Assembly: GCA_963718615.1 (NCBI GenBank)
Contig: OY970368.1
Coordinates: forward strand, 3,520,001-3,584,000
Origin: an uncultured cyanobacterium
Lineage (GTDB): Bacteria; Cyanobacteriota; Cyanobacteriia; PCC-9006; JAAUQQ01
DNA length: 64,000 nt
Direction of reading: 5' to 3'
Shown piece by piece: positions 1 through 64,000 of the stretch (within the stretch, counting starts at the first letter, position 1; each line of letters begins with the position of its first letter). Below the pieces are notes generated by a model. That model was given only the letters and a program-made list of their open reading frames with translations, made no database searches and was not told where the DNA came from. A program made the position numbers and the translations under genes.

Positions 1-197
1 GTCCTGATAATCCCCTAGGCCGTCGCTGGATCGGCTTTTGGACGGACGGAACCAATGTGATCGGATTTCACGGAACGCCCAATGAAAATTTGGTGGGTCA
101 GGCGGTTTCCCATGGCTGTATTCGGATGAAAAATTCCCACATCCAGAGCATGTTTGAGCTAATTGCCCAGGGGGCTACGGTGCGCGTTGATCCCTAG
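1..197 (+). CDS. L,D-transpeptidase (YkuD family), 3' part only (truncated by window start)
   Basis: Manual translation from nt 3: PDNPLGRRWIGFW...GFHGTP...VSHGCIRM...VRVDP*, TAG at 195-197. HGT...SHGC is the YkuD catalytic motif. Not in the ORF track. Confidence 0.9.
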   Translation, partial: PDNPLGRRWIGFWTDGTNVIGFHGTPNENLVGQAVSHGCIRMKNSHIQSMFELIAQGATVRVDP

Positions 198-214
198 ACC
201 TGGAGACAGTTGGG

Positions 215-1156
215 TCACGCAAAGCAGGCCGTTTGGATGGTTTGCCAGACTTGGTCGAGCAAATCCGAGGCATCGGCTTCAAACCACTGAATCTCGGGGA
301 TGGCGCGAAACCAGGTGCGCTGGCGTTTGGCAAACTGCCGGGTGTGCAAAATAGTGAGGTCTTGGGCGGTTTCTAGGTCAACCTCGCCCCGCAGATACTG
401 GCTGATTTCTTGGTAGCCCAGGGTGTTGAGCAGGGGGAGCCCGTCGCCATAGCGATCGCGTAATCCCTGCACTTCTTCCACAAATCCTGCTGCGACCATG
501 GCCTGGGTCCGTTGGCGGATGCGGAGGTCTAGGCCCTTGTCGGGCGATCGCCCCTGGCAATCTAAACCAATCTGCAAAATTGGATAATCCGGCGGATCTT
601 CCCCCTGCTGACTAGAAATCGGCTGGCCGGTGACGTAAAAAACCTCTAGGGCTCGGAGAGTTCGAACCGCATCATTGGGATGGATCCGTTGGCTGGCCTG
701 GGGATCGAGGGATTGGAGGAGGGCGTAGCAATGGGGTTGGCCGAGGGTGGTGAGCTGCGATCGCAAATCCTCCTGAGGGGGCACCCGAGGAATTTTTAGC
801 CCACGCACCACGGATTTTATATAAAGACCCGTTCCTCCCACGAGCAGCGGAGTGCCATGGGGTCCCGAGGTTGCTTGCTGCTGAAACTGGGCCACAAGCT
901 CCTGGGCTTGCTGCTGATAGTCACCTAGGGTTAAGGTTGCCGTCGGCTCACAGAGATCCAGCAAATAATGGGGCACCCGCTGCTGCTCGGCCTCGCTGGG
1001 CTTGGCGGTGCCAATGTTAAATCCGCGATACACTTGGCGCGAATCCGCCGTCAGGATGACGCTACCCAATCGCTCAGCCAGCGTTAGCGCCAACCCCGAC
1101 TTGCCAGAAGCGGTCGGTCCACAAATGACGATGAGTCCTGCTTGCCGCTGCATCAC
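215..1156 (-). CDS. miaA: tRNA dimethylallyltransferase
   Basis: GPTASGKS P-loop, ADSRQVY, GGTGLY and FAKRQRTWF motifs; divergent from gyrB as usual in cyanobacteria. Confidence 0.97.
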   Translation of the reverse strand: MMQRQAGLIVICGPTASGKSGLALTLAERLGSVILTADSRQVYRGFNIGTAKPSEAEQQRVPHYLLDLCEPTATLTLGDYQQQAQELVAQFQQQATSGPHGTPLLVGGTGLYIKSVVRGLKIPRVPPQEDLRSQLTTLGQPHCYALLQSLDPQASQRIHPNDAVRTLRALEVFYVTGQPISSQQGEDPPDYPILQIGLDCQGRSPDKGLDLRIRQRTQAMVAAGFVEEVQGLRDRYGDGLPLLNTLGYQEISQYLRGEVDLETAQDLTILHTRQFAKRQRTWFRAIPEIQWFEADASDLLDQVWQTIQTACFA

Positions 1157-1189
1157 TCTGAATCACCCTGAATCACTCTGAATCACCCC
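1155..1189. repeat. 10-bp tandem repeat (AC[T/C]CTGAATC, about 3.5 copies) at the miaA start
   Basis: actctgaatc accctgaatc actctgaatc acccc read directly. Confidence 0.8.
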
Positions 1190-1268
1190 AGCTCCTGACA
1201 CCCAACGTTAGAATAGAAAAGATGTACTGAGGCGATCGCCCTACATCCCGTCCTCAAAGTTTGCCTAG

Positions 1269-3311
<2,043 letters not shown>

Positions 3312-3345
3312 CCCAGACCCATTACCCGCCCACCCTATCACCCGC

Positions 3346-3984
3346 TCATCCCGTCACCCGGAACGACTGCATGAACCCTTCCGCCATACCCACAAAGCCA
3401 GGTTCCAGCCGTTCCGGGACCGCCACGGTCATTTGATACAGTCGTGACCCAATCAGATAGGAGCGATGGGTAATGATCACCGCCTGTCCATCTAGCTGAC
3501 TGGTTATTTTATACTGACGACCGGGATAGTCCTGAAAGGAGAGACGGTTCTCTTGCAGTATCTGCCCCTGGAAGCCCTGGAGCAGCGCCTCCCGCTCCCG
3601 CGCAAACATTTGTGACTGGGTGTCTGTGTCTCCATTGGCGATGTTGGTCGCATCCGTCCAACCCACCATGTAGAGCGCTTCAAAGCTCGGTTCAGTCGCC
3701 GTCATAAAATGCTGCTCTGGTGCGGAGCGATCGCTCGTGCCCTGGGCTAGATAGCGAGGCGTATTCGGCATCAGAATGCTAAACCCCCCATCTGGGGCCT
3801 GTACGGTCCGCCACACCGTACGCTGCTGCCAATATTGAAACCCATTGAGGCCGGGGTTAAGGCCGGGATTTGAGGCTTGAGTTTGGGCGATCGCAGGCAG
3901 CCCCAAGCCGCTCCCCCCTAGGGTCGAGAGTGCCACCATCATGGCTAAAGATTTTGTTAGATGCACGGCTGAGAACCTCACCAC
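3346..3984 (-). CDS. Secreted PsbP/DcrB(Mog1p)-like protein, paralog 3
   Basis: Signal peptide ending AIAQ; motifs FSILMP, YMVGWTD, YPGRQY, RSYLIGSRLYQ, GFMQSF shared with the two neighbours. Fold call is inference. Confidence 0.6.
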   Translation of the reverse strand: MVRFSAVHLTKSLAMMVALSTLGGSGLGLPAIAQTQASNPGLNPGLNGFQYWQQRTVWRTVQAPDGGFSILMPNTPRYLAQGTSDRSAPEQHFMTATEPSFEALYMVGWTDATNIANGDTDTQSQMFAREREALLQGFQGQILQENRLSFQDYPGRQYKITSQLDGQAVIITHRSYLIGSRLYQMTVAVPERLEPGFVGMAEGFMQSFRVTG

Positions 3985-4106
3985 AAGACCGGATTCCTCT
4001 TTAGTTTGCCCGGAGAAAAGTCTTGTGAAACAGCCAAAAGCCTTTCTGGCAAAAGGAATTAACTCAGTTGGCTCAGCAATTGATATCTAGGCCATTTGTA
4101 ATTCGA

Positions 4107-4724
4107 TTACCGCAGTTGAAACGACTGTAAAAACCCCTTTGTACTGTGCTGAAGATCAGGCTCGACCCCAGCCGGAACCACTGCCCAAAGCTGAAACACC
4201 CGTGATCCCATCAGAAACGTGCGGCCCGTCAGGATGTAGGTTTGGCGATCGCGATCGCCCCGCAGCCGATATTGCTTACCGGGATACCCCGCCAGCGTCA
4301 GGTTCGTTTCCTGGAGCAATTGCCCCTGCCAACGGTCCGCCCAGTTGCTGAGCAAGGTTTCAAACGCCAGCGTTCGCTGTTGTTGGTGCCGAAGAGAAAG
4401 CTCCGGCGGCAGCTCAATCCAGCTCACGTAATATTCAGCGCCGTGCTGGGATTGCTCAGCGACGAGCCCGAGGCGCTGGACAGACTGACCGAGTAATTCG
4501 ACCGACTCCGTTTGGCGATCGCCCGCTCCCGGCAGCAGTAAGCGGAAATGCCCATCCTGGACATAGACCGACTGCCAAACAGAAGGCTGCGGTTCTTCCC
4601 AAAATTGGGCCAAGACTGAGGGGGGCGTGGCGATCGCCCCCACCAAGACAGTCCCGACGCCCAGAAACAAGATCATGGGAAAGGTATATCCCTTCCCCCA
4701 AGCCAATGGTTTAAAGCAGTGCAC
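4107..4724 (-). CDS. Secreted PsbP/DcrB-like protein, paralog 2
   Basis: FRLLLP, YYVSWIE, YPGKQY, RTFLMGSRVFQ, GFLQSFQL; hydrophobic N-terminus. Start may be the internal ATG near 4676. Confidence 0.6.
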   Translation of the reverse strand: MHCFKPLAWGKGYTFPMILFLGVGTVLVGAIATPPSVLAQFWEEPQPSVWQSVYVQDGHFRLLLPGAGDRQTESVELLGQSVQRLGLVAEQSQHGAEYYVSWIELPPELSLRHQQQRTLAFETLLSNWADRWQGQLLQETNLTLAGYPGKQYRLRGDRDRQTYILTGRTFLMGSRVFQLWAVVPAGVEPDLQHSTKGFLQSFQLR

Positions 4725-4785
4725 AGCTAACTCACTCTGCGGTTTGACGCGATATCTTTAGGGTGCCCGTTCGTCCGCTAGAGAT

Positions 4786-5526
4786 TCAGGAGTCTACTTT
4801 ATTCGTCGGGTCATTGGCTGGGTTATTAGTCAGGTTATGGGTCGGGTTATTGGGGGCATCGCCAGGGGCAATGGGGCGGAGCTGAAAGGATTTCAAGAAT
4901 CCCTGGGTGCTCCCAGTCAAATAGGGTTCTATCCGTTGGGGCACCGCCGCCAGAATGTGATAGAGCCGTGAACCAATCAAATAGCTCCGACTGGTGACCG
5001 TAAAAGCATTGCCTCGGACTTGGCTGGTCATCGTAAACTGTTTACCAGTAGAGCCCGCCAGTTGAATACTGGATTCCGCCGTCAGCTTGCCCTTAAAGCT
5101 CTGCAAAAAACTCTGCTTGGTATGCTCCAAAATTTGAGCCCGACTCGCCTCCGTCAGGTTCCGATCGACGGAAATATCAGACCAAGCCACCATATAAAAC
5201 GCATCATGCTGGGTTTGGGTTGCCAGCAGGAGCGTTTGCTCAACGGGTTTGCCTTCTACCTGAAGGATATTGACCTGGCGATCGACCGTTCCCGGCATCA
5301 GAATGCTAAACCCGCCATCATTGACTTCAAAGGCATTCCAAACCGAGGCATTGGGGGAAGCGGGTTTAACAGCGATCGCCGCTGGGCTTGTTCCGCTAGG
5401 ATTTGCACTGCTGGAATTCGCACTGCTGGAATTCGCGCCAAGCAACAAAGCACAGGAAAGCAAGGTGGGAACAAAACACCGATTAATAGAGGAATTCACA
5501 GGGGGCCTCCAAACAAAATGCACCAA
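4786..5526 (-). CDS. Secreted PsbP/DcrB-like protein, paralog 1
   Basis: FSILMP, YMVAWSD, TGKQF, RSYLIGSRLYH, GFLKSFQL; signal-like N-terminus with a 15-bp duplication encoding ANSSS. Confidence 0.6.
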   Translation of the reverse strand: MVHFVWRPPVNSSINRCFVPTLLSCALLLGANSSSANSSSANPSGTSPAAIAVKPASPNASVWNAFEVNDGGFSILMPGTVDRQVNILQVEGKPVEQTLLLATQTQHDAFYMVAWSDISVDRNLTEASRAQILEHTKQSFLQSFKGKLTAESSIQLAGSTGKQFTMTSQVRGNAFTVTSRSYLIGSRLYHILAAVPQRIEPYLTGSTQGFLKSFQLRPIAPGDAPNNPTHNLTNNPANDPTNKVDS

Positions 5527-5644
5527 AGATTGGCCCTATAGTTCCTTGGCGATCGCCTCTCGGCGATGGGGGATTAGACCTTGCGATCGCTCGACCTTCA
5601 CCCCCCATTGGTTTTCATGAATTTCTCAGACCATCTAGAGCGGG

Positions 5645-7771
5645 TCATCCACGACTAAGGGCTGCCCAAGTCGAGGGTCCTACCACACCATCTGGATCAA
5701 GCCCAAAGCGTCGCTGAGCGGCTATGACCGCCGATCGGGTCAAGGGGCCAAAATCGCCATCGGCGGGAGCCGTGAGGAACCCAAAGGCCCGCAGCCGCTG
5801 CTGGAGCTGGACGACAGCATCTCCGCGATCGCCTTGACGCAGAGTCGGTTGGGTTGGCTGGGTCGGTTGAGCAGGCGTCGCCTTATCCAGGGCAGCCCAG
5901 GTCGTCGGTCCTACAACTCCATCTGCCGTCAATCCCAACTTTTGCTGGGCCGCAATCACAGCCCGCTGCGTCCCCAAGCCAAAGTCTCCGTCCGCCGCAC
6001 CGGAAAGGAATCCTAAATCCTTGAGACGGCGCTGGAGCTGGACGACAGCATCTCCGCGATCGCCCTGCCGAAGCGTAGGACGTTGATCCACGGGATCAGC
6101 CTTAAGCAGAGCCCCATTCCCACTGGGAAAGAGCAACTTCCCGCCGGTTTCATCCAGATGTTTGAAATTCGCATTGGCCAGGACTGCTTGCCGTTGGTCC
6201 AACAACCGCCGGTATAGCCGACGCAGTTCGTTGGTGCGCACTGCACCGCTTGCACCCAGGGCCTTTTGCTCTCGACTAACATATTGGTTAATGCGATTTT
6301 GTAGCGTCGCCACGGGATCAGGACTGCGTAAGACCGCTAAAAACAGAGCCTCGGCAGTATTCGCAGCAGGATTGAGGCGTTCCAAATTCTTGATCACTTG
6401 GGGAATCAAATCACTATTTTCGCCAACCTTAAACTGGGAGGGTATAACTTTGCTACTCCAGAGCTTCGCCCGCACTGGCGACAACACAGGTGTTTCCAGG
6501 TCCAAGGCCAAGACCGCTGCCACAAACTTCGCCGGAACCAAGTCCCGTTGCACCAACTGGGACACGAAATCTGTATCTATAAAGCTCGGTTCTGGCGCAA
6601 ACCAAGCAAAGTGGGTATCTGCTGGTTTTTGGCCATTGAACTGGGTATCTGAGCGACGAACCAAATCATCGTATTCTCGCCCCGTCAGCGATGCAAATCC
6701 CGAGAAGTTTTGGGCATCAAATAATCCCAAGGTACTAGAAATTAAATTGGCATTGAGAAACGTACTACTGGGGATTGAAACGGTTTGGGCCGTCGCACCA
6801 GAGGATTGGCCAAAGGGATGTAATCCTGATAGCGTGTCGCTACTGATGATATTAAATTCAGTCGTCACAAAGAGAGGTTTGAGAAGTCGTAAAGCATCCG
6901 TTATCGTTTTACCATCGGCACTGAGTAGGGCCTGGATTCGGCGATCGTTAAACCGAGAAATGGTCGGGAAAATGTCTGATCCTTCCAAGGTTTCTGCACC
7001 CTGCAAATTGCGGAAGGGTGAGTTTTGTCCTTGGGCGATCGGCCAACTATTCTTCCCACCGGATAGGTAGGTCACTTCGGCACTAAAGGAATGCCAGTTA
7101 TTCCAGGGTAACAGCAGTTCCTTCATCACAGGGCCACCATTAATATGGCATTCCATACAGGTCCCTTGACGAGCAGAGCTAGAGAGCAGATCGGCCCCGG
7201 CAGAGCTCCCTCGAAACTTCCAAGTGGGTGCCGTTTCACCCCTGCCTTGATCGAGTTTATAGTAGTTAAATTGCCCTTGCGATTCGTCCCAGCCCATCGC
7301 TTCTAGAAACCCAGGCAGTGGCAAGGTCTCTGGATTGAAAAGCAGCGAGAAAAACACGTTTTGATCCAGATCGGTTTCGGGGGAATCATCGCGATCGTCC
7401 CGAAGGGTTAAAACAGCTCGACGAACTGCTGCTCGATTATTGACCTTCGTGGCAGCATCAACAATATGTTCATCTACCGCAAATAAACTTTGATCACTAG
7501 ACTTAAGCAATTGTTGAATTTTTGTCAGACTAGTTGTCTCTGCATGGTCCTTCAGAACTAAGTTAAACATCGGATCGTTAAGTTGCGATCGCTCCTGCTC
7601 ACTCAAAGGCCGGATTTCCCCCTGATCAGTCTCCTGTTTAAGCAACAAAGCCTGAGTTTGGGCCCAAGCCGACGAAATCGGCATAAGAATTAGACACAAA
7701 ACCAAAACACTGACCCAAACACTCATCCAAACAAACCGAATCAGGCCGATCGACTGGCGATAAAACCCCAT
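5645..7771 (-). CDS. Secreted protein with one CxxCH motif and two C-terminal peptidoglycan-binding (PG_binding_1) domains
   Basis: Sec signal (...ISSAWAQ); GTCMECHINGGPVMKE; two repeats of LRQGDRGDAVVQLQ...ADGDFG..T..AV...Q...L..DGVVGP.TWAAL. Confidence 0.75.
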   Translation of the reverse strand: MGFYRQSIGLIRFVWMSVWVSVLVLCLILMPISSAWAQTQALLLKQETDQGEIRPLSEQERSQLNDPMFNLVLKDHAETTSLTKIQQLLKSSDQSLFAVDEHIVDAATKVNNRAAVRRAVLTLRDDRDDSPETDLDQNVFFSLLFNPETLPLPGFLEAMGWDESQGQFNYYKLDQGRGETAPTWKFRGSSAGADLLSSSARQGTCMECHINGGPVMKELLLPWNNWHSFSAEVTYLSGGKNSWPIAQGQNSPFRNLQGAETLEGSDIFPTISRFNDRRIQALLSADGKTITDALRLLKPLFVTTEFNIISSDTLSGLHPFGQSSGATAQTVSIPSSTFLNANLISSTLGLFDAQNFSGFASLTGREYDDLVRRSDTQFNGQKPADTHFAWFAPEPSFIDTDFVSQLVQRDLVPAKFVAAVLALDLETPVLSPVRAKLWSSKVIPSQFKVGENSDLIPQVIKNLERLNPAANTAEALFLAVLRSPDPVATLQNRINQYVSREQKALGASGAVRTNELRRLYRRLLDQRQAVLANANFKHLDETGGKLLFPSGNGALLKADPVDQRPTLRQGDRGDAVVQLQRRLKDLGFLSGAADGDFGLGTQRAVIAAQQKLGLTADGVVGPTTWAALDKATPAQPTQPTQPTLRQGDRGDAVVQLQQRLRAFGFLTAPADGDFGPLTRSAVIAAQRRFGLDPDGVVGPSTWAALSRG

Positions 7772-7833
7772 AAAATCAAGCTCCCAAATGATGAATCAAA
7801 AACAATTAGATTTTGGCCCCAATCAACCCCTAA

Positions 7834-9051
7834 TCAACGATTGGTTTCGCGGGCAATGATGACATTGGCTCCTAACTGAAGCTTTTGGGCAACCTGCGCC
7901 CCTGAGGTAATGGCCATACCCTCTAGGGTTAATCCTGGTTGATTGCGCAAGATCCCCCGCTGACCGCCACGACTCACGGTCCATACGCCAGAATTGCGAT
8001 CGGGATTGTTAATATCAATACGGTTGCCATTGAGTGCCCAAATGCCTTGCATCTCCAACAACCGCAGTCTAGTCGGATCCTCCAAACTGAGAAAATTGCC
8101 TTGAATAGCTTGGTTTTGAGCAGCGGCGCAAACATTCGGGTCAGAGCTACGTTCAGGGACACAGTCAACGCGTCCCGAGTTCACTCTTCCCAGCCGACAA
8201 ACTTCCTGGGGTCGCAGTTGCCGCTGGGGAACACTGCACTGGGAGACAAGGTTAAACAAAAACAGCAATGTATTAAACTGCTGAGTCAGACACAAAATCC
8301 CTTTTCGCCCATTGTTCCAGGGATTATTCGCCAAATTCTGACGGAAAAGTTGACCCGCACCTCGATAGGTTTTCTGAAAATTAATAACCGCCGTTTGCGT
8401 GATCGGCCCAAAGTCACCATCCGCCGTCTTCAGCAAATCCAGCCATTGTAGCCGCTGCTGCAAGCGACGCACCGAGTCTCCCCTGGCTCCCAGACGCAGC
8501 ACGGGCTGAAGAAATTCGGGTTCGGCCCCGTGGTCAACGACGCGATCGAGAACGGTCCAGGTTGCAGGACCCACAACACCATCGACACCCAGGGCAGGCG
8601 GAGATTGAGCGGTTCCCAGCAATTCCTGCACGGTTGGATTGGCACCGGGAATCACGCTTTTGATCCCGGCGATGAGAGCTTCCACACTGACATCTGCCAA
8701 CGCTTGCCAGCATTCCGGAAACTCGGTGGTAAAGGTCACCTGGGTCAGTCGTTTCTGACTATCAAACTCCGTGCGCCACTCGATGTATTCCTCTTGGAGC
8801 GTGAGGCGATCGCCATCAATCTGTTTCGGAGAGACCGCCGTGCGCTTACGGGGAAAGGCATTCCAAGGGATCGTTGCGACCTGGATTTGCACATTGGGCT
8901 TGAGCTGATTCAAGCGTTGCAGCGTGATAAATTGGGTTCCCGGCTCTTGGGCCGCTTTTTGATAGCGAATATCGAGTTTACTACGATAAGCGGCTAGGGC
9001 ACCGGGTTTAATCAAAAAGTTAGTTTCGGTTGGATCCTGATAAGGAAACAT
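7834..9051 (-). CDS. Uncharacterised protein with an internal, circularly permuted PG-binding domain; no signal peptide
   Basis: Core motifs WNAFP, QEEYIEW, VTFTTEFPECW, NPWN, RSSDP; insert LGVDGVVGPATW...LRLGARGDSVRRLQQRL...ADGDFGPITQTAVINFQ. Confidence 0.65.
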   Translation of the reverse strand: MFPYQDPTETNFLIKPGALAAYRSKLDIRYQKAAQEPGTQFITLQRLNQLKPNVQIQVATIPWNAFPRKRTAVSPKQIDGDRLTLQEEYIEWRTEFDSQKRLTQVTFTTEFPECWQALADVSVEALIAGIKSVIPGANPTVQELLGTAQSPPALGVDGVVGPATWTVLDRVVDHGAEPEFLQPVLRLGARGDSVRRLQQRLQWLDLLKTADGDFGPITQTAVINFQKTYRGAGQLFRQNLANNPWNNGRKGILCLTQQFNTLLFLFNLVSQCSVPQRQLRPQEVCRLGRVNSGRVDCVPERSSDPNVCAAAQNQAIQGNFLSLEDPTRLRLLEMQGIWALNGNRIDINNPDRNSGVWTVSRGGQRGILRNQPGLTLEGMAITSGAQVAQKLQLGANVIIARETNR

Positions 9052-9060
9052 AGGCTTGGT

Positions 9061-9288
9061 TTACTCCCCAAATCGCTGAACGGTTTTGCCACCCACGAAG
9101 ATTCCGATCACGGTAAGGACTGAATCGGGAATGGCTTGGAGGGCTTCGCCTTTGAGGCTGGCGATCGCCCAAACCACAAAAATTCCCCCTCCCCAAAGCA
9201 TCATTAGCAATCGCGAGGAGGAGAGTTTGCCATTTTCTTCCCGGATAAAGCTACCTAAACCCGCTTGAGGCTGTTGTTCTTCCATCAA
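9061..9288 (-). CDS. Small two-TM membrane protein, holin-like
   Basis: 75 aa; G.LSSSRL, then two hydrophobic segments and a charged GGKTVQRFGE tail; 9-bp gap to the next gene. Holin function is inference. Confidence 0.5.
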   Translation of the reverse strand: MMEEQQPQAGLGSFIREENGKLSSSRLLMMLWGGGIFVVWAIASLKGEALQAIPDSVLTVIGIFVGGKTVQRFGE

Positions 9289-9532
9289 TTCACCCAGCTC
9301 ATGGTTTGGATCATGTGTTCAATTCAGGTCTCAATCTAGAATGGATAGGGAACACAAGGGAGACCAAACACTGATACAGCACTGATATAGCGTTGTGCAT
9401 TGAACGTGATTTTGGTCACGAAGTCACAGGCTGCCATTGGACAATATCAGGACTTTTTCGAGAAATCGGTAAAGTTTCGGAAATGCAAAATAACTTAACT
9501 AGCTGTAGAGCTTTTCCTAATTACCGATGGAT

Positions 9533-9961
9533 TCAGATTGACAAATCTACGATCGCCAACCCCGGCACCTGCTCAAAATCTTTTCGATTCCGAGTCACTA
9601 TCGTTGCTCCTAAAGAAAGGGCGATCGCGGCAATTCTCATGTCCTTTTGCAATCGAGTCTTCCGTAACGGTGGATTTTCCCTCAATAGCTGTTGATATAT
9701 CTGATGGGCTGCATCATCAAAATTAACAATCGGGATACCTTTAAAATATTCAACTGTATGCCAGAATTTTGTATAGAGCGGCACTGGATTTTGGATATTG
9801 GCTCGCGCATTAATCAGAGAAACCCAGCCATTAAACACTTCTTGCACAGTGACAATATTCGTTACAACTTGTGGCTCGAACAACTGAATGTTGCGCTGGA
9901 TGAGTGTATTACCTTCTAGCAGTAAGGAAACATGATCGGAGTCCAGAATAAACCGTGTCAT
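9533..9961 (-). CDS. Type II TA toxin, PIN/VapC family
   Basis: ILDSDHVS, TVQEVFNG, DMRIAAIAL, IVTRNRKDF PIN motifs. Confidence 0.92.
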   Translation of the reverse strand: MTRFILDSDHVSLLLEGNTLIQRNIQLFEPQVVTNIVTVQEVFNGWVSLINARANIQNPVPLYTKFWHTVEYFKGIPIVNFDDAAHQIYQQLLRENPPLRKTRLQKDMRIAAIALSLGATIVTRNRKDFEQVPGLAIVDLSI

Positions 9962-9970
9962 CTTAAACTA

Positions 9971-10333
9971 TTACTGCTGGTAGACTGACGGATCAACCTC
10001 AGAATCATCATCAACGTTGCGTTCGGCCCGAATAGCTGTCGCGATTGCGGCAAAGTCAGCATCATCCTTGTATAGCCCAAATAGCTTACTCCAAGGGCTT
10101 GCTGCAGTGGGGGTCATGGTTAGAGGCAAACTCAGCGGCATAAACTCAACCCGAGCAATTTGGGCTTGCCATTGTTGATGCACTAGGGCGATCGCTGCTT
10201 CCTTGGTTTCAGCTTCCACCCGACAGGCCGGAAACTCCATCACCGAGGCCACAAACCGCCCCGAATCCTGAGATTCAAGCATCAACGTCACAGTAACTTT
10301 GTTGGGGATAGTTGTTGGTGTAACAAGCGTCAT
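9971..10333 (-). CDS. Putative antitoxin with HicB-like N-terminal domain
   Basis: FVASVMEFPACRVEAETKEAAI (HicB-like), then PWSKLFGLYKDDADF and an acidic tail; 9 bp upstream of the PIN gene. Confidence 0.7.
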   Translation of the reverse strand: MTLVTPTTIPNKVTVTLMLESQDSGRFVASVMEFPACRVEAETKEAAIALVHQQWQAQIARVEFMPLSLPLTMTPTAASPWSKLFGLYKDDADFAAIATAIRAERNVDDDSEVDPSVYQQ

Positions 10334-10498
10334 GGGGTCTTATTTCGGGGATGGTCTCGGGAATGATAGATTTATTTTAGCGCAGGGTGATTCTTGGAAG
10401 TTTGGTCGAGGGGTGACCGTCCCTCCAGCATTTGAGGAGCGCAACGGGGCATCCTACATCCCTTTGCACAAATGCATCGGTTTGCACGAATGTATCGG

Positions 10499-11707
10499 TT
10501 AGCCCGTCACCAACTGCCGATATCGATCGCCCAACTCCGGCCAAGTAAACGATTCCTCAATATAGGTCCGCGCATTCCGCGCCAAAGTTTGCCGCAACTC
10601 CCCATCGCCCAACAGCCGAAACACCGCTGCAATCGTCTCCTCCGCCGTATTTGCCCGCAAGGCTCGCAGAGGAACCCCTTCCCCATCCATGGCTAGACCC
10701 TCTAGGGCGCGATCGCTCCCCACCACCGGTACCCCCGCCGCCATGGCTTCCAGCGTCTTGTTTTTAATCCCAAACCCTGCCCGCATGGGTGCAACAAATA
10801 ACGTCGATTCATGCAACGCATCCGCCAAAGAAGGCACCCGTCCCGTGACAATAACCCCCGGATGGTTGGCTAAGGATTTCACCGATTCATGAGGCCGATT
10901 GCCGACAATCGCTAACGTCAATTCAGGATAACGGGTCTGAATCTGGGGAAAAATATCCTGGGCCAAATGTAGAGCCGTATCGATATTAATCGAATAGTCA
11001 AACGTACCCGTAAAAATGAGCTGAGGCCGCTCAGGTTCCTGAGTACGATAGGTAAATTCGTTGAGGTCTACACCGTTGGGAATCACTTCCGAATCGAGCT
11101 CTGAAACCATCTGCAAAATTTGGGATTGATCTTCTGGGGTTGTAACAGCAGCAGCGGAAAACTTTTGGTAGGACTGCTGCTCATAGCGACGCAAAAGGGG
11201 GAGCGTGAGGCGATCGCGCCAAACATTATCCGTAATTCCCAAATCCAAATTGCTCAGCTTGGTGCAATAGTCCGAGCTATGGACATTGATAATTGTGCGA
11301 ACTTTACCCTTCCATTCGGGTCGAATATAGAGCGCATTGACGCTGTGCTCACAGGTGATGGCCTCGAAACGGTTTTGGGCGATCGCCTCATCCAACCAAG
11401 CCTGAACTTCAGGAGCGTAATAGTGCTGCACATTGGGCGGCGTCCCGGTCAGGAGATAGTCGCCGAGGCGTTGTAGTTTAGCGGATAACCCCGCCGAGGC
11501 CGTCTGAGGCGGTTCAAACAAAACCAGCTCATCCACATGTTGTCGCAACGCCGCAATCTCTTCGTCCGTGACATAGGGCTCCTGAAACGCCAGCAGCGTG
11601 ATCCGATGCTGCGCCCGCAACGCTTCAAGACAATAGAACGTGCGAATCTCAGTACCTCCACGGGTGGCGGGGTAGGGAAATTTGGCGGAGAGCATCAAAA
11701 CGTTCAT
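10499..11707 (-). CDS. Glycosyltransferase family 4 (GT-B)
   Basis: FPYP..RGGTEIR, VIPNGVD, GIKNKTLEAMAAGVPVV. Likely start ATG 11707 (MNVLMLS). Confidence 0.9.
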   Translation of the reverse strand: MNVLMLSAKFPYPATRGGTEIRTFYCLEALRAQHRITLLAFQEPYVTDEEIAALRQHVDELVLFEPPQTASAGLSAKLQRLGDYLLTGTPPNVQHYYAPEVQAWLDEAIAQNRFEAITCEHSVNALYIRPEWKGKVRTIINVHSSDYCTKLSNLDLGITDNVWRDRLTLPLLRRYEQQSYQKFSAAAVTTPEDQSQILQMVSELDSEVIPNGVDLNEFTYRTQEPERPQLIFTGTFDYSINIDTALHLAQDIFPQIQTRYPELTLAIVGNRPHESVKSLANHPGVIVTGRVPSLADALHESTLFVAPMRAGFGIKNKTLEAMAAGVPVVGSDRALEGLAMDGEGVPLRALRANTAEETIAAVFRLLGDGELRQTLARNARTYIEESFTWPELGDRYRQLVTG

Positions 11708-11941
11708 AGGACGGTGGCTGGGCAAAGGACAGGGAAGGAAGAAAGAACAGGTGCCAGTGAATAGGTGCTAGTGAATAGGTGCAAGTAACGTAACCCCGAC
11801 CCTTTGATTGTTCCCAAAATCAGCAGGGGGTGATGGGGCGATCGCGAAAAAACACAGGCCCCACAAAACCCGATAGAATAGCCATCCGTCAACTTTGCTG
11901 AAAAATTTGCCGATCCCCTTGGGCGATCGCCTTTCCCCACC

Positions 11942-12760
11942 ATGGACGTCACCCTCCCCGCTCCTCCTGCTCTGCCCTCCAAAAACGCCAAAAAACTAGA
12001 GGCCCAGCTCCGGGGTCTTGTGGGTCGGGCAATCGAAGATTATCGCATGATCGAGGCGGGCGATCGCGTCATGGTCTGTCTTTCCGGCGGCAAGGATTCC
12101 TATACCTTGCTCTCGCTGTTGATGTCGCTACAACGTCGTGCCCCAGTTGACTTTGAACTCTTAGCGGTCAACCTCAATCAAAAGCAGCCCGGTTTTCCCA
12201 CGGACGTCCTGCCCAATTATTTCAAAGCCGTCGGCGTGCCCTACCGCATCGTCGAACAAGATACCTACAGCACCGTTACCCGCATTATTCCGGCGGGGCA
12301 AACCCTGTGTGGGCTCTGTTCCAGACTGCGTCGGGGCGTGCTCTACCGCGTGGCGGCTGAGGAGGGTGCCACCAAAATCGCCTTGGGTCACCATCGCGAT
12401 GACATCGTCGAAACCCTTTTTCTAAATATGTTCCACGGGGGGCGGATGAAAGCCATGCCCCCTAAGCTCCGCACCGACGACGGCCAACACATCGTGATTC
12501 GGCCCCTCGCCTATTGCGCCGAAAAGGACATTGCCCGCTACGCCCGCTACCGTGAATTTCCGATCATTCCCTGCAACCTCTGTGGCTCCCAGGAGAATCT
12601 CCAGCGGGTGCAAATCAAGCAAATGCTTCAGGCTTGGGAGGCGGAGACCCCAGGCCGGATTGATAGCCTATTTCGCAGTTTGCAAAACGTTACGCCGTCC
12701 CATTTGGCGGATATTAACTTGTTTAATTTTGCCGAGTTGTTGCCTCAACGCTTGCCCTAA
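11942..12760 (+). CDS. ttcA: tRNA 2-thiocytidine(32) synthetase
   Basis: SGGKDS PP-loop, [26 protein letters not shown]. Confidence 0.95.
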
Positions 12761-13214
12761 AGGTCAACGGTCCGACCACGCCATTCACATTGGAAACCGG
12801 CTTGCCCGTCCGCTGGAGCAAAATTACCGCTTCGCGGGTGCGGGGACCAAAGAGACCGTCGATCGCCCCATGATACAACCGCTGACGCTGGAGGCCCTGC
12901 TGGAGTTGACGGACGCTTTTGCCGCGATCGCCCTGGCGCAAAAACCGACCTGGCTGGCGATCGGGCCATTCCCACTCGGCAGCCAAAGCCCGCCACGTAT
13001 CTGGGTTGACGATGCCATCGGCTTCAACGGGTTGATGGGCCTGGAAATTCAGCACTGCGATCTCAGTCAGCGGTCCAAAAATACCATCGACAGCTCCCAG
13101 TTCGTCCAGATCCGCCCCGGCTCTGGCCAGGAGCAAATGCTGTAAATCAAACACTTCAGGGCCACGGGAGCCTTGCTTGAGGACGGTGATTGTGATGACT
13201 GCCATGGGTTTCAC
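12723..13214 (-). CDS. Stand-alone protein with two PG-binding domains
   Basis: [14 protein letters not shown]...[13 protein letters not shown]...DGIVNPDTW and [14 protein letters not shown]...[12 protein letters not shown]; no signal peptide; 38-bp convergent overlap with ttcA. Confidence 0.85.
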
Positions 13215-13368
13215 TCCTGAGAGAGGACTTTATCCTTTTCCATTCCATTGTCGTCAATTCCACGGAGTTTGGCCTCACCCGTAAGGGTACTTTTCAGCCT
13301 TTGCCATTTCCCCAAAACACGGCTAGAGTCATGGCCGTTCAAAATCGCGGAATCCCCATTCAGGTTTT

Positions 13369-13875
13369 ATGGCTCAGCTTGCTCCCCTCCAACTTGAAGA
13401 CGGCACGATGATTTATATCGAAGCCGAAGCAATGATTGCTGAACCCCTGGCGATCGCCTCCCCTTCTGAGCCCCTCACTCCCGAACCCACCCGAGGTGAC
13501 GGTGGCGGCGCAGCCAAAGGCTGGAACAGTAGCCATCAAACCAGTAACCAGCACACCAGTAACCAGCCAACAGCCAGCCGTACCGCCGCAACGAATCGCC
13601 TAGCCTCCTTGGAAACCACTATCCAGTCCTACACCCGCTCCGCCGTCCAGGCAGTCCAGCAAGTCGCCACGGGGAACATCAACAAAGTCACACTGGAATT
13701 CGGGGTCAAAATCAGCGGTGAAGCGGGCATTCCGTACATCACCAAGGGCACGGCAGAAAGCAATCTGAAGGTGACGGTGGAATGTGCCTTTGCCAAGCTC
13801 AATGCCGAGAACTTGCATGCCGAGAACTTGCATGCCGAGAACTTGAATGCCGAGAACCTGAATACCGAGGCATAG
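13369..13875 (+). CDS. CU044_2847/Trypco1-like (protease co-occurring) protein
   Basis: LQLEDGTMIYIEA N-terminus and KVTLEFGVKISGEAGIPYITKGTAESNLKVTVEC C-terminal beta-hairpin pattern. Confidence 0.75.
   Translation: MAQLAPLQLEDGTMIYIEAEAMIAEPLAIASPSEPLTPEPTRGDGGGAAKGWNSSHQTSNQHTSNQPTASRTAATNRLASLETTIQSYTRSAVQAVQQVATGNINKVTLEFGVKISGEAGIPYITKGTAESNLKVTVECAFAKLNAENLHAENLHAENLNAENLNTEA
13798..13872. repeat. 15-bp tandem repeat ([T/C]TG[C/A]ATGCCGAGAAC, about 5 copies)
   Basis: aatgccgagaacttg catgccgagaacttg catgccgagaacttg aatgccgagaacctg aataccgag; reads [N/H]AENL on + and SSRH[A/S] on -. Confidence 0.9.
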
Positions 13876-15175
13876 CCCAAGCCAGCGTTGCGGCCCGGCC
13901 CACCATGAGCATCACCATCGCCAGCCACAGGAGCGTCGGACTTTGGCGCTGCCCTGCCGCGATCGCCACTGGCCCATAGAATCCCAAGACTGACACCAGC
14001 GAGGCATTGCGCAGGACTCGCCCCGCCGTTAAACCCAGAAAATAGCCGTCTAGGGTGAAGGCGATCGCCCCAATCCCTAACACAGGCAGTAACCATCCCG
14101 AAAACTGGGCAACGGTTGCCAAAACATCGGTGTGGGAGGTTAGCAATTGGAAGAGACTGGGAAATTGGATAAAGGCGATCGCAAACAAGACCCCCGTTAC
14201 CACGCTGACCCCACCGGACAGTCCTAGGAGCTGGCGGAGCTGGGCTTGCGCGCCACCCTCGCCCCAAAACCGACCGGCGAACGTTTCTGTGGCAAAGGCA
14301 AACCCGTCGATCCAGTAGGAGGCAAGCCCCACCCCCTGAATAAGTAAACTGTTCGCCGCCAGAATTTCGGTCCCCATGCCTGCACCGAGACGGGTGAAAC
14401 TGCTAAAGGCCGAAACCAGCACAAAGGTGCGAATCAAAATATCGCGGTTGAGCTGGAACAGGGCTTTGAGGGCGGGCCAGTCGAGGAGCTGTTTGCGTAG
14501 AACTGGCCAGTTTTGATCGCGCAACTCACCCCAGAGAAAGCCTAAACCCGCTCCCAGCATCAGGTACTGGCTGAGGGCTGTTGCTGCCCCGGCCCCAGCG
14601 CTGGCCCAACCCAGCCGAACGACAAAACCATAGTCCAGAATGATATTAGCTCCATTGGCGATCGCCGATAGGATTAAGACCCGCCGTCCCTGTCCCTGTC
14701 CTAAAAACCAGCCCAGCAAAACAAAATTCAGCAGCGTTGCCGGAGCATCCCAGACGCGGCTATGGAAGAAGGCAATGCCCGCCTGCTGCACGGCATCGCT
14801 GCCGCCAAGCAACGCAAAGCCCAGTTGGCGTAGGGGGATTTGAAATAGGAGAATCCCAAACCCGGCGATCAGAGCGATCGCCCCATTCCGCACCAAAATC
14901 AACAAAAGCTGACCCTGCCGATCTTCGCCACTACCCAACACCTGGGCCGTCATGCCAGTGGTTCCCATGCGCAGAAAGCCAAAGGTCCAGTAGAGGTAGT
15001 TAAACAAGACAGTTGCTAGAGCAACCCCAGCCAGATACCTGATATCACTGAGATGTCCCAGAAAGGCGGTATCAATTAGACCGGCGAGGGGCACAAGCAA
15101 GTTGGAGAGAATATTGGCAGCGGAGAGCTTGAAAAAAGCCCCAGTAAAAGACGGAAATTTCGGGAGCGCGACCAT
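13799..15175 (-). CDS. MATE family efflux transporter (DinF-like)
   Basis: NILSNLLVPLAGLIDTAFLGHL, GFLRMGTTG, DGFAFATE; about 12 TM segments. Likely start ATG 15175. Confidence 0.92.
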   Translation of the reverse strand: MVALPKFPSFTGAFFKLSAANILSNLLVPLAGLIDTAFLGHLSDIRYLAGVALATVLFNYLYWTFGFLRMGTTGMTAQVLGSGEDRQGQLLLILVRNGAIALIAGFGILLFQIPLRQLGFALLGGSDAVQQAGIAFFHSRVWDAPATLLNFVLLGWFLGQGQGRRVLILSAIANGANIILDYGFVVRLGWASAGAGAATALSQYLMLGAGLGFLWGELRDQNWPVLRKQLLDWPALKALFQLNRDILIRTFVLVSAFSSFTRLGAGMGTEILAANSLLIQGVGLASYWIDGFAFATETFAGRFWGEGGAQAQLRQLLGLSGGVSVVTGVLFAIAFIQFPSLFQLLTSHTDVLATVAQFSGWLLPVLGIGAIAFTLDGYFLGLTAGRVLRNASLVSVLGFYGPVAIAAGQRQSPTLLWLAMVMLMVGRAATLAWAMPRYSGSRHSSSRHASSRHASSRH

Positions 15176-15300
15176 AGGGGAGGAACCGGAAAAGGGCCGG
15201 AAAAATGTGGTTTGAGGCAAGATAGACGGCTCAAGCTGCCGGGAGATTCCACCATTTCACCGGAATTCCATCGCGTCCACCTCGATACCCTCCATTTCTA

Positions 15301-15309
15301 TGCTACGAT
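15301..15309 (+). promoter_or_regulatory. Putative extended -10 promoter of rpsO (TGCTACGAT)
   Basis: Matches TGnTAnnnT about 47 nt upstream of the rpsO ATG. Confidence 0.45.
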
Positions 15310-15355
15310 TAGCGATCGTGACTTACTGAACGATCTCAAACCCGCGTTTATATCC

Positions 15356-15625
15356 ATGGCTCTCACCCAACAGCAGAAGCAAGAACTCATGAGCGACTAC
15401 CAGGTCCACGAGACGGACACTGGTTCGGCAGACTTGCAGGTTGCGATGCTCTCGCACCGCATTAAGCAGCTCAGTGAGCACCTCCAGAAGAACAAAAAAG
15501 ACTACGCTTCTCGCCAAGGGCTGCTGAAGATGATTGGTCGCCGTAAGCGTCTGCTGGGCTATATCCAAAAGCATGACGTCGAGCGTTACCGGTCGTTGAT
15601 TCAGAAGCTCGGCATTCGCGGTTAA
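15356..15625 (+). CDS. rpsO: 30S ribosomal protein S15
   Basis: MALTQQQKQE...HETDTGSADLQVAML...RQGLLKMIGRRKRLL; 89 aa from ATG 15356. Confidence 0.98.
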   Translation: MALTQQQKQELMSDYQVHETDTGSADLQVAMLSHRIKQLSEHLQKNKKDYASRQGLLKMIGRRKRLLGYIQKHDVERYRSLIQKLGIRG

Positions 15626-15629
15626 ACCC

Positions 15630-16148
15630 ATGGCGGACCCCAAATCTCTCAGTGATGAGCAGGAGCGCCTCCCCTTTGAGCCCAGCAAGGGCCGTAAAAA
15701 GAAGGAGGCGACTCAGGCTCATAAACCCAAGGCGGAGCCCCGGCGAGGCAGTCCTGAAGACAAGGCCAGTCGGCGCAGTGCTTCGCGGGCATCCAATCGC
15801 CCCAAATCTCTGGAGGAGACTCGCATTCCAGATGCCGTGGGCAAGCGGATGATCACGCGCATGGCCTTATTTTCTGGGATCCCGACTTTTCTCGGTGTTG
15901 CGACCTTTTTCGCGGCTTATTTTGTCATCACCCAAGGAATTTTTGAAATTCCCAACGTGTTTGTGGTCTCCACCAGCATGCTTTTCTTCGGCCTGGGCGT
16001 GGTTGGTTTGAGTTATGGGGTCCTCTCCGCTTCCTGGGAAGAAGAGGTCTCCGGAACAGCCCTGGGAGCCCAGGAATTTGCCTTAAACTTTAGTCGCTTG
16101 AGGGGCGCTTGGCGCGAGGCCCGCGAGGCTAAAGCTAAAAAGGATTGA
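15630..16148 (+). CDS. PAM68 family (PSII assembly) protein
   Basis: RLPFEP, IP..V.KRM..RM..F.GIPT, GLSYGVLSASWEE; conserved position after rpsO in cyanobacteria. Confidence 0.88.
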   Translation: MADPKSLSDEQERLPFEPSKGRKKKEATQAHKPKAEPRRGSPEDKASRRSASRASNRPKSLEETRIPDAVGKRMITRMALFSGIPTFLGVATFFAAYFVITQGIFEIPNVFVVSTSMLFFGLGVVGLSYGVLSASWEEEVSGTALGAQEFALNFSRLRGAWREAREAKAKKD

Positions 16149-16288
16149 AGTGCTAACTGAATGCTGATTGAAGCACTGCTGCCTGTTGCCCGCCATGGGT
16201 GACCCGCTACGTTTCGGCTTCTGCATTTTGATAGATGCTCGGCTCTGGGAGCTACCGCTAGGATCAGGCGGTTCATCGCTGAGGGTGC

Positions 16289-18259
16289 TTGAATCCGCCT
16301 GTGACTTCTTTTGTGCCGTCCGGTAGCCTGCTCTTCCTGGCCATCGTTGCGAGCCTGCTGCTGTCGATCGCCTTTCAGCTTCTTCTTGCAAATTTGGGGC
16401 TAGCCGTAGGGTTAACCCTGGCGAAGCCAGCCCTTGATTTGGCCTCTGCCCAGCCGGAATCCCCGTCTAGCACATCTCAGTCCCGTGGCTCTCGTGCTCC
16501 AGAGTCTCAGTCTCCAGATAACGGTTTAGCCGGTCTAGGGGCATGGGCGGGACTCGGCCTTTGTTTGGGTCTGGATATGGTTTTGTTTGCCTCTTGTTTC
16601 CTGACCGTGCGGTTGAGCTTTTTGCAGGCACCCGTGTTGGGTGCAACGCTGGGTCTGATTACCTGGGCAGCCCATCTGCTGCTGTTATTTTGGGTGAGTA
16701 CTACAGCGGTCGGGTCTACACTGGAGGTGTTGCTAGGGGGGACGACAGCAGGGATTCGTAAGCTACTCCGTTGGGTTCGGCAAACCCCGAAGGATCTGGA
16801 TGACAAGAGCGATACTGAAAAGAGCGATACTGAAAAGAGCGATGGCGATCGCCTCAATCAAATCCAAAACCAGCTCAACAGGGCACTCCATCAGTTGGAG
16901 GAGATGCAAGCTCAAATGCGGGATTCGCTCCACCCCATTGCATCGCCACAAATTTCATCGCCACAAATTTCATCACCGCAAATTTCACCAGACCTGTCGA
17001 CCAGCGCATCGCAACCAGATCCTGCATCCGATGCACTCTTGCCCCAACTACGAGAAAAGTTGACGACTGTTTTAGACAACCTGGATTTTGATCTCAAGGC
17101 GAAGCTGCAAGAAGCCCTCGCTGAAATCGATCCCTCCGACTGGGATTTAGCAACGCTGTGGCAGCAGATGCGCTCCCCAGGCAAACTAGAGGATTCAGAA
17201 CCAGAGAGCCCAGAACCAGAGAGCCCAAAACCAGATTCGCCTCGCCTGTCTGACGCGGCCATTGCCGATGTTAATACCCAGCTCCAAAGTTACTTTCGAT
17301 ATACCAACCGTAAAAAGTTAACCCCCGAGGGCGTGACCCAAAAGCTAGAAGTGGTCTTGACGCCTTGGATTGCCACGGATAACTTCCCGGATAACTTCAC
17401 GGATAACTTAGCGATCGCCCGCAGCGCCATAAGCGCCATCGATCAAGCAGCACTCAAAACAATTTTGACCCATCGTAATAGCCTGTCGCCCCGCCGAGTC
17501 CAGAAACTCCTCGCTCCATTGCAACAGGAACAACCTCTCAAGGCGAATCAAACGGCCCCTGTCCCGGAGCCAGGGACGGCAATCGAGTCCAAAGCGCTCA
17601 AAGAACCCAAAGCGCTCACAGCGTTCAAAGCCAACACGCTGCATCCAGTTGTAGAAACTCTGCAATCGCTGTTTCAAGACTTAGATTTGGGCGTAGAGGT
17701 CAGTCAACTGTCCTGGGCTGAGGTGCAAAGTGTGCTGTGGGAATTTTCTTCTGAAAGTTTCGAGGCTGAAAATCTAGATCTAGAAATTTTGCAAGAACGC
17801 TGGGGGCGATCGCTCCACCATTGGACCCAAACAGCACAGGGTGCGGTTCAAACCTTAGAAGATCAGCTTAAAGCCACAGCTCAAGAATCGACTGCACTTT
17901 TAAGTCATTTGCCAGAACATCCGCTTCATCAACTGCAAAACCAGGTCCAAAGCTTACTCGGAGGCACCCTGGCAGAGCTACAAAATCTTCCCCATTTGCC
18001 CCAAGCGGCTGCCGAACAATTGCAAACGATGCTGACTCAAACCCAGTCCCAAATCGTCAGGCAGATTGAGCAAGCCCAGGCCGGTCTGGAAACTCAAGCG
18101 CAGCAGTTACAAACCCAGGCGATCGCCCAAGCTGAAGCTGTTCGACATTTGGCGGCGATCGCGGCCTGGTGGCTGTTTGCCCTGGTCTTTTCTTCGGGCT
18201 GCACGGCAGCTCTAGCCGGTTACTGGGCAGCTTTACAAAATGCCTCTTGCCTCGTCTGA
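16289..18259 (+). CDS. Hypothetical membrane protein (N-terminal TM bundle, helical middle, C-terminal TM)
   Basis: Three hydrophobic segments, Gln-rich coiled-coil, AAWWLF C-terminal anchor; several 12-15 bp in-frame duplications. Confidence 0.6.
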   Translation: MNPPVTSFVPSGSLLFLAIVASLLLSIAFQLLLANLGLAVGLTLAKPALDLASAQPESPSSTSQSRGSRAPESQSPDNGLAGLGAWAGLGLCLGLDMVLFASCFLTVRLSFLQAPVLGATLGLITWAAHLLLLFWVSTTAVGSTLEVLLGGTTAGIRKLLRWVRQTPKDLDDKSDTEKSDTEKSDGDRLNQIQNQLNRALHQLEEMQAQMRDSLHPIASPQISSPQISSPQISPDLSTSASQPDPASDALLPQLREKLTTVLDNLDFDLKAKLQEALAEIDPSDWDLATLWQQMRSPGKLEDSEPESPEPESPKPDSPRLSDAAIADVNTQLQSYFRYTNRKKLTPEGVTQKLEVVLTPWIATDNFPDNFTDNLAIARSAISAIDQAALKTILTHRNSLSPRRVQKLLAPLQQEQPLKANQTAPVPEPGTAIESKALKEPKALTAFKANTLHPVVETLQSLFQDLDLGVEVSQLSWAEVQSVLWEFSSESFEAENLDLEILQERWGRSLHHWTQTAQGAVQTLEDQLKATAQESTALLSHLPEHPLHQLQNQVQSLLGGTLAELQNLPHLPQAAAEQLQTMLTQTQSQIVRQIEQAQAGLETQAQQLQTQAIAQAEAVRHLAAIAAWWLFALVFSSGCTAALAGYWAALQNASCLV

Positions 18260-18527
18260 TCCAAGTTTATAAGTTGGTAGTGCTTTTGTGTCAAAATAGA
18301 TTGATCTTCCCCTCAAGAAGTAGACAGAGAAGTTAAGCTGCGACGGATTGATTGAGAGAGAGCCAGTATTGCGCCTCAAATTGAACAGGGGGAGAGAAAA
18401 CCAATGGGTGAGGCTTGACGCTGACCTAAGGCTGCCTCTAATGCCGTCAACAGGGTTAAACGGAAATCCGTGCAAAGATTTCTGAAGAAAAAGCATTCTA
18501 GGTCTTCCTATCCAGGGAATTACGGAT

Positions 18528-18639
18528 ATTATGCAGAATAGTGTTCCGTCTCATCTCCCTCATTCGGGATTATGCGGAATTGGGTTTCTGCATAATCTTC
18601 TGTGTTGGGTATTATGCAGAATCCGATTCCATCTAATGG
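18528..18639. repeat. Three phased ~29-bp imperfect palindromes with ATTATGC[A/G]GAA arms
   Basis: ATTATGCAGAA at 18528, ATTATGCGGAA at 18569, inverted TTCTGCATAAT at 18586, ATTATGCAGAA at 18611. Confidence 0.8.
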
Positions 18640-18730
18640 CTGTTTTGGATAAATAGGCCGGACAGATCCTATATAATGCCCCATCTCAAGGAATTAGACA
18701 GAATTAATTCAGTTTAATTAACCATTGTAT

Positions 18731-19110
18731 GCGCGATTCGAAGTCGTTCGGGGGAGCTGGAAAGAACTCCAAAATTCTTTCCCAGCTAGTGTTCAATCGG
18801 ATGTCCACCTCGGAATGTTCAACTAGTAATGAGAGGGAAGAATCAGCAGATTATCCGCTTGCGACAAGGACAATGTCAGCTATGTGGGAGTCTCTTTTCA
18901 ACAGAGAACTGCTGCATGTTCATCACAATCTGCCGCGTCGTCTAGGAGGGACTAAGCATGCTTCCAATTTTATGGCACTCCATCGAGTTTGCCATCAACA
19001 ATTGCATCGTTGAGCCATAAATTTTGCTTGATTTGTGTACAGTACAAGTTGTACGCGCGGTTCTAAGGAGAGAGGGGAGGCTATATATGAAACCTATCCC
19101 TTTATCCAAC
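18731..19110 (+). mobile_element. Degenerate, internally deleted group II intron (HNH fragment plus domain V/VI relic)
   Basis: GCGCGATTCG at 18731 resembles a GTGCG 5' end. Frameshifted IEP C-terminus RQGQCQLCG / ESLFNRELLHVHH.LP..LGG....NFMALH..CHQQLH. Then TGTGTACAGTACAAGTTGTACGCGCGGTTCTAAGGAGAG (domain V-like) and ...CCCTTTATCCAAC (domain VI end-like). Confidence 0.7.
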
Positions 19111-19221
19111 GACTATTGGTATTTACTTCTAACAACCTGCGAAGAATTTTTTTCTTGAAGGATTAGGTTGAATACCATTGCTCTTAGATACAAAATCTAA
19201 ACGAATCTGAAGGAGTCTAAA

Positions 19222-20580
19222 ATGCCAGTTGTAAAAGTGCCTGAAGCTTCACTCTCCTATTATCTGATCGCTTTCGACAAAGACGGAAAAGAGCGATCTG
19301 AGTCGGATGGCTTCCTGTGCCAACAGATATTGGATGTTTTGGTGAGTGAGCCCATCACGGATGTGTTTTTGATTAGTCATGGTTGGCTAGGAGATGTGCC
19401 TGCAGCGAAGAGACAATATAACGAATGGATCAGAGCAATGGTAGACAGTGAAGATGCTCAAAAAGTAAAAGCATCACATCCTGACTTTAAGCCCTTGATG
19501 ATCGGTCTTCACTGGCCTAGTAAACCCTATGGAAATGAAGACTTAAATGCATCTTTTTCGTTTGATTTGGCAGAACCACAAGCCAATGACATGATCGAAA
19601 ACTATGCAACTGAAGTCTCAGACACACAGGCTACTCGGGATGCATTTAAAGAGATTATTGCCGCAGAAAACAAGCTGCGACATGCTTACCAAACAATCCT
19701 TCGTGAAGCTTACGCGAGTGATGGTGCTAACCATTCAGAAGAGTGGGAACAGGCCGAGCCTTTGCTAAAAAACGCACAACTATCAAAAACTCGAGACAAC
19801 GCCAGCAAAAGCAACGTAAGTTTGGGGGATGATGTAGCTTTTGGTCTGGAAGACAACTTCATGGATGCCATCTCAGACTTCGATTTCAAAGATGCTCTTC
19901 TAAAACTACCGCGAATGGCTTCTTACTGGAAGATGAAAAACTTGGCCCGTACCATAGGCCAAAGCGGTGGGTTTGACTTGTTGCAAAAGCTTCAGCAAAA
20001 AGCGAACGAGAAGGTACGTTTTCATCTTATAGGACACAGTTTTGGCACCATTGTTGTGTCCTCGATGCTTAGAGGCCCCGAAAAAGACAGTCAGCTTGTA
20101 CGCCCGGTCAACTCGCTTAGTCTGATACAGGGAGCCGTATCCCTGTGGTCGTATTGTCCTCAAATTCCTAAAAGGGATAATCTTGAGGGCTATTTTTACT
20201 CTATCATTCGCGATAAGAAAGTTGCAGGCCCTATTATCACAACACTCTCAAAATATGATAAAGCGGTAAGACTCATGTATCCTCTCGCTAGTCATGCTGG
20301 CTTACTAGGCGGAGCAGACATTGACTTTGACGTGAACTTTGGTGATTCAGCCTATCCTATCGTAGGTGGAATCGGAACTTATGGTATTCAAGGCAACGGT
20401 CTACTAGACGTTGAAGATATCCTAATGAAGTCCCAAGACAAAGCCTATCGATTCAAGCCCGGTTTTATTTACAACTTGAATAGTGACAACTTTATTCAGG
20501 ATGGAACAAAAGATGCTCACTGTGCTATCGCTAAGCCCGAAGTCGCACATGCTGTCTGGTCCGCTGCATTTAGCGTTTAG
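19222..20580 (+). CDS. Alpha/beta-hydrolase fold protein
   Basis: SHGW oxyanion motif, IGHSFG nucleophile elbow, SKYD and DAHCAI candidate Asp/His; SD GGAG upstream; no signal peptide. Confidence 0.8.
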   Translation: MPVVKVPEASLSYYLIAFDKDGKERSESDGFLCQQILDVLVSEPITDVFLISHGWLGDVPAAKRQYNEWIRAMVDSEDAQKVKASHPDFKPLMIGLHWPSKPYGNEDLNASFSFDLAEPQANDMIENYATEVSDTQATRDAFKEIIAAENKLRHAYQTILREAYASDGANHSEEWEQAEPLLKNAQLSKTRDNASKSNVSLGDDVAFGLEDNFMDAISDFDFKDALLKLPRMASYWKMKNLARTIGQSGGFDLLQKLQQKANEKVRFHLIGHSFGTIVVSSMLRGPEKDSQLVRPVNSLSLIQGAVSLWSYCPQIPKRDNLEGYFYSIIRDKKVAGPIITTLSKYDKAVRLMYPLASHAGLLGGADIDFDVNFGDSAYPIVGGIGTYGIQGNGLLDVEDILMKSQDKAYRFKPGFIYNLNSDNFIQDGTKDAHCAIAKPEVAHAVWSAAFSV

Positions 20581-20664
20581 CTTCATCTTGCCAGCAAGTA
20601 TCTAGGCAAAAAGTATCGAGTCGAAAAATATCCATTTGATGTCCATCTTTCTCCAGAACTAGCT

Positions 20665-22368
20665 ATGGTTGAAGAGAAAATTTATTTCAACGGAATCAAT
20701 GGCAGCACAGGCGAATACCTATTTCCCCCGCTGACTGCCGAGCAGCTTGCGCAAGTTGCGAGAGGTGAAGAATTTGAATCTTCAGAAATCACAGAGTTAA
20801 AACAAAAGAACCGGCGGGTCAAAGGTCTTGAGGTTGATTTCGCCCCTAAAGAAGGAATAGATCCTAAAGACCTTGCCCAAACAGGGTGGGGCGTCATTTT
20901 CTCTTATGATTCAGATCCGGCCATTAAACAAGCGCTTCAAGTGCTTTTGGATCATCGTAAGAGACAGGCTACTCAGAGACATGATCACTACTATCAAGAA
21001 TATGTCGGGGTTAAAGGATATCGACCTGGCGAATCAAAAAATCAGTTTTTAGCTCGGCACAAGGTTGGCCCTGGGCCGGCTGACCCAGATAAAATGCCCT
21101 ATTATTTGCTGATTGTAGGTGATCCAGACACGATTCCCTTTCGCTTTCAGCATCAGCTAGATGTGCAATATGCAGTAGGGCGTATCCATTTTGATACCCC
21201 AGCTGAATATGCTCAGTATGCCCGCAGTGTTGTCAAAGTAGAAACGGAAAATGTTGTTTTGGCTCGTCGAGCGCATTTCTTTGGGGTGCAAACAGAAGAT
21301 GATCCAGCAACTCAGCTCAGCGCTCAAAAACTAGTACAGCCACTTGCACAGTGGATGATTGAGGATCAAGGTGGAAGCAATTGGAGCGTAGAAACTACAC
21401 TAGGTAAAGCGGCGACAAAGGAGACCTTAGAAACGCTATTGGGCGGATCACAGACGCCAGCACTGCTGTTTACAGCGAGTCATGGCATGGGGTTTAGTAA
21501 CGGAGATCGCCGACAGATCTCCAAGCAGGGGGCTATTCTTTGTCAGGATTGGCCAGGGCCTAAGGCGTGGGAGACTAGACCTATCCCCGAAGATTATTAC
21601 TTTTCTTGCAATGATATTAGTGATAATGCCCGTCTTTTGGGGCTCATCTCTTTTCACTTTGCTTGCTATAGTGCCGGAACGCCTCAGTTCGATGAATTTT
21701 CCCATAGAGAAGCGTCAGAACAACGGCCAGAAATCGCACCACACGCCTTTATTTCAGCTTTGTCAAAGCGGTTGTTGAGTCATCCTCAAGGTGGTGCCCT
21801 CGCGGTGATTGGTCACATTGAACGAGCTTGGGGATGTTCGTTTGTGTGGGAAGATACTGGCGCTCAGTTAGCTGTTTTTGAGAGTACCTTAAAGCGGTTA
21901 CTCGAAGGTCACACCGTAGGCTCAGCGGTTGAGTATTTCAACGAGCGCTATGCAGAATTATCTTCTGATTTGAGTAGTGAGTTAGAAGAAATTAGATATG
22001 GTAAGACGTTTGAAGCCTCAGCCTTATCGAGTATGTGGACCGCTAACAATGATGCTCGGGGCTATGCGATTATCGGCGATCCGGCTGTAAAGCTTCCTAT
22101 GGGTGGCTCTACAGAGGATAGTTCTGTAGGCGAACGCTCTGTACGTCCAATAATAGGACCTTCACCGCAAGATTTCTCGGGTGCGATCATAACACCGACT
22201 CAACCCAGTGAATCGCTTTCCTCCGTCGAACAAGCACGAAACGATCTGAACCAAACCCTCGATCCCGTGATTAGCGCAATTCAACAAGGTCCTGTAGAGC
22301 GCAGCGTGCTACAGCAAGCACTATCAGCGACTATCAAACTTCTAGAAGCTCTAAATGAACAGCTCTAA
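20665..22368 (+). CDS. Peptidase C25 (gingipain-like, caspase/hemoglobinase fold) cysteine protease
   Basis: YYLLIVGDP..IPF and AVGRIHF (C25 N-subdomain), FTASHGMG (His), HFACYSAG (Cys), GGALAVIG, terminal IIGDPA; no signal peptide. Confidence 0.75.
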   Translation: MVEEKIYFNGINGSTGEYLFPPLTAEQLAQVARGEEFESSEITELKQKNRRVKGLEVDFAPKEGIDPKDLAQTGWGVIFSYDSDPAIKQALQVLLDHRKRQATQRHDHYYQEYVGVKGYRPGESKNQFLARHKVGPGPADPDKMPYYLLIVGDPDTIPFRFQHQLDVQYAVGRIHFDTPAEYAQYARSVVKVETENVVLARRAHFFGVQTEDDPATQLSAQKLVQPLAQWMIEDQGGSNWSVETTLGKAATKETLETLLGGSQTPALLFTASHGMGFSNGDRRQISKQGAILCQDWPGPKAWETRPIPEDYYFSCNDISDNARLLGLISFHFACYSAGTPQFDEFSHREASEQRPEIAPHAFISALSKRLLSHPQGGALAVIGHIERAWGCSFVWEDTGAQLAVFESTLKRLLEGHTVGSAVEYFNERYAELSSDLSSELEEIRYGKTFEASALSSMWTANNDARGYAIIGDPAVKLPMGGSTEDSSVGERSVRPIIGPSPQDFSGAIITPTQPSESLSSVEQARNDLNQTLDPVISAIQQGPVERSVLQQALSATIKLLEALNEQL

Positions 22369-22395
22369 AAATATGATTTGATATACCGTTAACAG

Positions 22396-22431
22396 AGAAA
22401 GTTCAGGGCACTTTGTGGTTCTGAGCTTTCT
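22396..22431 (+). terminator. Stem-loop between the C25 and CHAT genes
   Basis: AGAAAGTTCAG...CTGAGCTTTCT inverted repeat (one G-U pair). Confidence 0.45.
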
Positions 22432-22486
22432 TGTATAAAAATCTGTATGAAATCTCAAAATCAATTCGTAAGGGAGCCGCGTTTAG

Positions 22487-25400
22487 ATGTCCGTATTTGA
22501 GATTACCATTCAGCGTAAAGTAGCAGACTACTATCCTATTGTCGCAAAATACAGTAGTCGTCCAGATGAGCCTGTCGAATTTTTACCTGTCTGGTCAGAA
22601 GGGAAGCTGCGACTTTCTCAAACAGACCATGACCATCTCTTCAGCCTGATAGGCCAACCCAGAGAGTATGGAACTTATTTAGGGCAATTACTCTTTAAAG
22701 ATAGTATTGGCAATGCTTTCGCAAGCGCCAGAGCAAGAAGTCCAGAGTGTTTGCGCCTGTTGCTGTTTCTTGAAACTAAAGAATCTGAGCTACAGACGCT
22801 GCGATGGGAGCGTCTATGTGCTCGTGGAGATGGCAATGAATGGAATTTCCTAAGGTGCGATCAGCGAGTTCCCTATTCGATTTATGTACCTTCTCTGGCA
22901 GCTCGTCGGTTTCCGCCTATTGGCCGATATGGTTTAAGGGCGCTAGTGTTAGTGGCCTCGCCCGAAAATTCAGAAGCATATGGACTCGCTGCTTTCGACG
23001 TTGAGGAGACGGTTGCAAGTGTTTGCGCCTCTTTGGGAAGTGTTCACTGTGATGTATTAGCTGATGTTGATGGTGCACTCGGACTGCCCACCATAGGCAA
23101 CCTCATGACCCATCTTACGAAAGAAACCTATACGTTTCTCCATATTGTTTGTCACGGGCGACAACGAGAGGATGTCAGTCTTTTTTTATCAGATGAACAT
23201 AACCAGGTTACGTATGTCAAGGGCAAAGAGTTAATTGAAAAGCTGAAAGATATAGAAGGTCTGCCTCACTTGACGTTCCTTTGCACCTGTGAAAGCGCCA
23301 AAGTTGATGATGATGGTGCCTTTGGTGGGTTCGCAGGGCAGTTAGTCAGAGATTTGGGAATGCCTGCAGTGGTGGCGATGACGGAGAAAATAACTGTCCG
23401 TACAGCCAAGAGGTTAGTCCAGGCGTTCTATCAACGGTTGATAGAAAATGGCGAAGTTGATTTAGCCTTAGATCAAGCAACCGCTTCAGTCAGTAGCCGA
23501 GATGATGTGTTGGTACCTGCTTTGTTCAGCCGTCTGGGCGGACGGCCCTTGTTTAGCGATACCCTTAATCGCTTACTGACACCGCGAGAAATTGATAACG
23601 GGTTAAAACGCTTGAAACGTCTACTAGAAGAGCGAGCACCTGTGCTAATTGAAGAGTTTGATATGCAGCAAAAGGCGCTAAGAGCAGAAGATAATGGGGT
23701 AATAGAGATATCCTCGCTGAATGAGTCTGCTCGCAATAAAGCACAGGCCGCTCTAGACGAACTGAATAAAATCTGTGGTGAAGTAGTGGGTATCAGCTTT
23801 AATGCTGTTGCCCTAAACAAAAAAGTATCGCAATACGATCCGCGCTGTCCGTTTCCTGGTTTAAGCCCTTTCACACTGCAAGATAAAGAATTCTTCTGCG
23901 GGCGTGAAGCGCTGGTCGATAGCTTAAAAACAAAACTGGAGAAGTCTCCCTTTTTAGTATTAGTAGGCCCCTCTGGAAGCGGTAAGTCATCGCTGGTATT
24001 GGCAGGCCTGGTTCCAGCCTTACAGAAAGCTCAACCTAACTTAAAATTGATTTATATAGTCTTGCGTAGCAATCCACTCCAGCAGCTAGAAGATTGTCTT
24101 TCAGAGGTGAAAGACCTCCCTTTTATATTAGTCCTAGAGGCGTTCGAGTTGCTATCTACGCTTTCTCTAGCTCCCGAAAAACAGAAAGAGTTTATCGAAA
24201 GACTGCTAGAGGTTGTTGATTCGCATCAGTCACAGCCTAAAGTTGTATTTACGGTGAGAAGAGAATTTTTGACTGACAGTATTCACCACAACACTCTATC
24301 AAACAGACAGATATCCGTTGAGAAAATTGAGCCAATGACTGCGGCAGAGCTGCGACTGGCTATGGAACAACAGGCTGCAAAGGTTGGCCTTAAATTTGAG
24401 GTTGGCCTGAGCAATACTATTTTAGATGATATAGAGGAAGAGCCTGGCTCAATGCCGCTTTTGCAACATGCGTTGAATCTGTTGTGGCAGAAGCGTCATG
24501 GGCAGTGGCTCATCAACAGCGAATATCAAAAATTTGGAGGTGTTAAAAAAGCGATCGCGAGCACTGCTGATAATTTCTATGAAAAGCTCTCTGAAGGAGA
24601 GCAAGCGCGAATGAAAAATATTTTTATTCGCCTGACGCGCCTAGATCCCGATGCTACAACGGGAAAAGATAGTCAAGATACCCGGCATCGGCGAGTTGCT
24701 TTGTCGGAATTAGTGCTGGCCGAAGGTGACCCGGAAAAGAGCCTGGTTCAAACCCAAGCACTTGTGAATAACTTAGCCGGAGACGCGGTGCGGTTAGTTC
24801 GTATAGAGATGTCGCAAGAGGGTAGTAATCATAAAATCGGCAGTGATGTGCAAGAAGTCGTAATGGCTCACAAAGCTTTGATCCACGACTGGTCCAAGCT
24901 AAGCCAATGGCTAGAAGAAAACCGAAGTTACTATCAACGTAGAGAAAAACTTAGCGAAGACGTCAGGCATTGGAGAAAGAATAAATGTCGAGCAGAAGAT
25001 CTGATTTCTCAACAAAAAACACTGGATGCAGCCAAGGAGCTAGGACGCCTTGGCTTTTTAAACGATGCAGAAGCAGAATGTGTAGAGAAATCACAACAAG
25101 CGCAGTTAAGAAAGTCTAGAGCGTATACGATCGGGGTGACAGGCGTTGCTGTGCTGCTGGCGGGTGTTTCTGTTTTTGCTTGCCGACAGCAAAAAGTCGC
25201 TGTTGAACAGAAAGGAATTGCTGAGATAGGCAAACAGATCGCTCAGCTAAAGGAACAGTCGGCGAGAGCTTCTAGCTGGATTTCTGAGGGTAAGTCTGCA
25301 CCGGGTCTAATGTTGTCTTTGGGGACACTCAGTCAAAGTGTTGAGAATGATCAGTATCCACCTGAGGTTGAGCTAAATGCCCAAGAGTCAGTGATAGATG

Positions 25401-27460
25401 CTGTACAACGTGCCCGTGAGAAGAATGTTTTGGAAGGGCACGAAAACAGCGTAAAGGCGATTGCCTACGATTCTAAAAATGACTACATTGTTACTGGAGG
25501 TGAGGACAATAGCTTAAAAGTTTGGGATGCTAAAACAGGAAAACTGTTAACAGCCAGAGTAAAGGCACACGATGATGCAATCTACACCGTTGTGTTTAGT
25601 CAGGATGGAAAACATCTCGTGAGCGCTGGAAAAGACAAAACATTGAACGTTTGGACGATTGAGCCGAGCGATGGCGATAGCCTAGCTAATAGGCAGACTC
25701 TTGACTCGATTAAGCTCTCGTTGAGAAACCGTATTCAGGGAGGCCATACTCAGCCAATACGTGCGGTTGCATTTAGTCCTGAGGGCGATCGTTTTGTCAG
25801 TGCCAGTGATGATCAAACATTACAACTCTGGAACGTTAAGTCAGGTAAGCCGATTGGTGAACGAATGAGAGGGCATACAAGTATTGTTTGGGCCGTAGCC
25901 ATTAGCCCTGATGGTACGCAGATTGCCAGTGGAAGTGTTGATAGAGCGATTAAAGTCTGGGATGGAAAGACCGGAGAGCTAACGTTTACAATCCCATTTG
26001 CGCATGAAGATAGCATATTTTCTATTGCTTTTAGCCCGGACAGCAAACGCATTGTCAGCGGCAGTGGGGACAGAAGTATTCGGGTGTGGGATGCCCGAAC
26101 CGGAGCTCCCATTGGATTTCCGCTACTCGGCCACGATGGTAAAATATATTCTGTGGCATTTATGCCCAATAATCAGACTATTGTAAGTACGGGCAGCGAT
26201 CGCACCATTCGTTTTTGGCATCCTGAAACTGCAACAGAAACGGGCAAAATTGTAGAAGCCCATAGTAGCTTAATCTGGGGACTTGCTTTAATGAATAACG
26301 GCAAGGAAATGGCGAGCGTCGGATCTGATAAAAAAATTCGGCTGTGGGATATCAACAACGATTTACCACTAGGTCAACCCCAGCGAACGCCTCACACGAA
26401 AGATATTTTGTCGATTGCGATCAGTCGTGATGGTGATCGAATCGTTAGCGTGGGTGAAGATACCAAGCTAATGATGTGGGATGTCTACACTCAAAAGCTT
26501 CTCTGGAAAATGCAAAACGTTCATGATGCGCCCATTCAATCAGTTGCTTTTAGCCCAACAGAAGCAAAGTTTGTCACTGCTAGCAGCGACGGCACCCTAA
26601 AGTTGTGGGATGCAACCGCTCAAAAAAACAGCATTTGGAGAACAAAGTCTAATCCAAGTCTTACCCGTAACCAGCGAGATATTTATACTGTAGCGTTTGC
26701 GCCAGATGGTAAAACCGTTGTCAGCGGCGGCAGAGATGGAAAACTAAGAATATGGGACGTAAGTACTGGCGATCAGAAAGTTGAATGGATTGCAGCCAAT
26801 GCAAAAAGCCCTATTCTTTCTGTTGCAGTGAGTCCCGATGGAAAATATATTGCGAGTGCTGGTGCTGATCACATTATTACGCTGCTGGATATGCATACAG
26901 GAGAGGTGATACAGCGTTTTCGCGGACATACTCAAGATATTTGGGCGATCGCATTCAGCCCGGATGGAAAATTGTTGGTTAGCGGCGGCAAGGACGACAC
27001 GCTGCGACTTTGGCAGATAGAAAAAGGCCAACAGATAGGGAAAGAACTCAAGGGTCACACGAATGATATTTCGACTGTCGCATTTAGCCCAACGGGTAAA
27101 CAAATTGCTAGCGGAAGCTTTGATAAAACCATACGCCTATGGGATATCCAAAACATTGAACAGGTAAAACCTTATGGACCACCCCTTATAGGCCATTTAG
27201 AAAGTATATGGTCTGTTCAGTTTATGCCAGATGGAAAGTCTATTGTCAGCGCCAGCGCAGATCTCACCTTGCGTAGATGGCCGAGTCACTGGTCTCAGTG
27301 GTCCAAAATGGCTTGCGAACGTTTAGAGAATCATCAGCTAATGAGTGACTCTCAGGAAAGTGCAAATATCGACAAAGATTTAGCAGAAATCTCTGGGGCG
27401 GCCAAAGAAGCCTGCGATCGCAAGTTTTGGCAGATAAAAGAGCGTGTCTCTATGCCGTAA
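22487..27460 (+). CDS. CHAT protease - nSTAND1 NTPase - hydrophobic segment - 14x WD40 protein
   Basis: LHIVCHG and FLCTCES (CHAT dyad); CPFPGL.PF...FCGRE, GPSGSGKSS (Walker A), PGSMPLLQHAL; hydrophobic helix AYTIGVTGVAVLLAGVSVF; 14 WD40 repeats counted. Confidence 0.9.
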   Translation: MSVFEITIQRKVADYYPIVAKYSSRPDEPVEFLPVWSEGKLRLSQTDHDHLFSLIGQPREYGTYLGQLLFKDSIGNAFASARARSPECLRLLLFLETKESELQTLRWERLCARGDGNEWNFLRCDQRVPYSIYVPSLAARRFPPIGRYGLRALVLVASPENSEAYGLAAFDVEETVASVCASLGSVHCDVLADVDGALGLPTIGNLMTHLTKETYTFLHIVCHGRQREDVSLFLSDEHNQVTYVKGKELIEKLKDIEGLPHLTFLCTCESAKVDDDGAFGGFAGQLVRDLGMPAVVAMTEKITVRTAKRLVQAFYQRLIENGEVDLALDQATASVSSRDDVLVPALFSRLGGRPLFSDTLNRLLTPREIDNGLKRLKRLLEERAPVLIEEFDMQQKALRAEDNGVIEISSLNESARNKAQAALDELNKICGEVVGISFNAVALNKKVSQYDPRCPFPGLSPFTLQDKEFFCGREALVDSLKTKLEKSPFLVLVGPSGSGKSSLVLAGLVPALQKAQPNLKLIYIVLRSNPLQQLEDCLSEVKDLPFILVLEAFELLSTLSLAPEKQKEFIERLLEVVDSHQSQPKVVFTVRREFLTDSIHHNTLSNRQISVEKIEPMTAAELRLAMEQQAAKVGLKFEVGLSNTILDDIEEEPGSMPLLQHALNLLWQKRHGQWLINSEYQKFGGVKKAIASTADNFYEKLSEGEQARMKNIFIRLTRLDPDATTGKDSQDTRHRRVALSELVLAEGDPEKSLVQTQALVNNLAGDAVRLVRIEMSQEGSNHKIGSDVQEVVMAHKALIHDWSKLSQWLEENRSYYQRREKLSEDVRHWRKNKCRAEDLISQQKTLDAAKELGRLGFLNDAEAECVEKSQQAQLRKSRAYTIGVTGVAVLLAGVSVFACRQQKVAVEQKGIAEIGKQIAQLKEQSARASSWISEGKSAPGLMLSLGTLSQSVENDQYPPEVELNAQESVIDAVQRAREKNVLEGHENSVKAIAYDSKNDYIVTGGEDNSLKVWDAKTGKLLTARVKAHDDAIYTVVFSQDGKHLVSAGKDKTLNVWTIEPSDGDSLANRQTLDSIKLSLRNRIQGGHTQPIRAVAFSPEGDRFVSASDDQTLQLWNVKSGKPIGERMRGHTSIVWAVAISPDGTQIASGSVDRAIKVWDGKTGELTFTIPFAHEDSIFSIAFSPDSKRIVSGSGDRSIRVWDARTGAPIGFPLLGHDGKIYSVAFMPNNQTIVSTGSDRTIRFWHPETATETGKIVEAHSSLIWGLALMNNGKEMASVGSDKKIRLWDINNDLPLGQPQRTPHTKDILSIAISRDGDRIVSVGEDTKLMMWDVYTQKLLWKMQNVHDAPIQSVAFSPTEAKFVTASSDGTLKLWDATAQKNSIWRTKSNPSLTRNQRDIYTVAFAPDGKTVVSGGRDGKLRIWDVSTGDQKVEWIAANAKSPILSVAVSPDGKYIASAGADHIITLLDMHTGEVIQRFRGHTQDIWAIAFSPDGKLLVSGGKDDTLRLWQIEKGQQIGKELKGHTNDISTVAFSPTGKQIASGSFDKTIRLWDIQNIEQVKPYGPPLIGHLESIWSVQFMPDGKSIVSASADLTLRRWPSHWSQWSKMACERLENHQLMSDSQESANIDKDLAEISGAAKEACDRKFWQIKERVSMP

Positions 27461-27475
27461 CAGACAGCCTCAACC

Positions 27476-30400
27476 CTATTCCCAGGCATCTAGAGCATTG
27501 ACCCAATAATTGAGTAAGGCAATAACCTGGGATCGCCTAGCTTCAAAAGTCGCAGCGATCCAAATTAATAGCAATCCTAAAACAATGCCAATGGCCCACA
27601 AAAATAGCGAATAATCCTGAACAAATCGCCAAACCTGAATCAAAACCCTAAGCATAAACGTGAAAGTACCGATGTACAAAAAGGCGCGAATGCGAAGGGC
27701 AAGCCCCGCAAAGATGAACAGGAGGCTAAAGGCGATCGCCCCTAACCCCGCCCCAAAGGGACTCAAGTTTCCTAGGCCAATTTCTGCCTGATACATAGCC
27801 GTAAAGCAAACAATACTGGTTCCCAAAACCCGGAGCCAGTGACGCTGCTGGCGATCGGATTGCGCCTGGAGTTGAGGTTCAACCTGAGCAAAGTAGAGCA
27901 AACTACCGCCGCCTAGGAGTGCGTAAACCAAGGGTTCTGTGATGCTAAATTGATGCAAAATTCGCAGCATGGCCCAGTCGAGCAACACAATGCTGAGGTA
28001 GCTCAGCCGGACCTGACGGCGGTGCGTTGCCAAGCCTGCGTAGAAAGCGGCGACAATGAGTAATGCCTGAATTCTAATATCCCAGCTTGTCAGTAAGACG
28101 GTGATCATCGGCAACAACATCGCCCAGCGTCGCCAGGGGCGCAGATTCCAACCGAGGCGTTGCCACGGCAACCCGTAAAGCAACGCCGCGATCGGGCAGG
28201 CGATCGCCCCGGCCCATGCCAATAGGACCGGCCAAGGACACCCTAAATGGATCCCGTAGCCTAAGGCGGATAGCAGTTGTATAATCCCCAGATCCGTCCA
28301 GCCGGAGCCCGCCTGCCTGGCCTGCCCTAGGGCATGGAGTCCAAGCAGCACCAATCCTCCCATCCAAAGCAGGCCCCCCGTTCCACTCAAGGGCAACAGC
28401 AGGGCCAGCAGGGCCAAGCCGCTGCCGATCCCCCAGTGAATCTGGGCAAAGACCCGCAGTTCTCCTGTTTCCCAGCGCAGGTAGGGACGAAGCCAGCGGG
28501 AGCAGAGGCGATCGCCCCAGGCAATTCCCACCGCCAGTAGTGCTAACAACATGACCCCATCGCCCGCAGCACCTCCAGGAGATCGGGAGAGTTGGTAGAT
28601 CAAGAGTTCGTAGAACCCAATCGAGCTGAGAATGAGGCCAATGTAACTAAAGGGTTTGAGCGTCGGTCGCCGCCGACCGACGCCCACGCCAACAGCCGCA
28701 GCCGCTAGGGTCAACAAGCCTGTGGTAGCCGTGAAATGGTGATGACCGATGAGTCCTCCCAGAATGGCATAGAGGATCGGCACACTGTGCCCAGCGCCTA
28801 GAAACGCGGGCTGTGGACAATCGGGACGCGAATGGCGCTGGATTCGGGCCTGCCAAAAATCACCCAGCCAAAAATCACCTAAGCGTTGCAAGAGCACCGC
28901 AAAGCTGAGATAGGCGATCGCCAATCCAGTCGCCCCTTGTCCTGCAAGGTGTACAACGACGGCCATGAGTGAAGCTAAGGCGATCGCCCCTCCATGGGCA
29001 TTCCAATTATTCGGAGCTCGCCAACAACTTAAAGCTAAAGCCAGGGTAGGCAAAAACGCCACCCCAAAATAAAGCGTATCCTCCTCAAAAAAGCCAAAGA
29101 ATGAACTGTCAAAATAGGCAAACAGATTGAAGATGAGCAAACCCAATTGAAGCGGGATAAAGAGGGCGATCGCCCAACCATTAGCAGCCCGTCGATAGAG
29201 GCCAATCAGTTCAGATTGGCGAGTTTGCATTGCGGTCCAAAAGAACCACAGTCCAGCGGTTTCAATGGCCATCAACAAAAGCAGCGATTCCCCATTCCCA
29301 CCCAGCGCAAGGCTCCGCTCCACCCCATACCAACCGGTGGCTAATCCAAACCCGATGGCGATCGCCGCCACGGGAAGTTTGCGCAATTGTAAACTGTTGA
29401 TTCCGGTTAAAAGGGCTCCCAGCCCATAGCCCACAATGCGGTAGGGGGATAATCCTATGCTCATGACCTGGGCAAAAATCACGGCAAACACTGCAAGGGT
29501 TTGCGTCGTGCGAGGGCTCAAGCAACGAGGGGATCGAGCCATTAAAACCATAAAGGCGGGTGCAATCCACCAGGCCATTCCCAGGGCTGACCTCGGCGAA
29601 GCCAATGGTTCGACTAGCAACAAAACATAGCTCAAGCCTGCAAAGATAAAACCGAAGACCCAGGCACTGCGTCGCCAGAGAACAGGTCTTGCCGTTACCG
29701 TCTCGAACCGGTCCGCGAACAGCACCTCAAATATGGACTCCGGCAACACACTGAAGCTCCATTCTATCGCCATGGCACCGAGGGCAATGAATCCCCAAAT
29801 TAGGCGAGGGAGCCCTGACCAACCGATATGAATCCAGCTAAAAATAGCGCCCCAGACCAAGGCTTGAATGAGATAGACAACCCAATTCGGAACCGCTGGC
29901 CGCCGTCGAATTGAAACGCCTAACAGGATCGCAGAAAGCGTCAGATTGAGGGCGCGAATCAACGGATTAGCAACGCTAAAAAGGGTCAGCCCACAACCCA
30001 AGACAAAGGCAAGAAAATCAGCTTGGGTTGCCAGTTGAATCAAGTTTTGTCGCCGTAATCGTCGACTCCAAAGGGCAAACAGGATCAAATAGGGGAACAC
30101 CGTCACACCCACGATCGCAAACGGCATGCCTGCATCTCCCGCGATCGCCCCAATCTTCTCGACCCAGCCATCCCGCACCGTCAGTGGCACAAATCGTCGC
30201 GCCAACCAAATCCCTTGCAAGCCCACCAAAAAGATCAGCGTCAGATCCAGCGGTAGCCGCAACCGTTTTAGGCGATCGCCCAACAATCCCAACGCCAGCA
30301 CCGTCACGACCACCGGCTGCCCCGGCGGATCCACCCTCAGCGACACCGCCCAGCCCAAAACCATTAAGCCGTATCCTGCTGCCAACCACAAACCTTGGGT

Positions 30401-31399
30401 GGGTTGACGACGTGCGCGCCAAGCCAACACCGCACCACAGAGGCCCAGGGCTAATCCCAACTGCCAGAGGGGGATCTGAGCTGCCAGCAGCGCCCGTCCC
30501 ACCAGCAACAATGCGCCAAACAACAAATTTAAGGTGACAAACGAAGGGGTAGAACCTGAGTTAACGGCTGAATTGGCCCCCTGCGGATCTGCCGATTCCC
30601 CCTGGGCCTCCGCTTCCGAGTCAGCATAGACCGTGGCGATCGCCGTTCCCACCATGCCCGTATAGGTCGCCAACAGGGGCCAAATCGCCACCGCCCAGCC
30701 CCAATGGAGCAGACTGAGGGCGATCGCATTCGTCAAGACTAGCTTGGGATAAGGGGTTTGGTGAAGTCGCGGGCGCAATAGTTTCAGCAGGACAAGTGTG
30801 AGGGCGATCGCCCCTACGCCCGCAACGACCCAGCCCAGGGGCCAGCGCCAAAGTCCAAATCCATCCATGGCCCAAAAGTTAATCGGCACCAGCAACAACG
30901 TCACCCGCTGGAGCATTTTGGCCGTTAGCACCAGATTAGCCTGTCGTCCGGCCCAGAGTCCCGCCCCCCAAAAGGCCAGGGTATAGGTCAGCAGAACTAG
31001 ATATTGCCCCACAGCGGAGAAATTTTGCCACTGGCTGGCGGCCAAGACCGCTGAGGACACAACAACCAGAAAAACCCCTAGAAACAGCAACCACAGTACG
31101 CTGACTTCTTCCATCAAGGATTGCAGCCAGCGATTCAGCGGTGCGACGGGCCGGGGCAGAGAAGGCGCTAGAGCGATTGGCTCGGAAACGACTTTGGAGA
31201 CAACTACAGGAACGATCTCCTGAACTTCCTGTTCTGGCAACGGGCAACTGAGCTGTTCTTGAGCGATTTTTTGGACGAGAAAGTCAGAAATTAGGCCCAA
31301 CTTAACCCAAGCATCCAAGCCCTCCAGGAGATGAGGATCAGAGGCACGGGCATGAACGGTGATGGCAATTGTTCGGTCGAGGGGAGAGGCCATGGGCAA
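27476..31399 (-). CDS. Large polytopic membrane protein (DUF2157-like)
   Basis: LEGLDAWVKLGLIS, WLLFLGVFLVVVSSAVLAASQW; very many TM segments. Confidence 0.75.
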   Translation of the reverse strand: MPMASPLDRTIAITVHARASDPHLLEGLDAWVKLGLISDFLVQKIAQEQLSCPLPEQEVQEIVPVVVSKVVSEPIALAPSLPRPVAPLNRWLQSLMEEVSVLWLLFLGVFLVVVSSAVLAASQWQNFSAVGQYLVLLTYTLAFWGAGLWAGRQANLVLTAKMLQRVTLLLVPINFWAMDGFGLWRWPLGWVVAGVGAIALTLVLLKLLRPRLHQTPYPKLVLTNAIALSLLHWGWAVAIWPLLATYTGMVGTAIATVYADSEAEAQGESADPQGANSAVNSGSTPSFVTLNLLFGALLLVGRALLAAQIPLWQLGLALGLCGAVLAWRARRQPTQGLWLAAGYGLMVLGWAVSLRVDPPGQPVVVTVLALGLLGDRLKRLRLPLDLTLIFLVGLQGIWLARRFVPLTVRDGWVEKIGAIAGDAGMPFAIVGVTVFPYLILFALWSRRLRRQNLIQLATQADFLAFVLGCGLTLFSVANPLIRALNLTLSAILLGVSIRRRPAVPNWVVYLIQALVWGAIFSWIHIGWSGLPRLIWGFIALGAMAIEWSFSVLPESIFEVLFADRFETVTARPVLWRRSAWVFGFIFAGLSYVLLLVEPLASPRSALGMAWWIAPAFMVLMARSPRCLSPRTTQTLAVFAVIFAQVMSIGLSPYRIVGYGLGALLTGINSLQLRKLPVAAIAIGFGLATGWYGVERSLALGGNGESLLLLMAIETAGLWFFWTAMQTRQSELIGLYRRAANGWAIALFIPLQLGLLIFNLFAYFDSSFFGFFEEDTLYFGVAFLPTLALALSCWRAPNNWNAHGGAIALASLMAVVVHLAGQGATGLAIAYLSFAVLLQRLGDFWLGDFWQARIQRHSRPDCPQPAFLGAGHSVPILYAILGGLIGHHHFTATTGLLTLAAAAVGVGVGRRRPTLKPFSYIGLILSSIGFYELLIYQLSRSPGGAAGDGVMLLALLAVGIAWGDRLCSRWLRPYLRWETGELRVFAQIHWGIGSGLALLALLLPLSGTGGLLWMGGLVLLGLHALGQARQAGSGWTDLGIIQLLSALGYGIHLGCPWPVLLAWAGAIACPIAALLYGLPWQRLGWNLRPWRRWAMLLPMITVLLTSWDIRIQALLIVAAFYAGLATHRRQVRLSYLSIVLLDWAMLRILHQFSITEPLVYALLGGGSLLYFAQVEPQLQAQSDRQQRHWLRVLGTSIVCFTAMYQAEIGLGNLSPFGAGLGAIAFSLLFIFAGLALRIRAFLYIGTFTFMLRVLIQVWRFVQDYSLFLWAIGIVLGLLLIWIAATFEARRSQVIALLNYWVNALDAWE

Positions 31400-31504
31400 T
31401 TCTCCGCGAGCGAGGAAGTTGCCTTAGGATGCGTTATCGTTCGGGGAACTGACTATCGTCGGGGTGACAGTTTGGCAACTGATTAAGTTCCGGAAAGCGC
31501 AGGG

Positions 31505-31672
31505 TTAAGATTTTTTATCTTCACTAATTTTAATGGTGAGGTTTTTATCAACGACTAAGCTAATGCTACCTTCTGCTTTTTTCTCGGGAGCAGGCTTAGC
31601 AGATTTGGTTAAATCAAGCGAGAAGAGAGTCACAAAAACAGCAGCAAGAAGAACAGGCGCAAGACTTCCCAT
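31505..31672 (-). CDS. Small 55-aa protein with hydrophobic N-terminus (below the ORF-track cut-off)
   Basis: Manual translation MGSLAPVLLAAVFVTLFSLDLTKSAKPAPEKKAEGSISLVVDKNLTIKISEDKKS*; GAGG 5 nt upstream of ATG. Confidence 0.55.
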   Translation of the reverse strand: MGSLAPVLLAAVFVTLFSLDLTKSAKPAPEKKAEGSISLVVDKNLTIKISEDKKS

Positions 31673-31850
31673 ATCAACCTCAACGCATAGAAAAGGGTAG
31701 GAGACTCAAGAACGGAGTGAGTCTTTCAATTCTTTCCTGAGCTTACGTGCTGCGTATAATGACTGACCTCTGTATTGAGGTGAATTTACATAATCTCAAT
31801 CTTAGATACGGCTTTAGGATAAACGCTTCGTGAAGCCGCTTAAATACTTG

Positions 31851-31878
31851 GGAGGGACATGGCGTACCCTGTCCCTCC
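31851..31878 (-). terminator. Hairpin downstream of heme oxygenase
   Basis: GGAGGGACA...TGTCCCTCC perfect 9-bp stem 30 nt after the stop codon. Confidence 0.55.
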
Positions 31879-31908
31879 TGTTGCGCTAGATTACGCTCGG
31901 TAAAACAA

Positions 31909-32631
31909 TTAGCTAGCCGTAGCCGCAGGCTGCTCGGTACTGCCCTGACCCCGACGACGGGTCAATGCATTGAACACAGCAACGCCAATGGCTTTGATCA
32001 AATTGCCCTCAAGCTCCTTGAACATGGTCATGTTCATGCCAAAGGCATCATTGGCCTCATCCACAATGCGCTCTGCGGTCGCTTGATCAATCGGCAATTC
32101 ATTCATTGCCGCACGATAGGTATTTTTAAACGCCTTCTCGTCGTCGATCGCTTCAAATTCGTAAAACGCCGTCCCGTTGCCATCGCTCAAATTCATGCCG
32201 TTCTGAGCAATCTTCTTGAGGATTTGTCCCCCAGATAGGTCACCCAAATACCGGGTATAGGCATGGGCAACAAGTAACTCAGGAGATTCCTGGGCCACCT
32301 GATGAATGCGATTGACATAGGCTTGAGCCGCCGGAGAAGGCTTCACCTGACTTTGCCAATGATTACCGAAATAATATTGCAGATCCCGCTCTAAACTCGC
32401 TTTTCGATTGAGCACAGGAAAATAAAGCTTGGCAATGACCGGGTGCTCCTTTAGCCGCTCAAACTCTTCCTCCATTGCCGAATAGACAAAGTAGAGATTA
32501 GTTACCAAAGTGCGATAGGAATTCTTCTCAACCGTACCTTTCAAAAAGCAGGCCACAAACCCCGTATTTTCTGCCATCGTGTGGGATTTTTTTGTCCCTT
32601 CCCGAAGCATCGTCGCCAAATTAACGCTCAT
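31909..32631 (-). CDS. ho1: Heme oxygenase (biliverdin-producing)
   Basis: LREGTKKSHTMAEN, AHAYTRYLGDLSGGQIL, EANDAFGMN. Confidence 0.95.
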   Translation of the reverse strand: MSVNLATMLREGTKKSHTMAENTGFVACFLKGTVEKNSYRTLVTNLYFVYSAMEEEFERLKEHPVIAKLYFPVLNRKASLERDLQYYFGNHWQSQVKPSPAAQAYVNRIHQVAQESPELLVAHAYTRYLGDLSGGQILKKIAQNGMNLSDGNGTAFYEFEAIDDEKAFKNTYRAAMNELPIDQATAERIVDEANDAFGMNMTMFKELEGNLIKAIGVAVFNALTRRRGQGSTEQPAATAS

Positions 32632-32771
32632 ATTAAAATCCCAATCTCAGAAACTAAGAAAGTTCAGAAACGAATCCGAATTTAAAAACCACCTAGTCTG
32701 TTAACGTAAAACGATTTGAGAACGCTTAGCATTAAGAATCGTAAAAAATTACAGATTGTTACAATCACCGC

Positions 32772-33059
32772 TCAGAATTGGCGTCGCTGGGGACTGGGCA
32801 AGGCGTCTTGGACCTGGTAACTCACCGCCCGTTGAGGGGAACGCTGGGACGGTTGCTGCCGCCGCTGCAGGCGTTGTTGGCGACGACGGGTGCGATCGCG
32901 ATCCTCCCGACGGGCCACAAAATAACCCAGTCCGCCCATCGCCACAACACTCAGCACCATGGCCCAGCTCTCCCAAAGACGAGGGTCAAACAATTCATCC
33001 GTGGGGCTATAAACGACCATTGATCTTCCCTGAACTCGACGGATTTCAACGGATTTCAA
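32772..33059 (-). CDS. Small hypothetical single-TM protein
   Basis: One hydrophobic segment followed by an Arg/Gln-rich tail; fills the metF-ho1 gap on the same strand. Start uncertain. Confidence 0.45.
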   Translation of the reverse strand: MKSVEIRRVQGRSMVVYSPTDELFDPRLWESWAMVLSVVAMGGLGYFVARREDRDRTRRRQQRLQRRQQPSQRSPQRAVSYQVQDALPSPQRRQF

Positions 33060-33093
33060 TGGTACTGGCTAGTGGCGGATTCTGGGCGCTGGC

Positions 33094-34062
33094 TTAGACT
33101 AAGCTCGGCGTTGGGGGCCTTAGATCCGCAGAACGGGAGGCTTCCCGTCGAGGCGGTGCTGGGATGAGAGGCGCAATGCCGGCCTGGTCCAGAATGGCGG
33201 GAATGAGATCCTCTCGTTTGACCGCCATCAGGTGAACCCCTTGACAGAGATCTTTGGCGAAACGGACCTGCTCGGCAGCGATCGCCACCCCCTCCGCCAG
33301 GGGATCCTTGGCCTGGGCCAACCGGTTGATCAGGGAGTCCGGAATATTGACACCGGGCACATAGCGATTAATAAATTGGGCATTTTTAGCAGATTTCAGC
33401 AGAAAAATTCCCGCCAAAATGGGTTGGCCTGCGGGCTGAGCCACTTGGGTCATAAAGGCTTCCAGGCGATCGAAATCCGTAATCATCTGGCTCTGGAAAA
33501 ACTGGGCACCCGCCGCAATTTTGCGCTCAAACCGGCGCTGAAGCGAGGAAAAACTGGCCAGTTGCGGATCCACGGCTGCGCCTGCGAGCAGATCCGTGGC
33601 TCCATCGGTCAGGGGTTGATCACTCCAGTCGCTGCCCCCATTGAGCTTGCGGATGAGCTGTAGCAGCCGCACAGACTCTAGCTCGAACACGGCCCTTGCA
33701 TCGGGCTGGTCTCCGGCTTTGACCGGGTCACCCGTGAGCGCCAAAATATTGCGCAATCCCAGGGCATGGGCTCCGAGCAGATCCGCCTGGAGGGCAATGC
33801 GATTGCGATCGCGACAAGTCACCTGGCAAATCGCCTCCACCCCATTGTGCTGGAGCAACAGACAGGACGCCAGCGAAGACATCCGCAGGACGGCGCGACT
33901 ACCATCGGTGACATTGACCGCATGGACCCGGTCCTTGAGTCGCAGCGCCATGTCCAACATATGGGCGGGGTTGCCGCCTTTGGGGGGAGCAACTTCGGCG
34001 GTGAGCAGAAAATCACCCTGCTGAATCGCCTGTCGCAAGCGCTGGGGAATCGGTAAGGTCAT
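33094..34062 (-). CDS. metF: Methylenetetrahydrofolate reductase
   Basis: TAEVAPPKG, NVTDGSRA, CRDRNRIALQ, LTGDP, AGAQFFQSQ. Confidence 0.93.
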   Translation of the reverse strand: MTLPIPQRLRQAIQQGDFLLTAEVAPPKGGNPAHMLDMALRLKDRVHAVNVTDGSRAVLRMSSLASCLLLQHNGVEAICQVTCRDRNRIALQADLLGAHALGLRNILALTGDPVKAGDQPDARAVFELESVRLLQLIRKLNGGSDWSDQPLTDGATDLLAGAAVDPQLASFSSLQRRFERKIAAGAQFFQSQMITDFDRLEAFMTQVAQPAGQPILAGIFLLKSAKNAQFINRYVPGVNIPDSLINRLAQAKDPLAEGVAIAAEQVRFAKDLCQGVHLMAVKREDLIPAILDQAGIAPLIPAPPRREASRSADLRPPTPSLV

Positions 34063-34247
34063 AAATAGAAAGTTAGAGGGTTAATTCGCGTTAATCAATT
34101 GGCAATAGAGCGTTCTGCTAAAGTCCTTTGCGAGTTAAATCGGCAAAGATCTTTTGTCAGTGTAGGTCGAGGATAGGGCGATCGCCGCTTAGGGGGTCGC
34201 TGACTTGCAGAAAATTGATACGGATTATAGCGATCGCTCCCGTAAGT

Positions 34248-35258
34248 TTAGAGCGGCTTCATAAAGCCCATGGCGGTTTTGACTCGTTCTAGGGTGACAC
34301 TGGCGACGGCATTGGCCCGTTCTCGTCCGTCTCGGAGAACCCCGTCTAAGTAGGGGCGATCGCCCATGACCGTTTGATATTTTTCCTGAATAGGAGCCAG
34401 AGCACTGATCAGCGTTTCGGTGAGCAGGGGTTTAAATTGTCCCCAACCCATCTCCGCACATTCAGCAGCAACGGCATCCCGAGACTGGCCCGAGAACAAC
34501 TGGTAGAGGCTGAGTAAATTATGACATTCCGGGCGATCGGGATTGTCAAATTCGAGGCCCCGCTGGGGGTCGGTCTTGCATTTCTTGATTTTCTTTTGGA
34601 TCAGCTCCGGGGAATCCGTCAGGTCGATGCGGCTCAGTTCCGACGGATCGGATTTAGACATTTTCTTTGTGCCATCGCTCAAGCTCATGACCCTGGCCCC
34701 CGCTTTTTGGATCAAGGGCTCAGGCACCTTGAGGAGCGGCGTGTCCGGTTGACCAAAGAGAAAATTGACCCGATTGGCAATATCCCGCGTCAGCTCTAGG
34801 TGCTGCTTTTGGTCTTCTCCCACGGGGACGACATCGGGTTCGTAGAGCAAAATATCGGCAGCCTGGAGGATGGGATAGCCCTGGAGCCCCACGCTGACGT
34901 TTTCTCCCTGTTTGATGGCTTTTTCCTTAAACTGAATCATCCGCTCTAGCCAGTTGAGCGGCGTAATGCAGTTAAACAACCAGGCCAATTCGCTGTGGGC
35001 GGAGAGCTGCGATTGGACAAAAATGGTCGATCGCGTCGGGTCAATCCCACAGGCAATATAGGTCGCGGCAACCTGGCGAACATTATCAGCGAGCTGGGCC
35101 GGATCGTGGGGCACCGTGATCGCATGCAAATCAGCCATGAAGAGATAACAGTCATAGTCCGCCTGAAGCTGGACCCAGTTGCGAATTGCACCCAAATAAT
35201 TGCCCAGGTGCAAATTGCCGGTGGGCTGAACCCCAGAGAGAATACGAGGCTGTGTCAT
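34248..35258 (-). CDS. trpS: Tryptophan--tRNA ligase
   Basis: PTGNLHLGNYLG (HIGH), VPVGEDQKQH, KMSKS. Confidence 0.98.
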   Translation of the reverse strand: MTQPRILSGVQPTGNLHLGNYLGAIRNWVQLQADYDCYLFMADLHAITVPHDPAQLADNVRQVAATYIACGIDPTRSTIFVQSQLSAHSELAWLFNCITPLNWLERMIQFKEKAIKQGENVSVGLQGYPILQAADILLYEPDVVPVGEDQKQHLELTRDIANRVNFLFGQPDTPLLKVPEPLIQKAGARVMSLSDGTKKMSKSDPSELSRIDLTDSPELIQKKIKKCKTDPQRGLEFDNPDRPECHNLLSLYQLFSGQSRDAVAAECAEMGWGQFKPLLTETLISALAPIQEKYQTVMGDRPYLDGVLRDGRERANAVASVTLERVKTAMGFMKPL

Positions 35259-35304
35259 GGATCGCGGAAGTCAAAGTCGTAAATGAGCATAGACCTAAAC
35301 GGGG

Positions 35305-38300
35305 CTAATTGCGTACCAGTTGAGGCCAGGGAATCATCGGGTCTTCCGCCAGGTGGTTAGAAACGTCTCTAGCGCCATAGCGGTTGAGATGGCTCGGATC
35401 CGAGAAATTTCCAAAGGCATCCGGCCAAAGCTGGGAGAGGTCGCGGAAGGTGAGCTGTTGCTGGGTCATCCGCTGGAACATATGGCGCTGAAATAGGCGC
35501 TCGTAGCGCGATCGCACCGGATCCAGATAGTCCGTGGTTAGGGGCAAATTGACAAATACCAGGGGAATATTTTGCGAGCGCGTAATTTGCACAATATTCT
35601 CAAGGGCCGACATTTGCCCCCCATCCAAGCGAAAGTCTTGGTAATCCCCATCATAGGCACCGCTAACGCGAGAATAGCGCTGATAGTAGGTGGCAGGATT
35701 AAACCGAACTGACAGGGACATAAAGCCATCGAAGTCGATAATGCCTTCTCCCTCGGGCGCATCGGGCACCATCTCGGCATGGTTAAAGGGACCGAGACCG
35801 GCATTTTTTTGTAAATCCGAGAGGCTGCGGGCAAACCGGGCGGAGAGGGCCTCTTGGATGCGATCGCGCTGACCATGGACAGAAGACAATCCCCCCATCT
35901 GTTCATCCAGCCAATCATCGAGGTCCTGGCTATTAAACCGCTGGGTCAGCCACGACAGTTTTGGTCCATCGGCTTCAGGGGCTAACCGCAGTTGGTTGGC
36001 GACCCCTTCCCCAAACAGGGCGGGAAGCTTGCCCTTTTCCAATTTGCGAAAGGCGGGGGAATCTTGAATGGCTTCATAGGTGGCATCGGAGCGACCGCTA
36101 TTAAAAGCCCGCGCCCCGTCGGCCCAGAGGACTAAACCTGGACGATAGTCTGGGTCGAGCAACAGCAGCAATTGGAGCTCGACCACCTGAGCCGTGGACC
36201 CATTAATACTGAAGTTAAAGATTTTCAGATCCGGGTGACCCAGCTTGGTGAGCCCCGCTGCCAGGGTACTGGGGTCAATGCCCCGTAGCGCCCGCGAACT
36301 GCCCAAAATCAGGATGTCGGGGGGACCTTCGGTCATGACCCGCTGACGATAGAGAGCGAGCTTTTCGTCAAATAGCGAATTGTTAAAACTGGGATATTCC
36401 CGCTGAAGCGCTAGGACTTGCTGAGTCTGAGCCGCTCGCAGGGAGCCCTGGGTAAACTTTGTTGAGCTGAAGGCAGACCCCGTTTCTGATTTTTGCAACA
36501 GGGCATCGCCGAGGGCGTCGGGATTGGCCGCTAAATCGATCACGGCAGGGTCGGTTCCCGTCAGATGATGCAAGGTCTGCCCGCCTACCAGGTCGGTACT
36601 AACCGCCGCCAGAAGTCCAAGACTGGCCCAAATGAGAGCCACTTTGCCAGGGGAAAACCAGCCGGGGCGGGAGGGGTCGGGAACAGCCGCATCTTCCAGG
36701 GGCGGCAGCAGGGATGCTGCTGGGGCAAAGAGCTGGGTTTTGAGCAATAGCTGTCGACTATTTTCTACGAAGCTCTTTAGCCCAAATCCAACCCCTTGGC
36801 CCGACCCCGCCAGCGATCGCGTCATCGGCCAGGGCGATCGCTCCGCGCCAATCTCCGCCCCATCTTGGGTTAACAGATCATGGCCCCGCGCCTCTGTCAC
36901 CGCAAACTGGGGCACCGCATCCCCCCCATCGGTCTGCCGAGGCACAAAATCTCGGCCATATTGCCAGCGGGGCTGTACCTGACCGGCCCGTCGTCCGTAG
37001 ATACGCACCCCTGAGACCTTGGGCAACCGCAGTTGGCGGATATATTTGGCGATCGGACGACCCACGGTCTTGCGACGCGGACAGAGGGGCGCATCGCACA
37101 TGACATGGAGGAGATCCCCTCGGCGCAAAAGCTGCACCCGGATGCCCCCGGTTTGAAGCTGCCGGTCTAGATCGGCATTAAGCACCCGACTGAGTAAAAA
37201 TGTGGCAGCGGCCAGATCGCCCCGCTCCGCCAATTCCAGCGTGGGTTCTGCCAATTCGGGGTGATCCGCCCCCGGTAACGCCAGCCACTCGACCCATTGG
37301 TGGCGATCGCCCACCGCCGGTTTCTCAACCCCAGATCCCTCACAGCCGTAGATCGTCGCCGCATGGAGTCCTTGAGGGGCCAGTTCTTCTAGGACTGGGG
37401 CGATCGCCCCACGCACCTGGTTTGAATCCAAGGGGGTTTGCGTCGTGGCACGACAAAAAATTTGCAGAGCCTTTTGTTTCGCCTGCACCGTCACCGTTCC
37501 CCCCAGGTCTTGGAGAACGGGTTCTAGCAAACGCTCGATCGCCTCCCCGTCCCCCCACCGCGCCCACTGGCGCAGTAACTCCTGCTTGGGGGTCAGATCA
37601 ATCCGCAGTGCCCAATCCGGTTGGGGTTCGCCTCGCACCTGACTAAACACTGCCGCATCCTGGAATCCATCGAGGTCGAGGGATCGCAAGTGTGTCACCA
37701 CCCAATCCGCTACGATGGCCGGATCCAGGCTATAGCTCGATTCACACAACACCCAAAGGCGCTGGGCATCCCCCAAGGAAACCGCCCCATCGGAACTCGC
37801 CGACTTCACCGCCACTCGCACCGAAATCCCCAGGTCGCTGAGCATTTCGCTGAGATAGCGGGCGATCGCCTCCGGTTCCCCCTGCTGGGCTCGGTTGCGG
37901 CTCGACAAGCGCAATGAGCCAACCCCTTTGGCGGTTTGTGCGGTTGGAGTGTGTGCGGCTGGAATTTGCTCGGGGGGAGTTCGCTCAGGGGGAGTCGGTA
38001 TCGACGATGGCGTCTCCAGGGCCTTGGCCAACGGTGCAAAGGGAGAGGCCAAAAGCGCCGCTGCGGTCAAAGACTCCGGGTCTGATCCCGGTTGCGCCGA
38101 ATTTTGGGGCTGGGCCTTGTGCGGGATGGGATGCTGGACCTGAGCCTGTTGTTGAGTCTGGCGCTGCTGTTTTAACCAGTGCTTGACCTGATCCAACTGC
38201 TGCGGATCCAGAGGCTGACTCCATTGGGCATGGCGATCGCCCCGACTGCGGCCATAGACCAAAACTCGATAAATGGGCGGCGTTGAGAGCTTGAGACGCC

Positions 38301-38529
38301 CCGCTACCAGGGGCTGCGACAGGCTATGGAGCAGCGCTTCCAGCACCGCCACTGCCGCTGGGCACACGGAGCCCTCTAGGAGCAAATGCAACGTATTCCC
38401 CCGCTGCTGGGTCTTCACCTTCAAATCGGTAGAGACACCTGCCTGCTCCAACTGGTTAAAAAACCAGCGAGCCGTAAACAACGAGGCTTGGGTGCGGGAG
38501 ACAGGCTTGGACAGGGTAGACTGGGCCAT
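35305..38529 (-). CDS. Cyanobacterial membrane protein with C-terminal SGNH-like (DUF1574-like) domain
   Basis: Repeated N-terminal modules (RG..LH..., RVYGR...P.W), one TM, then ILGSSRA, NFSINGSTA, FSDPSHLN. Confidence 0.7.
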   Translation of the reverse strand: MAQSTLSKPVSRTQASLFTARWFFNQLEQAGVSTDLKVKTQQRGNTLHLLLEGSVCPAAVAVLEALLHSLSQPLVAGRLKLSTPPIYRVLVYGRSRGDRHAQWSQPLDPQQLDQVKHWLKQQRQTQQQAQVQHPIPHKAQPQNSAQPGSDPESLTAAALLASPFAPLAKALETPSSIPTPPERTPPEQIPAAHTPTAQTAKGVGSLRLSSRNRAQQGEPEAIARYLSEMLSDLGISVRVAVKSASSDGAVSLGDAQRLWVLCESSYSLDPAIVADWVVTHLRSLDLDGFQDAAVFSQVRGEPQPDWALRIDLTPKQELLRQWARWGDGEAIERLLEPVLQDLGGTVTVQAKQKALQIFCRATTQTPLDSNQVRGAIAPVLEELAPQGLHAATIYGCEGSGVEKPAVGDRHQWVEWLALPGADHPELAEPTLELAERGDLAAATFLLSRVLNADLDRQLQTGGIRVQLLRRGDLLHVMCDAPLCPRRKTVGRPIAKYIRQLRLPKVSGVRIYGRRAGQVQPRWQYGRDFVPRQTDGGDAVPQFAVTEARGHDLLTQDGAEIGAERSPWPMTRSLAGSGQGVGFGLKSFVENSRQLLLKTQLFAPAASLLPPLEDAAVPDPSRPGWFSPGKVALIWASLGLLAAVSTDLVGGQTLHHLTGTDPAVIDLAANPDALGDALLQKSETGSAFSSTKFTQGSLRAAQTQQVLALQREYPSFNNSLFDEKLALYRQRVMTEGPPDILILGSSRALRGIDPSTLAAGLTKLGHPDLKIFNFSINGSTAQVVELQLLLLLDPDYRPGLVLWADGARAFNSGRSDATYEAIQDSPAFRKLEKGKLPALFGEGVANQLRLAPEADGPKLSWLTQRFNSQDLDDWLDEQMGGLSSVHGQRDRIQEALSARFARSLSDLQKNAGLGPFNHAEMVPDAPEGEGIIDFDGFMSLSVRFNPATYYQRYSRVSGAYDGDYQDFRLDGGQMSALENIVQITRSQNIPLVFVNLPLTTDYLDPVRSRYERLFQRHMFQRMTQQQLTFRDLSQLWPDAFGNFSDPSHLNRYGARDVSNHLAEDPMIPWPQLVRN

Positions 38530-38705
38530 TGCGTAAGGGCGACGCAGTACAGAATAGGAAAAACTGCTTTTAACACCGCACAGGCGGCAGCGAAAGCGCG
38601 TTAAGCGTACCGTAAAATCAAGAGTAAATCACGTTTTGCAAGGATGTACCACAAGAAGGTCCGTCTACGGCAACATTTTTTCATTTCATTCCCCCTTTCC
38701 TCACC

Positions 38706-39014
38706 ATGGTTTCCGCCTCTCCCTTTGTCTCCCCTCCCCGTGAGCCCAATTCAGCAGACCACCCATCCTCCGGGATTTCTGCCTCGGGTCTGTCCCTCGT
38801 CCTGGGCATGGCGACGGCTCCGCTATTGGCCAGTTTGGTGGCAACCCGCTGGTGGATGACCTGGGTTGAACAAGTGGGCGACGCCAGCATAGAAATTTTT
38901 CGGGGCGATCGCCTCCCGCTCCTCAAGCAATCCAGCCCCAATTCCGCTGCTGTTTCCCCCAACTCTTCCCCCACTGTTCCTGCTGTACAGGTGACCCCGT
39001 CCACCATCCTCTAA
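38706..39014 (+). CDS. Small conserved hypothetical protein upstream of ppc
   Basis: LGMATAPLL...EQVGDASIEIFRGDRLPLL resembles a cyanobacterial small protein I recall occurring before ppc. Confidence 0.6.
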   Translation: MVSASPFVSPPREPNSADHPSSGISASGLSLVLGMATAPLLASLVATRWWMTWVEQVGDASIEIFRGDRLPLLKQSSPNSAAVSPNSSPTVPAVQVTPSTIL

Positions 39015-39050
39015 AATTCAGGTAGTACAGCCGGATCGAGCACCCCTCTA

Positions 39051-42000
39051 ATGAGTCCCAGTTTGCAATCCTCCGACGACGCCTCCCAGAGCAATACACT
39101 TTTAGACCCTTACCCAGAGAATACAGTGACCCTTTCCGTGACTTCTCCGGCGGATCTTGCCCTCAGACACCGGATCAAAATCGTTGAAGATCTCTGGGAA
39201 TCTGTTTTGGCGCAGGAGTGTGGACCGGACCTGGTAGCGATTCTGACGCGATTGCGCAAGCTTTGTTCTCCTGAGGGCCAAGCGCCCAAGGCCGTGGAAC
39301 ATGAGCTGCTGCATGTGGTCGAAAATCTGGACCTAGACAATGCCATTCGAGCGGCTCGGGCCTTCGCGCTGTATTTTCAGCTCATTAATATTGTCGAGCA
39401 GCACTACGAACAGCAGCAGTATCGAGCAGCTTACGAAAGCGCCAACTCCGGGGAGAGTGAAGCGCCCGGTTCGATCTTGGAACGGTTTTATCCCCTGGGA
39501 CAGGCAGCTCCGGGGGAATCGGAAACCGACTGGTTAGATGACAACAATGCCGTTGACCCCACGCCAGCTCCTCCCCCAGAAACCTTCAAAACGCTCTTCC
39601 CCAAGCTCCAAACCCTCAATGTTCCCCCGCAGCAAATTCAAGATTTGCTCGATAAGCTCGACATCCGCTTGGTCTTTACGGCCCACCCCACCGAAATCGT
39701 GCGACACACCATTCGCGATAAGCAGCGACGCATCGTGGGGATTTTGCGCAAACTCGATCGCATCGAACAGGGCAATGAAGCCGTTGCCCTCGGCAAAACC
39801 TGGGAAGTAGACATGCTGCGACGACGGATGACCGAAGAAATTCGGCTCTGGTGGCGCACGGATGAACTACACCAGTTCAAGCCTACGGTCCTAGATGAAG
39901 TTGACTACGCGTTGCACTACTTCCAAGAAGTTCTGTTTGATGTCATTCCCCAGCTCTATCAGCGCTGTCAGGATTCGCTCAAAACCCTTCCTCAAAACCT
40001 TCTGCCCCCGCGCCGCAACTTTTGCCGATTTGGCTCCTGGGTCGGGTCCGATCGCGATGGTAACCCCTCCGTCACCCCCCAGGTCACCTGGCAGACCGCC
40101 TGCTATCAGCGCAGCATTGTCTTACAGCGCTACATCACCGCCATTACCCAACTGCAAAATCTGCTGAGCCAATCCCTCCACTGGAGCGAGGTTCTGCCGG
40201 AACTGCTGGAATCCCTAGAGCAGGAACAGGCTCAAATGCCAGAAGTGTATGAGCAACTGGCAATCCGCTATCGGCAAGAGCCCTATCGCCTCAAACTGGC
40301 CTATATCAAGCAGCGCTTGCAGAATACCCTAGAGCGCAACGCACGGCTCCAGGTGGTGGATATCTTAGACCAGGACTTGCCGGAGCGTCGTCCGGGGATG
40401 GTTTACCATTCAGGCCAAGAGTTTTTGGCAGAAGTGCAGCTTATTCAGCGCAGCATCAAAGAAACGGGGCTGAGCTGTTACGAATTGGATAGCTTGATCT
40501 GTCAGGTAGAAATTTTTGGTTTCAATCTGGCAATGCTCGATATCCGTCAGGAAAGTACCCGTCACTCGGATGCCATTACCGAAATTACCGAATATCTGCA
40601 AATCTTGCCCAAGCGCTACGACGATATGAGCGAAGCCGAGCGCACGCAATGGTTGGTGACGGAACTCTCCAATCGGCGGCCTTTGGCTCCTGCGGAACTG
40701 CCCTTTTCTCAAGGCACCCGCGAAACGCTCGAAACCTTTCGAGTTGTCCGCAATCTGCAGCAGGAATTTGACCCGGAGGCCTGTCAAACCTACATCATCA
40801 GCATGAGCCGGGATGTCAGCGATGTACTGGAGGTGTTGCTCCTCTCCCAGGAAGCCGGTCTCTATGACCCTGTTACCGGAAAAGGCGGTTTGCAGATTGT
40901 GCCGCTGTTTGAGACGGTGGAAGACTTGCGCCGAGCACCGCAGGTAATGGAGGCGCTGTTCTCGCTGCCCCTGTACAAGGCATTATTAGATGGAGGACGG
41001 GCATCTGATATCCCCGTTGAGGGGCAAGTGTTGCCTCTACAAGAGGTCATGCTGGGCTATTCAGACAGCAATAAGGACTCAGGTTTTCTCAGCAGCAACT
41101 GGGAAATCCATAAGGCTCAAAAGGCTTTGAAGGCAGTGGCAACGCGCCACGGTGTTGCATTGCGTATTTTCCATGGTCGGGGGGGCTCGGTCGGTCGGGG
41201 GGGCGGTCCAGCCTATGAAGCCATTTTGGCCCAGCCCAGCCATAGTATTGATGGCCGAATCAAAATCACCGAGCAAGGCGAAGTTTTGGCGTCTAAATAT
41301 TCCTTGCCGGAGCTGGCGCTCTATAACTTGGAAACCATTACCACCGCAGTGATTCAGTCGAGTATTTTGAGCAGTGGCTTTGATGATATTCAGCCCTGGA
41401 ATAGCATTATGGAAGATCTCGCGGTGAAGTCGCGAACCCATTATCGAGCGCTGATTTATGAACAGCCGGATTTGCTAGATTTCTTTCATCAAGTGACGCC
41501 GATTGAAGAGATTAGCCAATTACAAATTAGTTCCCGTCCCGCAAGACGCAAATCAGGTAAAAAGGACTTAAGCAGTTTGCGGGCTATTCCTTGGGTGTTT
41601 AGCTGGACCCAGAGCCGATTTTTGCTGCCCTCTTGGTATGGCGTTGGCAGTGCGCTGCAGAGTTTTGTCGATGAACGTCCGGAACATAATCTGCGGCTGC
41701 TACGCTATTTCTATGCTAAATGGCCGTTTTTTAAGATGGTTATTTCCAAAGTAGAAATGACGTTAGCCAAGGTGGATCTACAAATTGCGGCTCACTATAT
41801 GAAGGAGTTGGGACATCCGGAGGATCGCGATCGCCTCCAACGGGTGTTTGACCAAATTGCAGAGGAGTACCACCTAACGCGTGGCTTGATTCTCAAGATT
41901 GCACGCCATGGCAAGCTCCTGGATGGTGACCCGAATTTGCAGCGTTCGGTGCAGTTGCGCAACGGCACGATCGTACCACTGGGCTTTTTGCAGGTGTCGT

Positions 42001-42137
42001 TGCTGAAACGGTTGCGGCAGCACCAGGCCCAAAATCGCACGGGGATCTCGCGATCGCGCTACAGCAAAGGTGAGCTCTTGCGGGGGGCACTGCTCACCAT
42101 CAATGGCATTGCTGCGGGAATGCGGAATACGGGTTGA
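39051..42137 (+). CDS. ppc: Phosphoenolpyruvate carboxylase
   Basis: [54 protein letters not shown]. Confidence 0.98.
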
Positions 42138-42186
42138 GATCCTCAGAATTGCTCCAGGATGGGTCCAGATTGCTCCAGAGTCGATC

Positions 42187-42846
42187 CTAAAATTGGTAGC
42201 GGCGATCGCCCAACCACAGCGCCACCGGAATTGCCTTGCCTGACCGATCTACTTTGGCTTCTAATTTAACGTCGCCAATATCGCTCCGCTGAAGCTCTTG
42301 AATGGTGTCGTTGATCTCGTTGCGGCGATCTTCGGGCATATAGTATTGCTCTAGGTTGTAGAGAATGCGATCGCCGTCACTGGTGGCCCGTAGTGCGATT
42401 TGGTCAGGGGAGAGATCCTGGGGGCGATCGCGCTCCAAACGAACCGGCTGCCAAACGGTAGGAGATTGTTCGGCGGAGAGATCAATCTTGCCACTCGGGG
42501 CATTAAGAACGACGTAAACGGCTTGGGTCTGAGGGCGATCGCGCCAGCCCTCGGGGTTTTCGGCGGCTTGAACTTGCTGTTGGATGAGGTCATATCCCGG
42601 CAGTTTTTCAAAGGTTTCAGGGTCAGAAATTTTGTACAGCAGAGTTTGAGAATGGCCTCGAAAAATGTCGTAGGGATCCACGGCCATGGTTTCGAGCACA
42701 ATGCTTTGGCCTGCCACTGCAACGTAGGCATTTCGTAGAGGAACAGGCAAGATCAACAGCAGTTGTAACATCAAAGGAAACCAAAACCGCCAGCTTGGAA
42801 TGGGCGATCGCTGGGGTGGGGACGAAGTGGGAATGGAAACAGTCAT
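42187..42846 (-). CDS. GDYXXLXY domain membrane-anchored protein
   Basis: N-terminal TM, VDPYDIFRGHSQTLLY variant, LEQYYMPE; downstream of a DUF2157 gene as usual. Confidence 0.8.
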   Translation of the reverse strand: MTVSIPTSSPPQRSPIPSWRFWFPLMLQLLLILPVPLRNAYVAVAGQSIVLETMAVDPYDIFRGHSQTLLYKISDPETFEKLPGYDLIQQQVQAAENPEGWRDRPQTQAVYVVLNAPSGKIDLSAEQSPTVWQPVRLERDRPQDLSPDQIALRATSDGDRILYNLEQYYMPEDRRNEINDTIQELQRSDIGDVKLEAKVDRSGKAIPVALWLGDRRYQF

Positions 42847-42878
42847 AATGAAAAATCCCGATGAAACATCCTTAATTG

Positions 42879-44390
42879 TTACGAAGCAATGGCAGAGCCT
42901 AAAGAATCCGGTAAGGGTGGACGCTGGGCTTTGCGCTCGAACCCAATGCCTGCAATTAAAACGCCAATGCCACAGAGAACAAACACCAATGCCTTGAGCA
43001 TTAAGCCCGTATCGTACTCAAACATGCGGGTGAGAATATCCACAACCAGCAACACCATACCGCCCCAAAAACAACTGCGATTGCCTCCGGCTAGACCATC
43101 TCGGATGAGGGCGATCGCCATCAATCCCAATAAAATATTGAGGATCCAAGGACCCACCAGGGGCAGCGGTACAAAAACTTGATGAACCAGATACAGCGCC
43201 ACAGGAATCGTAATCAGAAGCGCCACCATACCGCTATTGAGCGCCCGCAGTTGGAAGCGCCGAAATCCCGGAAACTGACGCATCAGCGACATCCAGCCCA
43301 GCTTCGCGACAACGAGCAAGAGAGGTGCTTGCAGCAAAATAGGCCAGAGATTGCGTAGACCATTGGCAGTCCCAGAGTCATTCCCTAGGGGAGGTCGCCA
43401 AAGACCATGAAACGCAAATCCATAGAGATTAATGCCTAACAAAATTAATGCAATGACCCGTGAAATTTGTCGAAATGAATGATTGAGAGCGAAGGGCAAA
43501 TCAGTGCTAGAACCGTCTAGAAATGGAGGATGTTGAACGGGGGAGATTTGGCCTTCAGGACGAGAAGAACGGCGATCGCGCCAAACCCCAGTCAGTTGCC
43601 AAGACTGACGATCATAGACCCAAAGCAAGGCCGGACACAAAAAGATAAAACTCCCCACAAACCAGTTTGGTAAGAGATAGCCATTGCCCAGGAGATTGCT
43701 GTTAAAGCTCATCACCAGCGCGATCGCCCCCAGCCCAAACAACACCCGCGATCGACACCAGTAGGCCAAGGGCAAAAACAGCCCAATCAACACCAGCGGC
43801 ATGAATTGAACGATCGCAGCCCAAAAGCCCTCATGGGAGCCATAGCCCCAAAAGCCATTGAACCCACTGCCGTAGCCGCAGACCAACAAAATCAGCGACA
43901 GAATCGCCAATGACGTTAACCGCAGCCCGTAGGCCATTAGCGCAACGCAAAATCCCCAAACCAGAAACAAAACGTAAACCGGTCCCGACTGGTGAAACAT
44001 CTGGGGGAGCAAACCCAGATTGGCCCCGAGGATGAGCATAGAGAGGAGTAACAGCGCGTGCCCCCAGCGGCTGGGACTGGTGCGAGGCGATCGCCAGAGA
44101 TAAAACCCTGTTACCCCGGTGCCGATAAAGCCGCCCAGCAACACCGCTACCTTGAAAAGCCGCGTCCAGCCCTGCCAGTTCGCCGCCACAAAGGTAATGA
44201 CCCCTAGCCCCAGGAGCACCGCTCCGAGACCGAGCAAAATCATGATAAAGCTGTTGCTGGCCTCCTGCTCTAAGCCCGCAATCCGGTACCGTTGGGCCAG
44301 GGCCTCATAGACCGTTGTATCAATCAAGCCATCCTTGCGCCACTGGTCCATTTCCTGGCGCAATTGGCGACGAAACTTATCCGCAGCCAT
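42879..44390 (-). CDS. DUF2157 domain membrane protein
   Basis: QWRKDGLID, LGAVLLGLGVITFVAANWQ, GANLGLL.QMFH. Confidence 0.85.
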   Translation of the reverse strand: MAADKFRRQLRQEMDQWRKDGLIDTTVYEALAQRYRIAGLEQEASNSFIMILLGLGAVLLGLGVITFVAANWQGWTRLFKVAVLLGGFIGTGVTGFYLWRSPRTSPSRWGHALLLLSMLILGANLGLLPQMFHQSGPVYVLFLVWGFCVALMAYGLRLTSLAILSLILLVCGYGSGFNGFWGYGSHEGFWAAIVQFMPLVLIGLFLPLAYWCRSRVLFGLGAIALVMSFNSNLLGNGYLLPNWFVGSFIFLCPALLWVYDRQSWQLTGVWRDRRSSRPEGQISPVQHPPFLDGSSTDLPFALNHSFRQISRVIALILLGINLYGFAFHGLWRPPLGNDSGTANGLRNLWPILLQAPLLLVVAKLGWMSLMRQFPGFRRFQLRALNSGMVALLITIPVALYLVHQVFVPLPLVGPWILNILLGLMAIALIRDGLAGGNRSCFWGGMVLLVVDILTRMFEYDTGLMLKALVFVLCGIGVLIAGIGFERKAQRPPLPDSLGSAIAS

Positions 44391-44536
44391 AATTCCCCGA
44401 GATCCGTAGATCGATCGACAGAGTCTCCTTTCACCTTGCCATAGCCGTTTGCAAAACCGCTCTGTTTGAGTAGACAGTTTTACAATTGCCTGTTGAGGGG
44501 GACGGGGTTTATGGTTTGGATCTTTTGGATATCTTT

Positions 44537-44908
44537 ATGGCTTTGTTTCCGCAAACGGCTTGTCTGGCGATCGCCACGGCTAATTTTGACGAAATGGTCA
44601 ATTTTTATCAAGCCTTGCTGGGGCAAACGCCTTTGCCGTTTCAGGGCGATCGCTATGCCGAGTTTCAGCTTCCCGGTTTGCGTCTAGCCCTATTTCGCCC
44701 CAAGCCTGACCACCAGGCTGAATTTTCTAGCCCAGCTCAAAGTCCTCTCAGTCTTTGTCTCACGGTAACGGATTTAGCGGCAGCGCGGGAGGTGTTGGTG
44801 GCGTTGGGGGCTGGGGTGGGAGAAGGGGCGATCGCCTCCCACGGCCAAGAGTTTTATGCCTATGATCCCCAAGGGAATCGTTTAATTGTGTATCAACCCT
44901 GCCCCTAA
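44537..44908 (+). CDS. VOC/glyoxalase family protein
   Basis: FYQALLG, YAEFQLPGLRL, SHGQEFYAYDPQGNRL. Likely start ATG 44537. Confidence 0.85.
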   Translation: MALFPQTACLAIATANFDEMVNFYQALLGQTPLPFQGDRYAEFQLPGLRLALFRPKPDHQAEFSSPAQSPLSLCLTVTDLAAAREVLVALGAGVGEGAIASHGQEFYAYDPQGNRLIVYQPCP

Positions 44909-44956
44909 GGGAGAGGCGTCCTCAGATAATGCAAGTATTGAATTATTGCCTTCAGG

Positions 44957-45685
44957 ATGGCTGTAGCCATGGCCTATTCGTCTTCTGCGCCTGACTCGAC
45001 GCCAGCTTCGGCTTCTTCCCCATTGCCCTTCCCTTGGCCACCGCAGTGGAAGTCAGAAGAGGTTGAGGCGGTTTTGAATCCCCTTTTGAATCCCCTTTTG
45101 AACCCCCAAGAATGGGCGCAGCAATGGCCAGGGGCTCAAGAAATCCTGGCGCTGCGTCAGGTTCATGCCCTAGAACATGCCACCGTTTGGGTGTTGAGCA
45201 ATCATCCAGAGGTGTTGGGCTATGCCTCAGCCTCTAGAGTAGGCCAGCGCACGGTTATCCCCTTGCAAGACGATGGTCGCCTCAGTGGACTGTCTACCCA
45301 CTATGGTTTTTATCTCTACGGCCCTGTCAGTACCGCCCGCATTAAATGGGCGGCCAATGCGGCACTGGACCGGCTGCTAGCGGGTGATGTTCACCTAGCT
45401 CAGCATCCTCGCTGTGGCACAAACTTGCTAGTGCATCTGCTGGTAACCACAGGGCTGGCAGTAGGGGTATCAAGCCTCATGCCCAAGCGACCGCTAGAGC
45501 AATGGGCGGGATTGGGGTTAGCCGCTGCCGCCGCCAAGCTCTTGACGCCAGACCTCGGCCACTGGTGCCAGGAGCACCTGACGACGGCTCTCCCTGAGAA
45601 TCTGAGGATCATTCAGGTGAGCGAAACGCTAGATTTTTGGGGCAAGCCCGCTCACTTTGTGCGCACCCAGTGGTTAAACTCGTGA
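44957..45685 (+). CDS. DUF6391-like protein
   Basis: RQVHALEHATVW, GFYLYG, LAQHPRCGTN. Confidence 0.7.
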   Translation: MAVAMAYSSSAPDSTPASASSPLPFPWPPQWKSEEVEAVLNPLLNPLLNPQEWAQQWPGAQEILALRQVHALEHATVWVLSNHPEVLGYASASRVGQRTVIPLQDDGRLSGLSTHYGFYLYGPVSTARIKWAANAALDRLLAGDVHLAQHPRCGTNLLVHLLVTTGLAVGVSSLMPKRPLEQWAGLGLAAAAAKLLTPDLGHWCQEHLTTALPENLRIIQVSETLDFWGKPAHFVRTQWLNS

Positions 45686-45712
45686 GGGACTCGTTAGCAA
45701 ACGCCAAAGACT

Positions 45713-46597
45713 GTGCCGGAATTACCAGAAGTTGAAACGGTCCGCCTGGGTCTTAATCAGGTGACCTGTGGCCCGAAAATTGTGGGGGGTGAGGTTTTGC
45801 TGGGTCGGACCATCGCCTTTCCCCCAGAGGCCACAGGCTTTATTCCAGGATTAATGGGTTGCGTGATCCATAACTGGGAACGGCGGGGCAAATATTTGCT
45901 TGCAGAACTGCGTAAAGCGGATGCGCTCACAACTCTAGCGTCCGGCGGCTGGTGGGGCGTGCATCTGCGTATGACGGGGCAGCTCCTCTGGGTCTCCCCC
46001 CAAGAGCCCGTGCACAAGCATACGCGGGTGCGGGTTTGGTTCCAGGACCCGGCCCAGGCCCAGTTTGAACTGAGGTTTGTGGATACGCGCACCTTTGGCC
46101 AAATGTGGTGGGTACCGCCCACCCAAGCGCGGGAAACGGTGGTGACGGGATTGCAAAAGTTAGGGCCGGAGCCATTTTCTGAGGACTTTTCGGTGGGGTA
46201 TTTGCGCGATCGCCTCAAACTCACCCATCGCCCGATCAAAAACGCCCTGCTCGACCAACGCCTCGTTGCCGGAGTGGGCAATATCTATGCCGATGAATCC
46301 CTGTTCCTCAGCGGAATTCGTCCGACCTGCCCGAGCGATCGCCTCAGCGCGGCCAAGGTAGCCAAACTACGCGAAGCCATCATCCAGGTTCTACGGGACA
46401 GCATCGGTGCAGGCGGTACCACCTTTAGCGATTTCCGCAGCGTTGAGGGGATCAATGGCAACTACGGAGCGGCGGCTTGGGTGTATAACCGCACGGGAGA
46501 GCCCTGTCGAACCTGTGGAAGTTTGATTGAGCGCACCAAGCTAGCAGGGCGATCGGCCCATTTTTGTCCAAGCTGTCAAAACATCGGCGCTCCGTGA
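45713..46597 (+). CDS. mutM: Formamidopyrimidine-DNA glycosylase
   Basis: PELPEVE N-terminus, HLRMTG, GVGNIYADE (H2TH), C-terminal CxxC...CxxC zinc finger. Confidence 0.97.
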   Translation: MPELPEVETVRLGLNQVTCGPKIVGGEVLLGRTIAFPPEATGFIPGLMGCVIHNWERRGKYLLAELRKADALTTLASGGWWGVHLRMTGQLLWVSPQEPVHKHTRVRVWFQDPAQAQFELRFVDTRTFGQMWWVPPTQARETVVTGLQKLGPEPFSEDFSVGYLRDRLKLTHRPIKNALLDQRLVAGVGNIYADESLFLSGIRPTCPSDRLSAAKVAKLREAIIQVLRDSIGAGGTTFSDFRSVEGINGNYGAAAWVYNRTGEPCRTCGSLIERTKLAGRSAHFCPSCQNIGAP

Positions 46598-46621
46598 CGG
46601 GATCTCGGCGTTATCTCGGCC

Positions 46622-47104
46622 TTAGGAGTATTCCTCCAGCTCTGGCAATCCCATCGGCAACACCATGGCCTTAATGCCATTCGGATCTTCCTCAAAATCC
46701 GATCGCCGCAGCAGAGCTTGATTCTCTAGAGTTGCGAAAATAGACAAAGCACATTGGGATAGGCCGCGCTTGGTTTCCTGTTTGAACCGCTCCAAAATTT
46801 GTCGCTTCACCGCCTCAGGATTATTCAGCGTCGGCATCGCTATAAAATCTAGGATCGCGATATTGAACACCCCATCTCCACTGGCTCGGGCGAAGCCAAT
46901 GAGGGTGCGATCGCTAATCGTTCGAGCCGTCACGCAAAACAGTGAGTGCTGAAGAGCAACTTGAAGCTTCGTCAACTCCCGCGCAGGCAGCCCCGCCTGT
47001 ACCCAAAATTGATTGAGTTCTGCGGGATCTATGTGAGACTCCACGGCGATGCGGATGCGGGGCGATCGCTTCGAGAAAAACGACTGAGACAAGACAGTGG
47101 CCAT
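46622..47104 (-). CDS. GNAT N-acetyltransferase, Ycf52-like (degenerate)
   Basis: IDPAELN, ALQHSL, LIGFARASGDGVFN, EDPNGIKAM; motif A is degenerate. Confidence 0.7.
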   Translation of the reverse strand: MATVLSQSFFSKRSPRIRIAVESHIDPAELNQFWVQAGLPARELTKLQVALQHSLFCVTARTISDRTLIGFARASGDGVFNIAILDFIAMPTLNNPEAVKRQILERFKQETKRGLSQCALSIFATLENQALLRRSDFEEDPNGIKAMVLPMGLPELEEYS

Positions 47105-47231
47105 GGATCAATCAATCGGATAGCTCAAATCTAACTCCCGAAGGACGGGGCGGCAACAGGGCTGGGCCTACAGAGGGATGGGAAATAACCGTCAATCCGC
47201 TTGAATAGGGGCTACAGGCAACCTGCACAGT

Positions 47232-47296
47232 AAAAACTGGCTAAAAACTGGCTAAAAACTGACTGGTTCAAAACCAACTGGTTCAAAACCGACTGC
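47232..47296. repeat. 11-bp and 15-bp tandem repeats in a divergent intergenic region
   Basis: aaaaactggct x2, then actggttcaaaacc x2. Confidence 0.7.
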
Positions 47297-47356
47297 AAGA
47301 CAAGCCCCCTATGTTTGCATCTATCAGAATTCGATCTTTCTAGAGGCACTTTATCC

Positions 47357-47962
47357 ATGACTTCTTCTAATTATCCCACTGACCCTGGCACGGCTCAATA
47401 CCCCGTCGAAAAAGGGGTTCCCGTTACGACCGTCGCTGAGGGGGAAGCCGAGCTGCTATACCGTCGTGTTAATGCCCTACAGGATCGCTACAACACGCTG
47501 ATGGCGTTGTCGATAGGGACTCTCGTTGCCGTTTTGGGTCTGCTGGGATGGAGCGTTTATCAGTCCATCCAGCAGTCCAAGATTGCAGAACGGCAAGCTG
47601 CAATCATTTCAGCCACCTCTGATTCGGTTGATTTTGCACGACTGCAATCCTTGGATGAGAATCTGCAACAGCTAGAACAGCGGGTGCCTGAGGGTTTGAG
47701 TACTCAACTTTCCCAGACCCAAGCATCGGTGAATACCCTTTCGGGACAAGTTGAACAACTCCGAACCAATAGTCAAAATGCTGACGCCTTAACCACTGAT
47801 ATTACGCAACTGAATGAACGGGTTGCTAATTTGCAAACTCAGTTGAATCAAATGTCGACCAGTGCGCCCTCCAGCGCTCCGACTACCCCCCCGCCGTCTG
47901 CGGCAACGAACAGCCCAGCACCAAACGCTGCGACCTCGCCCAGCCCTACGGCGACCCCTTAA
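47357..47962 (+). CDS. Hypothetical single-TM coiled-coil protein with Pro/Ser/Thr tail
   Basis: TM LMALSIGTLVAVLGLLGWSVY, heptad-rich region; likely start ATG 47357. Confidence 0.65.
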   Translation: MTSSNYPTDPGTAQYPVEKGVPVTTVAEGEAELLYRRVNALQDRYNTLMALSIGTLVAVLGLLGWSVYQSIQQSKIAERQAAIISATSDSVDFARLQSLDENLQQLEQRVPEGLSTQLSQTQASVNTLSGQVEQLRTNSQNADALTTDITQLNERVANLQTQLNQMSTSAPSSAPTTPPPSAATNSPAPNAATSPSPTATP

Positions 47963-48024
47963 AATCGTCCATAGTCTTGAGCTAGGTAGGAACATGGCAG
48001 TGCCATGTTCCTACTGCCTGTTAC

Positions 48025-48894
48025 CTATGAACCGAGGGGTTCAATATAGTCCACCGCGACCCAGCGAGCCTCGCCGATTTTGGCCCAGAACAAATTGCCC
48101 GCTGCCTGGAGCTCTCCGGTCAAACACACCTCAGTCTCATTGGCTAGAATCTCTACAATCTCGCCATTAGGTGCGCTGCGGGCATTGAGTCCTAGGGGCG
48201 ATCGCACTCTCCCTCTTTTTGTGGTAGGAGTACAGGGAATATTTCCTGTCCCTTCCACTTGATTTGGACTTCCTGGTGTTGGATTATTTCCATTGGTCTG
48301 CACTAACCAGGCCGTCGCGACCCATCCTTGAGCCACCCGAATCCATTCCTCCCGAGTTTCCAAAACCGTTAACGGCGTGCCATTGGCAAAACTGCCAATC
48401 ACGGCTCCCCTCGGCGCATTGCGCAGATAGAGATCTCCCCCGTTGGTATTGACCCGCACCGCTGTCCCCGGCGGCCAGCCGCCGCCGCTGCCGCCCTGCT
48501 GACAATCTAACAGGGGATTCAAGCCGAGAGCGCTGAGCGTACCCGACTCCACAATGCCGTTGGCGGTGAGGCGTCGATCCTGTTGGAACCGAACCACGGC
48601 AAACTCCGTCTTGCCCCCAAAGAGACCATCGACCGGTCCGACGGCATAGCCTCGATTGACCAGAGCCGTTTGGAGATTGCGAATCGTGCTGGCAGGGCAA
48701 GCTTCGGTCCGACGTATGACGGCTTCTGCCACACCGGGGTCGATCAGAGTTGAGGTTGCAACCATGCTCGTCAGCACCACGGTCGTTGCGACGGATTGGC
48801 CTAAGGTTTCGAGAGATGTTTCAAAAGACTGGAGCGGTAATTCAGCTAAATCCGGACGATCCTGTGCGATCGCCGCAATGGCAAGGCTTTCCAT
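48025..48894 (-). CDS. PG-binding domain plus two SH3b-like domains
   Basis: LQTALVNRGYAVGPVDGLFGGKTE.AV..FQ...L.ANGIV; LYLRNAP...W...GWV and LNARSAP...W....WVAVDYI. Confidence 0.8.
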   Translation of the reverse strand: MESLAIAAIAQDRPDLAELPLQSFETSLETLGQSVATTVVLTSMVATSTLIDPGVAEAVIRRTEACPASTIRNLQTALVNRGYAVGPVDGLFGGKTEFAVVRFQQDRRLTANGIVESGTLSALGLNPLLDCQQGGSGGGWPPGTAVRVNTNGGDLYLRNAPRGAVIGSFANGTPLTVLETREEWIRVAQGWVATAWLVQTNGNNPTPGSPNQVEGTGNIPCTPTTKRGRVRSPLGLNARSAPNGEIVEILANETEVCLTGELQAAGNLFWAKIGEARWVAVDYIEPLGS

Positions 48895-49140
48895 AGCATG
48901 ATAACCCTTGAATGACTCAATAAAAGCATCCGCGTTCTCAGAGCTTAGAACGCGACCAAGCAGATTGCAGGGAAAGCACAGACATAGGGAGAGTAACGTT
49001 CAATACTCGATGTCTTGCTAATTCTCACCCTATCGTTTTTTTCTCTAGAACGACAAGCGAACGATAGAAAACGACAAAAATTTAAAACTTGACGCCGGTA
49101 AATACTCTGGAAGTAGGATAGTAGCAACTTGCGTGTATGA

Positions 49141-49971
49141 GTGTATTTTTTAATGCATAACTTTGTGGTTTCTTTCCTGGCGATCGCCCTCAGCCTTTCT
49201 GCTCTTTCGAACCTCTATGAGAAGCAAGCCTGGTCACAACTGGAAGTCAAAACGGCTCGAGTTAATGGGGGATTTACGGAGTCAAATCAGCAAGAAATCT
49301 TACCCAATCCTTCCTCGTCTCTCCAGTCTATTGGAACCCTTATTGGGGGCGATCGCCCAGATTTACCGCTAGAAGCCCGGTCTTACAGCGGGACAGAATT
49401 AGAATATTTCATGAAGATTGCTCTGGGGAGCGAATATGGCGACGCTGGCGGACGGATTCACAAGTGGGATGCGGCTCAAGGGGTGCGGATTTGGGTGACC
49501 GGTATGCCCACGGAGCGCGATCGCCAAACCCTGACAGCGGTGATGACCGAATTACAGGCCATCACGGGCATGGCGATCGCCCTAGCCGACCGTCCTGACT
49601 CTAGCAATATCACGCTGCACTTTGGACCGGATGGAGAGTTCTCCCAGGTCCTGTCAACCTATGTTCCGGGCAACAAGGGCTTTTTCTGGACGTGGTGGGA
49701 CCAAGACCGCATTACCCGCGCCACGATTTTGATCTCGACGGAAGGCATTACCCAAGGTGAGCGATCGCACCTCATCCGGGAGGAGCTCACCCAGTCCCTC
49801 GGCCTGATGCAGGATACCTGGGACGATGCCAACAGTATTTTTTATCAAGGCTGGACGGCCACGGAGCAGTTTTCAACGCTGGATCGGGCGGTGATTCAGT
49901 TGCTCTATGACCCGGCGATCGCTCCAGGAATGACGGCGGAACAAGTGCGCCAAAGTCTAGAGCTTCGGTAA
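49141..49971 (+). CDS. DUF2927 (zincin-like) protein
   Basis: IALGSEYG, IHKW, HLIREELTQSLGLMQD, SIFYQ, LLYDP.I.PGMT. Confidence 0.8.
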   Translation: MYFLMHNFVVSFLAIALSLSALSNLYEKQAWSQLEVKTARVNGGFTESNQQEILPNPSSSLQSIGTLIGGDRPDLPLEARSYSGTELEYFMKIALGSEYGDAGGRIHKWDAAQGVRIWVTGMPTERDRQTLTAVMTELQAITGMAIALADRPDSSNITLHFGPDGEFSQVLSTYVPGNKGFFWTWWDQDRITRATILISTEGITQGERSHLIREELTQSLGLMQDTWDDANSIFYQGWTATEQFSTLDRAVIQLLYDPAIAPGMTAEQVRQSLELR

Positions 49972-52257
49972 AAGTTGTGGCAGCAAGCTACCAGGCACTT
50001 GGGAAAGCGCCCGATTTTGGCCCTGGCTGCCCCAGATCTCGTAATACTTGCGCACGGTCTGCGTCAAAATTTCCATGGCCGCCTCGCGCAACTCCGGTTT
50101 ATCTTTCCAGCCTTCCATCGCCTGGGTTTGGTGGATCAGGGCATCGTCCAAATGCTCCTCTTGGCGATCGCGGTCTAGGGTTTCGCCATAGTCGGTCGCC
50201 AGTTGATAGTGAACCAGGCCCAGATTGCTATGGGTTGAGTTGAGGTCAAAGCTGAGGGATTGAGCAGCCCCCTGGTCTTGCAGGAATTTCACCGCCTTGA
50301 GTGCCGCATCATAGGCGCGAATGCTGAGCTGCAAATACTCCTGGGCGGCGGCTTCGTTGCCCTGGCATTGGTTGGCCAATTGCCAATAAGCCGTCCCGAG
50401 ATTGTTTTGGGTGGCGGCATAGCTGCTGGGGGCCACCTCCAACGTCCGAAATCGCAGGGCGTTGTTGTAGGCATTCACTGCCAAGAGCAGCCAATCCTGG
50501 GCCATAAAGCCAGCGGAGCCGTTGGTATCTTGGGTGTCGATGGCGGGAGCATGCTGGGCCAGATTCCAGTACGCCGTGCCCAAATTATTTTGGATCATGG
50601 CGTAGCTGTCGGGTTGCTCATCGGGATTGTAGTATTGGGCCGCTTGGGAATAGGCGGCGATCGCACATTTCAAATGCTCCGCCGGTGTTTCATGTTGGGC
50701 CAAGTGCCAATAGGCCGTTCCCAGATTATTTTGCGTGGAGGCATACTTTTGGGGCGACTGATCCGGCTGTCGGAAGCGCAGGGCTTCTTTATAGGCTTCA
50801 ACCGCCTGCTGCAGATTTTCGATGGGATCCTGCTGATGGGCTTGGTCACTATGGACCGTGCCCAAATTATTTTGCAGCATCGCGTAGGAGCGAGACTGGG
50901 TTTCCGGATTGGTATTTTTCAAACCCAAGCGGTAGGTTTGAATGGCCAGACGCAGATAGGACTGGCCCATTTCCGCTGACTCCGGTTGGCGAGAGGCCAT
51001 CCAGTAAAGCGTGCCCAAGTCGTTGAGGGTGTCAGGCCAAGAAATTCGGCTATTGTCCGCGCTAGGATCGTTGAAACACAACCATTCGAGAACTTGCTCA
51101 TAGGCCACGATCGCATAACGGATAAAGTCCTGGGACGTATCCCCCTTCTCCATGCGGTGGCGATAGAACCGGCCTAGCTCTAAATAGGCCAAGGCCAACG
51201 CTTCCGAGGTATTGCCCTGGGTGCGCAGATCTTCGATCGCGGCGAGAAGCTGGGCTTCCTGCTGATCCGCAGCGGCCACGAAACTATCCTGAGACTGTCC
51301 TGCCGTTGTGGGCTGTGCCGCTTTCTCCTGGGGAGGCTGTGCCGTTTGTGCAGCGGCTGGTGCAGCGGCTGGTTCAGCAGTTGGCGCGAGAGCAGCATCG
51401 GACCGGGGAGCCGGGGTTACGGGGGCTAATGGGGTTAAGGCTTGGCTTGTGGGGACCGGAGGCGTCTCCGACGCATGCTGACCGTGGAGCAGGACGAGGT
51501 TTTGCGGGGCTTTTTCTACCGGTTCGACTGGGGCAACCAGCGGGCCTCCCGTCTCAATGCCGCTGTGCTGGGGCACATCCTCGTTGGCAAACAGGGGTAG
51601 GGGTTCACTGACAAATTCAAACACACCGCTGCACCACTGCCAGCATTCCGGCGCAGACTGACGAATATTGTGATACCAGGGGTGGGTCACCCAGAGGACC
51701 AGTGAAGAGTTGAGCGCAGGCAGGTGACGCTCGATGGTGCGCAGATAGCTCAGGAACAGCCGCTGGACTGCCGCTGGTTGACGGGTGAGTTGCTCAATGC
51801 CGAGAATTTGGAAACCTGGCATGGAGAGATCAAAGGAGGGAGTGTGACGCGATCGCCCCTCCGTTGCCACCTGTTTGCGTAACCAATGGGACACCTGCGC
51901 CATCGGATTGGGATCGGCCAAATCCAGCTTGAGGCTCACCAGCAGATCGCGGGTCTCCAGGGCTCCATCAGCCCCAGTTCTGGGGGCCTGAACGCCATAC
52001 CCATTACCCGCATGCCCATTGCCTGCATGCCCGTTGCCTGCATGTCCATTCCCTGTATGGCCATGCTCCTCTGCGGTGGGCATCATTCCCCGCGCAAGTT
52101 CCCGGTGAAGCTGTCCGGCTAGCCGATTGCGCAAATTCAGATCATCACAGACCGCAATGAACAACTGACGCCGCAAATCAAGACTCAGCGAGGTTTTTAA
52201 GCGCTGATAGACTTGCTGATTATAGGGAGATGCTAACTGGGCGGCAGAGTCGCTCAT
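49957..52257 (-). CDS. TPR repeat protein with N-terminal inactive STAND-like region
   Basis: Repeated YA..QNNLGTAYW TPRs; N-terminal RRQLFIAVCDD...FQILGIEQL. Likely start ATG 52257; 15-bp repeats encode GNGHA. Confidence 0.8.
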   Translation of the reverse strand: MSDSAAQLASPYNQQVYQRLKTSLSLDLRRQLFIAVCDDLNLRNRLAGQLHRELARGMMPTAEEHGHTGNGHAGNGHAGNGHAGNGYGVQAPRTGADGALETRDLLVSLKLDLADPNPMAQVSHWLRKQVATEGRSRHTPSFDLSMPGFQILGIEQLTRQPAAVQRLFLSYLRTIERHLPALNSSLVLWVTHPWYHNIRQSAPECWQWCSGVFEFVSEPLPLFANEDVPQHSGIETGGPLVAPVEPVEKAPQNLVLLHGQHASETPPVPTSQALTPLAPVTPAPRSDAALAPTAEPAAAPAAAQTAQPPQEKAAQPTTAGQSQDSFVAAADQQEAQLLAAIEDLRTQGNTSEALALAYLELGRFYRHRMEKGDTSQDFIRYAIVAYEQVLEWLCFNDPSADNSRISWPDTLNDLGTLYWMASRQPESAEMGQSYLRLAIQTYRLGLKNTNPETQSRSYAMLQNNLGTVHSDQAHQQDPIENLQQAVEAYKEALRFRQPDQSPQKYASTQNNLGTAYWHLAQHETPAEHLKCAIAAYSQAAQYYNPDEQPDSYAMIQNNLGTAYWNLAQHAPAIDTQDTNGSAGFMAQDWLLLAVNAYNNALRFRTLEVAPSSYAATQNNLGTAYWQLANQCQGNEAAAQEYLQLSIRAYDAALKAVKFLQDQGAAQSLSFDLNSTHSNLGLVHYQLATDYGETLDRDRQEEHLDDALIHQTQAMEGWKDKPELREAAMEILTQTVRKYYEIWGSQGQNRALSQVPGSLLPQLLPKL

Positions 52258-52681
52258 GGGAAGACCATCGAGATGACGACGGCTAGAGGATGGAAGTTCG
52301 AGAAGGGTGGCCACGGGTATATATAGTTTCTGGGGAGAATCTAAACCTGTGAAGGTGGCGGACAACCCTATCCTCCTTCACGTCAGACCCCCTTGGCAGG
52401 AGCAATGGACTCCTGAGCCACTTGACTGATCGGGCTTGATAAATCGAATTTGAAAAATCGAGTTTAACAAGCCGGGCTGCTGAGACGATAAATCCAGCAT
52501 AGGGTTATTTTCGTAACTAAATTTTAGTCACTAACCTTACGTGAATCTAGCGCTCATCCTTGGGAATCGTGAGGTGATTACTTCTTCAGCGGTAATATCC
52601 TGCTTTCAGGATGGACAGCGTAGAAAGTGACTGGATACAGCAAGGCTTTTCTGTATCAGCCGATACGGTTGCGTGGCGAGT

Positions 52682-53362
52682 CTAGAGAGAGTTGTCTGGG
52701 AAAGCAGCAGCAGGATTGGGGCAAGGGCCTTGGAAAGTGCTTTGAAAGGCAAGCAGGAGGCGATCGCGATCCCATCGATCGACAGGTTCTGCGAGGGGTT
52801 CTAATTCGCCCAGGATGGAAACTTGTCCGTAGGTGGCGATCGCGTCTCGATTACCAGGATTGCGAGGACCGTTAAGCACGACCCCCAGGATCGGAATCCC
52901 GGCACAGCGCAGTTGCGCCAGGGAGAGCAAGGTGTGATTAATCGTGCCCAGGGTACTGCGGGCGACGAGGAGAACGGGAAGATCGAGGGTTTTGATCAGA
53001 TCAATGATGTAGTCTTGGGCATTAATCGGGACCATTAGCCCCCCGGCTCCCTCGACGATGAGGTGGGGTTTGTCTGACGCAGGACGCTGGAAATCGCTGA
53101 GCTGAAGGGAGAGGCCATCGATCGCCGCCGCCGCATGGGGGGACAGGGGCTGACTCAGCCGATAGCGTTCGGGGAGAAAATGGCTGGCATCGAGGCCGGT
53201 GATTTGGCGGACAAACTCGGTATCGGTGGGGGGGGTGAGGCCCGATTGGATGGGTTTCCAGTAGGCGGCCCCTAGGCCCAGGGTTAACAGGGCTGAGACG
53301 ACCGTTTTGCCCACGTCGGTGTCGGTGCCGGTGACAAAAAAGGCGGGAGGAAAGGTAAACAT
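52682..53362 (-). CDS. bioD: Dethiobiotin synthase
   Basis: VTGTDTDVGKT, YWKPIQSG, VEGAGGLMVP, LGTINHTLL. Confidence 0.96.
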   Translation of the reverse strand: MFTFPPAFFVTGTDTDVGKTVVSALLTLGLGAAYWKPIQSGLTPPTDTEFVRQITGLDASHFLPERYRLSQPLSPHAAAAIDGLSLQLSDFQRPASDKPHLIVEGAGGLMVPINAQDYIIDLIKTLDLPVLLVARSTLGTINHTLLSLAQLRCAGIPILGVVLNGPRNPGNRDAIATYGQVSILGELEPLAEPVDRWDRDRLLLAFQSTFQGPCPNPAAAFPDNSL

Positions 53363-53421
53363 GGCAAGGGTGCAACTCCTGAACGGTTGGCGCTTTATTT
53401 TGAATGGCTACCTTTGGATGG

Positions 53422-54258
53422 CTACCTTTGGATGGCGAGCAACACCGCATGATAATCCACCTCGATCTGGCCAGGACTTTGCTGATCCCAGGTGCGAATT
53501 AACTGACGCAGTTGGCGAGGAGAGAGACGGTTGGAGGGAACGGTTGCGGTGACGGGGGTGGCTGCGCCGATCGCCTTAAAATGCTGGAGGAAGGCGATCG
53601 CACTCGGATACACCAACGGCAAAAAATGCTGCTCAAACATAAAGTCCTGGGCCTGTCCCCACAGGGCTGCAATCATCGGCGTTGGGTTGGGTAAAGGATT
53701 GGCAGGATAGGGCAACGCCAACTGCTCGCACTGCTGCCGCCACTGGCGAAAACTATGGCAGCTAGGAAACGACAAGAGCAGCCAACCACCGGGCTGAAGT
53801 GATTGCAGTAACTTCACTACACTCCCCTGAGGATCCTGAAACCACTGCACCGCAAAGTTGCTAGCAATGAGTGCATAGGGGCCGGCCTTGGGCGGTATCG
53901 CTTCACCATCTAATAAATAGAACTTTGCTTTAGCCGGACCCAGCGTCGAGCCAAGCATTGAGCCAAGCCGGACCTGGCAACGACCCAACATTGCCTCCGA
54001 CACATCCGTAATTTCCAGAGGATGCCAACGGCCAAAGCGTTCCCACAGGCCCTGGCTCAAAAACCCTGTACCGCAGCCCAACTCCAGCACCGGCCCCGGC
54101 GGTAACTCCCCAATTTGGTCATCCAAGATTCGTAGAAGCATCCGCGCGCAGCGGGCTTGAACCCTTGCTTGGTCGTCGTAGGTGGTGTGCGATCGCCCAA
54201 ACGCAGCAGCAATCTGGGCTTTAATCTGGGCTTTGTCGAAAGCAGGTTCAGACATCAA
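53422..54258 (-). CDS. bioC: Malonyl-ACP O-methyltransferase
   Basis: AAFGR...YD..A.VQ, LELGCGTG, SNFAVQW, FKAIGA; lies between an esterase gene and bioD. Confidence 0.85.
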   Translation of the reverse strand: MMSEPAFDKAQIKAQIAAAFGRSHTTYDDQARVQARCARMLLRILDDQIGELPPGPVLELGCGTGFLSQGLWERFGRWHPLEITDVSEAMLGRCQVRLGSMLGSTLGPAKAKFYLLDGEAIPPKAGPYALIASNFAVQWFQDPQGSVVKLLQSLQPGGWLLLSFPSCHSFRQWRQQCEQLALPYPANPLPNPTPMIAALWGQAQDFMFEQHFLPLVYPSAIAFLQHFKAIGAATPVTATVPSNRLSPRQLRQLIRTWDQQSPGQIEVDYHAVLLAIQR

Positions 54259-54281
54259 TCAGACATCAATGAGAATACAAC

Positions 54282-55052
54282 TCAAACTATCCCGGACTGT
54301 TCATTGTCCCTGGAAAGATCACCCTCGGAAAGAGGCTCCGGGAGAAGCTGCGATCGCAACCTTGTCCAGCAATCCTCAAACTGGCTCACGGGTAGACTAT
54401 GGGGACCTTCTAGCCAATGGCATTCGGCATTGTTAAACAGGGCTTGCGCTAATTCGCTGGCGCGTTCCGGTGCGACAATTTGATCCTGTTGGCCTTGCAG
54501 CACTAGGATTTTGGGCCGACGAGCGAGAAATTCGATACAAAGGGTGGAATGGTCGAGATCCTGAAGATCGTTGAGAAGGAGCGGGAGATTGCACAGAACA
54601 TTAACTGAATCTGGGGCGATCGCAGCTTGCTCCAACCCACAGTTTTGTACCCCATAGCTCTGCAATCCACAGTTCTGCCAAAAGGCTTGGAGCACAACCT
54701 TGGGTTGTAATTGAAACTGCTCGATCATCTGTTGGAGAACCCGTTGCGATCGCCGTTTTGCCCGACGGTCCACCGGATGAAAATTAACAAAGCTTGCAAA
54801 CACAACGATTAGATCCGCAATGCGCAACTGCTGGGGGGGGCACAAATGCAAACCGTAGGAATGGGCAAAGATAATTTTGCGACTGTAGGGGTCCGTAAAA
54901 CTAGGCCGCACGGGTGATCCAAAATAGCCCCGATCAAAGCCATAAAACGGAATACCATGCTTAGCCAAACGAGCTTGCCAGGGTTGCCAGAATTGGCGAT
55001 CGAACCCCCAGCCGTGGTAGGCGATCATCTCAGCTGATGGGGATTGAATCAT
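54282..55052 (-). CDS. Pimeloyl-ACP methyl ester esterase, BioH/BioK-like
   Basis: IAYHGWG, AHSYG nucleophile, GQQDQIV, GPHSLP; first gene of the bioC-bioD run. Confidence 0.75.
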   Translation of the reverse strand: MIQSPSAEMIAYHGWGFDRQFWQPWQARLAKHGIPFYGFDRGYFGSPVRPSFTDPYSRKIIFAHSYGLHLCPPQQLRIADLIVVFASFVNFHPVDRRAKRRSQRVLQQMIEQFQLQPKVVLQAFWQNCGLQSYGVQNCGLEQAAIAPDSVNVLCNLPLLLNDLQDLDHSTLCIEFLARRPKILVLQGQQDQIVAPERASELAQALFNNAECHWLEGPHSLPVSQFEDCWTRLRSQLLPEPLSEGDLSRDNEQSGIV

Positions 55053-55117
55053 GCACTCACCCGGAGGGAATCGAGACCGGTACTAGAGATAGATCCTAGC
55101 AGACCCGCTTGCTCCCT

Positions 55118-55933
55118 CTAGAGGCCAGGGATCCGGCACAACAGATCGCGACTCACTAACCTCTCAAACTGGGCACGCATGGCTTTGGCTGAGAGGGTAT
55201 CTGAGAGTAAAACCCCTGCTTCAATATTGCGCTGATGGGCCGCCTCGGTGAAGTTGGCAGAAGTGACAAATAGCTTTTCATCATCCACCACGACGCACTT
55301 GGCATGGAGGCAGGCGCGAGGCCCAATCGCCGTTGAAAGCGACTGGGGGTCGTAGAACACCTCCGGTAGGCGATCGCCGGGCCAAATCTCATTGCGGAAG
55401 CTTTCAGAAAATTTGCGCAGCAATGCCGCATCTGAGGTTTTGCGATCGCCATAGGGCCGCTTGATGTTCATAAAAATCCGAACCTTCAGCTCAGGAATGG
55501 TCACCATACGCTCAGCTAGGGGCTGGAATAGCGCTTTGGCTTTCTTGCCTGTGTCCAGGGCGTAGCTAGAAATTAAGACGCTCTTTTGGGCGCTGTGGAA
55601 TAGCTCCTGCACCACGACTCGCGTGTCGCGGCTTTCAGTTCCGAGGACTTCTTCGCCGGTCCAGACGAGGTCGATTCCGTTGCGTTGTTCCTGGGCTTGC
55701 TTTCGCGCTTGGGCCAGCAGATTGAGCAGGTAGGCCAGATGCACAGCTTTCATGCCGTCGCCGCTGAGCTGGTTTAGCTCGGTGGCGATCGCCGTCATGA
55801 GCGAGGTGGGCACCACATTGGTCAAGCTGCTGGGTTGGCAGGGGAGCGGGATACGCCCCTGGGCGATCGCATCTGCCAGGCCTTCCAAACCAGGCCGACT
55901 TAATTGGTGAAAGGCCGAAGTCGTCTTCACCAT
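55118..55933 (-). CDS. drmC: DISARM phospholipase D-like protein
   Basis: LVWTG, single HAKCVVVD HKD motif, TSANFTEAA..RNIEAG; follows drmB. Confidence 0.9.
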   Translation of the reverse strand: MVKTTSAFHQLSRPGLEGLADAIAQGRIPLPCQPSSLTNVVPTSLMTAIATELNQLSGDGMKAVHLAYLLNLLAQARKQAQEQRNGIDLVWTGEEVLGTESRDTRVVVQELFHSAQKSVLISSYALDTGKKAKALFQPLAERMVTIPELKVRIFMNIKRPYGDRKTSDAALLRKFSESFRNEIWPGDRLPEVFYDPQSLSTAIGPRACLHAKCVVVDDEKLFVTSANFTEAAHQRNIEAGVLLSDTLSAKAMRAQFERLVSRDLLCRIPGL

Positions 55934-55936
55934 GGC

Positions 55937-57823
55937 CTACAGGGAGGATGGGAAGAATGCCGCCGCACCATTGTTTTCAACGGTCTCGACGACTAAGGCC
56001 CGATCCAGAAACTCATTGCCCTGCTCGCAAGAGGTCTCGGAGATGAGCAGGCAACCATGGCAAGCTGCGCCGTGGCGGAAGCGTTCCTCGTAGGGTTCGT
56101 AGGGCTTGTGCTGGGCACAAACGGGATCGTTGGAGCAGAGGCGACCGGAGTCGATGGCCTTGGCGATGTGCTGCTCAATTTTTCGCCTGACCTGAATCAG
56201 GCCGCCCAGGGTTCCTTCGGAACCGGAGGAGCCGGTGTAGAGCAAAATCCCATAACCCGAGGGTCCAGCATAGACTCGCTCTCGAATGGCGCTGGCCGAA
56301 TAGCCGCATTCCAATGAAATCGATGTGATCAGCAAATGGGACAGGCTATGAAGCATGATGTAGGGCAGTCCTGGAAACTTAAACGGCTGCTCCTGGGTGG
56401 CATTATCGGTTTTGATCTCCCGACGCTGGAGCCATTGGTCAAATCCCTGCTGAAGTTCATCACCGCGTTTCTTAACCGCATCGCGCTGGAGCCAGGTGGC
56501 GATCGCTTCAGGCTTAAAGGCGATAAAAATACCTTCTCCCTTGGTCTCAATGGCCGGAAACCAGTCGGTTTCTAAGCCCAAAGCGGCGGGCGCAACGTCG
56601 AGCTGCAACTCACCGTCAATATCTGAGAAGGGTGCTTCAAAGCGGGTGAAACTGACCTGGGCTCGCACTTCCCGCAGGCGATGGACCAGAACAATTCGGT
56701 CTACGGAGGCCCTGAGGGAGTCGGGCAGGTTATCCAGGCTGCGGTTGCGAGCGTAGAAATCCTTGTCGGGCAGGTCTTCACCCATCTCATCGGGCTGGGA
56801 TAGCAGCGTCTCGATCTCGACCTGTTTAATTTTTTTCGACTCTGGCTTCGCGCCACTTTTACGCTGTGTCACCTCGGCCCAAACCTGGTCATTGGAGAAC
56901 TCCCCCAGGGCTTCAGAGACGCGCTGCTTTTTGCGCTCACGGGCGATGTCATCAGCATCCTCGGCATATTGCAAAAAGTCCTCGTACACCAGATTCACCG
57001 CCTCTTTAATGGCGGCATCACTGCTGGGCAGGGAAATGACGGTGGAGGTTTGGGCAAAGTAGGCGTTACTGGCGGAGCGCACTAGAAGCTTGTTGTAGAC
57101 GCGACGGTTATCTTCGTCAATGCCGCATTCCTCGCGAGCATGGGGGCCGAGCCAAGGGCGATTTCCCTGACAAATGCCCAGCTCCTTTGATTTTGGTAGC
57201 GTCGCATCCGAAAGCGGACGCCGCTTCTCACAGGATTCACAGCGCACAAAGATGTCGGCAAAATCATTACCCGTGCCGCCCTCATCGAGCCAAAGCTCAC
57301 CAACACAACTCTCGCCTCTATGAACAAAGTAGCGCCAGTTAATATCGCTGATATGGCCATGGACGCAGGCTTGGACGAAGCGCACGGGAACCACAGAACG
57401 CTTCTTTTTATCCTTGTCAAAATACTTGCCACCATGGGGGGCAAGCTTCTTCCAGGGGAGCAGGGGGCGAGTGCGGTAGCGTTTCCCGCTGGGAGCCAGG
57501 AATTCTTCATCCACCTGGGCCACAAACCAGCCTGGAAACATGAAGCTTTGGATGCCGGTTCTTGGCCCGATGGGATCTTGGGAGCTGGCGGGGGGCTCGC
57601 GTAGGGAGATATTGGGCTGGCCGAATTTCTGCTGGAGGTACTGCTCCAAGCGAGGCTCATAGATACGAGGAATCTCGGTTTTGCCATAGTTCCAATGGTT
57701 GAGGCCGCCCATGAGGATGGAGGTTTCGGGCAGATCGACCATGGAACCGGGGCCAAAGCTGGACAGGATCTGGCTTTGGCGAATTTCACCCGCAGGGGGC
57801 TTCTTACCTTTGTTTTGACTCAT
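55937..57823 (-). CDS. drmB: DISARM DUF1998 protein
   Basis: R.SQ....FGPGS, RFVQACVHGH, HSLSHLLI, CSNDPVC, ACHGCLLISETSCE; ATGA overlap with drmA. Confidence 0.92.
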   Translation of the reverse strand: MSQNKGKKPPAGEIRQSQILSSFGPGSMVDLPETSILMGGLNHWNYGKTEIPRIYEPRLEQYLQQKFGQPNISLREPPASSQDPIGPRTGIQSFMFPGWFVAQVDEEFLAPSGKRYRTRPLLPWKKLAPHGGKYFDKDKKKRSVVPVRFVQACVHGHISDINWRYFVHRGESCVGELWLDEGGTGNDFADIFVRCESCEKRRPLSDATLPKSKELGICQGNRPWLGPHAREECGIDEDNRRVYNKLLVRSASNAYFAQTSTVISLPSSDAAIKEAVNLVYEDFLQYAEDADDIARERKKQRVSEALGEFSNDQVWAEVTQRKSGAKPESKKIKQVEIETLLSQPDEMGEDLPDKDFYARNRSLDNLPDSLRASVDRIVLVHRLREVRAQVSFTRFEAPFSDIDGELQLDVAPAALGLETDWFPAIETKGEGIFIAFKPEAIATWLQRDAVKKRGDELQQGFDQWLQRREIKTDNATQEQPFKFPGLPYIMLHSLSHLLITSISLECGYSASAIRERVYAGPSGYGILLYTGSSGSEGTLGGLIQVRRKIEQHIAKAIDSGRLCSNDPVCAQHKPYEPYEERFRHGAACHGCLLISETSCEQGNEFLDRALVVETVENNGAAAFFPSSL

Positions 57824-60800
57824 GACTTCAACTCCATTTCATTGCCATTGGGGTCATGCAACCACAGGTGAACCGTGGGTTCGACATCCCGCAGACTGCG
57901 TTGGGCTTTGAACTTTTTGGCTGGACCCACCTTGGGTCGGTCTGGGTCGAGCGGGGTGAACAGCAGTGGTGGTGCCTTGCCCACTTCCCGTTGGTATTGC
58001 AGGTCTCCTTCCTGCTCTTTGGCGACGCTGTCCCAACTATCCAAGAGGTCTCTGACGATGCCTTGCACTTTGAGCCGGAGCGCTTCCGCTTGGTCAGCAT
58101 CAAAATTCTTGTCGTGCATTTCTGCTCGTTTAGACAGCGCCTCGACGACAAAATCAAGCTCGGTGCGATGGGCGAGAATGGCTCCTGCACCCAAGGGCTG
58201 GGTCAGTTTGTCATGGCCTAGGCGGGCGAGGGCGACAACGACGCCGGGCAGACCTCGATCTAAGGCGCGGGGAGAGAAGGGGGTAACGCTGGTGGCTTCG
58301 ACAGCTCGGTAGAAGGTGTTGTGCCAGGCTTGGAAGCGTTCGTAGTGGGAACGGTCTCTGGGGCGATGAATGTTTAACAAGGTGATGACCAACCCCGGAC
58401 GTTCATCATCTCGGCCCACGCGGCTGGTGGCCTGAATGTATTCCGAGGCGGTCTTGGGCTGACCGAGCACGACCATGAGGCCGAGACGGGTGATGTCGAG
58501 ACCGACGGAAATCATATTGGTTGCCAGGACAACATCTACGGCTTTTTTGAAGTCTTCGGGGTGATGGAAGGTGGCTTCCAAACGGCTTTTGGCTTCGGCA
58601 ACTTTAGTGGTGTTGACCCGTGAGGTTAGCTCCAGGGGTTCGTTGATTTTGCGGCTGAGGAACAGGCCGAGGTCTTCGTCCTGGCGATGGCGATCGCCAT
58701 AGGTCTCCAACCGCGACTGCACTTCATCCTCAACGATGCGGCGGCTGCCCCCCAGCTCCCGCAGGGAGTTGAAGTAGCCCATCAGGGTCATGTAGGGGTC
58801 GGCTGGGTTGTCCTTGTTGCGACGGCCTCCGGCTTCTTCCCAGGCTTTTTTGCTCGCGCCGAGCATGGCGAGGTAGGTGCGCAGTAGAACGACCTTAAGA
58901 CTGCGGCCCTGGGCAGCAACGCCGAGGTAGCTGCGGCCATGCTTCTCCGTCACGGGGACGGTTTTGGCAAAGAAGGAGTCGCGGCGGTCTGGGCCGGGGG
59001 GCGGGAAGACTTCGACGGTGTCGCGGCCAAAAAGGGCGCGGATTTGACTGGTGGCGCGGCGGACGGTGGCGGTGGAGGCGACGATTTTGGGGCGGATGGT
59101 TTGACCGTCTGCGGTTTGGTAGGTCGAGAGGGCATCGATCGCCGTTTCATACAGCCCCACCATGGTGCCGAGGGGACCGGAAATCAAATGCAGCTCGTCT
59201 TGGATGATCAGGTCTGGGGGCAGTAGGGGCTTGGTTAAGGCTCCCCCTTGGTTGGGTTGGGCGGCACCGTAGAAGCCGTCTTGGTCGTAGCGCTTCACCT
59301 TGCCGAAGAGGCCTGCGGTTTCGCCAATCCAGGGCAGGTTGGCAAATTTATCCACGGTGGCAATGAGGAAGCAGGGTAGACGGCGATAAATGGGTTCATC
59401 CACGGTGACGATGGGCAGGGATTGGTCCCGGCGAAAGACGCAGACGGGTTTGCCATCCGGGCGCTTTTTCTTATTGAGGCAGGTGATGCGCAGGTCTTTG
59501 GGCTGGTCCGTGGTGGGGAGGAGTTGAAAGGACTTGGCTCCAAATTGGGTGCCACACCAGGGGCAGTTTTCCAGAGGAATAGGGCAGTCTGGGGTGGTTT
59601 CGTTTTGGTAGGCGATGGTGCGGGCGCGGGCGCTGGTGCGGTCCTTGTCTTTTTTGCTGCCCATGCGGTTGGCGGTGGCGGCTTGGCCCACCCAGAGGCC
59701 TATCTCGAAGGGCCAGGGGCCAAGCTTTTCAACGTTCTGCTGGCGCTCTAGTTCTAGGGCGCAGATGAGGGTGGCGGCGCGGCCCAGTTGGTCGAGGGTG
59801 AGTAGGCGCAGGGTGTAGCGCATGAGGACGCTGAGGCCTGCGGATTCGAGGCCGGGGTTGCGCAGGCGGCGCAGGACGAGGGTGAAGGCGGCGAGGCCCA
59901 GGTAGGCTTCGGTTTTGCCGCCGCCAGTGGGGAAGAAGATAAGCTCAACTGTCTCTCGATCTTGATTTTCCGGATCGTCGATACTGACGATATTCATGAG
60001 TAGAAATGCTATTTGAAAAGGCCGCCAAATAGGTGTTCTGGCATTCTCTGGCAATAAGTCATCTCGATCATGAGTTGCACGCTGCCTCATGCTCCTTGCC
60101 ACAGCACGATTAGCAATTTGGAAGGCTTCTAGAACATCGGGTTTATCGAGAGCCTTTAACCCAGCTTCAATACGTTGATTAACGTGGGCAGCTTTCTCTA
60201 GAAGGTCTTTAGAGACTTCAGCACGTTGCTGTGGGCTCGTGGGTGCATTGGCTTGCTGTTGAGTAATCCAAGTGCTGTAGGCTGTGACGATGCCGCCGAC
60301 CATACCGCGAATTGCATCTGCATCAACCGCATCACCTAGGGCTTCAATTCTTAAATCAACTTTAGGAATTTCTTCGTTATGGAGAACTTTCTCGACATCG
60401 GCCTGGGGCATCCAGTTGGTGCTGGCTTGGTAGCACTGGGGCTGGTCTGCTTCACCTGGGGCTGTGGCGGAGACGATGGCTGTGGCAGAAACGTTATGGC
60501 CGACGGCGTATTCGACGTCGTGGCGATATTGGAGGTCGGCGATGCGTCCGTCTTCGTCGTCGAGGGCTTGGGTGCGCAGGTCGGGGCGGGGAACAAAGGG
60601 CAGTTTTGAGCTGGCGGTGAGTTGGACTTGGAAGATGTAGGCGCAGTCTCGCTCGGCGCTGAGGGCGGCGGGGGCGCGTTTGTTGACGAGGAAGAGGGAG
60701 ACGGAGCGGGTGCCGCTGGGAAGGCCGCAGCCGTTGTTGATGGGGCGAATGGAGAGGGAGAGTTCTAGGCCGTTGCTGCCGGGAACGGGGATGGTTTTGC

Positions 60801-61359
60801 GAATCCCTTCGGTGGCGGGCAGGTCCAGTTGAGTGATGCCAGGGATGGGGTCGTTGCCGAGCAGGCTGATTTGCTCAGGGTCGTCGCTGGCTTGGGAAAG
60901 GGAGATGCAGAGGGCAGATTGGCGGGGGGTGCGTTGCCAGGGGCGGCTGGTGCTGGCTTGGAGGCGGGTTTCGGCTTCGCTCTCAGCTTCGGGTAAGGGG
61001 TGGTAGTCACCCCAGGCGCAGTCCACGTCAATTTCCGTTGTCTCGGCGCTGATGAGGAAGCTGAGGCCAAAGGAGGAGGGGAAGATGCCTTTGCGGGCGG
61101 AGGCGGCTTCGGGCTTTTCGTCGTCGTCGCCGCTGGTTGTTTTTTCAACCTGAGAGTCGAAGCTGTCGTCGCTGTCGGGGTCGGAGCGGTCCTGGAGTTT
61201 GGCTTCGTAGGGGACAAGGAAGCCGGACAGGTACCACTTGGAGGGGGCCTGGGGGATAATTTCATCGGCATGGGCGCTGTCGGGCTCAGGACCGATGAGG
61301 TCGAGCTTGAGGGCATTGATGAGAGATGACCGCACTTCTGCGGAGGTTTCTAGCGCCAT
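57820..61359 (-). CDS. drmA: DISARM SF2 helicase
   Basis: DLIGP, PTGGGKTEAY, RYTLRLLT, QDELHLI, ATNMISVGLDI.RL, QATSRVGR, RDRSHYE. Confidence 0.93.
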   Translation of the reverse strand: MALETSAEVRSSLINALKLDLIGPEPDSAHADEIIPQAPSKWYLSGFLVPYEAKLQDRSDPDSDDSFDSQVEKTTSGDDDEKPEAASARKGIFPSSFGLSFLISAETTEIDVDCAWGDYHPLPEAESEAETRLQASTSRPWQRTPRQSALCISLSQASDDPEQISLLGNDPIPGITQLDLPATEGIRKTIPVPGSNGLELSLSIRPINNGCGLPSGTRSVSLFLVNKRAPAALSAERDCAYIFQVQLTASSKLPFVPRPDLRTQALDDEDGRIADLQYRHDVEYAVGHNVSATAIVSATAPGEADQPQCYQASTNWMPQADVEKVLHNEEIPKVDLRIEALGDAVDADAIRGMVGGIVTAYSTWITQQQANAPTSPQQRAEVSKDLLEKAAHVNQRIEAGLKALDKPDVLEAFQIANRAVARSMRQRATHDRDDLLPENARTPIWRPFQIAFLLMNIVSIDDPENQDRETVELIFFPTGGGKTEAYLGLAAFTLVLRRLRNPGLESAGLSVLMRYTLRLLTLDQLGRAATLICALELERQQNVEKLGPWPFEIGLWVGQAATANRMGSKKDKDRTSARARTIAYQNETTPDCPIPLENCPWCGTQFGAKSFQLLPTTDQPKDLRITCLNKKKRPDGKPVCVFRRDQSLPIVTVDEPIYRRLPCFLIATVDKFANLPWIGETAGLFGKVKRYDQDGFYGAAQPNQGGALTKPLLPPDLIIQDELHLISGPLGTMVGLYETAIDALSTYQTADGQTIRPKIVASTATVRRATSQIRALFGRDTVEVFPPPGPDRRDSFFAKTVPVTEKHGRSYLGVAAQGRSLKVVLLRTYLAMLGASKKAWEEAGGRRNKDNPADPYMTLMGYFNSLRELGGSRRIVEDEVQSRLETYGDRHRQDEDLGLFLSRKINEPLELTSRVNTTKVAEAKSRLEATFHHPEDFKKAVDVVLATNMISVGLDITRLGLMVVLGQPKTASEYIQATSRVGRDDERPGLVITLLNIHRPRDRSHYERFQAWHNTFYRAVEATSVTPFSPRALDRGLPGVVVALARLGHDKLTQPLGAGAILAHRTELDFVVEALSKRAEMHDKNFDADQAEALRLKVQGIVRDLLDSWDSVAKEQEGDLQYQREVGKAPPLLFTPLDPDRPKVGPAKKFKAQRSLRDVEPTVHLWLHDPNGNEMELKS

Positions 61360-61454
61360 GGGTGCTAAATCAGACCAGTAAATCTATCTAAAGCATAGCG
61401 GTAGAGAAAGCGATCGGTCAGGATGGTTTTGCCCCTTTTGACTTTCATGAGCGG

Positions 61455-61532
61455 TTAGGCGACGGCGTAGCCGGTGTGGGGCCGAACGTGGGGGGGATGG
61501 AAGGCGAGGACGATGTGGTCTTTGGCTGCCAT
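61455..61532 (-). pseudogene. Fused xisH-start/xisI-end deletion remnant
   Basis: Manual translation MAAKDHIVLAFHPPHVRPHTGYAVA*. MAAKD resembles the XisH N-terminus; KDHIVLAFHPP.VR..TGYAVA resembles the XisI C-terminus. Confidence 0.7.
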
Positions 61533-61548
61533 GACTCGATTTTAGGGG

Positions 61549-62925
61549 CTAATCCAGCAGGTCGAGTTGTTCGATGGCGGGGGGGATGAGGTTGAGCTGT
61601 TTGCTGGGCTTGGGGCTGGTGTTTTTGCTGGGTTTGGCTTTGGCGGGGGGTTTGGCTTTGGCTTTGGCTTTGCCGGTTTTCTTTTTGCCGTGGAGGCCGC
61701 CGCGTATTTCTGCTTCGTAGCGGGTTTGGTTGAGGTCGAGGAGGCGGGCGAGGATTTCGTCGTGGATGGCTTCGGGCCAGCGGTAGCGCCAGGGGAGTTT
61801 TTTGCGTTTTTTGAGGCTGGCTTGGATTTGGTTGTCGAAGGCGGCGGCTTGGGCGGGGTCGGCCCAGTGGAGGTCGCCGGATGCGATGCGGTCTTGGAGG
61901 TTGGGGGGGAGGTTGTCGGTTTCGATGTCGAGGTAGTCGAGGGCGAAGCCGCAGGGGATGTGGCCTTGGTCGTCGGTTTCAAGATGTTCGGTCCAGCCGT
62001 AGGCGGTGAGGACGGCTTGGTCCATTTGGCTGTGGAGGTCGCGGAGGTGGTGGATTTCGGGGTCGGTTTCTTGGGGGTCGTGGAAGCGGTTGTAGGTGTC
62101 GGTGAGACCCTGGTTGTTGCGGATCATGAGGGCGGCGCGGTAGTCGTAGTAGGCTTTGCCGATGGTTTCGAGGGTGGGGTCGGTTTCCCAGTTTTCGGGG
62201 AAGGGGAAGGTTTCGAAGCAGTCGGAGGGGGTGTAGCGGAGTCGATCTTCCAGGGATGAGCCGAAGAAGCGTGTCCAGATTTCGTGGGGTCGGGATTGGA
62301 GGGCGCAGAAGGCTGAATAGGTGGAAATTGCAATTACGATAAGCTGCTCAGAATAGACCGTTCCTGCTGACAGAAATGTGAATGATCCATGTTGACCGAC
62401 ACGAGCAACTACTAATACCCGATCGCAAGTTGCGATCGCTCTAAACAAAGCAGGCGTGGTCTCCCCAAATTGCCACCAATAACGTGCTCGAATTTCCCGA
62501 TTTTGCTTGAGTCTTGCGGGCTTAATCTTCTCCTCAACGATCGCCATCAACTCCGGCCATTCCCGCGCTTCCTCCTCGCTCATCTCCCCAAAATTAATCA
62601 CATAGCGATGATGCTCATGGGTCGGGCTACTGTTGACTTCAGAGCCACCAATATAGGGGAAAATGCGTTCCTGATTCTTGGGATTCTCGGCAATCAATCG
62701 CTGCATTTCGGCCAGGGATGTTGCCTCAGGGGCCGTATCATCAAACGTAAATCCCATGCCTAAAACATAGCTGCCGACAAAACTCTTTTCCGCATTGGCC
62801 AGCAGCACTTTCGGGTTTTCGTGACCGCCCTTGGGAAACAGAAATGCCGTGATTTTTTCGACGGGTTTGCCGTCTAGGAGAATGGGAATAGAGGGTGGCA
62901 GTGCAAAGGAGAGGTTGCTTGACAT
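61549..62925 (-). CDS. drmMI: C-terminal (target-recognition, MmeI-like) half of the DISARM class I adenine methyltransferase
   Basis: ILLDGKPVEKITAFL, GSYVLGMGF, PYIGGSEVN, LRYTPSDCFETFPFP, GLTDTYNRFHDP, DEILARLLDLN. Confidence 0.8.
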   Translation of the reverse strand: MSSNLSFALPPSIPILLDGKPVEKITAFLFPKGGHENPKVLLANAEKSFVGSYVLGMGFTFDDTAPEATSLAEMQRLIAENPKNQERIFPYIGGSEVNSSPTHEHHRYVINFGEMSEEEAREWPELMAIVEEKIKPARLKQNREIRARYWWQFGETTPALFRAIATCDRVLVVARVGQHGSFTFLSAGTVYSEQLIVIAISTYSAFCALQSRPHEIWTRFFGSSLEDRLRYTPSDCFETFPFPENWETDPTLETIGKAYYDYRAALMIRNNQGLTDTYNRFHDPQETDPEIHHLRDLHSQMDQAVLTAYGWTEHLETDDQGHIPCGFALDYLDIETDNLPPNLQDRIASGDLHWADPAQAAAFDNQIQASLKKRKKLPWRYRWPEAIHDEILARLLDLNQTRYEAEIRGGLHGKKKTGKAKAKAKPPAKAKPSKNTSPKPSKQLNLIPPAIEQLDLLD

Positions 62926-62932
62926 AAAACTT

Positions 62933-63319
62933 CTATGGATAAGTGAGTAAGTTTAGATTGTCGATAAAGCGAAAATCCCGTTGATTTTTACTCAACAGTG
63001 CCATCTGAGCCTCCATAGCAGTCGCCGCAATCAGGGCATCTGGGATAAGTAACCCATGACTCAAAACATAGCGCTGAAGCAATTCCTGAGCACGAGCACT
63101 GATGGGCTCCGTCAGGTGGATCACCTGAAACCGCTCAACAAACCGTTCCAACTCCCTGAGCTCAGCCTTGTTTCGGCAACCCACCATCAGCTCCATCACA
63201 GTAATGACCGACACAGCCAAAGTCGAGACTTCACTCTCCTGCATCACCCGTTGCTTAGCGGTATTGTCATCATTAGAAATATCAATCAAGATATCGGTAT
63301 CCACGAGCGTTTGGATCAT
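62933..63319 (-). CDS. Type II TA toxin, PIN/VapC family
   Basis: LVDTDILID, TVMELMVG, PDALIAATA, LSKNQRDF. Confidence 0.92.
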   Translation of the reverse strand: MIQTLVDTDILIDISNDDNTAKQRVMQESEVSTLAVSVITVMELMVGCRNKAELRELERFVERFQVIHLTEPISARAQELLQRYVLSHGLLIPDALIAATAMEAQMALLSKNQRDFRFIDNLNLLTYP

Positions 63320-63323
63320 GTCA

Positions 63324-63809
63324 TTACCGCCACTGCTGTTCTCTTAACTGCCTAACCCAAGCTGTACTATCCTCTAGCTCTGGGCGATCTTTCCACATTC
63401 CCACAAACGCCAATCCCTCTAGATCTAAAGGCCGAGATTGCTGGTTCAATCTCTGACTCAAAGCATCATCTTCGTCAGCATCTTCACTGGACTCATCATC
63501 ATGATGCCAAGCAATCACTGAATCAATCTCCGTTTTGTGGGATCGATAATAGGCTTGCACCGCAAACAGATCAAACGGAGTTAACCCTGGAAAATTTTCA
63601 AGCAATTCGTCCTCATCCATACCTTGCTGAACCAAAGAAACCAACGTCCAAACCGCAACTCGCGTATTGCGCAAACAAGCATATCCGCCCGCCACACCCG
63701 GCGTTTTGCGAATCATATGATTGATAATGACCTCTTGAAATAAAGCATAGTCATCCTGGGGCAAAGCAACCACCGCATCGACCAAAGACTCCACCAGTTT
63801 CGGATTCAT
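63324..63809 (-). CDS. DUF433 domain antitoxin with extra C-terminal motif
   Basis: IRKTPGVAGGYACLRNTRVAVWTLV (DUF433), acidic linker, FVGMWKDRPELEDSTAWVRQLREQQW. Confidence 0.85.
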   Translation of the reverse strand: MNPKLVESLVDAVVALPQDDYALFQEVIINHMIRKTPGVAGGYACLRNTRVAVWTLVSLVQQGMDEDELLENFPGLTPFDLFAVQAYYRSHKTEIDSVIAWHHDDESSEDADEDDALSQRLNQQSRPLDLEGLAFVGMWKDRPELEDSTAWVRQLREQQWR

Positions 63810-64000
63810 CGCCGTTTCCCTCCCGAAGTTCCTTGCTTAAAAATATGCACCACACTCACCACCACCGCCGCCAAACCGGGCCATTTATAGCGCCGCGTCG
63901 CATTGTAGATCGTCCCCCCATTTTGGCAGACAAACCGTAACCCCGTGCTGCGCGTGTCTCCCTGGGCGATCGTATTCGTGGCAATCAACCCATAGGCTCC
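63806..64000 (-). CDS. drmMI: End of the N-terminal (Eco57I-type catalytic) half of the DISARM methyltransferase; truncated by window end
   Basis: Frame open from 64000: GAYGLIATNTIAQGDTRSTGLRF...YKWPGLAAVVVSVVHIFK, typical late methyltransferase motifs of type IIG/MmeI-like enzymes. Confidence 0.8.
   Translation of the reverse strand, partial: GAYGLIATNTIAQGDTRSTGLRFVCQNGGTIYNATRRYKWPGLAAVVVSVVHIFKQGTSGGKRR

Follow-up and report, generated by a model that had tools for sequence, protein, structure and literature searches.

The genes P0001, P0002 and P0003 probably act jointly as a predicted protease-triggered cell-death or defense system. We hold with moderate confidence that this three-gene cassette was horizontally acquired and is a conflict system, acting by regulated cell death or as abortive defense, made up of a membrane STAND receptor and a protease/effector module. 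The original prediction had placed three co-directional genes in an AT-richer, HIP1-poor island. In the window (the whole stretch of 64,000 nucleotides that was analyzed), open reading frames were recovered at exactly the predicted positions, all on the + strand, full length and without stops, and the island was borne out by base composition and HIP1 spacing:

19222..20580, + strand, HYD gene (P0001, 452 aa)
20665..22368, + strand, C25-like peptidase gene (P0002, 567 aa)
22487..27460, + strand, STAND receptor-protease gene (P0003, 1657 aa)
18163..27460, no strand, AT-richer, HIP1-poor island bearing the cassette, from GC and HIP1 spacing, left edge approximate

GC was 0.43–0.47 at 19–28 kb versus mostly 0.50–0.60 in the rest of the window. 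HIP1 sites (GCGATCGC) numbered 114 in the window, 4 of them inside 19222–27460, and none lay between 18163 and 24550. No tRNA genes were found at 10–35 kb of the window. One ORF at the island edge is an HNH fragment.

Domain architecture of the STAND receptor-protease

P0003 is ordered CHAT, nSTAND1, transmembrane helix and 14 WD40 repeats. The C25, CHAT, nSTAND1 and 14 WD40 domains originally called in the cassette were all matched by Pfam, and the motifs read with them (GHSFG, SHG, FACY, CHG and CTCES) are all in the translations.

22667..23500, + strand, CHAT caspase-fold protease domain, residues 61–338 (Pfam PF12770, E 7.9e-19)
23849..24988, + strand, nSTAND1 NTPase, residues 455–834 (Pfam PF20703, E 5.5e-84)
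25127..25183, + strand, predicted single transmembrane helix, residues 881–899 (Kyte-Doolittle mean 2.13)
25430..27301, + strand, WD40 region, 14 repeats (Pfam WD40, 14 stretches, E 8.3e-133)

The CHAT motifs are VCHG and CTCES, with catalytic His223 and Cys268 present in 44/51 and 45/51 aligned homologues, the remainder being gaps. In the NTPase, Walker A reads GPSGSGKS, and its Lys500 is found in 51/51 homologues. Walker B reads EAFEL versus DQFEE in homologues, with Asp in 50/51, Glu in P0003 only, and the neighboring Q and E also altered; the downstream RaDF consensus reads RREF. Because of this departure from the Asp of the other homologues, the NTPase switch may work differently or poorly in this copy. 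It is nevertheless very doubtful that the cassette in this genome is a decaying or silent passenger, its genes intact and its switch compromised: the Walker B change peculiar to P0003, the RREF reading and the HNH-fragment ORF at the island edge would fit such a passenger, but all three ORFs are full length and stop-free, neither the Walker A Lys nor any catalytic residue of the proteases and the hydrolase is altered, and Asp to Glu is a conservative change.

Signal peptides had been reported absent, which held for the N-termini (P0001 and P0002 have no hydrophobic segment there) but overlooked the transmembrane-type helix inside P0003, which separates the NTPase from the WD40 repeats. An equivalent helix was present in 48/51 homologues, and K+R per 15 flanking residues averaged 5.8 on its N-side versus 2.4 on its C-side, with the N-side higher in 47/48. 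On hydropathy and charge, by which the topology was judged, this conserved helix with its positive-inside bias therefore places the WD40 sensor probably outside the cytoplasm, with CHAT and nSTAND1 inside; the NLR-like sensor first proposed is thus probably not cytosolic. The 14 repeats, the presumed sensor, are enough for two seven-bladed propellers, and are the least conserved part, at 26–35% identity in most loci versus 43–53% for CHAT and 55–66% for C25.

The C25-like peptidase and HYD

P0002 matched Pfam Peptidase_C25 (PF01364) at E 9e-8 (32.2 bits versus a cut-off of 23) and is a stand-alone, cytoplasmic, gingipain-fold clan CD cysteine peptidase. Its SHG and FACY motifs go with catalytic His273 and Cys334, each present in 78/78 homologues. 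Structure modeling recovered the gingipain fold (pLDDT 82.6), with Foldseek matches to gingipain K (6i9a_A, E 3e-7) and gingipain R (1cvr, E 2.1e-6), then to separase, SAVED-CHAT and Craspase. An N-terminal stretch of ~58 residues is conserved, residues 57–59 form a flexible linker, and the C-terminal helical tail is variable. It shares fold and His/Cys dyad with the Porphyromonas gingivalis gingipains (MEROPS C25) but differs from them in its ~12% identity, in having neither a signal peptide nor a secretion-type C-terminal domain, and in being cytoplasmic and part of a STAND-linked cassette.

P0001 (HYD) had no match in Pfam, NCBIfam or PADLOC. The Ser hydrolase originally seen in it was upheld by the model, from which HYD is an alpha/beta-hydrolase of an unannotated family. 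Aligned with VIA-align, the model (pLDDT 72, residues 166–226 below 50) matched Tle3 (8boz_A, Z 13.1, rmsd 3.8, 228 aligned), hornet PLA1 (4qnn_A, Z 13.1, rmsd 3.5, 214 aligned) and the Nir2 DDHD domain (9jyx_A, Z 12.9, rmsd 5.0, 246 aligned); lipases, phospholipases, esterases and thioesterases were tied at Z 11–13. The candidate catalytic triad, Ser273 (in GHSFG), Asp346 and His433, was conserved in 48/48, 47/48 and 46/48 homologues, misses being gaps, and residues 53–55 form an oxyanion-type HGW. An insert of ~150 residues (about 105–260) is predicted to be helical and partly disordered. The fold matches, together with the lipoxygenase linkage given below, suggest a putative lipid substrate.

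Conservation and spread of the cassette

Neighborhoods were compared in 80 loci chosen only by similarity to C25, the middle gene, and phylogenetically non-independent (many are Nostoc). HYD adjoined C25 in 49/80 and was replaced in 23/80 by an unrelated 270-aa protein, c4; one or the other was present in 72/80 and both together in 0/80. The gasdermin models of PADLOC matched neither HYD nor c4. A CHAT gene was present in 62/80 loci, nSTAND1 in 49/80 and a lipoxygenase in 23/80, all 23 with HYD; in this genome no lipoxygenase was matched, in a search whose control matched in no genome either. The original prediction, which expected the genes to co-occur in other genomes, was thus right that a cassette recurs, but the conserved core is C25 with either HYD or c4 rather than the exact trio. 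No other component is nearly as well conserved as C25, which keeps 52–72% identity across Cyanobacteriota, Chloroflexota, Acidobacteriota, Planctomycetota and Pseudomonadota. In an unbiased sample of 400 cyanobacterial genomes, HYD was found in 8, C25 in 7, and both, adjacent, in 5; HYD had no adjacent protease in 2 of the 8. C25 was matched in 2/40 relatives, and the cassette is carried by a conjugative Sinorhizobium plasmid and by a Planktothrix plasmid. The cassette is patchily distributed and mobile.

An alternative is that the system serves self-directed death or remodeling in filamentous bacteria (stress death, sacrificial cells or kin discrimination), responding through its outward WD40 part to an envelope or extracellular cue rather than to an invader. 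The predicted extracytoplasmic WD40 part, unlike cytosolic sensors of phage proteins, would suit this, as would the hosts of the 80 loci, mostly filamentous cyanobacteria and Chloroflexota, the lack of a PADLOC match and, in the available part of Kaur et al. (2020, Table 1), an association of such systems with the multicellular habit. Against it stand the marks of a conflict system: the patchy spread and plasmid carriage, effector swapping, and receptors that in related loci occur in tandem duplicate with fast-diverging WD40 parts. We consider the self-directed role quite improbable as a replacement for the conflict-system reading, although the two are mutually compatible.

Coupling of HYD to proteases

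Protease control of HYD has three supports: gene adjacency, fusions and the predicted complex with C25. Among 148 newly listed of the best 150 HYD profile matches, 29 were long (≥560 aa) metagenomic cluster representatives, and in 11 of these 29 a single ORF encoded both HYD and C25 (6 times in the order HYD-C25, 5 times in the order C25-HYD), though such fused ORFs could in part be gene-calling artifacts. Further fusions joined HYD to CHAT, to a trypsin-like peptidase or to Endonuclease_NS, and one protein read C25-NucA-HYD. Divergent HYD genes directly followed an S8 peptidase gene in a cyanobacterium and on plasmids of Rhodococcus, Burkholderia and Rhizobium. HYD bears the marks of a putative protease-deployed effector, because other relatives have S8, trypsin or CHAT proteases or a NucA nuclease as paired or fused partners.

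For C25(1–480) with HYD, predicted complexes scored ipSAE 0.76, 0.69 and 0.69 (median 0.69), versus 0.08 for the best of 3 controls; the ipSAE mark was reached by 58/80 solved complexes and 2/110 mismatched pairs and is rough here, own alignments having been used. Runs agreed in at least 52% of contacts, with partner pLDDT at least 70. The predicted interface comprises C25 residues 13–15, 277–283 and 303–310 and HYD residues 342, 344, 380, 386–401, 418 and 420, and adjoins C25 His273 and HYD Asp346.

A candidate processing motif, [DENQSTGK][VI][SDT][FY][GSD], occurred 2.61 times per 1000 aa in HYD and 2.62 in the lipoxygenases, versus 0.22 in 594 further ORFs from these loci. It was present at three HYD sites in 47/48, 41/48 and 38/48 sequences, these sites being conserved columns of the alignment within loops that otherwise vary and have low pLDDT. 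It was found in 0/4 S8-paired HYDs. Trypsin-HYD fusions that lack C25 carried it as well. In the HYD of the window, the strict pattern matches once, at residue 366, while positions 110 and 205 carry degenerate forms. In the C25 linker, position 58 was F/L/Y/W/M in 77/78 sequences and position 59 was A or G in 75/78. A looser aromatic-small pattern lay ≤20 residues upstream of HYD in 4/8 fusions with C-terminal HYD; the motif is short, and in its looser form chance alone should give several matches in each protein.

It is also conceivable, but in our judgment unlikely, that C25 is the executioner, licensed by CHAT and degrading many cell proteins like PCaspase, with HYD as a bound regulator, inhibitor, chaperone or secondary co-effector. 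C25 is the best conserved component across the five phyla and stays constant while HYD and c4 alternate, the predicted HYD interface abuts the loop past catalytic His273 as an inhibitor might, and PCaspase, in the available text of Steens et al. (2023), acts in the second tier as a protease of broad specificity and has an inhibitor of its own. The Ser-Asp-His triad, however, is fully conserved in HYD and would be dispensable in a mere inhibitor; lipoxygenase accompanies HYD and not c4; and the occurrence of HYD with unrelated proteases (S8, trypsin, CHAT) and fused beside NucA is an effector pattern.

Proposed mechanism

With HYD as effector, P0003 would be held by its one transmembrane helix, CHAT and nSTAND1 inside and two WD40 propellers outside, an arrangement drawn from sequence analysis. 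Ligand binding to the WD40 part, which evolves fast, would cause NTP-dependent oligomerization and activation of CHAT by proximity. The C25-like protease and HYD would form a pre-assembled pair, as fusions, adjacency and structure prediction suggest, and CHAT, C25 or both would cut exposed aromatic-small sites, candidates being F58-A59 in the C25 linker and the HYD loops near residues 110, 205 and 366. Cleavage would free an active lipase-type HYD to attack membrane lipids, leading to cell death or arrest; in about half of related HYD cassettes, the linked lipoxygenase would oxidize the released fatty acids. HYD would be the terminal effector, for which c4, the NucA nuclease and SIR2 may be alternatives in relatives. 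A pre-formed C25-HYD complex acted on by CHAT fits the data equally well as the order WD40, CHAT, C25, hydrolase.

Comparison with known systems

Avs and other bacterial NLR-like proteins are STAND NTPases that carry an effector at the N-terminus and a repeat sensor at the C-terminus. P0003 has the same layout; unlike in Avs, its sensor is predicted to lie outside the cytoplasm and two extra enzyme genes are obligate partners, and none of the Avs models in PADLOC v2 matched it. In the Apaf-1 apoptosome, a WD40-STAND protein works with initiator and executioner caspases. The proposal here is similar, in that a WD40-STAND protein would oligomerize and switch on one caspase-fold protease, which would then act on another. 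In this cassette, however, STAND and protease form a single fusion, the receptor spans the membrane and the pathway is proposed to end in a hydrolase. Bacterial gasdermins belong among the gasdermin-protease systems. HYD, paired with S8 or C25/CHAT, resembles such systems, as described for fungal HET-Q1/HET-Q2 in the available part of Clave et al. (2022), except that the effector is an alpha/beta-hydrolase and not a gasdermin.

The trio was originally called undescribed. It is absent from PADLOC v2, and a literature search found no paper on it; the term is nonetheless too strong, because the logic of the cassette, caspase with alpha/beta-hydrolase and SAVED-CHAT acting on PCaspase, is already in print, as the accessible portions of two reports show (Kaur et al., 2020; Steens et al., 2023). 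In a type III-B CRISPR/CBASS hybrid, SAVED-CHAT, an oligomerizing fusion, was shown experimentally to cleave and activate stand-alone PCaspase, with an abortive outcome (Steens et al., 2023, bioRxiv). Both loci have two clan-CD proteases, a sensor-CHAT fusion and a stand-alone second protease, but the sensor there is cA3-binding SAVED and here STAND-WD40, PCaspase is of Pfam Caspase (PF00656, C14) whereas the second protease here is C25, and no hydrolase partner is described in the accessible text, where 'hydrolase' occurs 0 times. VMAP ternary systems contain a caspase-superfamily peptidase with an obligate neighboring alpha/beta-hydrolase gene and sometimes a second caspase; with the DO-GTPase and NucA-trypsin systems they are NTP-dependent conflict systems for which effector release by proteolysis was predicted, going by the accessible sections (Kaur, Burroughs, Iyer, Aravind, 2020, eLife e52696). 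This locus differs in having no MoxR, vWA or VMAP gene, in its switch, which joins an nSTAND1 STAND domain to CHAT, a transmembrane helix and WD40 repeats, and in its second peptidase, a stand-alone gingipain-like C25 ('C25' and 'gingipain' are absent from eLife e52696); HYD and the hydrolase of those systems were compared by description only. As far as the available text of Kaur et al. (2020) goes, both share an NTPase switch, sensors built of repeats and effectors that can be swapped, and the fusion of HYD relatives to trypsin and NucA recalls the NucA-trypsin system.

Gene organization and the surrounding island

The window is cyanobacterial, with Pam68, heme oxygenase and MTHFR among the neighboring genes, and is part of a single 6.10-Mb contig. 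Three genes, each single-copy in the genome, make up the cassette:

19222–20580, + strand: P0001, alpha/beta-hydrolase (HYD), ORF of 452 aa
20665–22368, + strand: P0002, C25-like protease (C25), ORF of 567 aa
22487–27460, + strand: P0003, STAND receptor-protease, ORF of 1657 aa

The first two genes are separated by 84 nt and the second two by about 118 nt. These ORFs coincide exactly with the three co-directional genes of the original prediction, and all motifs quoted there were found in the translations. The island has a GC content of 0.43–0.47, compared with ~0.50–0.60 around it, and contains 4 of the 114 sites for the cyanobacterial repeat word HIP1 in the whole window, with none between 18163 and 24550, bearing out its description as AT-richer and HIP1-poor. 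No tRNA genes were found at the island edges. Promoter and terminator scans gave counts similar to those of shuffles and are thus uninformative on operon structure.

A STAND receptor with a predicted membrane-spanning helix

Using Pfam, P0003 was found to contain a CHAT domain (PF12770, E = 7.9e-19, residues 61–338), an nSTAND1 NTPase (PF20703, E = 5.5e-84, residues 455–834) and 14 WD40 stretches; NCBIfam gave nothing beyond weak, partial matches below cut-off. Together with the C25 match of P0002, these results confirm the domains originally assigned. The CHAT dyad was aligned in most of 51 homologues (His223 in 44, Cys268 in 45, the rest being gaps), and the Walker A lysine (Lys500) is present in all 51. 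Walker B reads EAFEL, compared with DQFEE, which is canonical for the clade; the Asp occurs in 50/51 and Glu in this protein only. Given this Walker B motif, the window's copy could be functionally impaired, which we judge very unlikely.

Between the NTPase and the WD40 repeats lies a hydrophobic helix (residues 881–899), with an equivalent segment in 48 of the 51 homologues. Within the 15 residues flanking it, Lys and Arg average 5.8 before and 2.4 after the helix, and the N-terminal side is higher in 47/48. By the positive-inside rule, this excess would place the CHAT domain and NTPase in the cytoplasm and the WD40 propellers outside it, in the periplasm or lumen, as judged from hydropathy and charge. 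The WD40 region is the least conserved part of the receptor (26%–35% identity, compared with 43%–53% for CHAT).

A gingipain-like protease beside the receptor

P0002 matched Peptidase_C25 (PF01364) at residues 148–477 with E = 9e-8 and 32.2 bits (cut-off 23), and had no match in NCBIfam. Its structural model (pLDDT 82.6) was most similar by Foldseek to gingipain K (6i9a_A, E = 3e-7) and gingipain R (1cvr, E = 2.1e-6), with TM scores of 0.39–0.53, followed by separase, SAVED-CHAT and Craspase. His273 and Cys334, at the caspase-fold positions, are each present in 78/78 homologues, and residues 1–478 are 52%–72% identical across five phyla. More than 6,600 C25-like proteins were among the matches listed. 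Gingipains carry a signal peptide and a pro-domain, whereas P0002 has no hydrophobic N-terminal segment, and its conserved N-terminal 58 residues have neither a sequence relation to the gingipain pro-domain nor a sequence match in the PDB.

HYD is an unannotated alpha/beta-hydrolase

P0001 had no match in Pfam, including DUF900 (PF05990), or in NCBIfam or PADLOC. A word-indexed search returned 1,759 relatives, all called "hypothetical", and a profile search returned 2,753 cluster representatives at E ≤ 0.001, 814 of them at E ≤ 1e-30. PDB searches with single sequences and profiles gave no useful match for the HYD or C25 families. A divergent HYD relative reached DUF900 at E = 0.00099 and 19.1 bits, below the cut-off of 20.5, and DUF900 is annotated on 14% of the members of one of the nearest ESM Atlas clusters.

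The AlphaFold model of HYD (pLDDT 72, residues 166–226 disordered) is an alpha/beta hydrolase. Because Foldseek returned no match to this model at E ≤ 0.001, folds were compared with VIA-align instead. The T6SS phospholipase Tle3 (8boz_A; Z 13.1, rmsd 3.8, 228 aligned) and hornet PLA1 (Z 13.1, rmsd 3.5, 214 aligned) ranked highest, then the Nir2 DDHD domain (Z 12.9), with many esterases and thioesterases close behind (Z 11–12.7). The modeled fold is firm; a lipid substrate, given this near tie with esterases and thioesterases, is only a lead. GHSFG lies between strand 266–272 and helix 275–284, Asp346 follows strand 338–342 and His433 precedes the last helix, giving the canonical alpha/beta-hydrolase order of nucleophile elbow, acid and His. 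Across 48 homologues the triad is retained in 48 (Ser273), 47 (Asp346) and 46 (His433), all misses being gaps.

Coupling of HYD to C25 and other proteases

When C25 (residues 1–480) and HYD were predicted as a complex, ipSAE values of 0.76, 0.69 and 0.69 were obtained, compared with 0.08 for the best of three controls. The ipSAE mark used was reached by 58/80 solved complexes and 2/110 mismatched pairs, counts that are only rough because the alignments were our own. Runs shared at least 52% of their contacts, and both partners had a pLDDT of at least 70. The predicted interface comprises C25 residues 13–15, 277–283 and 303–310 and HYD residues 342, 344, 380, 386–401, 418 and 420, and adjoins both active sites. 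The model is unlikely to echo a structure already solved, since no similar complex was found by sequence. As a computed and not a measured result, the prediction supports binding of HYD by C25.

Fusions were surveyed among the 148 newly listed best HYD profile matches, 29 of which were ≥560 aa. HYD and C25 share one ORF in 11 of these 29, in the order HYD-C25 in six and C25-HYD in five; the fused ORFs are metagenomic gene calls. Nine further HYD fusions were scanned with Pfam:

Domains found with HYD in nine further fusions
CHAT: 2/9
Trypsin-like peptidase: 1/9
Trypsin and Endonuclease_NS: 1/9
Endonuclease_NS: 2/9
C25 and Endonuclease_NS: 1/9
No further domain: 2/9

Judged from these fusions and the modeled complex, HYD is a protease-linked effector coupled to C25. 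The pairing could also be read in reverse, with C25 as a broad executioner and HYD as its regulator, a reading we find unlikely; HYD is taken below as the effector.

In four of the metagenomic polyproteins (P0249, P0257, P0260, P0332), HYD is joined with Endonuclease_NS, a nuclease of the NucA/EndoG type; in P0249 and P0260, these domains are preceded by a trypsin-like or C25 peptidase. Their layout suggests multi-effector precursors that may later be cut apart.

Conservation, variants and spread of the cassette

Homologous loci were chosen solely by similarity to P0002, the best 80 being taken from 179 confirmed stretches, and gene presence was scored by tblastn (E ≤ 1e-5); the loci are phylogenetically related. 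HYD lies beside C25 in 49/80 loci. An unrelated ~270-aa protein, c4, is found in 23/80; the two never occur together (0/80), and one or the other is present in 72/80. Any CHAT-domain gene was detected in 62/80, nSTAND1 in 49/80 and a lipoxygenase in 23/80; several of the 18 loci lacking CHAT are short contigs. The three genes of the original prediction form a conserved cassette, whose core is C25 with either HYD or c4 and not this exact trio. Tandem duplicate receptors are common among the loci.

ORF clustering placed c4 immediately downstream of a longer form of C25 in 17 loci. In this alternative cassette, the longer C25 (640–750 aa) precedes c4 (~270 aa) and, in many cases, also c12 (~111 aa) (for example, L037:12004–12879, L053:11962–12771 and L050:8254–8589). 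Neither c4 nor c12 has relatives in Pfam, PADLOC or the ESM Atlas, where the best score for c4 (0.80) was at chance level. The C-terminal end of c4 is a hydrophobic, PGG-containing stretch. The idea that c4 is a diverged HYD was dropped (hhalign probability 23%).

The lipoxygenase (Pfam PF00305, E = 1.3e-57) is confined to HYD-type cassettes (23/49 HYD loci, 0/23 c4 loci), placed in at least three ways: upstream and co-directional, downstream of the receptor, or encoded by the other strand. The protein (L004:16942–19119 and 22 further loci) is ~725 aa long, with an unannotated N-terminal region of ~390 residues that contains the short motif found in HYD. A search of the window's own genome gave no match; the control of this search was also silent in all genomes, so absence is unproven.

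Outside cyanobacteria, CHAT is often carried by a separate CHAT-SIR2 protein ahead of an nSTAND1-WD40 protein. Such fusions (L064:2919–5003 and eight further loci) lie just before nSTAND1-TM-WD40 and C25 genes in Chloroflexota, Acidobacteriota and one gammaproteobacterial MAG; their SIR2 domain is ThsA-like (E = 2e-9).

When 400 evenly sampled cyanobacterial genomes were searched, HYD was found in eight and C25 in seven; five genomes have both, always adjacent. HYD without C25 occurs as one divergent copy after an S8 peptidase gene and as two copies in one genus, beside a YbjN-like gene and with no protease. C25 without HYD occurs once in a TPR-CHAT / C25 / c4 / CHAT-nSTAND1 layout and once as a fragment with a stop. 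Among 40 relatives, a C25 match was found in only two. In another cyanobacterium, a 38-residue C25 remnant with an in-frame TAA (L102, G130:C1:611250–611363) is apparently a decayed copy.

Plasmids carry the cassette as well: in Sinorhizobium, it lies next to WYL, PD-(D/E)XK and UvrD genes on a conjugative plasmid, and in Planktothrix agardhii (L113:11421–18262), an IS1634 transposase gene separates the CHAT and WD40 portions of the receptor gene. S8-HYD pairs occur in one cyanobacterial genome and on plasmids of Rhodococcus, Burkholderia and Rhizobium. These modules consist of an S8 peptidase gene, ~10–30 nt and a divergent HYD with 23%–28% identity (L109:7195–10293, L110:7150–10320, L111:4234–7248, L105:9481–12420).

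A candidate processing motif

Short motifs resembling D-V-S-F-G-I are common to HYD, c4 and the non-catalytic N-terminal part of the lipoxygenase, inside otherwise variable loops of low model confidence. Their columns are conserved in 47/48, 41/48 and 38/48 HYDs, 14/17 c4 proteins and 15–17/22 lipoxygenases. The strict form, [DENQSTGK][VI][SDT][FY][GSD], occurs per 1000 aa at 2.61 in HYD and 2.62 in the lipoxygenase, compared with 0.26 in C25 and 0.22 in 594 other ORFs of the loci. None of four S8-paired HYDs has the strict motif in its insert. Of eight fusions with a C-terminal HYD, four have a looser aromatic-small motif no more than 20 residues ahead of the HYD domain. In the C25 model, residues 57–59 are the sole disordered spot of the N-terminal part and include a conserved aromatic-small pair, with F/L/Y/W/M at position 58 in 77/78 and A or G at position 59 in 75/78. 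The sites in the window's HYD are degenerate (ASFSFD at 110, DVAFGL at 205, DIDFD at 366). Given how short it is, and its presence in trypsin-HYD fusions as well, the motif is treated as a hypothesis for cleavage mapping, in which it may be a protease processing site, and not as a finding.

Comparison with described systems

Caspase-superfamily proteases that act on neighbors have been described. According to Kaur et al. (2020), VMAP ternary systems always have a caspase-superfamily domain with a neighboring alpha/beta-hydrolase gene and sometimes a second caspase, and the peptidases of these conflict systems probably release effectors; the words "C25" and "gingipain" are absent from that paper. 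The cassette shares, at the level of superfamilies, the caspase-superfamily peptidase beside an alpha/beta-hydrolase gene. VMAP systems also include MoxR AAA+, vWA and VMAP genes, whereas the cassette has three genes and none of these among nine flanking ORFs. In the two-gene EACC1 system of the same source (Kaur et al., 2020), a small single-transmembrane EACC1 gene lies directly 5′ of the caspase-bearing gene; in the cassette, unlike this, the C25 gene is 5′ of P0003, with a spacer of about 118 nt that holds no ORF. nSTAND1 was named by Kaur et al. (2021). Steens et al. (2023) showed that another protease, a C14 caspase, is cleaved and activated by SAVED-CHAT; neither the SAVED sensor nor the C14 caspase (PF00656) is among the Pfam matches of P0002 and P0003. 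Bacterial gasdermin systems place a gasdermin gene beside a protease, where the cassette has an alpha/beta hydrolase instead. HYD shows an alternation of proteases like that described by Clave et al. (2022).

HYD, C25, c4 and the cassette lipoxygenase all lack a model in PADLOC v2; its gasdermin models did not match HYD, C25 or c4, and its Avs profiles had no match, the only hits being WD40-driven HEAT-ARM_XIII and weak P-loop matches to mad3 and mad8. Searches of open-access text yielded no paper that describes the trio, nor one that links a C25-like protease to STAND proteins or anti-phage defense. The original claim that the trio is not a named system stands on both counts; the cascade logic it proposed had already been described. 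The architecture is not described in the open-access text searched, and we therefore regard the cassette as a known kind of logic in a new arrangement. Novelty lies in the gingipain-like partner, the predicted transmembrane topology of the receptor, the HYD/c4 alternation, the lipoxygenase link and the candidate motif.

Proposed mechanism

The proposal starts from what computation shows of the parts, their conservation, the HYD-protease coupling and the mobility of the cassette; for the ligand, oligomerization, order of cleavage, substrate and cell outcome we infer the following. A cue would be sensed by the outward WD40 propellers of a membrane-spanning STAND receptor, whose oligomerization would switch on the cytoplasmic CHAT domain. 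Proteolysis of a pre-formed C25-HYD pair would then unmask a lipase-type hydrolase, resulting in membrane damage, and the lipoxygenase, where encoded, would act on the freed fatty acids. Taken whole, the path from STAND receptor through CHAT and C25-HYD proteolysis to lipase-type killing has, in our judgment, an even chance of being correct. Compatible with it, the pathway could serve self-directed death or remodeling instead of defense against invaders, which we consider quite unlikely.

A bolder form of the proposal, doubtful as it stands, has a transmembrane apoptosome-like receptor relay an outside cue to a cascade of two proteases, CHAT and gingipain-like, in which a latent lipase would be unmasked by a cut at the shared aromatic-small motif; the lipase would destroy lipids and, in about half of related cassettes, feed a co-encoded lipoxygenase with the same motif, in a protease-triggered, ferroptosis-like bacterial death by lipid peroxidation.

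The HYD and C25 families are both large, unannotated and absent from PADLOC v2. If the proposal is true, bacterial caspase/NLR-like biology would gain an effector arm aimed at lipids, in which a lipoxygenase is optional, a second case of paired caspase-fold proteases in bacteria and a STAND receptor with an outward-facing sensor. Practical leads are the predicted C25-HYD interface, the candidate cleavage sites and the catalytic residues.

Flanks of the island

At the left edge, a 94-aa ORF (18729–19013, + strand) matches Pfam HNH (E = 1e-6) with just the C-terminal half of the endonuclease motif, and several TTATGC(A/G)GAAT-like words lie just 5′ of it (18520–18630). The fragment and repeated words are possibly a mobile-element remnant. 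A suspected group II intron remnant beside the fragment is unsupported, since no Rfam family matched in 17500–28000.

The flanking genes P0243 and P0242 were considered as cassette members and dropped, as neither is conserved with it in other loci. P0243 (16289–18259, + strand) encodes a 656-aa low-complexity protein without a Pfam match, which is hydrophobic at its ends and has short tandem repeats (SPQIS x3, KSDTE x2); its single, weak match among the fetched loci is to one ORF in L024. P0242 (27476–31399, − strand), convergent with the receptor gene, encodes a very hydrophobic, polytopic membrane protein of 1307 aa with no Pfam match; the gene has host-like GC (0.52–0.60) and a strong AT skew (0.25–0.32).

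Follow-up and report, generated by a model that had tools for sequence, protein, structure and literature searches.

The stretch of DNA that we analysed (64,000 nucleotides, hereafter the window) carries a split DISARM methylase gene, and on balance we favour reading it as part of a filamentous cyanobacterium's DISARM operon, of Class 1 type, in which drmMI is split at the linker between its methyltransferase (MTase) domain and its target recognition domain (TRD), a toxin–antitoxin (TA) cassette occupies the gap, and the pieces of the enzyme work together. A split drmMI with a TA cassette is an apparently undescribed variant of Class 1 DISARM, with literature searches returning no report of a split drmMI or of TA genes inside drmMI.

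Evaluating the open reading frames against profile collections, we found that drmA, drmB and drmC, all on the reverse strand, each exceed their NCBIfam cut-offs, which bears out the earlier note's assignment of the locus to DISARM and places it in the Class 1 type. The helicase gene drmA (57820–61359, 1179 aa) matched NCBIfam DISARM_DrmAS with 1204.1 bits (cut-off 950; model positions 1–1165 of 1165) and PADLOC DrmA with 1101.8 bits; drmB, encoding a DUF1998/MZB protein (55937–57823, 628 aa), matched NCBIfam DrmB_fam with 607.5 bits (cut-off 240) together with Pfam MZB and PADLOC DrmB; and the phospholipase D-like drmC (55118–55933, 271 aa) matched NCBIfam DISARM_DrmC_I with 199.7 bits (cut-off 133), Pfam PLDc_2, and PADLOC DrmC with 400 bits. 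All three are full length, and the drmA and drmB frames overlap by 4 nt. Both in-window pieces of drmMI also match DrmMI models, but they come from a divided gene, and the contig's recorded N piece reaches only 271 aa and does not extend to where relatives have motif I. A drmD gene would be positioned beyond 64000, outside the window; in the homologous split locus L016 it lies directly upstream (PADLOC DrmD, 1155.7 bits), and it was not found directly upstream in split locus L007.

The earlier note had claimed that a TA pair splits the methylase, and the frame coordinates confirm this along with every spacing it gave. On the reverse strand, the 3′ end of the DrmMI N part (63806–64000 in the list of open reading frames; the end of the N6-adenine methylase domain, with the frame leaving the window) closes with the residues VVSVVHIFKQGTSGGKRR and a TGA stop at 63806–63808, which shares the letters ATGA with the antitoxin ATG at 63807–63809, itself preceded 8 nt upstream by GGGAGGG. 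The antitoxin gene (63324–63809, 161 aa; Pfam DUF433, 65.8 bits; DUF433/COG2442) is separated by 4 nt from the start of a gene for a PIN-domain, VapC-like toxin (62933–63319, 128 aa; Pfam PIN, 61 bits), and 7 nt past the toxin stop an ATG at 62925 opens the DrmMI C part (61549–62925, 458 aa, TRD plus C-terminal region; Pfam MmeI_TRD, 54.2 bits), whose first residues are MSSNLSFALPPSIPILLDGKPVEKITAFLF. Because these genes share one orientation and their stops and starts overlap or nearly abut, the cassette is probably carried on the operon's own transcript.

The two methylase pieces fit together closely. On the PADLOC DrmMI model PDLC02640 (1015 positions), the 64-aa N fragment covers positions 549–608 (E 6.5e-26) and the 458-aa C part positions 611–1002 (E 1.4e-158), so that they are adjacent parts of one protein with nothing missing at the break. 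Pfam MmeI_Mtase matched the N fragment weakly (18 bits, below the cut-off of 27 bits), and the TRD, which in the MmeI family shares a chain with the methylase domain, sits here in a separate frame 880 nt downstream. Aligned with MmeI itself, the recorded N piece (P0270) spans residues 478–581, which run from the NPPF region as far as the methylase core extends. The C-part profile spans residues 743–889, and the break maps to about residues 585–620. With MmeI divided into MTase 301–620, TRD 621–825 and C-terminal bundle 826–919 (PMC4833311, in part), the earlier placement of the break at the boundary between catalysis and target recognition stands. Its statement that the C-part start directly follows VVSVVH in intact proteins was right in substance and about 10 codons off: intact genes, which account for 50 of the 79 related loci, have the two junction motifs in one frame, 30–36 nt apart.

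The cassette has the layout of a type II TA system, a small antitoxin gene directly upstream of a PIN toxin with tight spacing. The antitoxin possesses a DUF433/COG2442 domain at residues 33–88 followed by an acidic C-terminal tail; it is 61–62% identical to DUF433 genes carried at the junction of two other split loci (L016 and L067), and its residues 121–157 are similar to the tail of the UPF0175 antitoxin that L067 carries at this junction (E 1e-12). Its sequence makes the window antitoxin a chimera, combining two types of cargo that occur at this junction elsewhere. The toxin reached 53 bits against NCBIfam VapC (cut-off 80 bits, not attained) and aligns with the solved VapC 7by2_B (E 2.3e-12), with the DT.ILID, ME, PDA and DF positions retained and with D7, E43, D93 and D114 in place, which we take to be the acidic residues expected in an active PIN nuclease. 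A promoter and terminator scan of the cassette was uninformative (2 promoter-like sites with 1.9 expected; 5 terminator-like sites with 3.3 expected).

As the earlier note had observed, neither a transposase nor a direct repeat marks the split: no transposase was found at the locus and no direct or inverted repeats flank the cargo, the only matches being imperfect, 10–19 nt long and of chance size. A signature of a transposon or of site-specific insertion is rejected on this lack of flanking repeats, and an excisable element on the lack of a recombinase and of direct repeats.

Scoring the junction in 79 related genome loci revealed 50 intact genes, 17 in-frame linker expansions (7–127 extra codons, stop-free) and 8 splits. 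The 8 split genomes, each a species-level genome other than this one, are cut at the window's junction, and all 8 hold small-gene cargo, of differing TA families, while 67 of the 79 loci read through the junction without cargo; the halves are thus not separate genes regardless of cargo. The cargo comprises DUF2281-like plus PIN genes (L004, L007, L075), DUF433 plus DUF5615 (L016, L067), UPF0175 (L067, L014), DUF3368 (L014), PemK/MazF and PIN (L054), and XisI (L014); that of L067 includes an orphan antitoxin and a remnant, and that of L010 has no recognisable toxin domain. The XisI gene is simply a small gene of accessory type. In L007, toxin-type cargo is also found between drmMI and drmA. With at least six toxin or antitoxin families at the junction, and with the window's own antitoxin chimeric, the earlier proposal of a domesticated arrangement of this one pair proved too narrow.

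Database proteins show the same cut. Relatives of the N fragment end 4–25 residues past an AAVVVSVVH-like motif in 88 of the 120 best matches, and relatives of near length to the C part start 15–38 residues ahead of ITAFLF in 105 of 119 cases, 101 of these 105 beginning with M. Among the named cyanobacteria, Phormidesmis priestleyi, Pantanalinema rosaneae, Spirulina major CS-329 and Spirulina sp. CS-785/01 are candidates for the clean two-piece form. In a plasmid collection, 32 records contain relatives. Since the same cut is found with different TA pairs in other cyanobacteria, the split-plus-cargo arrangement looks like one that has long been kept and not a one-off accident.

Between split loci, dN/dS was 0.09–0.27 for both halves (7 pairs). 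Of 9 pairs compared for cargo genes, 5 had an estimable dS, and these gave dN/dS of 0.06–0.31. The values are averages over whole branches, and the members of each split pair are taken to have a common ancestor because they have tails, leaders and cargo in common. For L004 and L075, dS of the cargo (1.1) is comparable with that of the flanks (0.78 and 1.17). By these ratios, halves and cargo alike are held by purifying selection while silent sites neared saturation. The N parts of other split loci are full, at 921–957 aa, with the exceptions of L075 (1190 aa) and L054 (cut by a contig end), and at the columns on which 28 other homologues agree, the window C part shows 0 private deviations. Such long retention, with purifying selection on halves and cargo, is more in keeping with a two-subunit, M+S-like enzyme than with simple inactivation.

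On a tree of junction-near residues (162 columns), the split label required 3 changes, a number that none of 500 shuffles matched, with the main split group at SH-aLRT 90 (unstarred) and one unsplit row (L048) inside it; with the same 71 rows, 5 changes were needed on the distal tree, and the whole C-part tree required 7. Junction-near sequence thereby clusters the split loci, distal sequence does not, and the two trees disagree. A single origin of the split was rejected on the whole C-part tree (monophyly, p-AU 0.003). Within the window C part, the third-position C+A fraction shifts from 0.28–0.58 in codons 1–200 to 0.90–0.94 in codons 201–450, beyond which switch nearly one codon is used per amino acid, and residues 1–205 and 206–458 have different best protein relatives; we place a putative, unstranded recombination breakpoint near codon 200, at 62300–62330, from the codon composition. 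C-rich third positions are partly a family-wide trait, so the codon switch alone is not proof of recombination. Taken together, the differing groupings of junction-near and distal sequence and the sharp switch near codon 200 point to spread of the split by recombination.

In the arrangement that we favour, drmMI is divided at a flexible linker between methylase domain and TRD, and a type II TA cassette fills the gap. The antitoxin of the cassette is of DUF433 type, extended by a predicted toxin-binding tail, and the toxin would be an RNase of the PIN/VapC kind. The two DrmMI pieces would still act jointly, one as a catalytic, M-like piece and the other as an S-like recognition piece. The cassette would be a resident addiction or selfish module that both gains from and stabilises the defence operon, and cassettes may swap between loci through homologous recombination in the conserved flanks, with the neighbouring stretch of the TRD moving along.

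A different account, which we regard as somewhat unlikely, is simple inactivation: the arrival of a selfish TA cassette would have left drmMI a decaying pseudogene in several pieces, with drmABC either working independently of the methylase or decaying too. One ground for it is the N part of this genome. P0270, the N piece of the same 6,095,823-bp contig in the protein database, is only 271 aa long, and its start falls inside the conserved DHALKCGDSLVG motif, where 3 private substitutions occur within its first 10 residues; among the 120 best matches, there was no N-terminal piece of 354–1129 aa from the same contig. Upstream of the window's edge, P0270 has GNPPFAG (NPPF motif IV of the gamma-class core, aligned to MmeI 478–484), and SAM-binding motif I, which relatives have upstream of the YGVDKNP region, is neither in the window nor in P0270. 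The N part appears to have been truncated a second time in this genome, outside the window, and, with the upstream piece called at only 271 aa and lacking the SAM-binding part, this drmMI copy may be decaying and its enzyme no longer complete. The earlier statement that both halves stay open holds for the C part, which is fully open, and calls for caution on the N part, of which the window contains only 64 codons and the database 271 aa. Decayed drmMI copies also occur among relatives, through an internal deletion (L025), a stop in the methylase domain (L045) and frameshifts (L009). A second break site was considered in L009, L043 and L059 and rejected, the short upstream frames there being frameshifts or small gaps and not cargo. 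Methylase loss may moreover be tolerable, as in the Serratia Class 1 system it led to no autoimmunity (bioRxiv 10.1101/2021.12.28.474362, in the part of the preprint dealing with this). Against inactivation, however, neither the 458-aa C part nor residues 11–271 of P0270 show any private deviation (0 in each at conserved columns), drmA, drmB and drmC remain full length, and the split-plus-cargo state is old and selected elsewhere, such that at most the second, upstream break would inactivate the enzyme.

Going beyond the joint working of the pieces, the methylase/TRD junction of cyanobacterial drmMI might serve as a cassette-exchange site: addictive TA 'drivers' lodged there would pass between DISARM loci by homologous recombination in the conserved flanks and take part of the TRD with them, and the enzyme would carry on as M+S. 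We hold this to be improbable, but were it true, the selfishness of TA modules would drive horizontal exchange of methylation and defence specificity.

More doubtful is the suggestion that the TA pair is an abortive-infection backup or guard, in which a labile antitoxin, produced only as long as the DISARM operon is expressed, would be lost once a phage halts host expression or attacks DrmMI, setting the PIN RNase free. Toxin and antitoxin are indeed nested in the operon and apparently co-translated, toxin-type cargo recurs at the junction and also, in L007, ahead of drmA, the toxin keeps its presumed catalytic acidic residues, and the PrrC anticodon nuclease, restrained by EcoprrI restriction–modification (R-M) proteins, offers a conceptual precedent. 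Yet 67 of the 79 loci have no cargo at all, and where there is cargo its families are interchangeable; together with the contents of L010 (no recognisable toxin domain) and L067 (orphan antitoxin and remnant), this interchangeability speaks more for selfish turnover than for a tuned partner. That the cassette is placed within drmMI by an error of assembly or gene calling is very improbable in spite of the sharp composition change within the C part, given that 8 independent genome assemblies share the architecture, that 88 database proteins of N type and 105 of C type imply it too, and that the contig to which the window's proteins are assigned measures 6.1 Mb.

If the reading of a jointly working, split methylase is true, it reveals a natural and repeatedly used site at which an MmeI/PglX-type methylase is cut into catalytic and recognition pieces, a split site that would help in studying and redesigning specificity in DISARM- and BREX-like systems. 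TA modules here reside inside a defence gene and not merely beside one, which provides a concrete case for testing whether they lend stability to defence operons, serve as a backup for them or promote the exchange of specificity. Hundreds of cyanobacterial 'hypothetical' proteins of about 400–460 aa and 'methylase' proteins of about 930 aa would be halves of one enzyme.

Several known systems resemble parts of this locus. Like the latent, RNA-cutting toxin PrrC of the EcoprrI (Type I R-M) locus, the toxin here is nested among the genes of a defence system; PrrC, however, is silenced by the EcoprrI R-M proteins themselves and has no antitoxin gene, whereas the window locus has a dedicated one. 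In VapBC-type pairs of the PIN–COG2442 kind, such as VapBC10 of Synechocystis PCC 6803, a DUF433/COG2442 antitoxin closely precedes a PIN toxin, as here, and this type of pair is reported to be abundant in cyanobacteria (PMC3834315, in part). In contrast to those pairs, the antitoxin here is extended at its C terminus by a tail with homology to the one on a UPF0175 antitoxin, and the cassette sits inside a defence gene where the only upstream room for a promoter is within coding sequence.

For the methylase itself, the domain order is shared with MmeI and other Type IIL enzymes and with BREX PglX, single-chain gamma-class N6-adenine methylases that possess their own TRD; those are one polypeptide, while the chain of the window enzyme is interrupted immediately ahead of the TRD, and the likeness implies no nuclease activity. 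Catalysis and recognition do lie on separate, assembling polypeptides in Type I R-M systems (M and S) and in the Type IIB enzyme BsaXI (RM plus an S subunit; PMC9159934 and PMC3874165, each in part), as proposed here, but the split point is not homologous, and their S subunits, with two TRDs, are ancient separate genes. A further comparison is Class 1 DISARM, as in Serratia sp. SCBI, which is alike in drmA, drmB, drmC and a DrmMI-type methylase and whose order of drmD-drmMI-drmA-drmB-drmC (bioRxiv 10.1101/2021.12.28.474362, in part) agrees with the gene order of the window locus. The window locus has no drmMII and differs from that system in that its drmMI is translated as two or more separate pieces, interrupted by a TA cassette.

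The minus strand at the window end carries a run of seven genes, all in the same direction: DrmMI N part (methylase side; 63806-64000, its last 64 codons, running off the window), DUF433 antitoxin (63324-63809, 161 aa), PIN toxin (62933-63319, 128 aa), DrmMI C part (target recognition, TRD, side; 61549-62925, 458 aa), drmA (57820-61359, 1179 aa), drmB (55937-57823, 628 aa) and drmC (55118-55933, 271 aa). These ORF coordinates bore out the anatomy in the earlier note, which had described a DISARM methyltransferase split by a coupled toxin-antitoxin (TA) pair: the antitoxin start overlaps the methylase stop (ATGA, with GGGAGGG 8 nt upstream), antitoxin and toxin are spaced by 4 nt, and the C part ATG follows 7 nt after the toxin stop. 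Pfam assigned DUF433, PIN and MmeI_TRD to the three complete ORFs and gave the 64-aa N fragment a weak match to MmeI_Mtase, while drmA, drmB and drmC all exceeded curated NCBIfam cut-offs (drmC matching the Class I model). Aligned to the PADLOC DrmMI model PDLC02640, the fragment matches positions 549-608 and the 458-aa ORF 611-1002, so that the two abut within one protein and no stretch is lost between them. Compared with the solved structure of MmeI, the N piece has its last conserved strand at residues 578-581, and the C part corresponds to 743-889; since the section 'Overall Architecture' of PMC4833311 delimits the methylase as 301-620 and the TRD as 621-825, the break falls at the methylase/TRD boundary, where it had been claimed to lie.

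We evaluated how often this junction is split by a genome scan (one genome per species) that yielded 79 related drmMI loci, scoring junction state by how far the motif that closes the methylase domain lies from the one that opens the TRD. The junction is read through with 30-36 nt between the motifs in 50 of the 79 loci, and with in-frame, stop-free expansions of 51-411 nt in 17. Seven loci (L004, L007, L010, L016, L054, L067, L075) are split with cargo, meaning small genes lodged at the junction; one more, L014, is likewise split, with XisI, UPF0175 and a DUF3368 protein encoded in the 1.3 kb upstream of its C part. Four are decayed or not informative (L013, whose junction gap of 221 nt is out of frame and lacks a cargo ORF; L025, which has an internal deletion; L045, whose methylase domain contains a stop; and the masked L036). 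The proposed survey for cargo at this junction thus returned eight split loci among 79, and the split recurs and comes with cargo every time.

The position of the break is similarly constrained: in all eight split cases, window counted in, the N part ends 5-18 residues past VVSxVH and the C part begins 7-18 codons ahead of an LDG motif, with the first cargo gene overlapping or abutting the N-part stop in the window, L016 and L007. Searching with the 64-aa fragment, with intact and split lengths both eligible, 88 of the best 120 relatives end 4-25 residues past a VVSxVH-like motif. Near-length C-part relatives start 15-38 residues before ITAFLF in 105 of 119 cases (101 of the 105 begin with M), a figure that gives no prevalence because full-length proteins were out of reach of that search. 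Among more distant representatives, most are one chain of about 1270-1410 aa. The in-frame insertions (7-127 extra codons; L005, L008, L015, L019, L020, L022, L026, L031-L033, L046-L048, L064, L066, L070, L071) may be remnants of halves that fused again, or forerunners of a split; in Oscillatoriales they hold an internal Met and then a leader-like stretch (..MATHPTVPAILDG).

A phylogeny of the C part as a whole scattered the split loci, requiring 7 changes (of which strongly supported branches impose at least 3), a count that 125 of 500 label shuffles also reached; a single group of split loci on the whole C part was rejected (p-AU 0.003). The junction-near tree, built from only 52 residues before and 110 after the junction, united six of the eight split rows with one expanded-linker row (SH-aLRT 90, below the strong-support mark) and L010 with L054, needing 3 changes, a count matched by none of 500 shuffles. 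With an identical set of 71 rows, 5 changes are needed for the distal part versus 3 for the junction-near part, and the window's nearest rows are other split loci proximally and intact Nostoc-type genes distally. The window's C part has ordinary third positions at codons 1-200 and C or A at 90-94% of third positions, with about one codon per amino acid, at codons 201-458 (a C-rich pattern that is partly family-wide), and the best protein relatives of the two segments differ; this seam matches the proximal/distal disagreement of the trees. From these patterns we infer that drmMI may have split at the junction only a few times, and that cassettes with adjoining gene segments would then have been swapped between loci by homologous recombination via conserved flanks.

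Codon bias is extreme and patchy across 57820-62325: drmA codons 51-300, 501-600, 751-800 and 1001-1050 and the last 258 DrmMI C-part codons have C or A at 80-94% of third positions and nearly one codon per amino acid, and adjoining blocks and the window's other genes are ordinary (C3 0.18-0.47). Relatives show the same proximal/distal contrast, weaker and independent of G+C content. An open frame antisense to the C part (61546-62259, plus strand, 237 codons, G/V/F-rich) was rejected as a gene, being a by-product of an A- and C-poor plus strand. Elsewhere, 19201-27460 (plus strand) has A/T-rich third positions; its products are an unknown protein of 459 aa, a C25-like peptidase and an nSTAND1 NTPase of 1657 aa with WD40 repeats, possibly another conflict system.

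Comparisons between split loci gave dN/dS of 0.09-0.27 for N and C parts alike (7 pairs) and of 0.06-0.31 for cargo (the 5 of 9 pairs with unsaturated silent divergence). Silent divergence of the L004/L075 toxins (1.1) resembles that of their flanks (0.78 and 1.17), and cargo and halves seem to have diverged jointly from an ancestor already split. Where the contig allows, N parts of other split loci open with the conserved N-terminal motif and span 921-957 aa (1190 aa in L075); L016 has drmD, both DrmMI parts, Uma2, drmA, drmB and drmC in a row; and the C part of the window is free of private deviations at columns where 28 homologues agree. Because of these dN/dS values, shared divergence, full N parts, gene row and undeviating C part, the sequence record favours a functional two-piece enzyme in this family, whose halves would assemble and methylate.

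The functional state of this genome's own copy is uncertain: it may be an enzyme in three pieces or one in decay. Its N piece (P0270, same 6.1-Mb contig) has only 271 aa. The start of P0270 falls within the near-invariant DHALKCGDSLVG motif, where it has three private substitutions against none in its remaining 261 residues; the NPPF motif is kept, but the upstream stretch in which relatives carry the SAM-binding motif is absent. No protein from this contig was among the best 120 matches to the first 645 residues of the L067 N part, a search that admitted only pieces of at least 354 aa. A second, recurrent break is also seen in other complete cyanobacterial genomes, some 270-300 residues upstream of the TA junction (Synechococcus PCC 6312, an N-terminal piece of 631 aa plus one of 302 aa; Chamaesiphon, 299 aa). 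Middle pieces of ~290-340 aa occur in several such genomes, and second-break proteins, all outside the window, are P0270, P0345, P0370, P0376 and P0409. Another stand-alone DrmMI C part, P0002 (80% identical overall; 75% over residues 1-205, 86% over 206-458), appears to lie on the window's contig, an indication that this genome has another split methylase of DISARM type.

Cargo identity varies among loci: DUF2281-like antitoxin plus PIN (L004, L007, L075); DUF433 plus DUF5615 (L016); UPF0175, a remnant of the L004-type antitoxin and DUF433 plus DUF5615 (L067); three pairs including PemK/MazF and PIN (L054); and homologues of two small L054 genes, with no toxin domain recognised (L010). The window's antitoxin is a mosaic, its residues 1-110 sharing 61-62% identity with the DUF433 cargo of L016 and L067 and its residues 121-157 matching the tail of the L067 UPF0175 protein (E 1e-12); its toxin aligns to the solved VapC 7by2_B (E 2.3e-12) with acidic positions kept. 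A search for repeats flanking the cargo found none. An abortive-infection role for the TA pair is possible; selfish or addictive residents fit better because of cargo turnover, orphan antitoxins and remnants. Additional cargo lies between C part and drmA, where L007 has an HTH_17 plus PIN_3 pair (11683-12712) and L016 a Uma2 nuclease-like gene (11318-11923); this spacer is 190 nt in the window versus 1.4-3 kb in many loci.

Our literature search found no account of a divided drmMI or of TA genes lodged in it. PADLOC holds a 935-position DrmMI model covering the N part alone, so such proteins have been seen before but not discussed. Split drmMI with cargo is a real feature and, with its TA genes, a new variant of Class 1 DISARM with a family-wide pattern; the window's own DUF433 antitoxin and PIN toxin resemble the PIN-COG2442 (DUF433) pairs described as an abundant, known TA type of cyanobacteria (PMC3834315).
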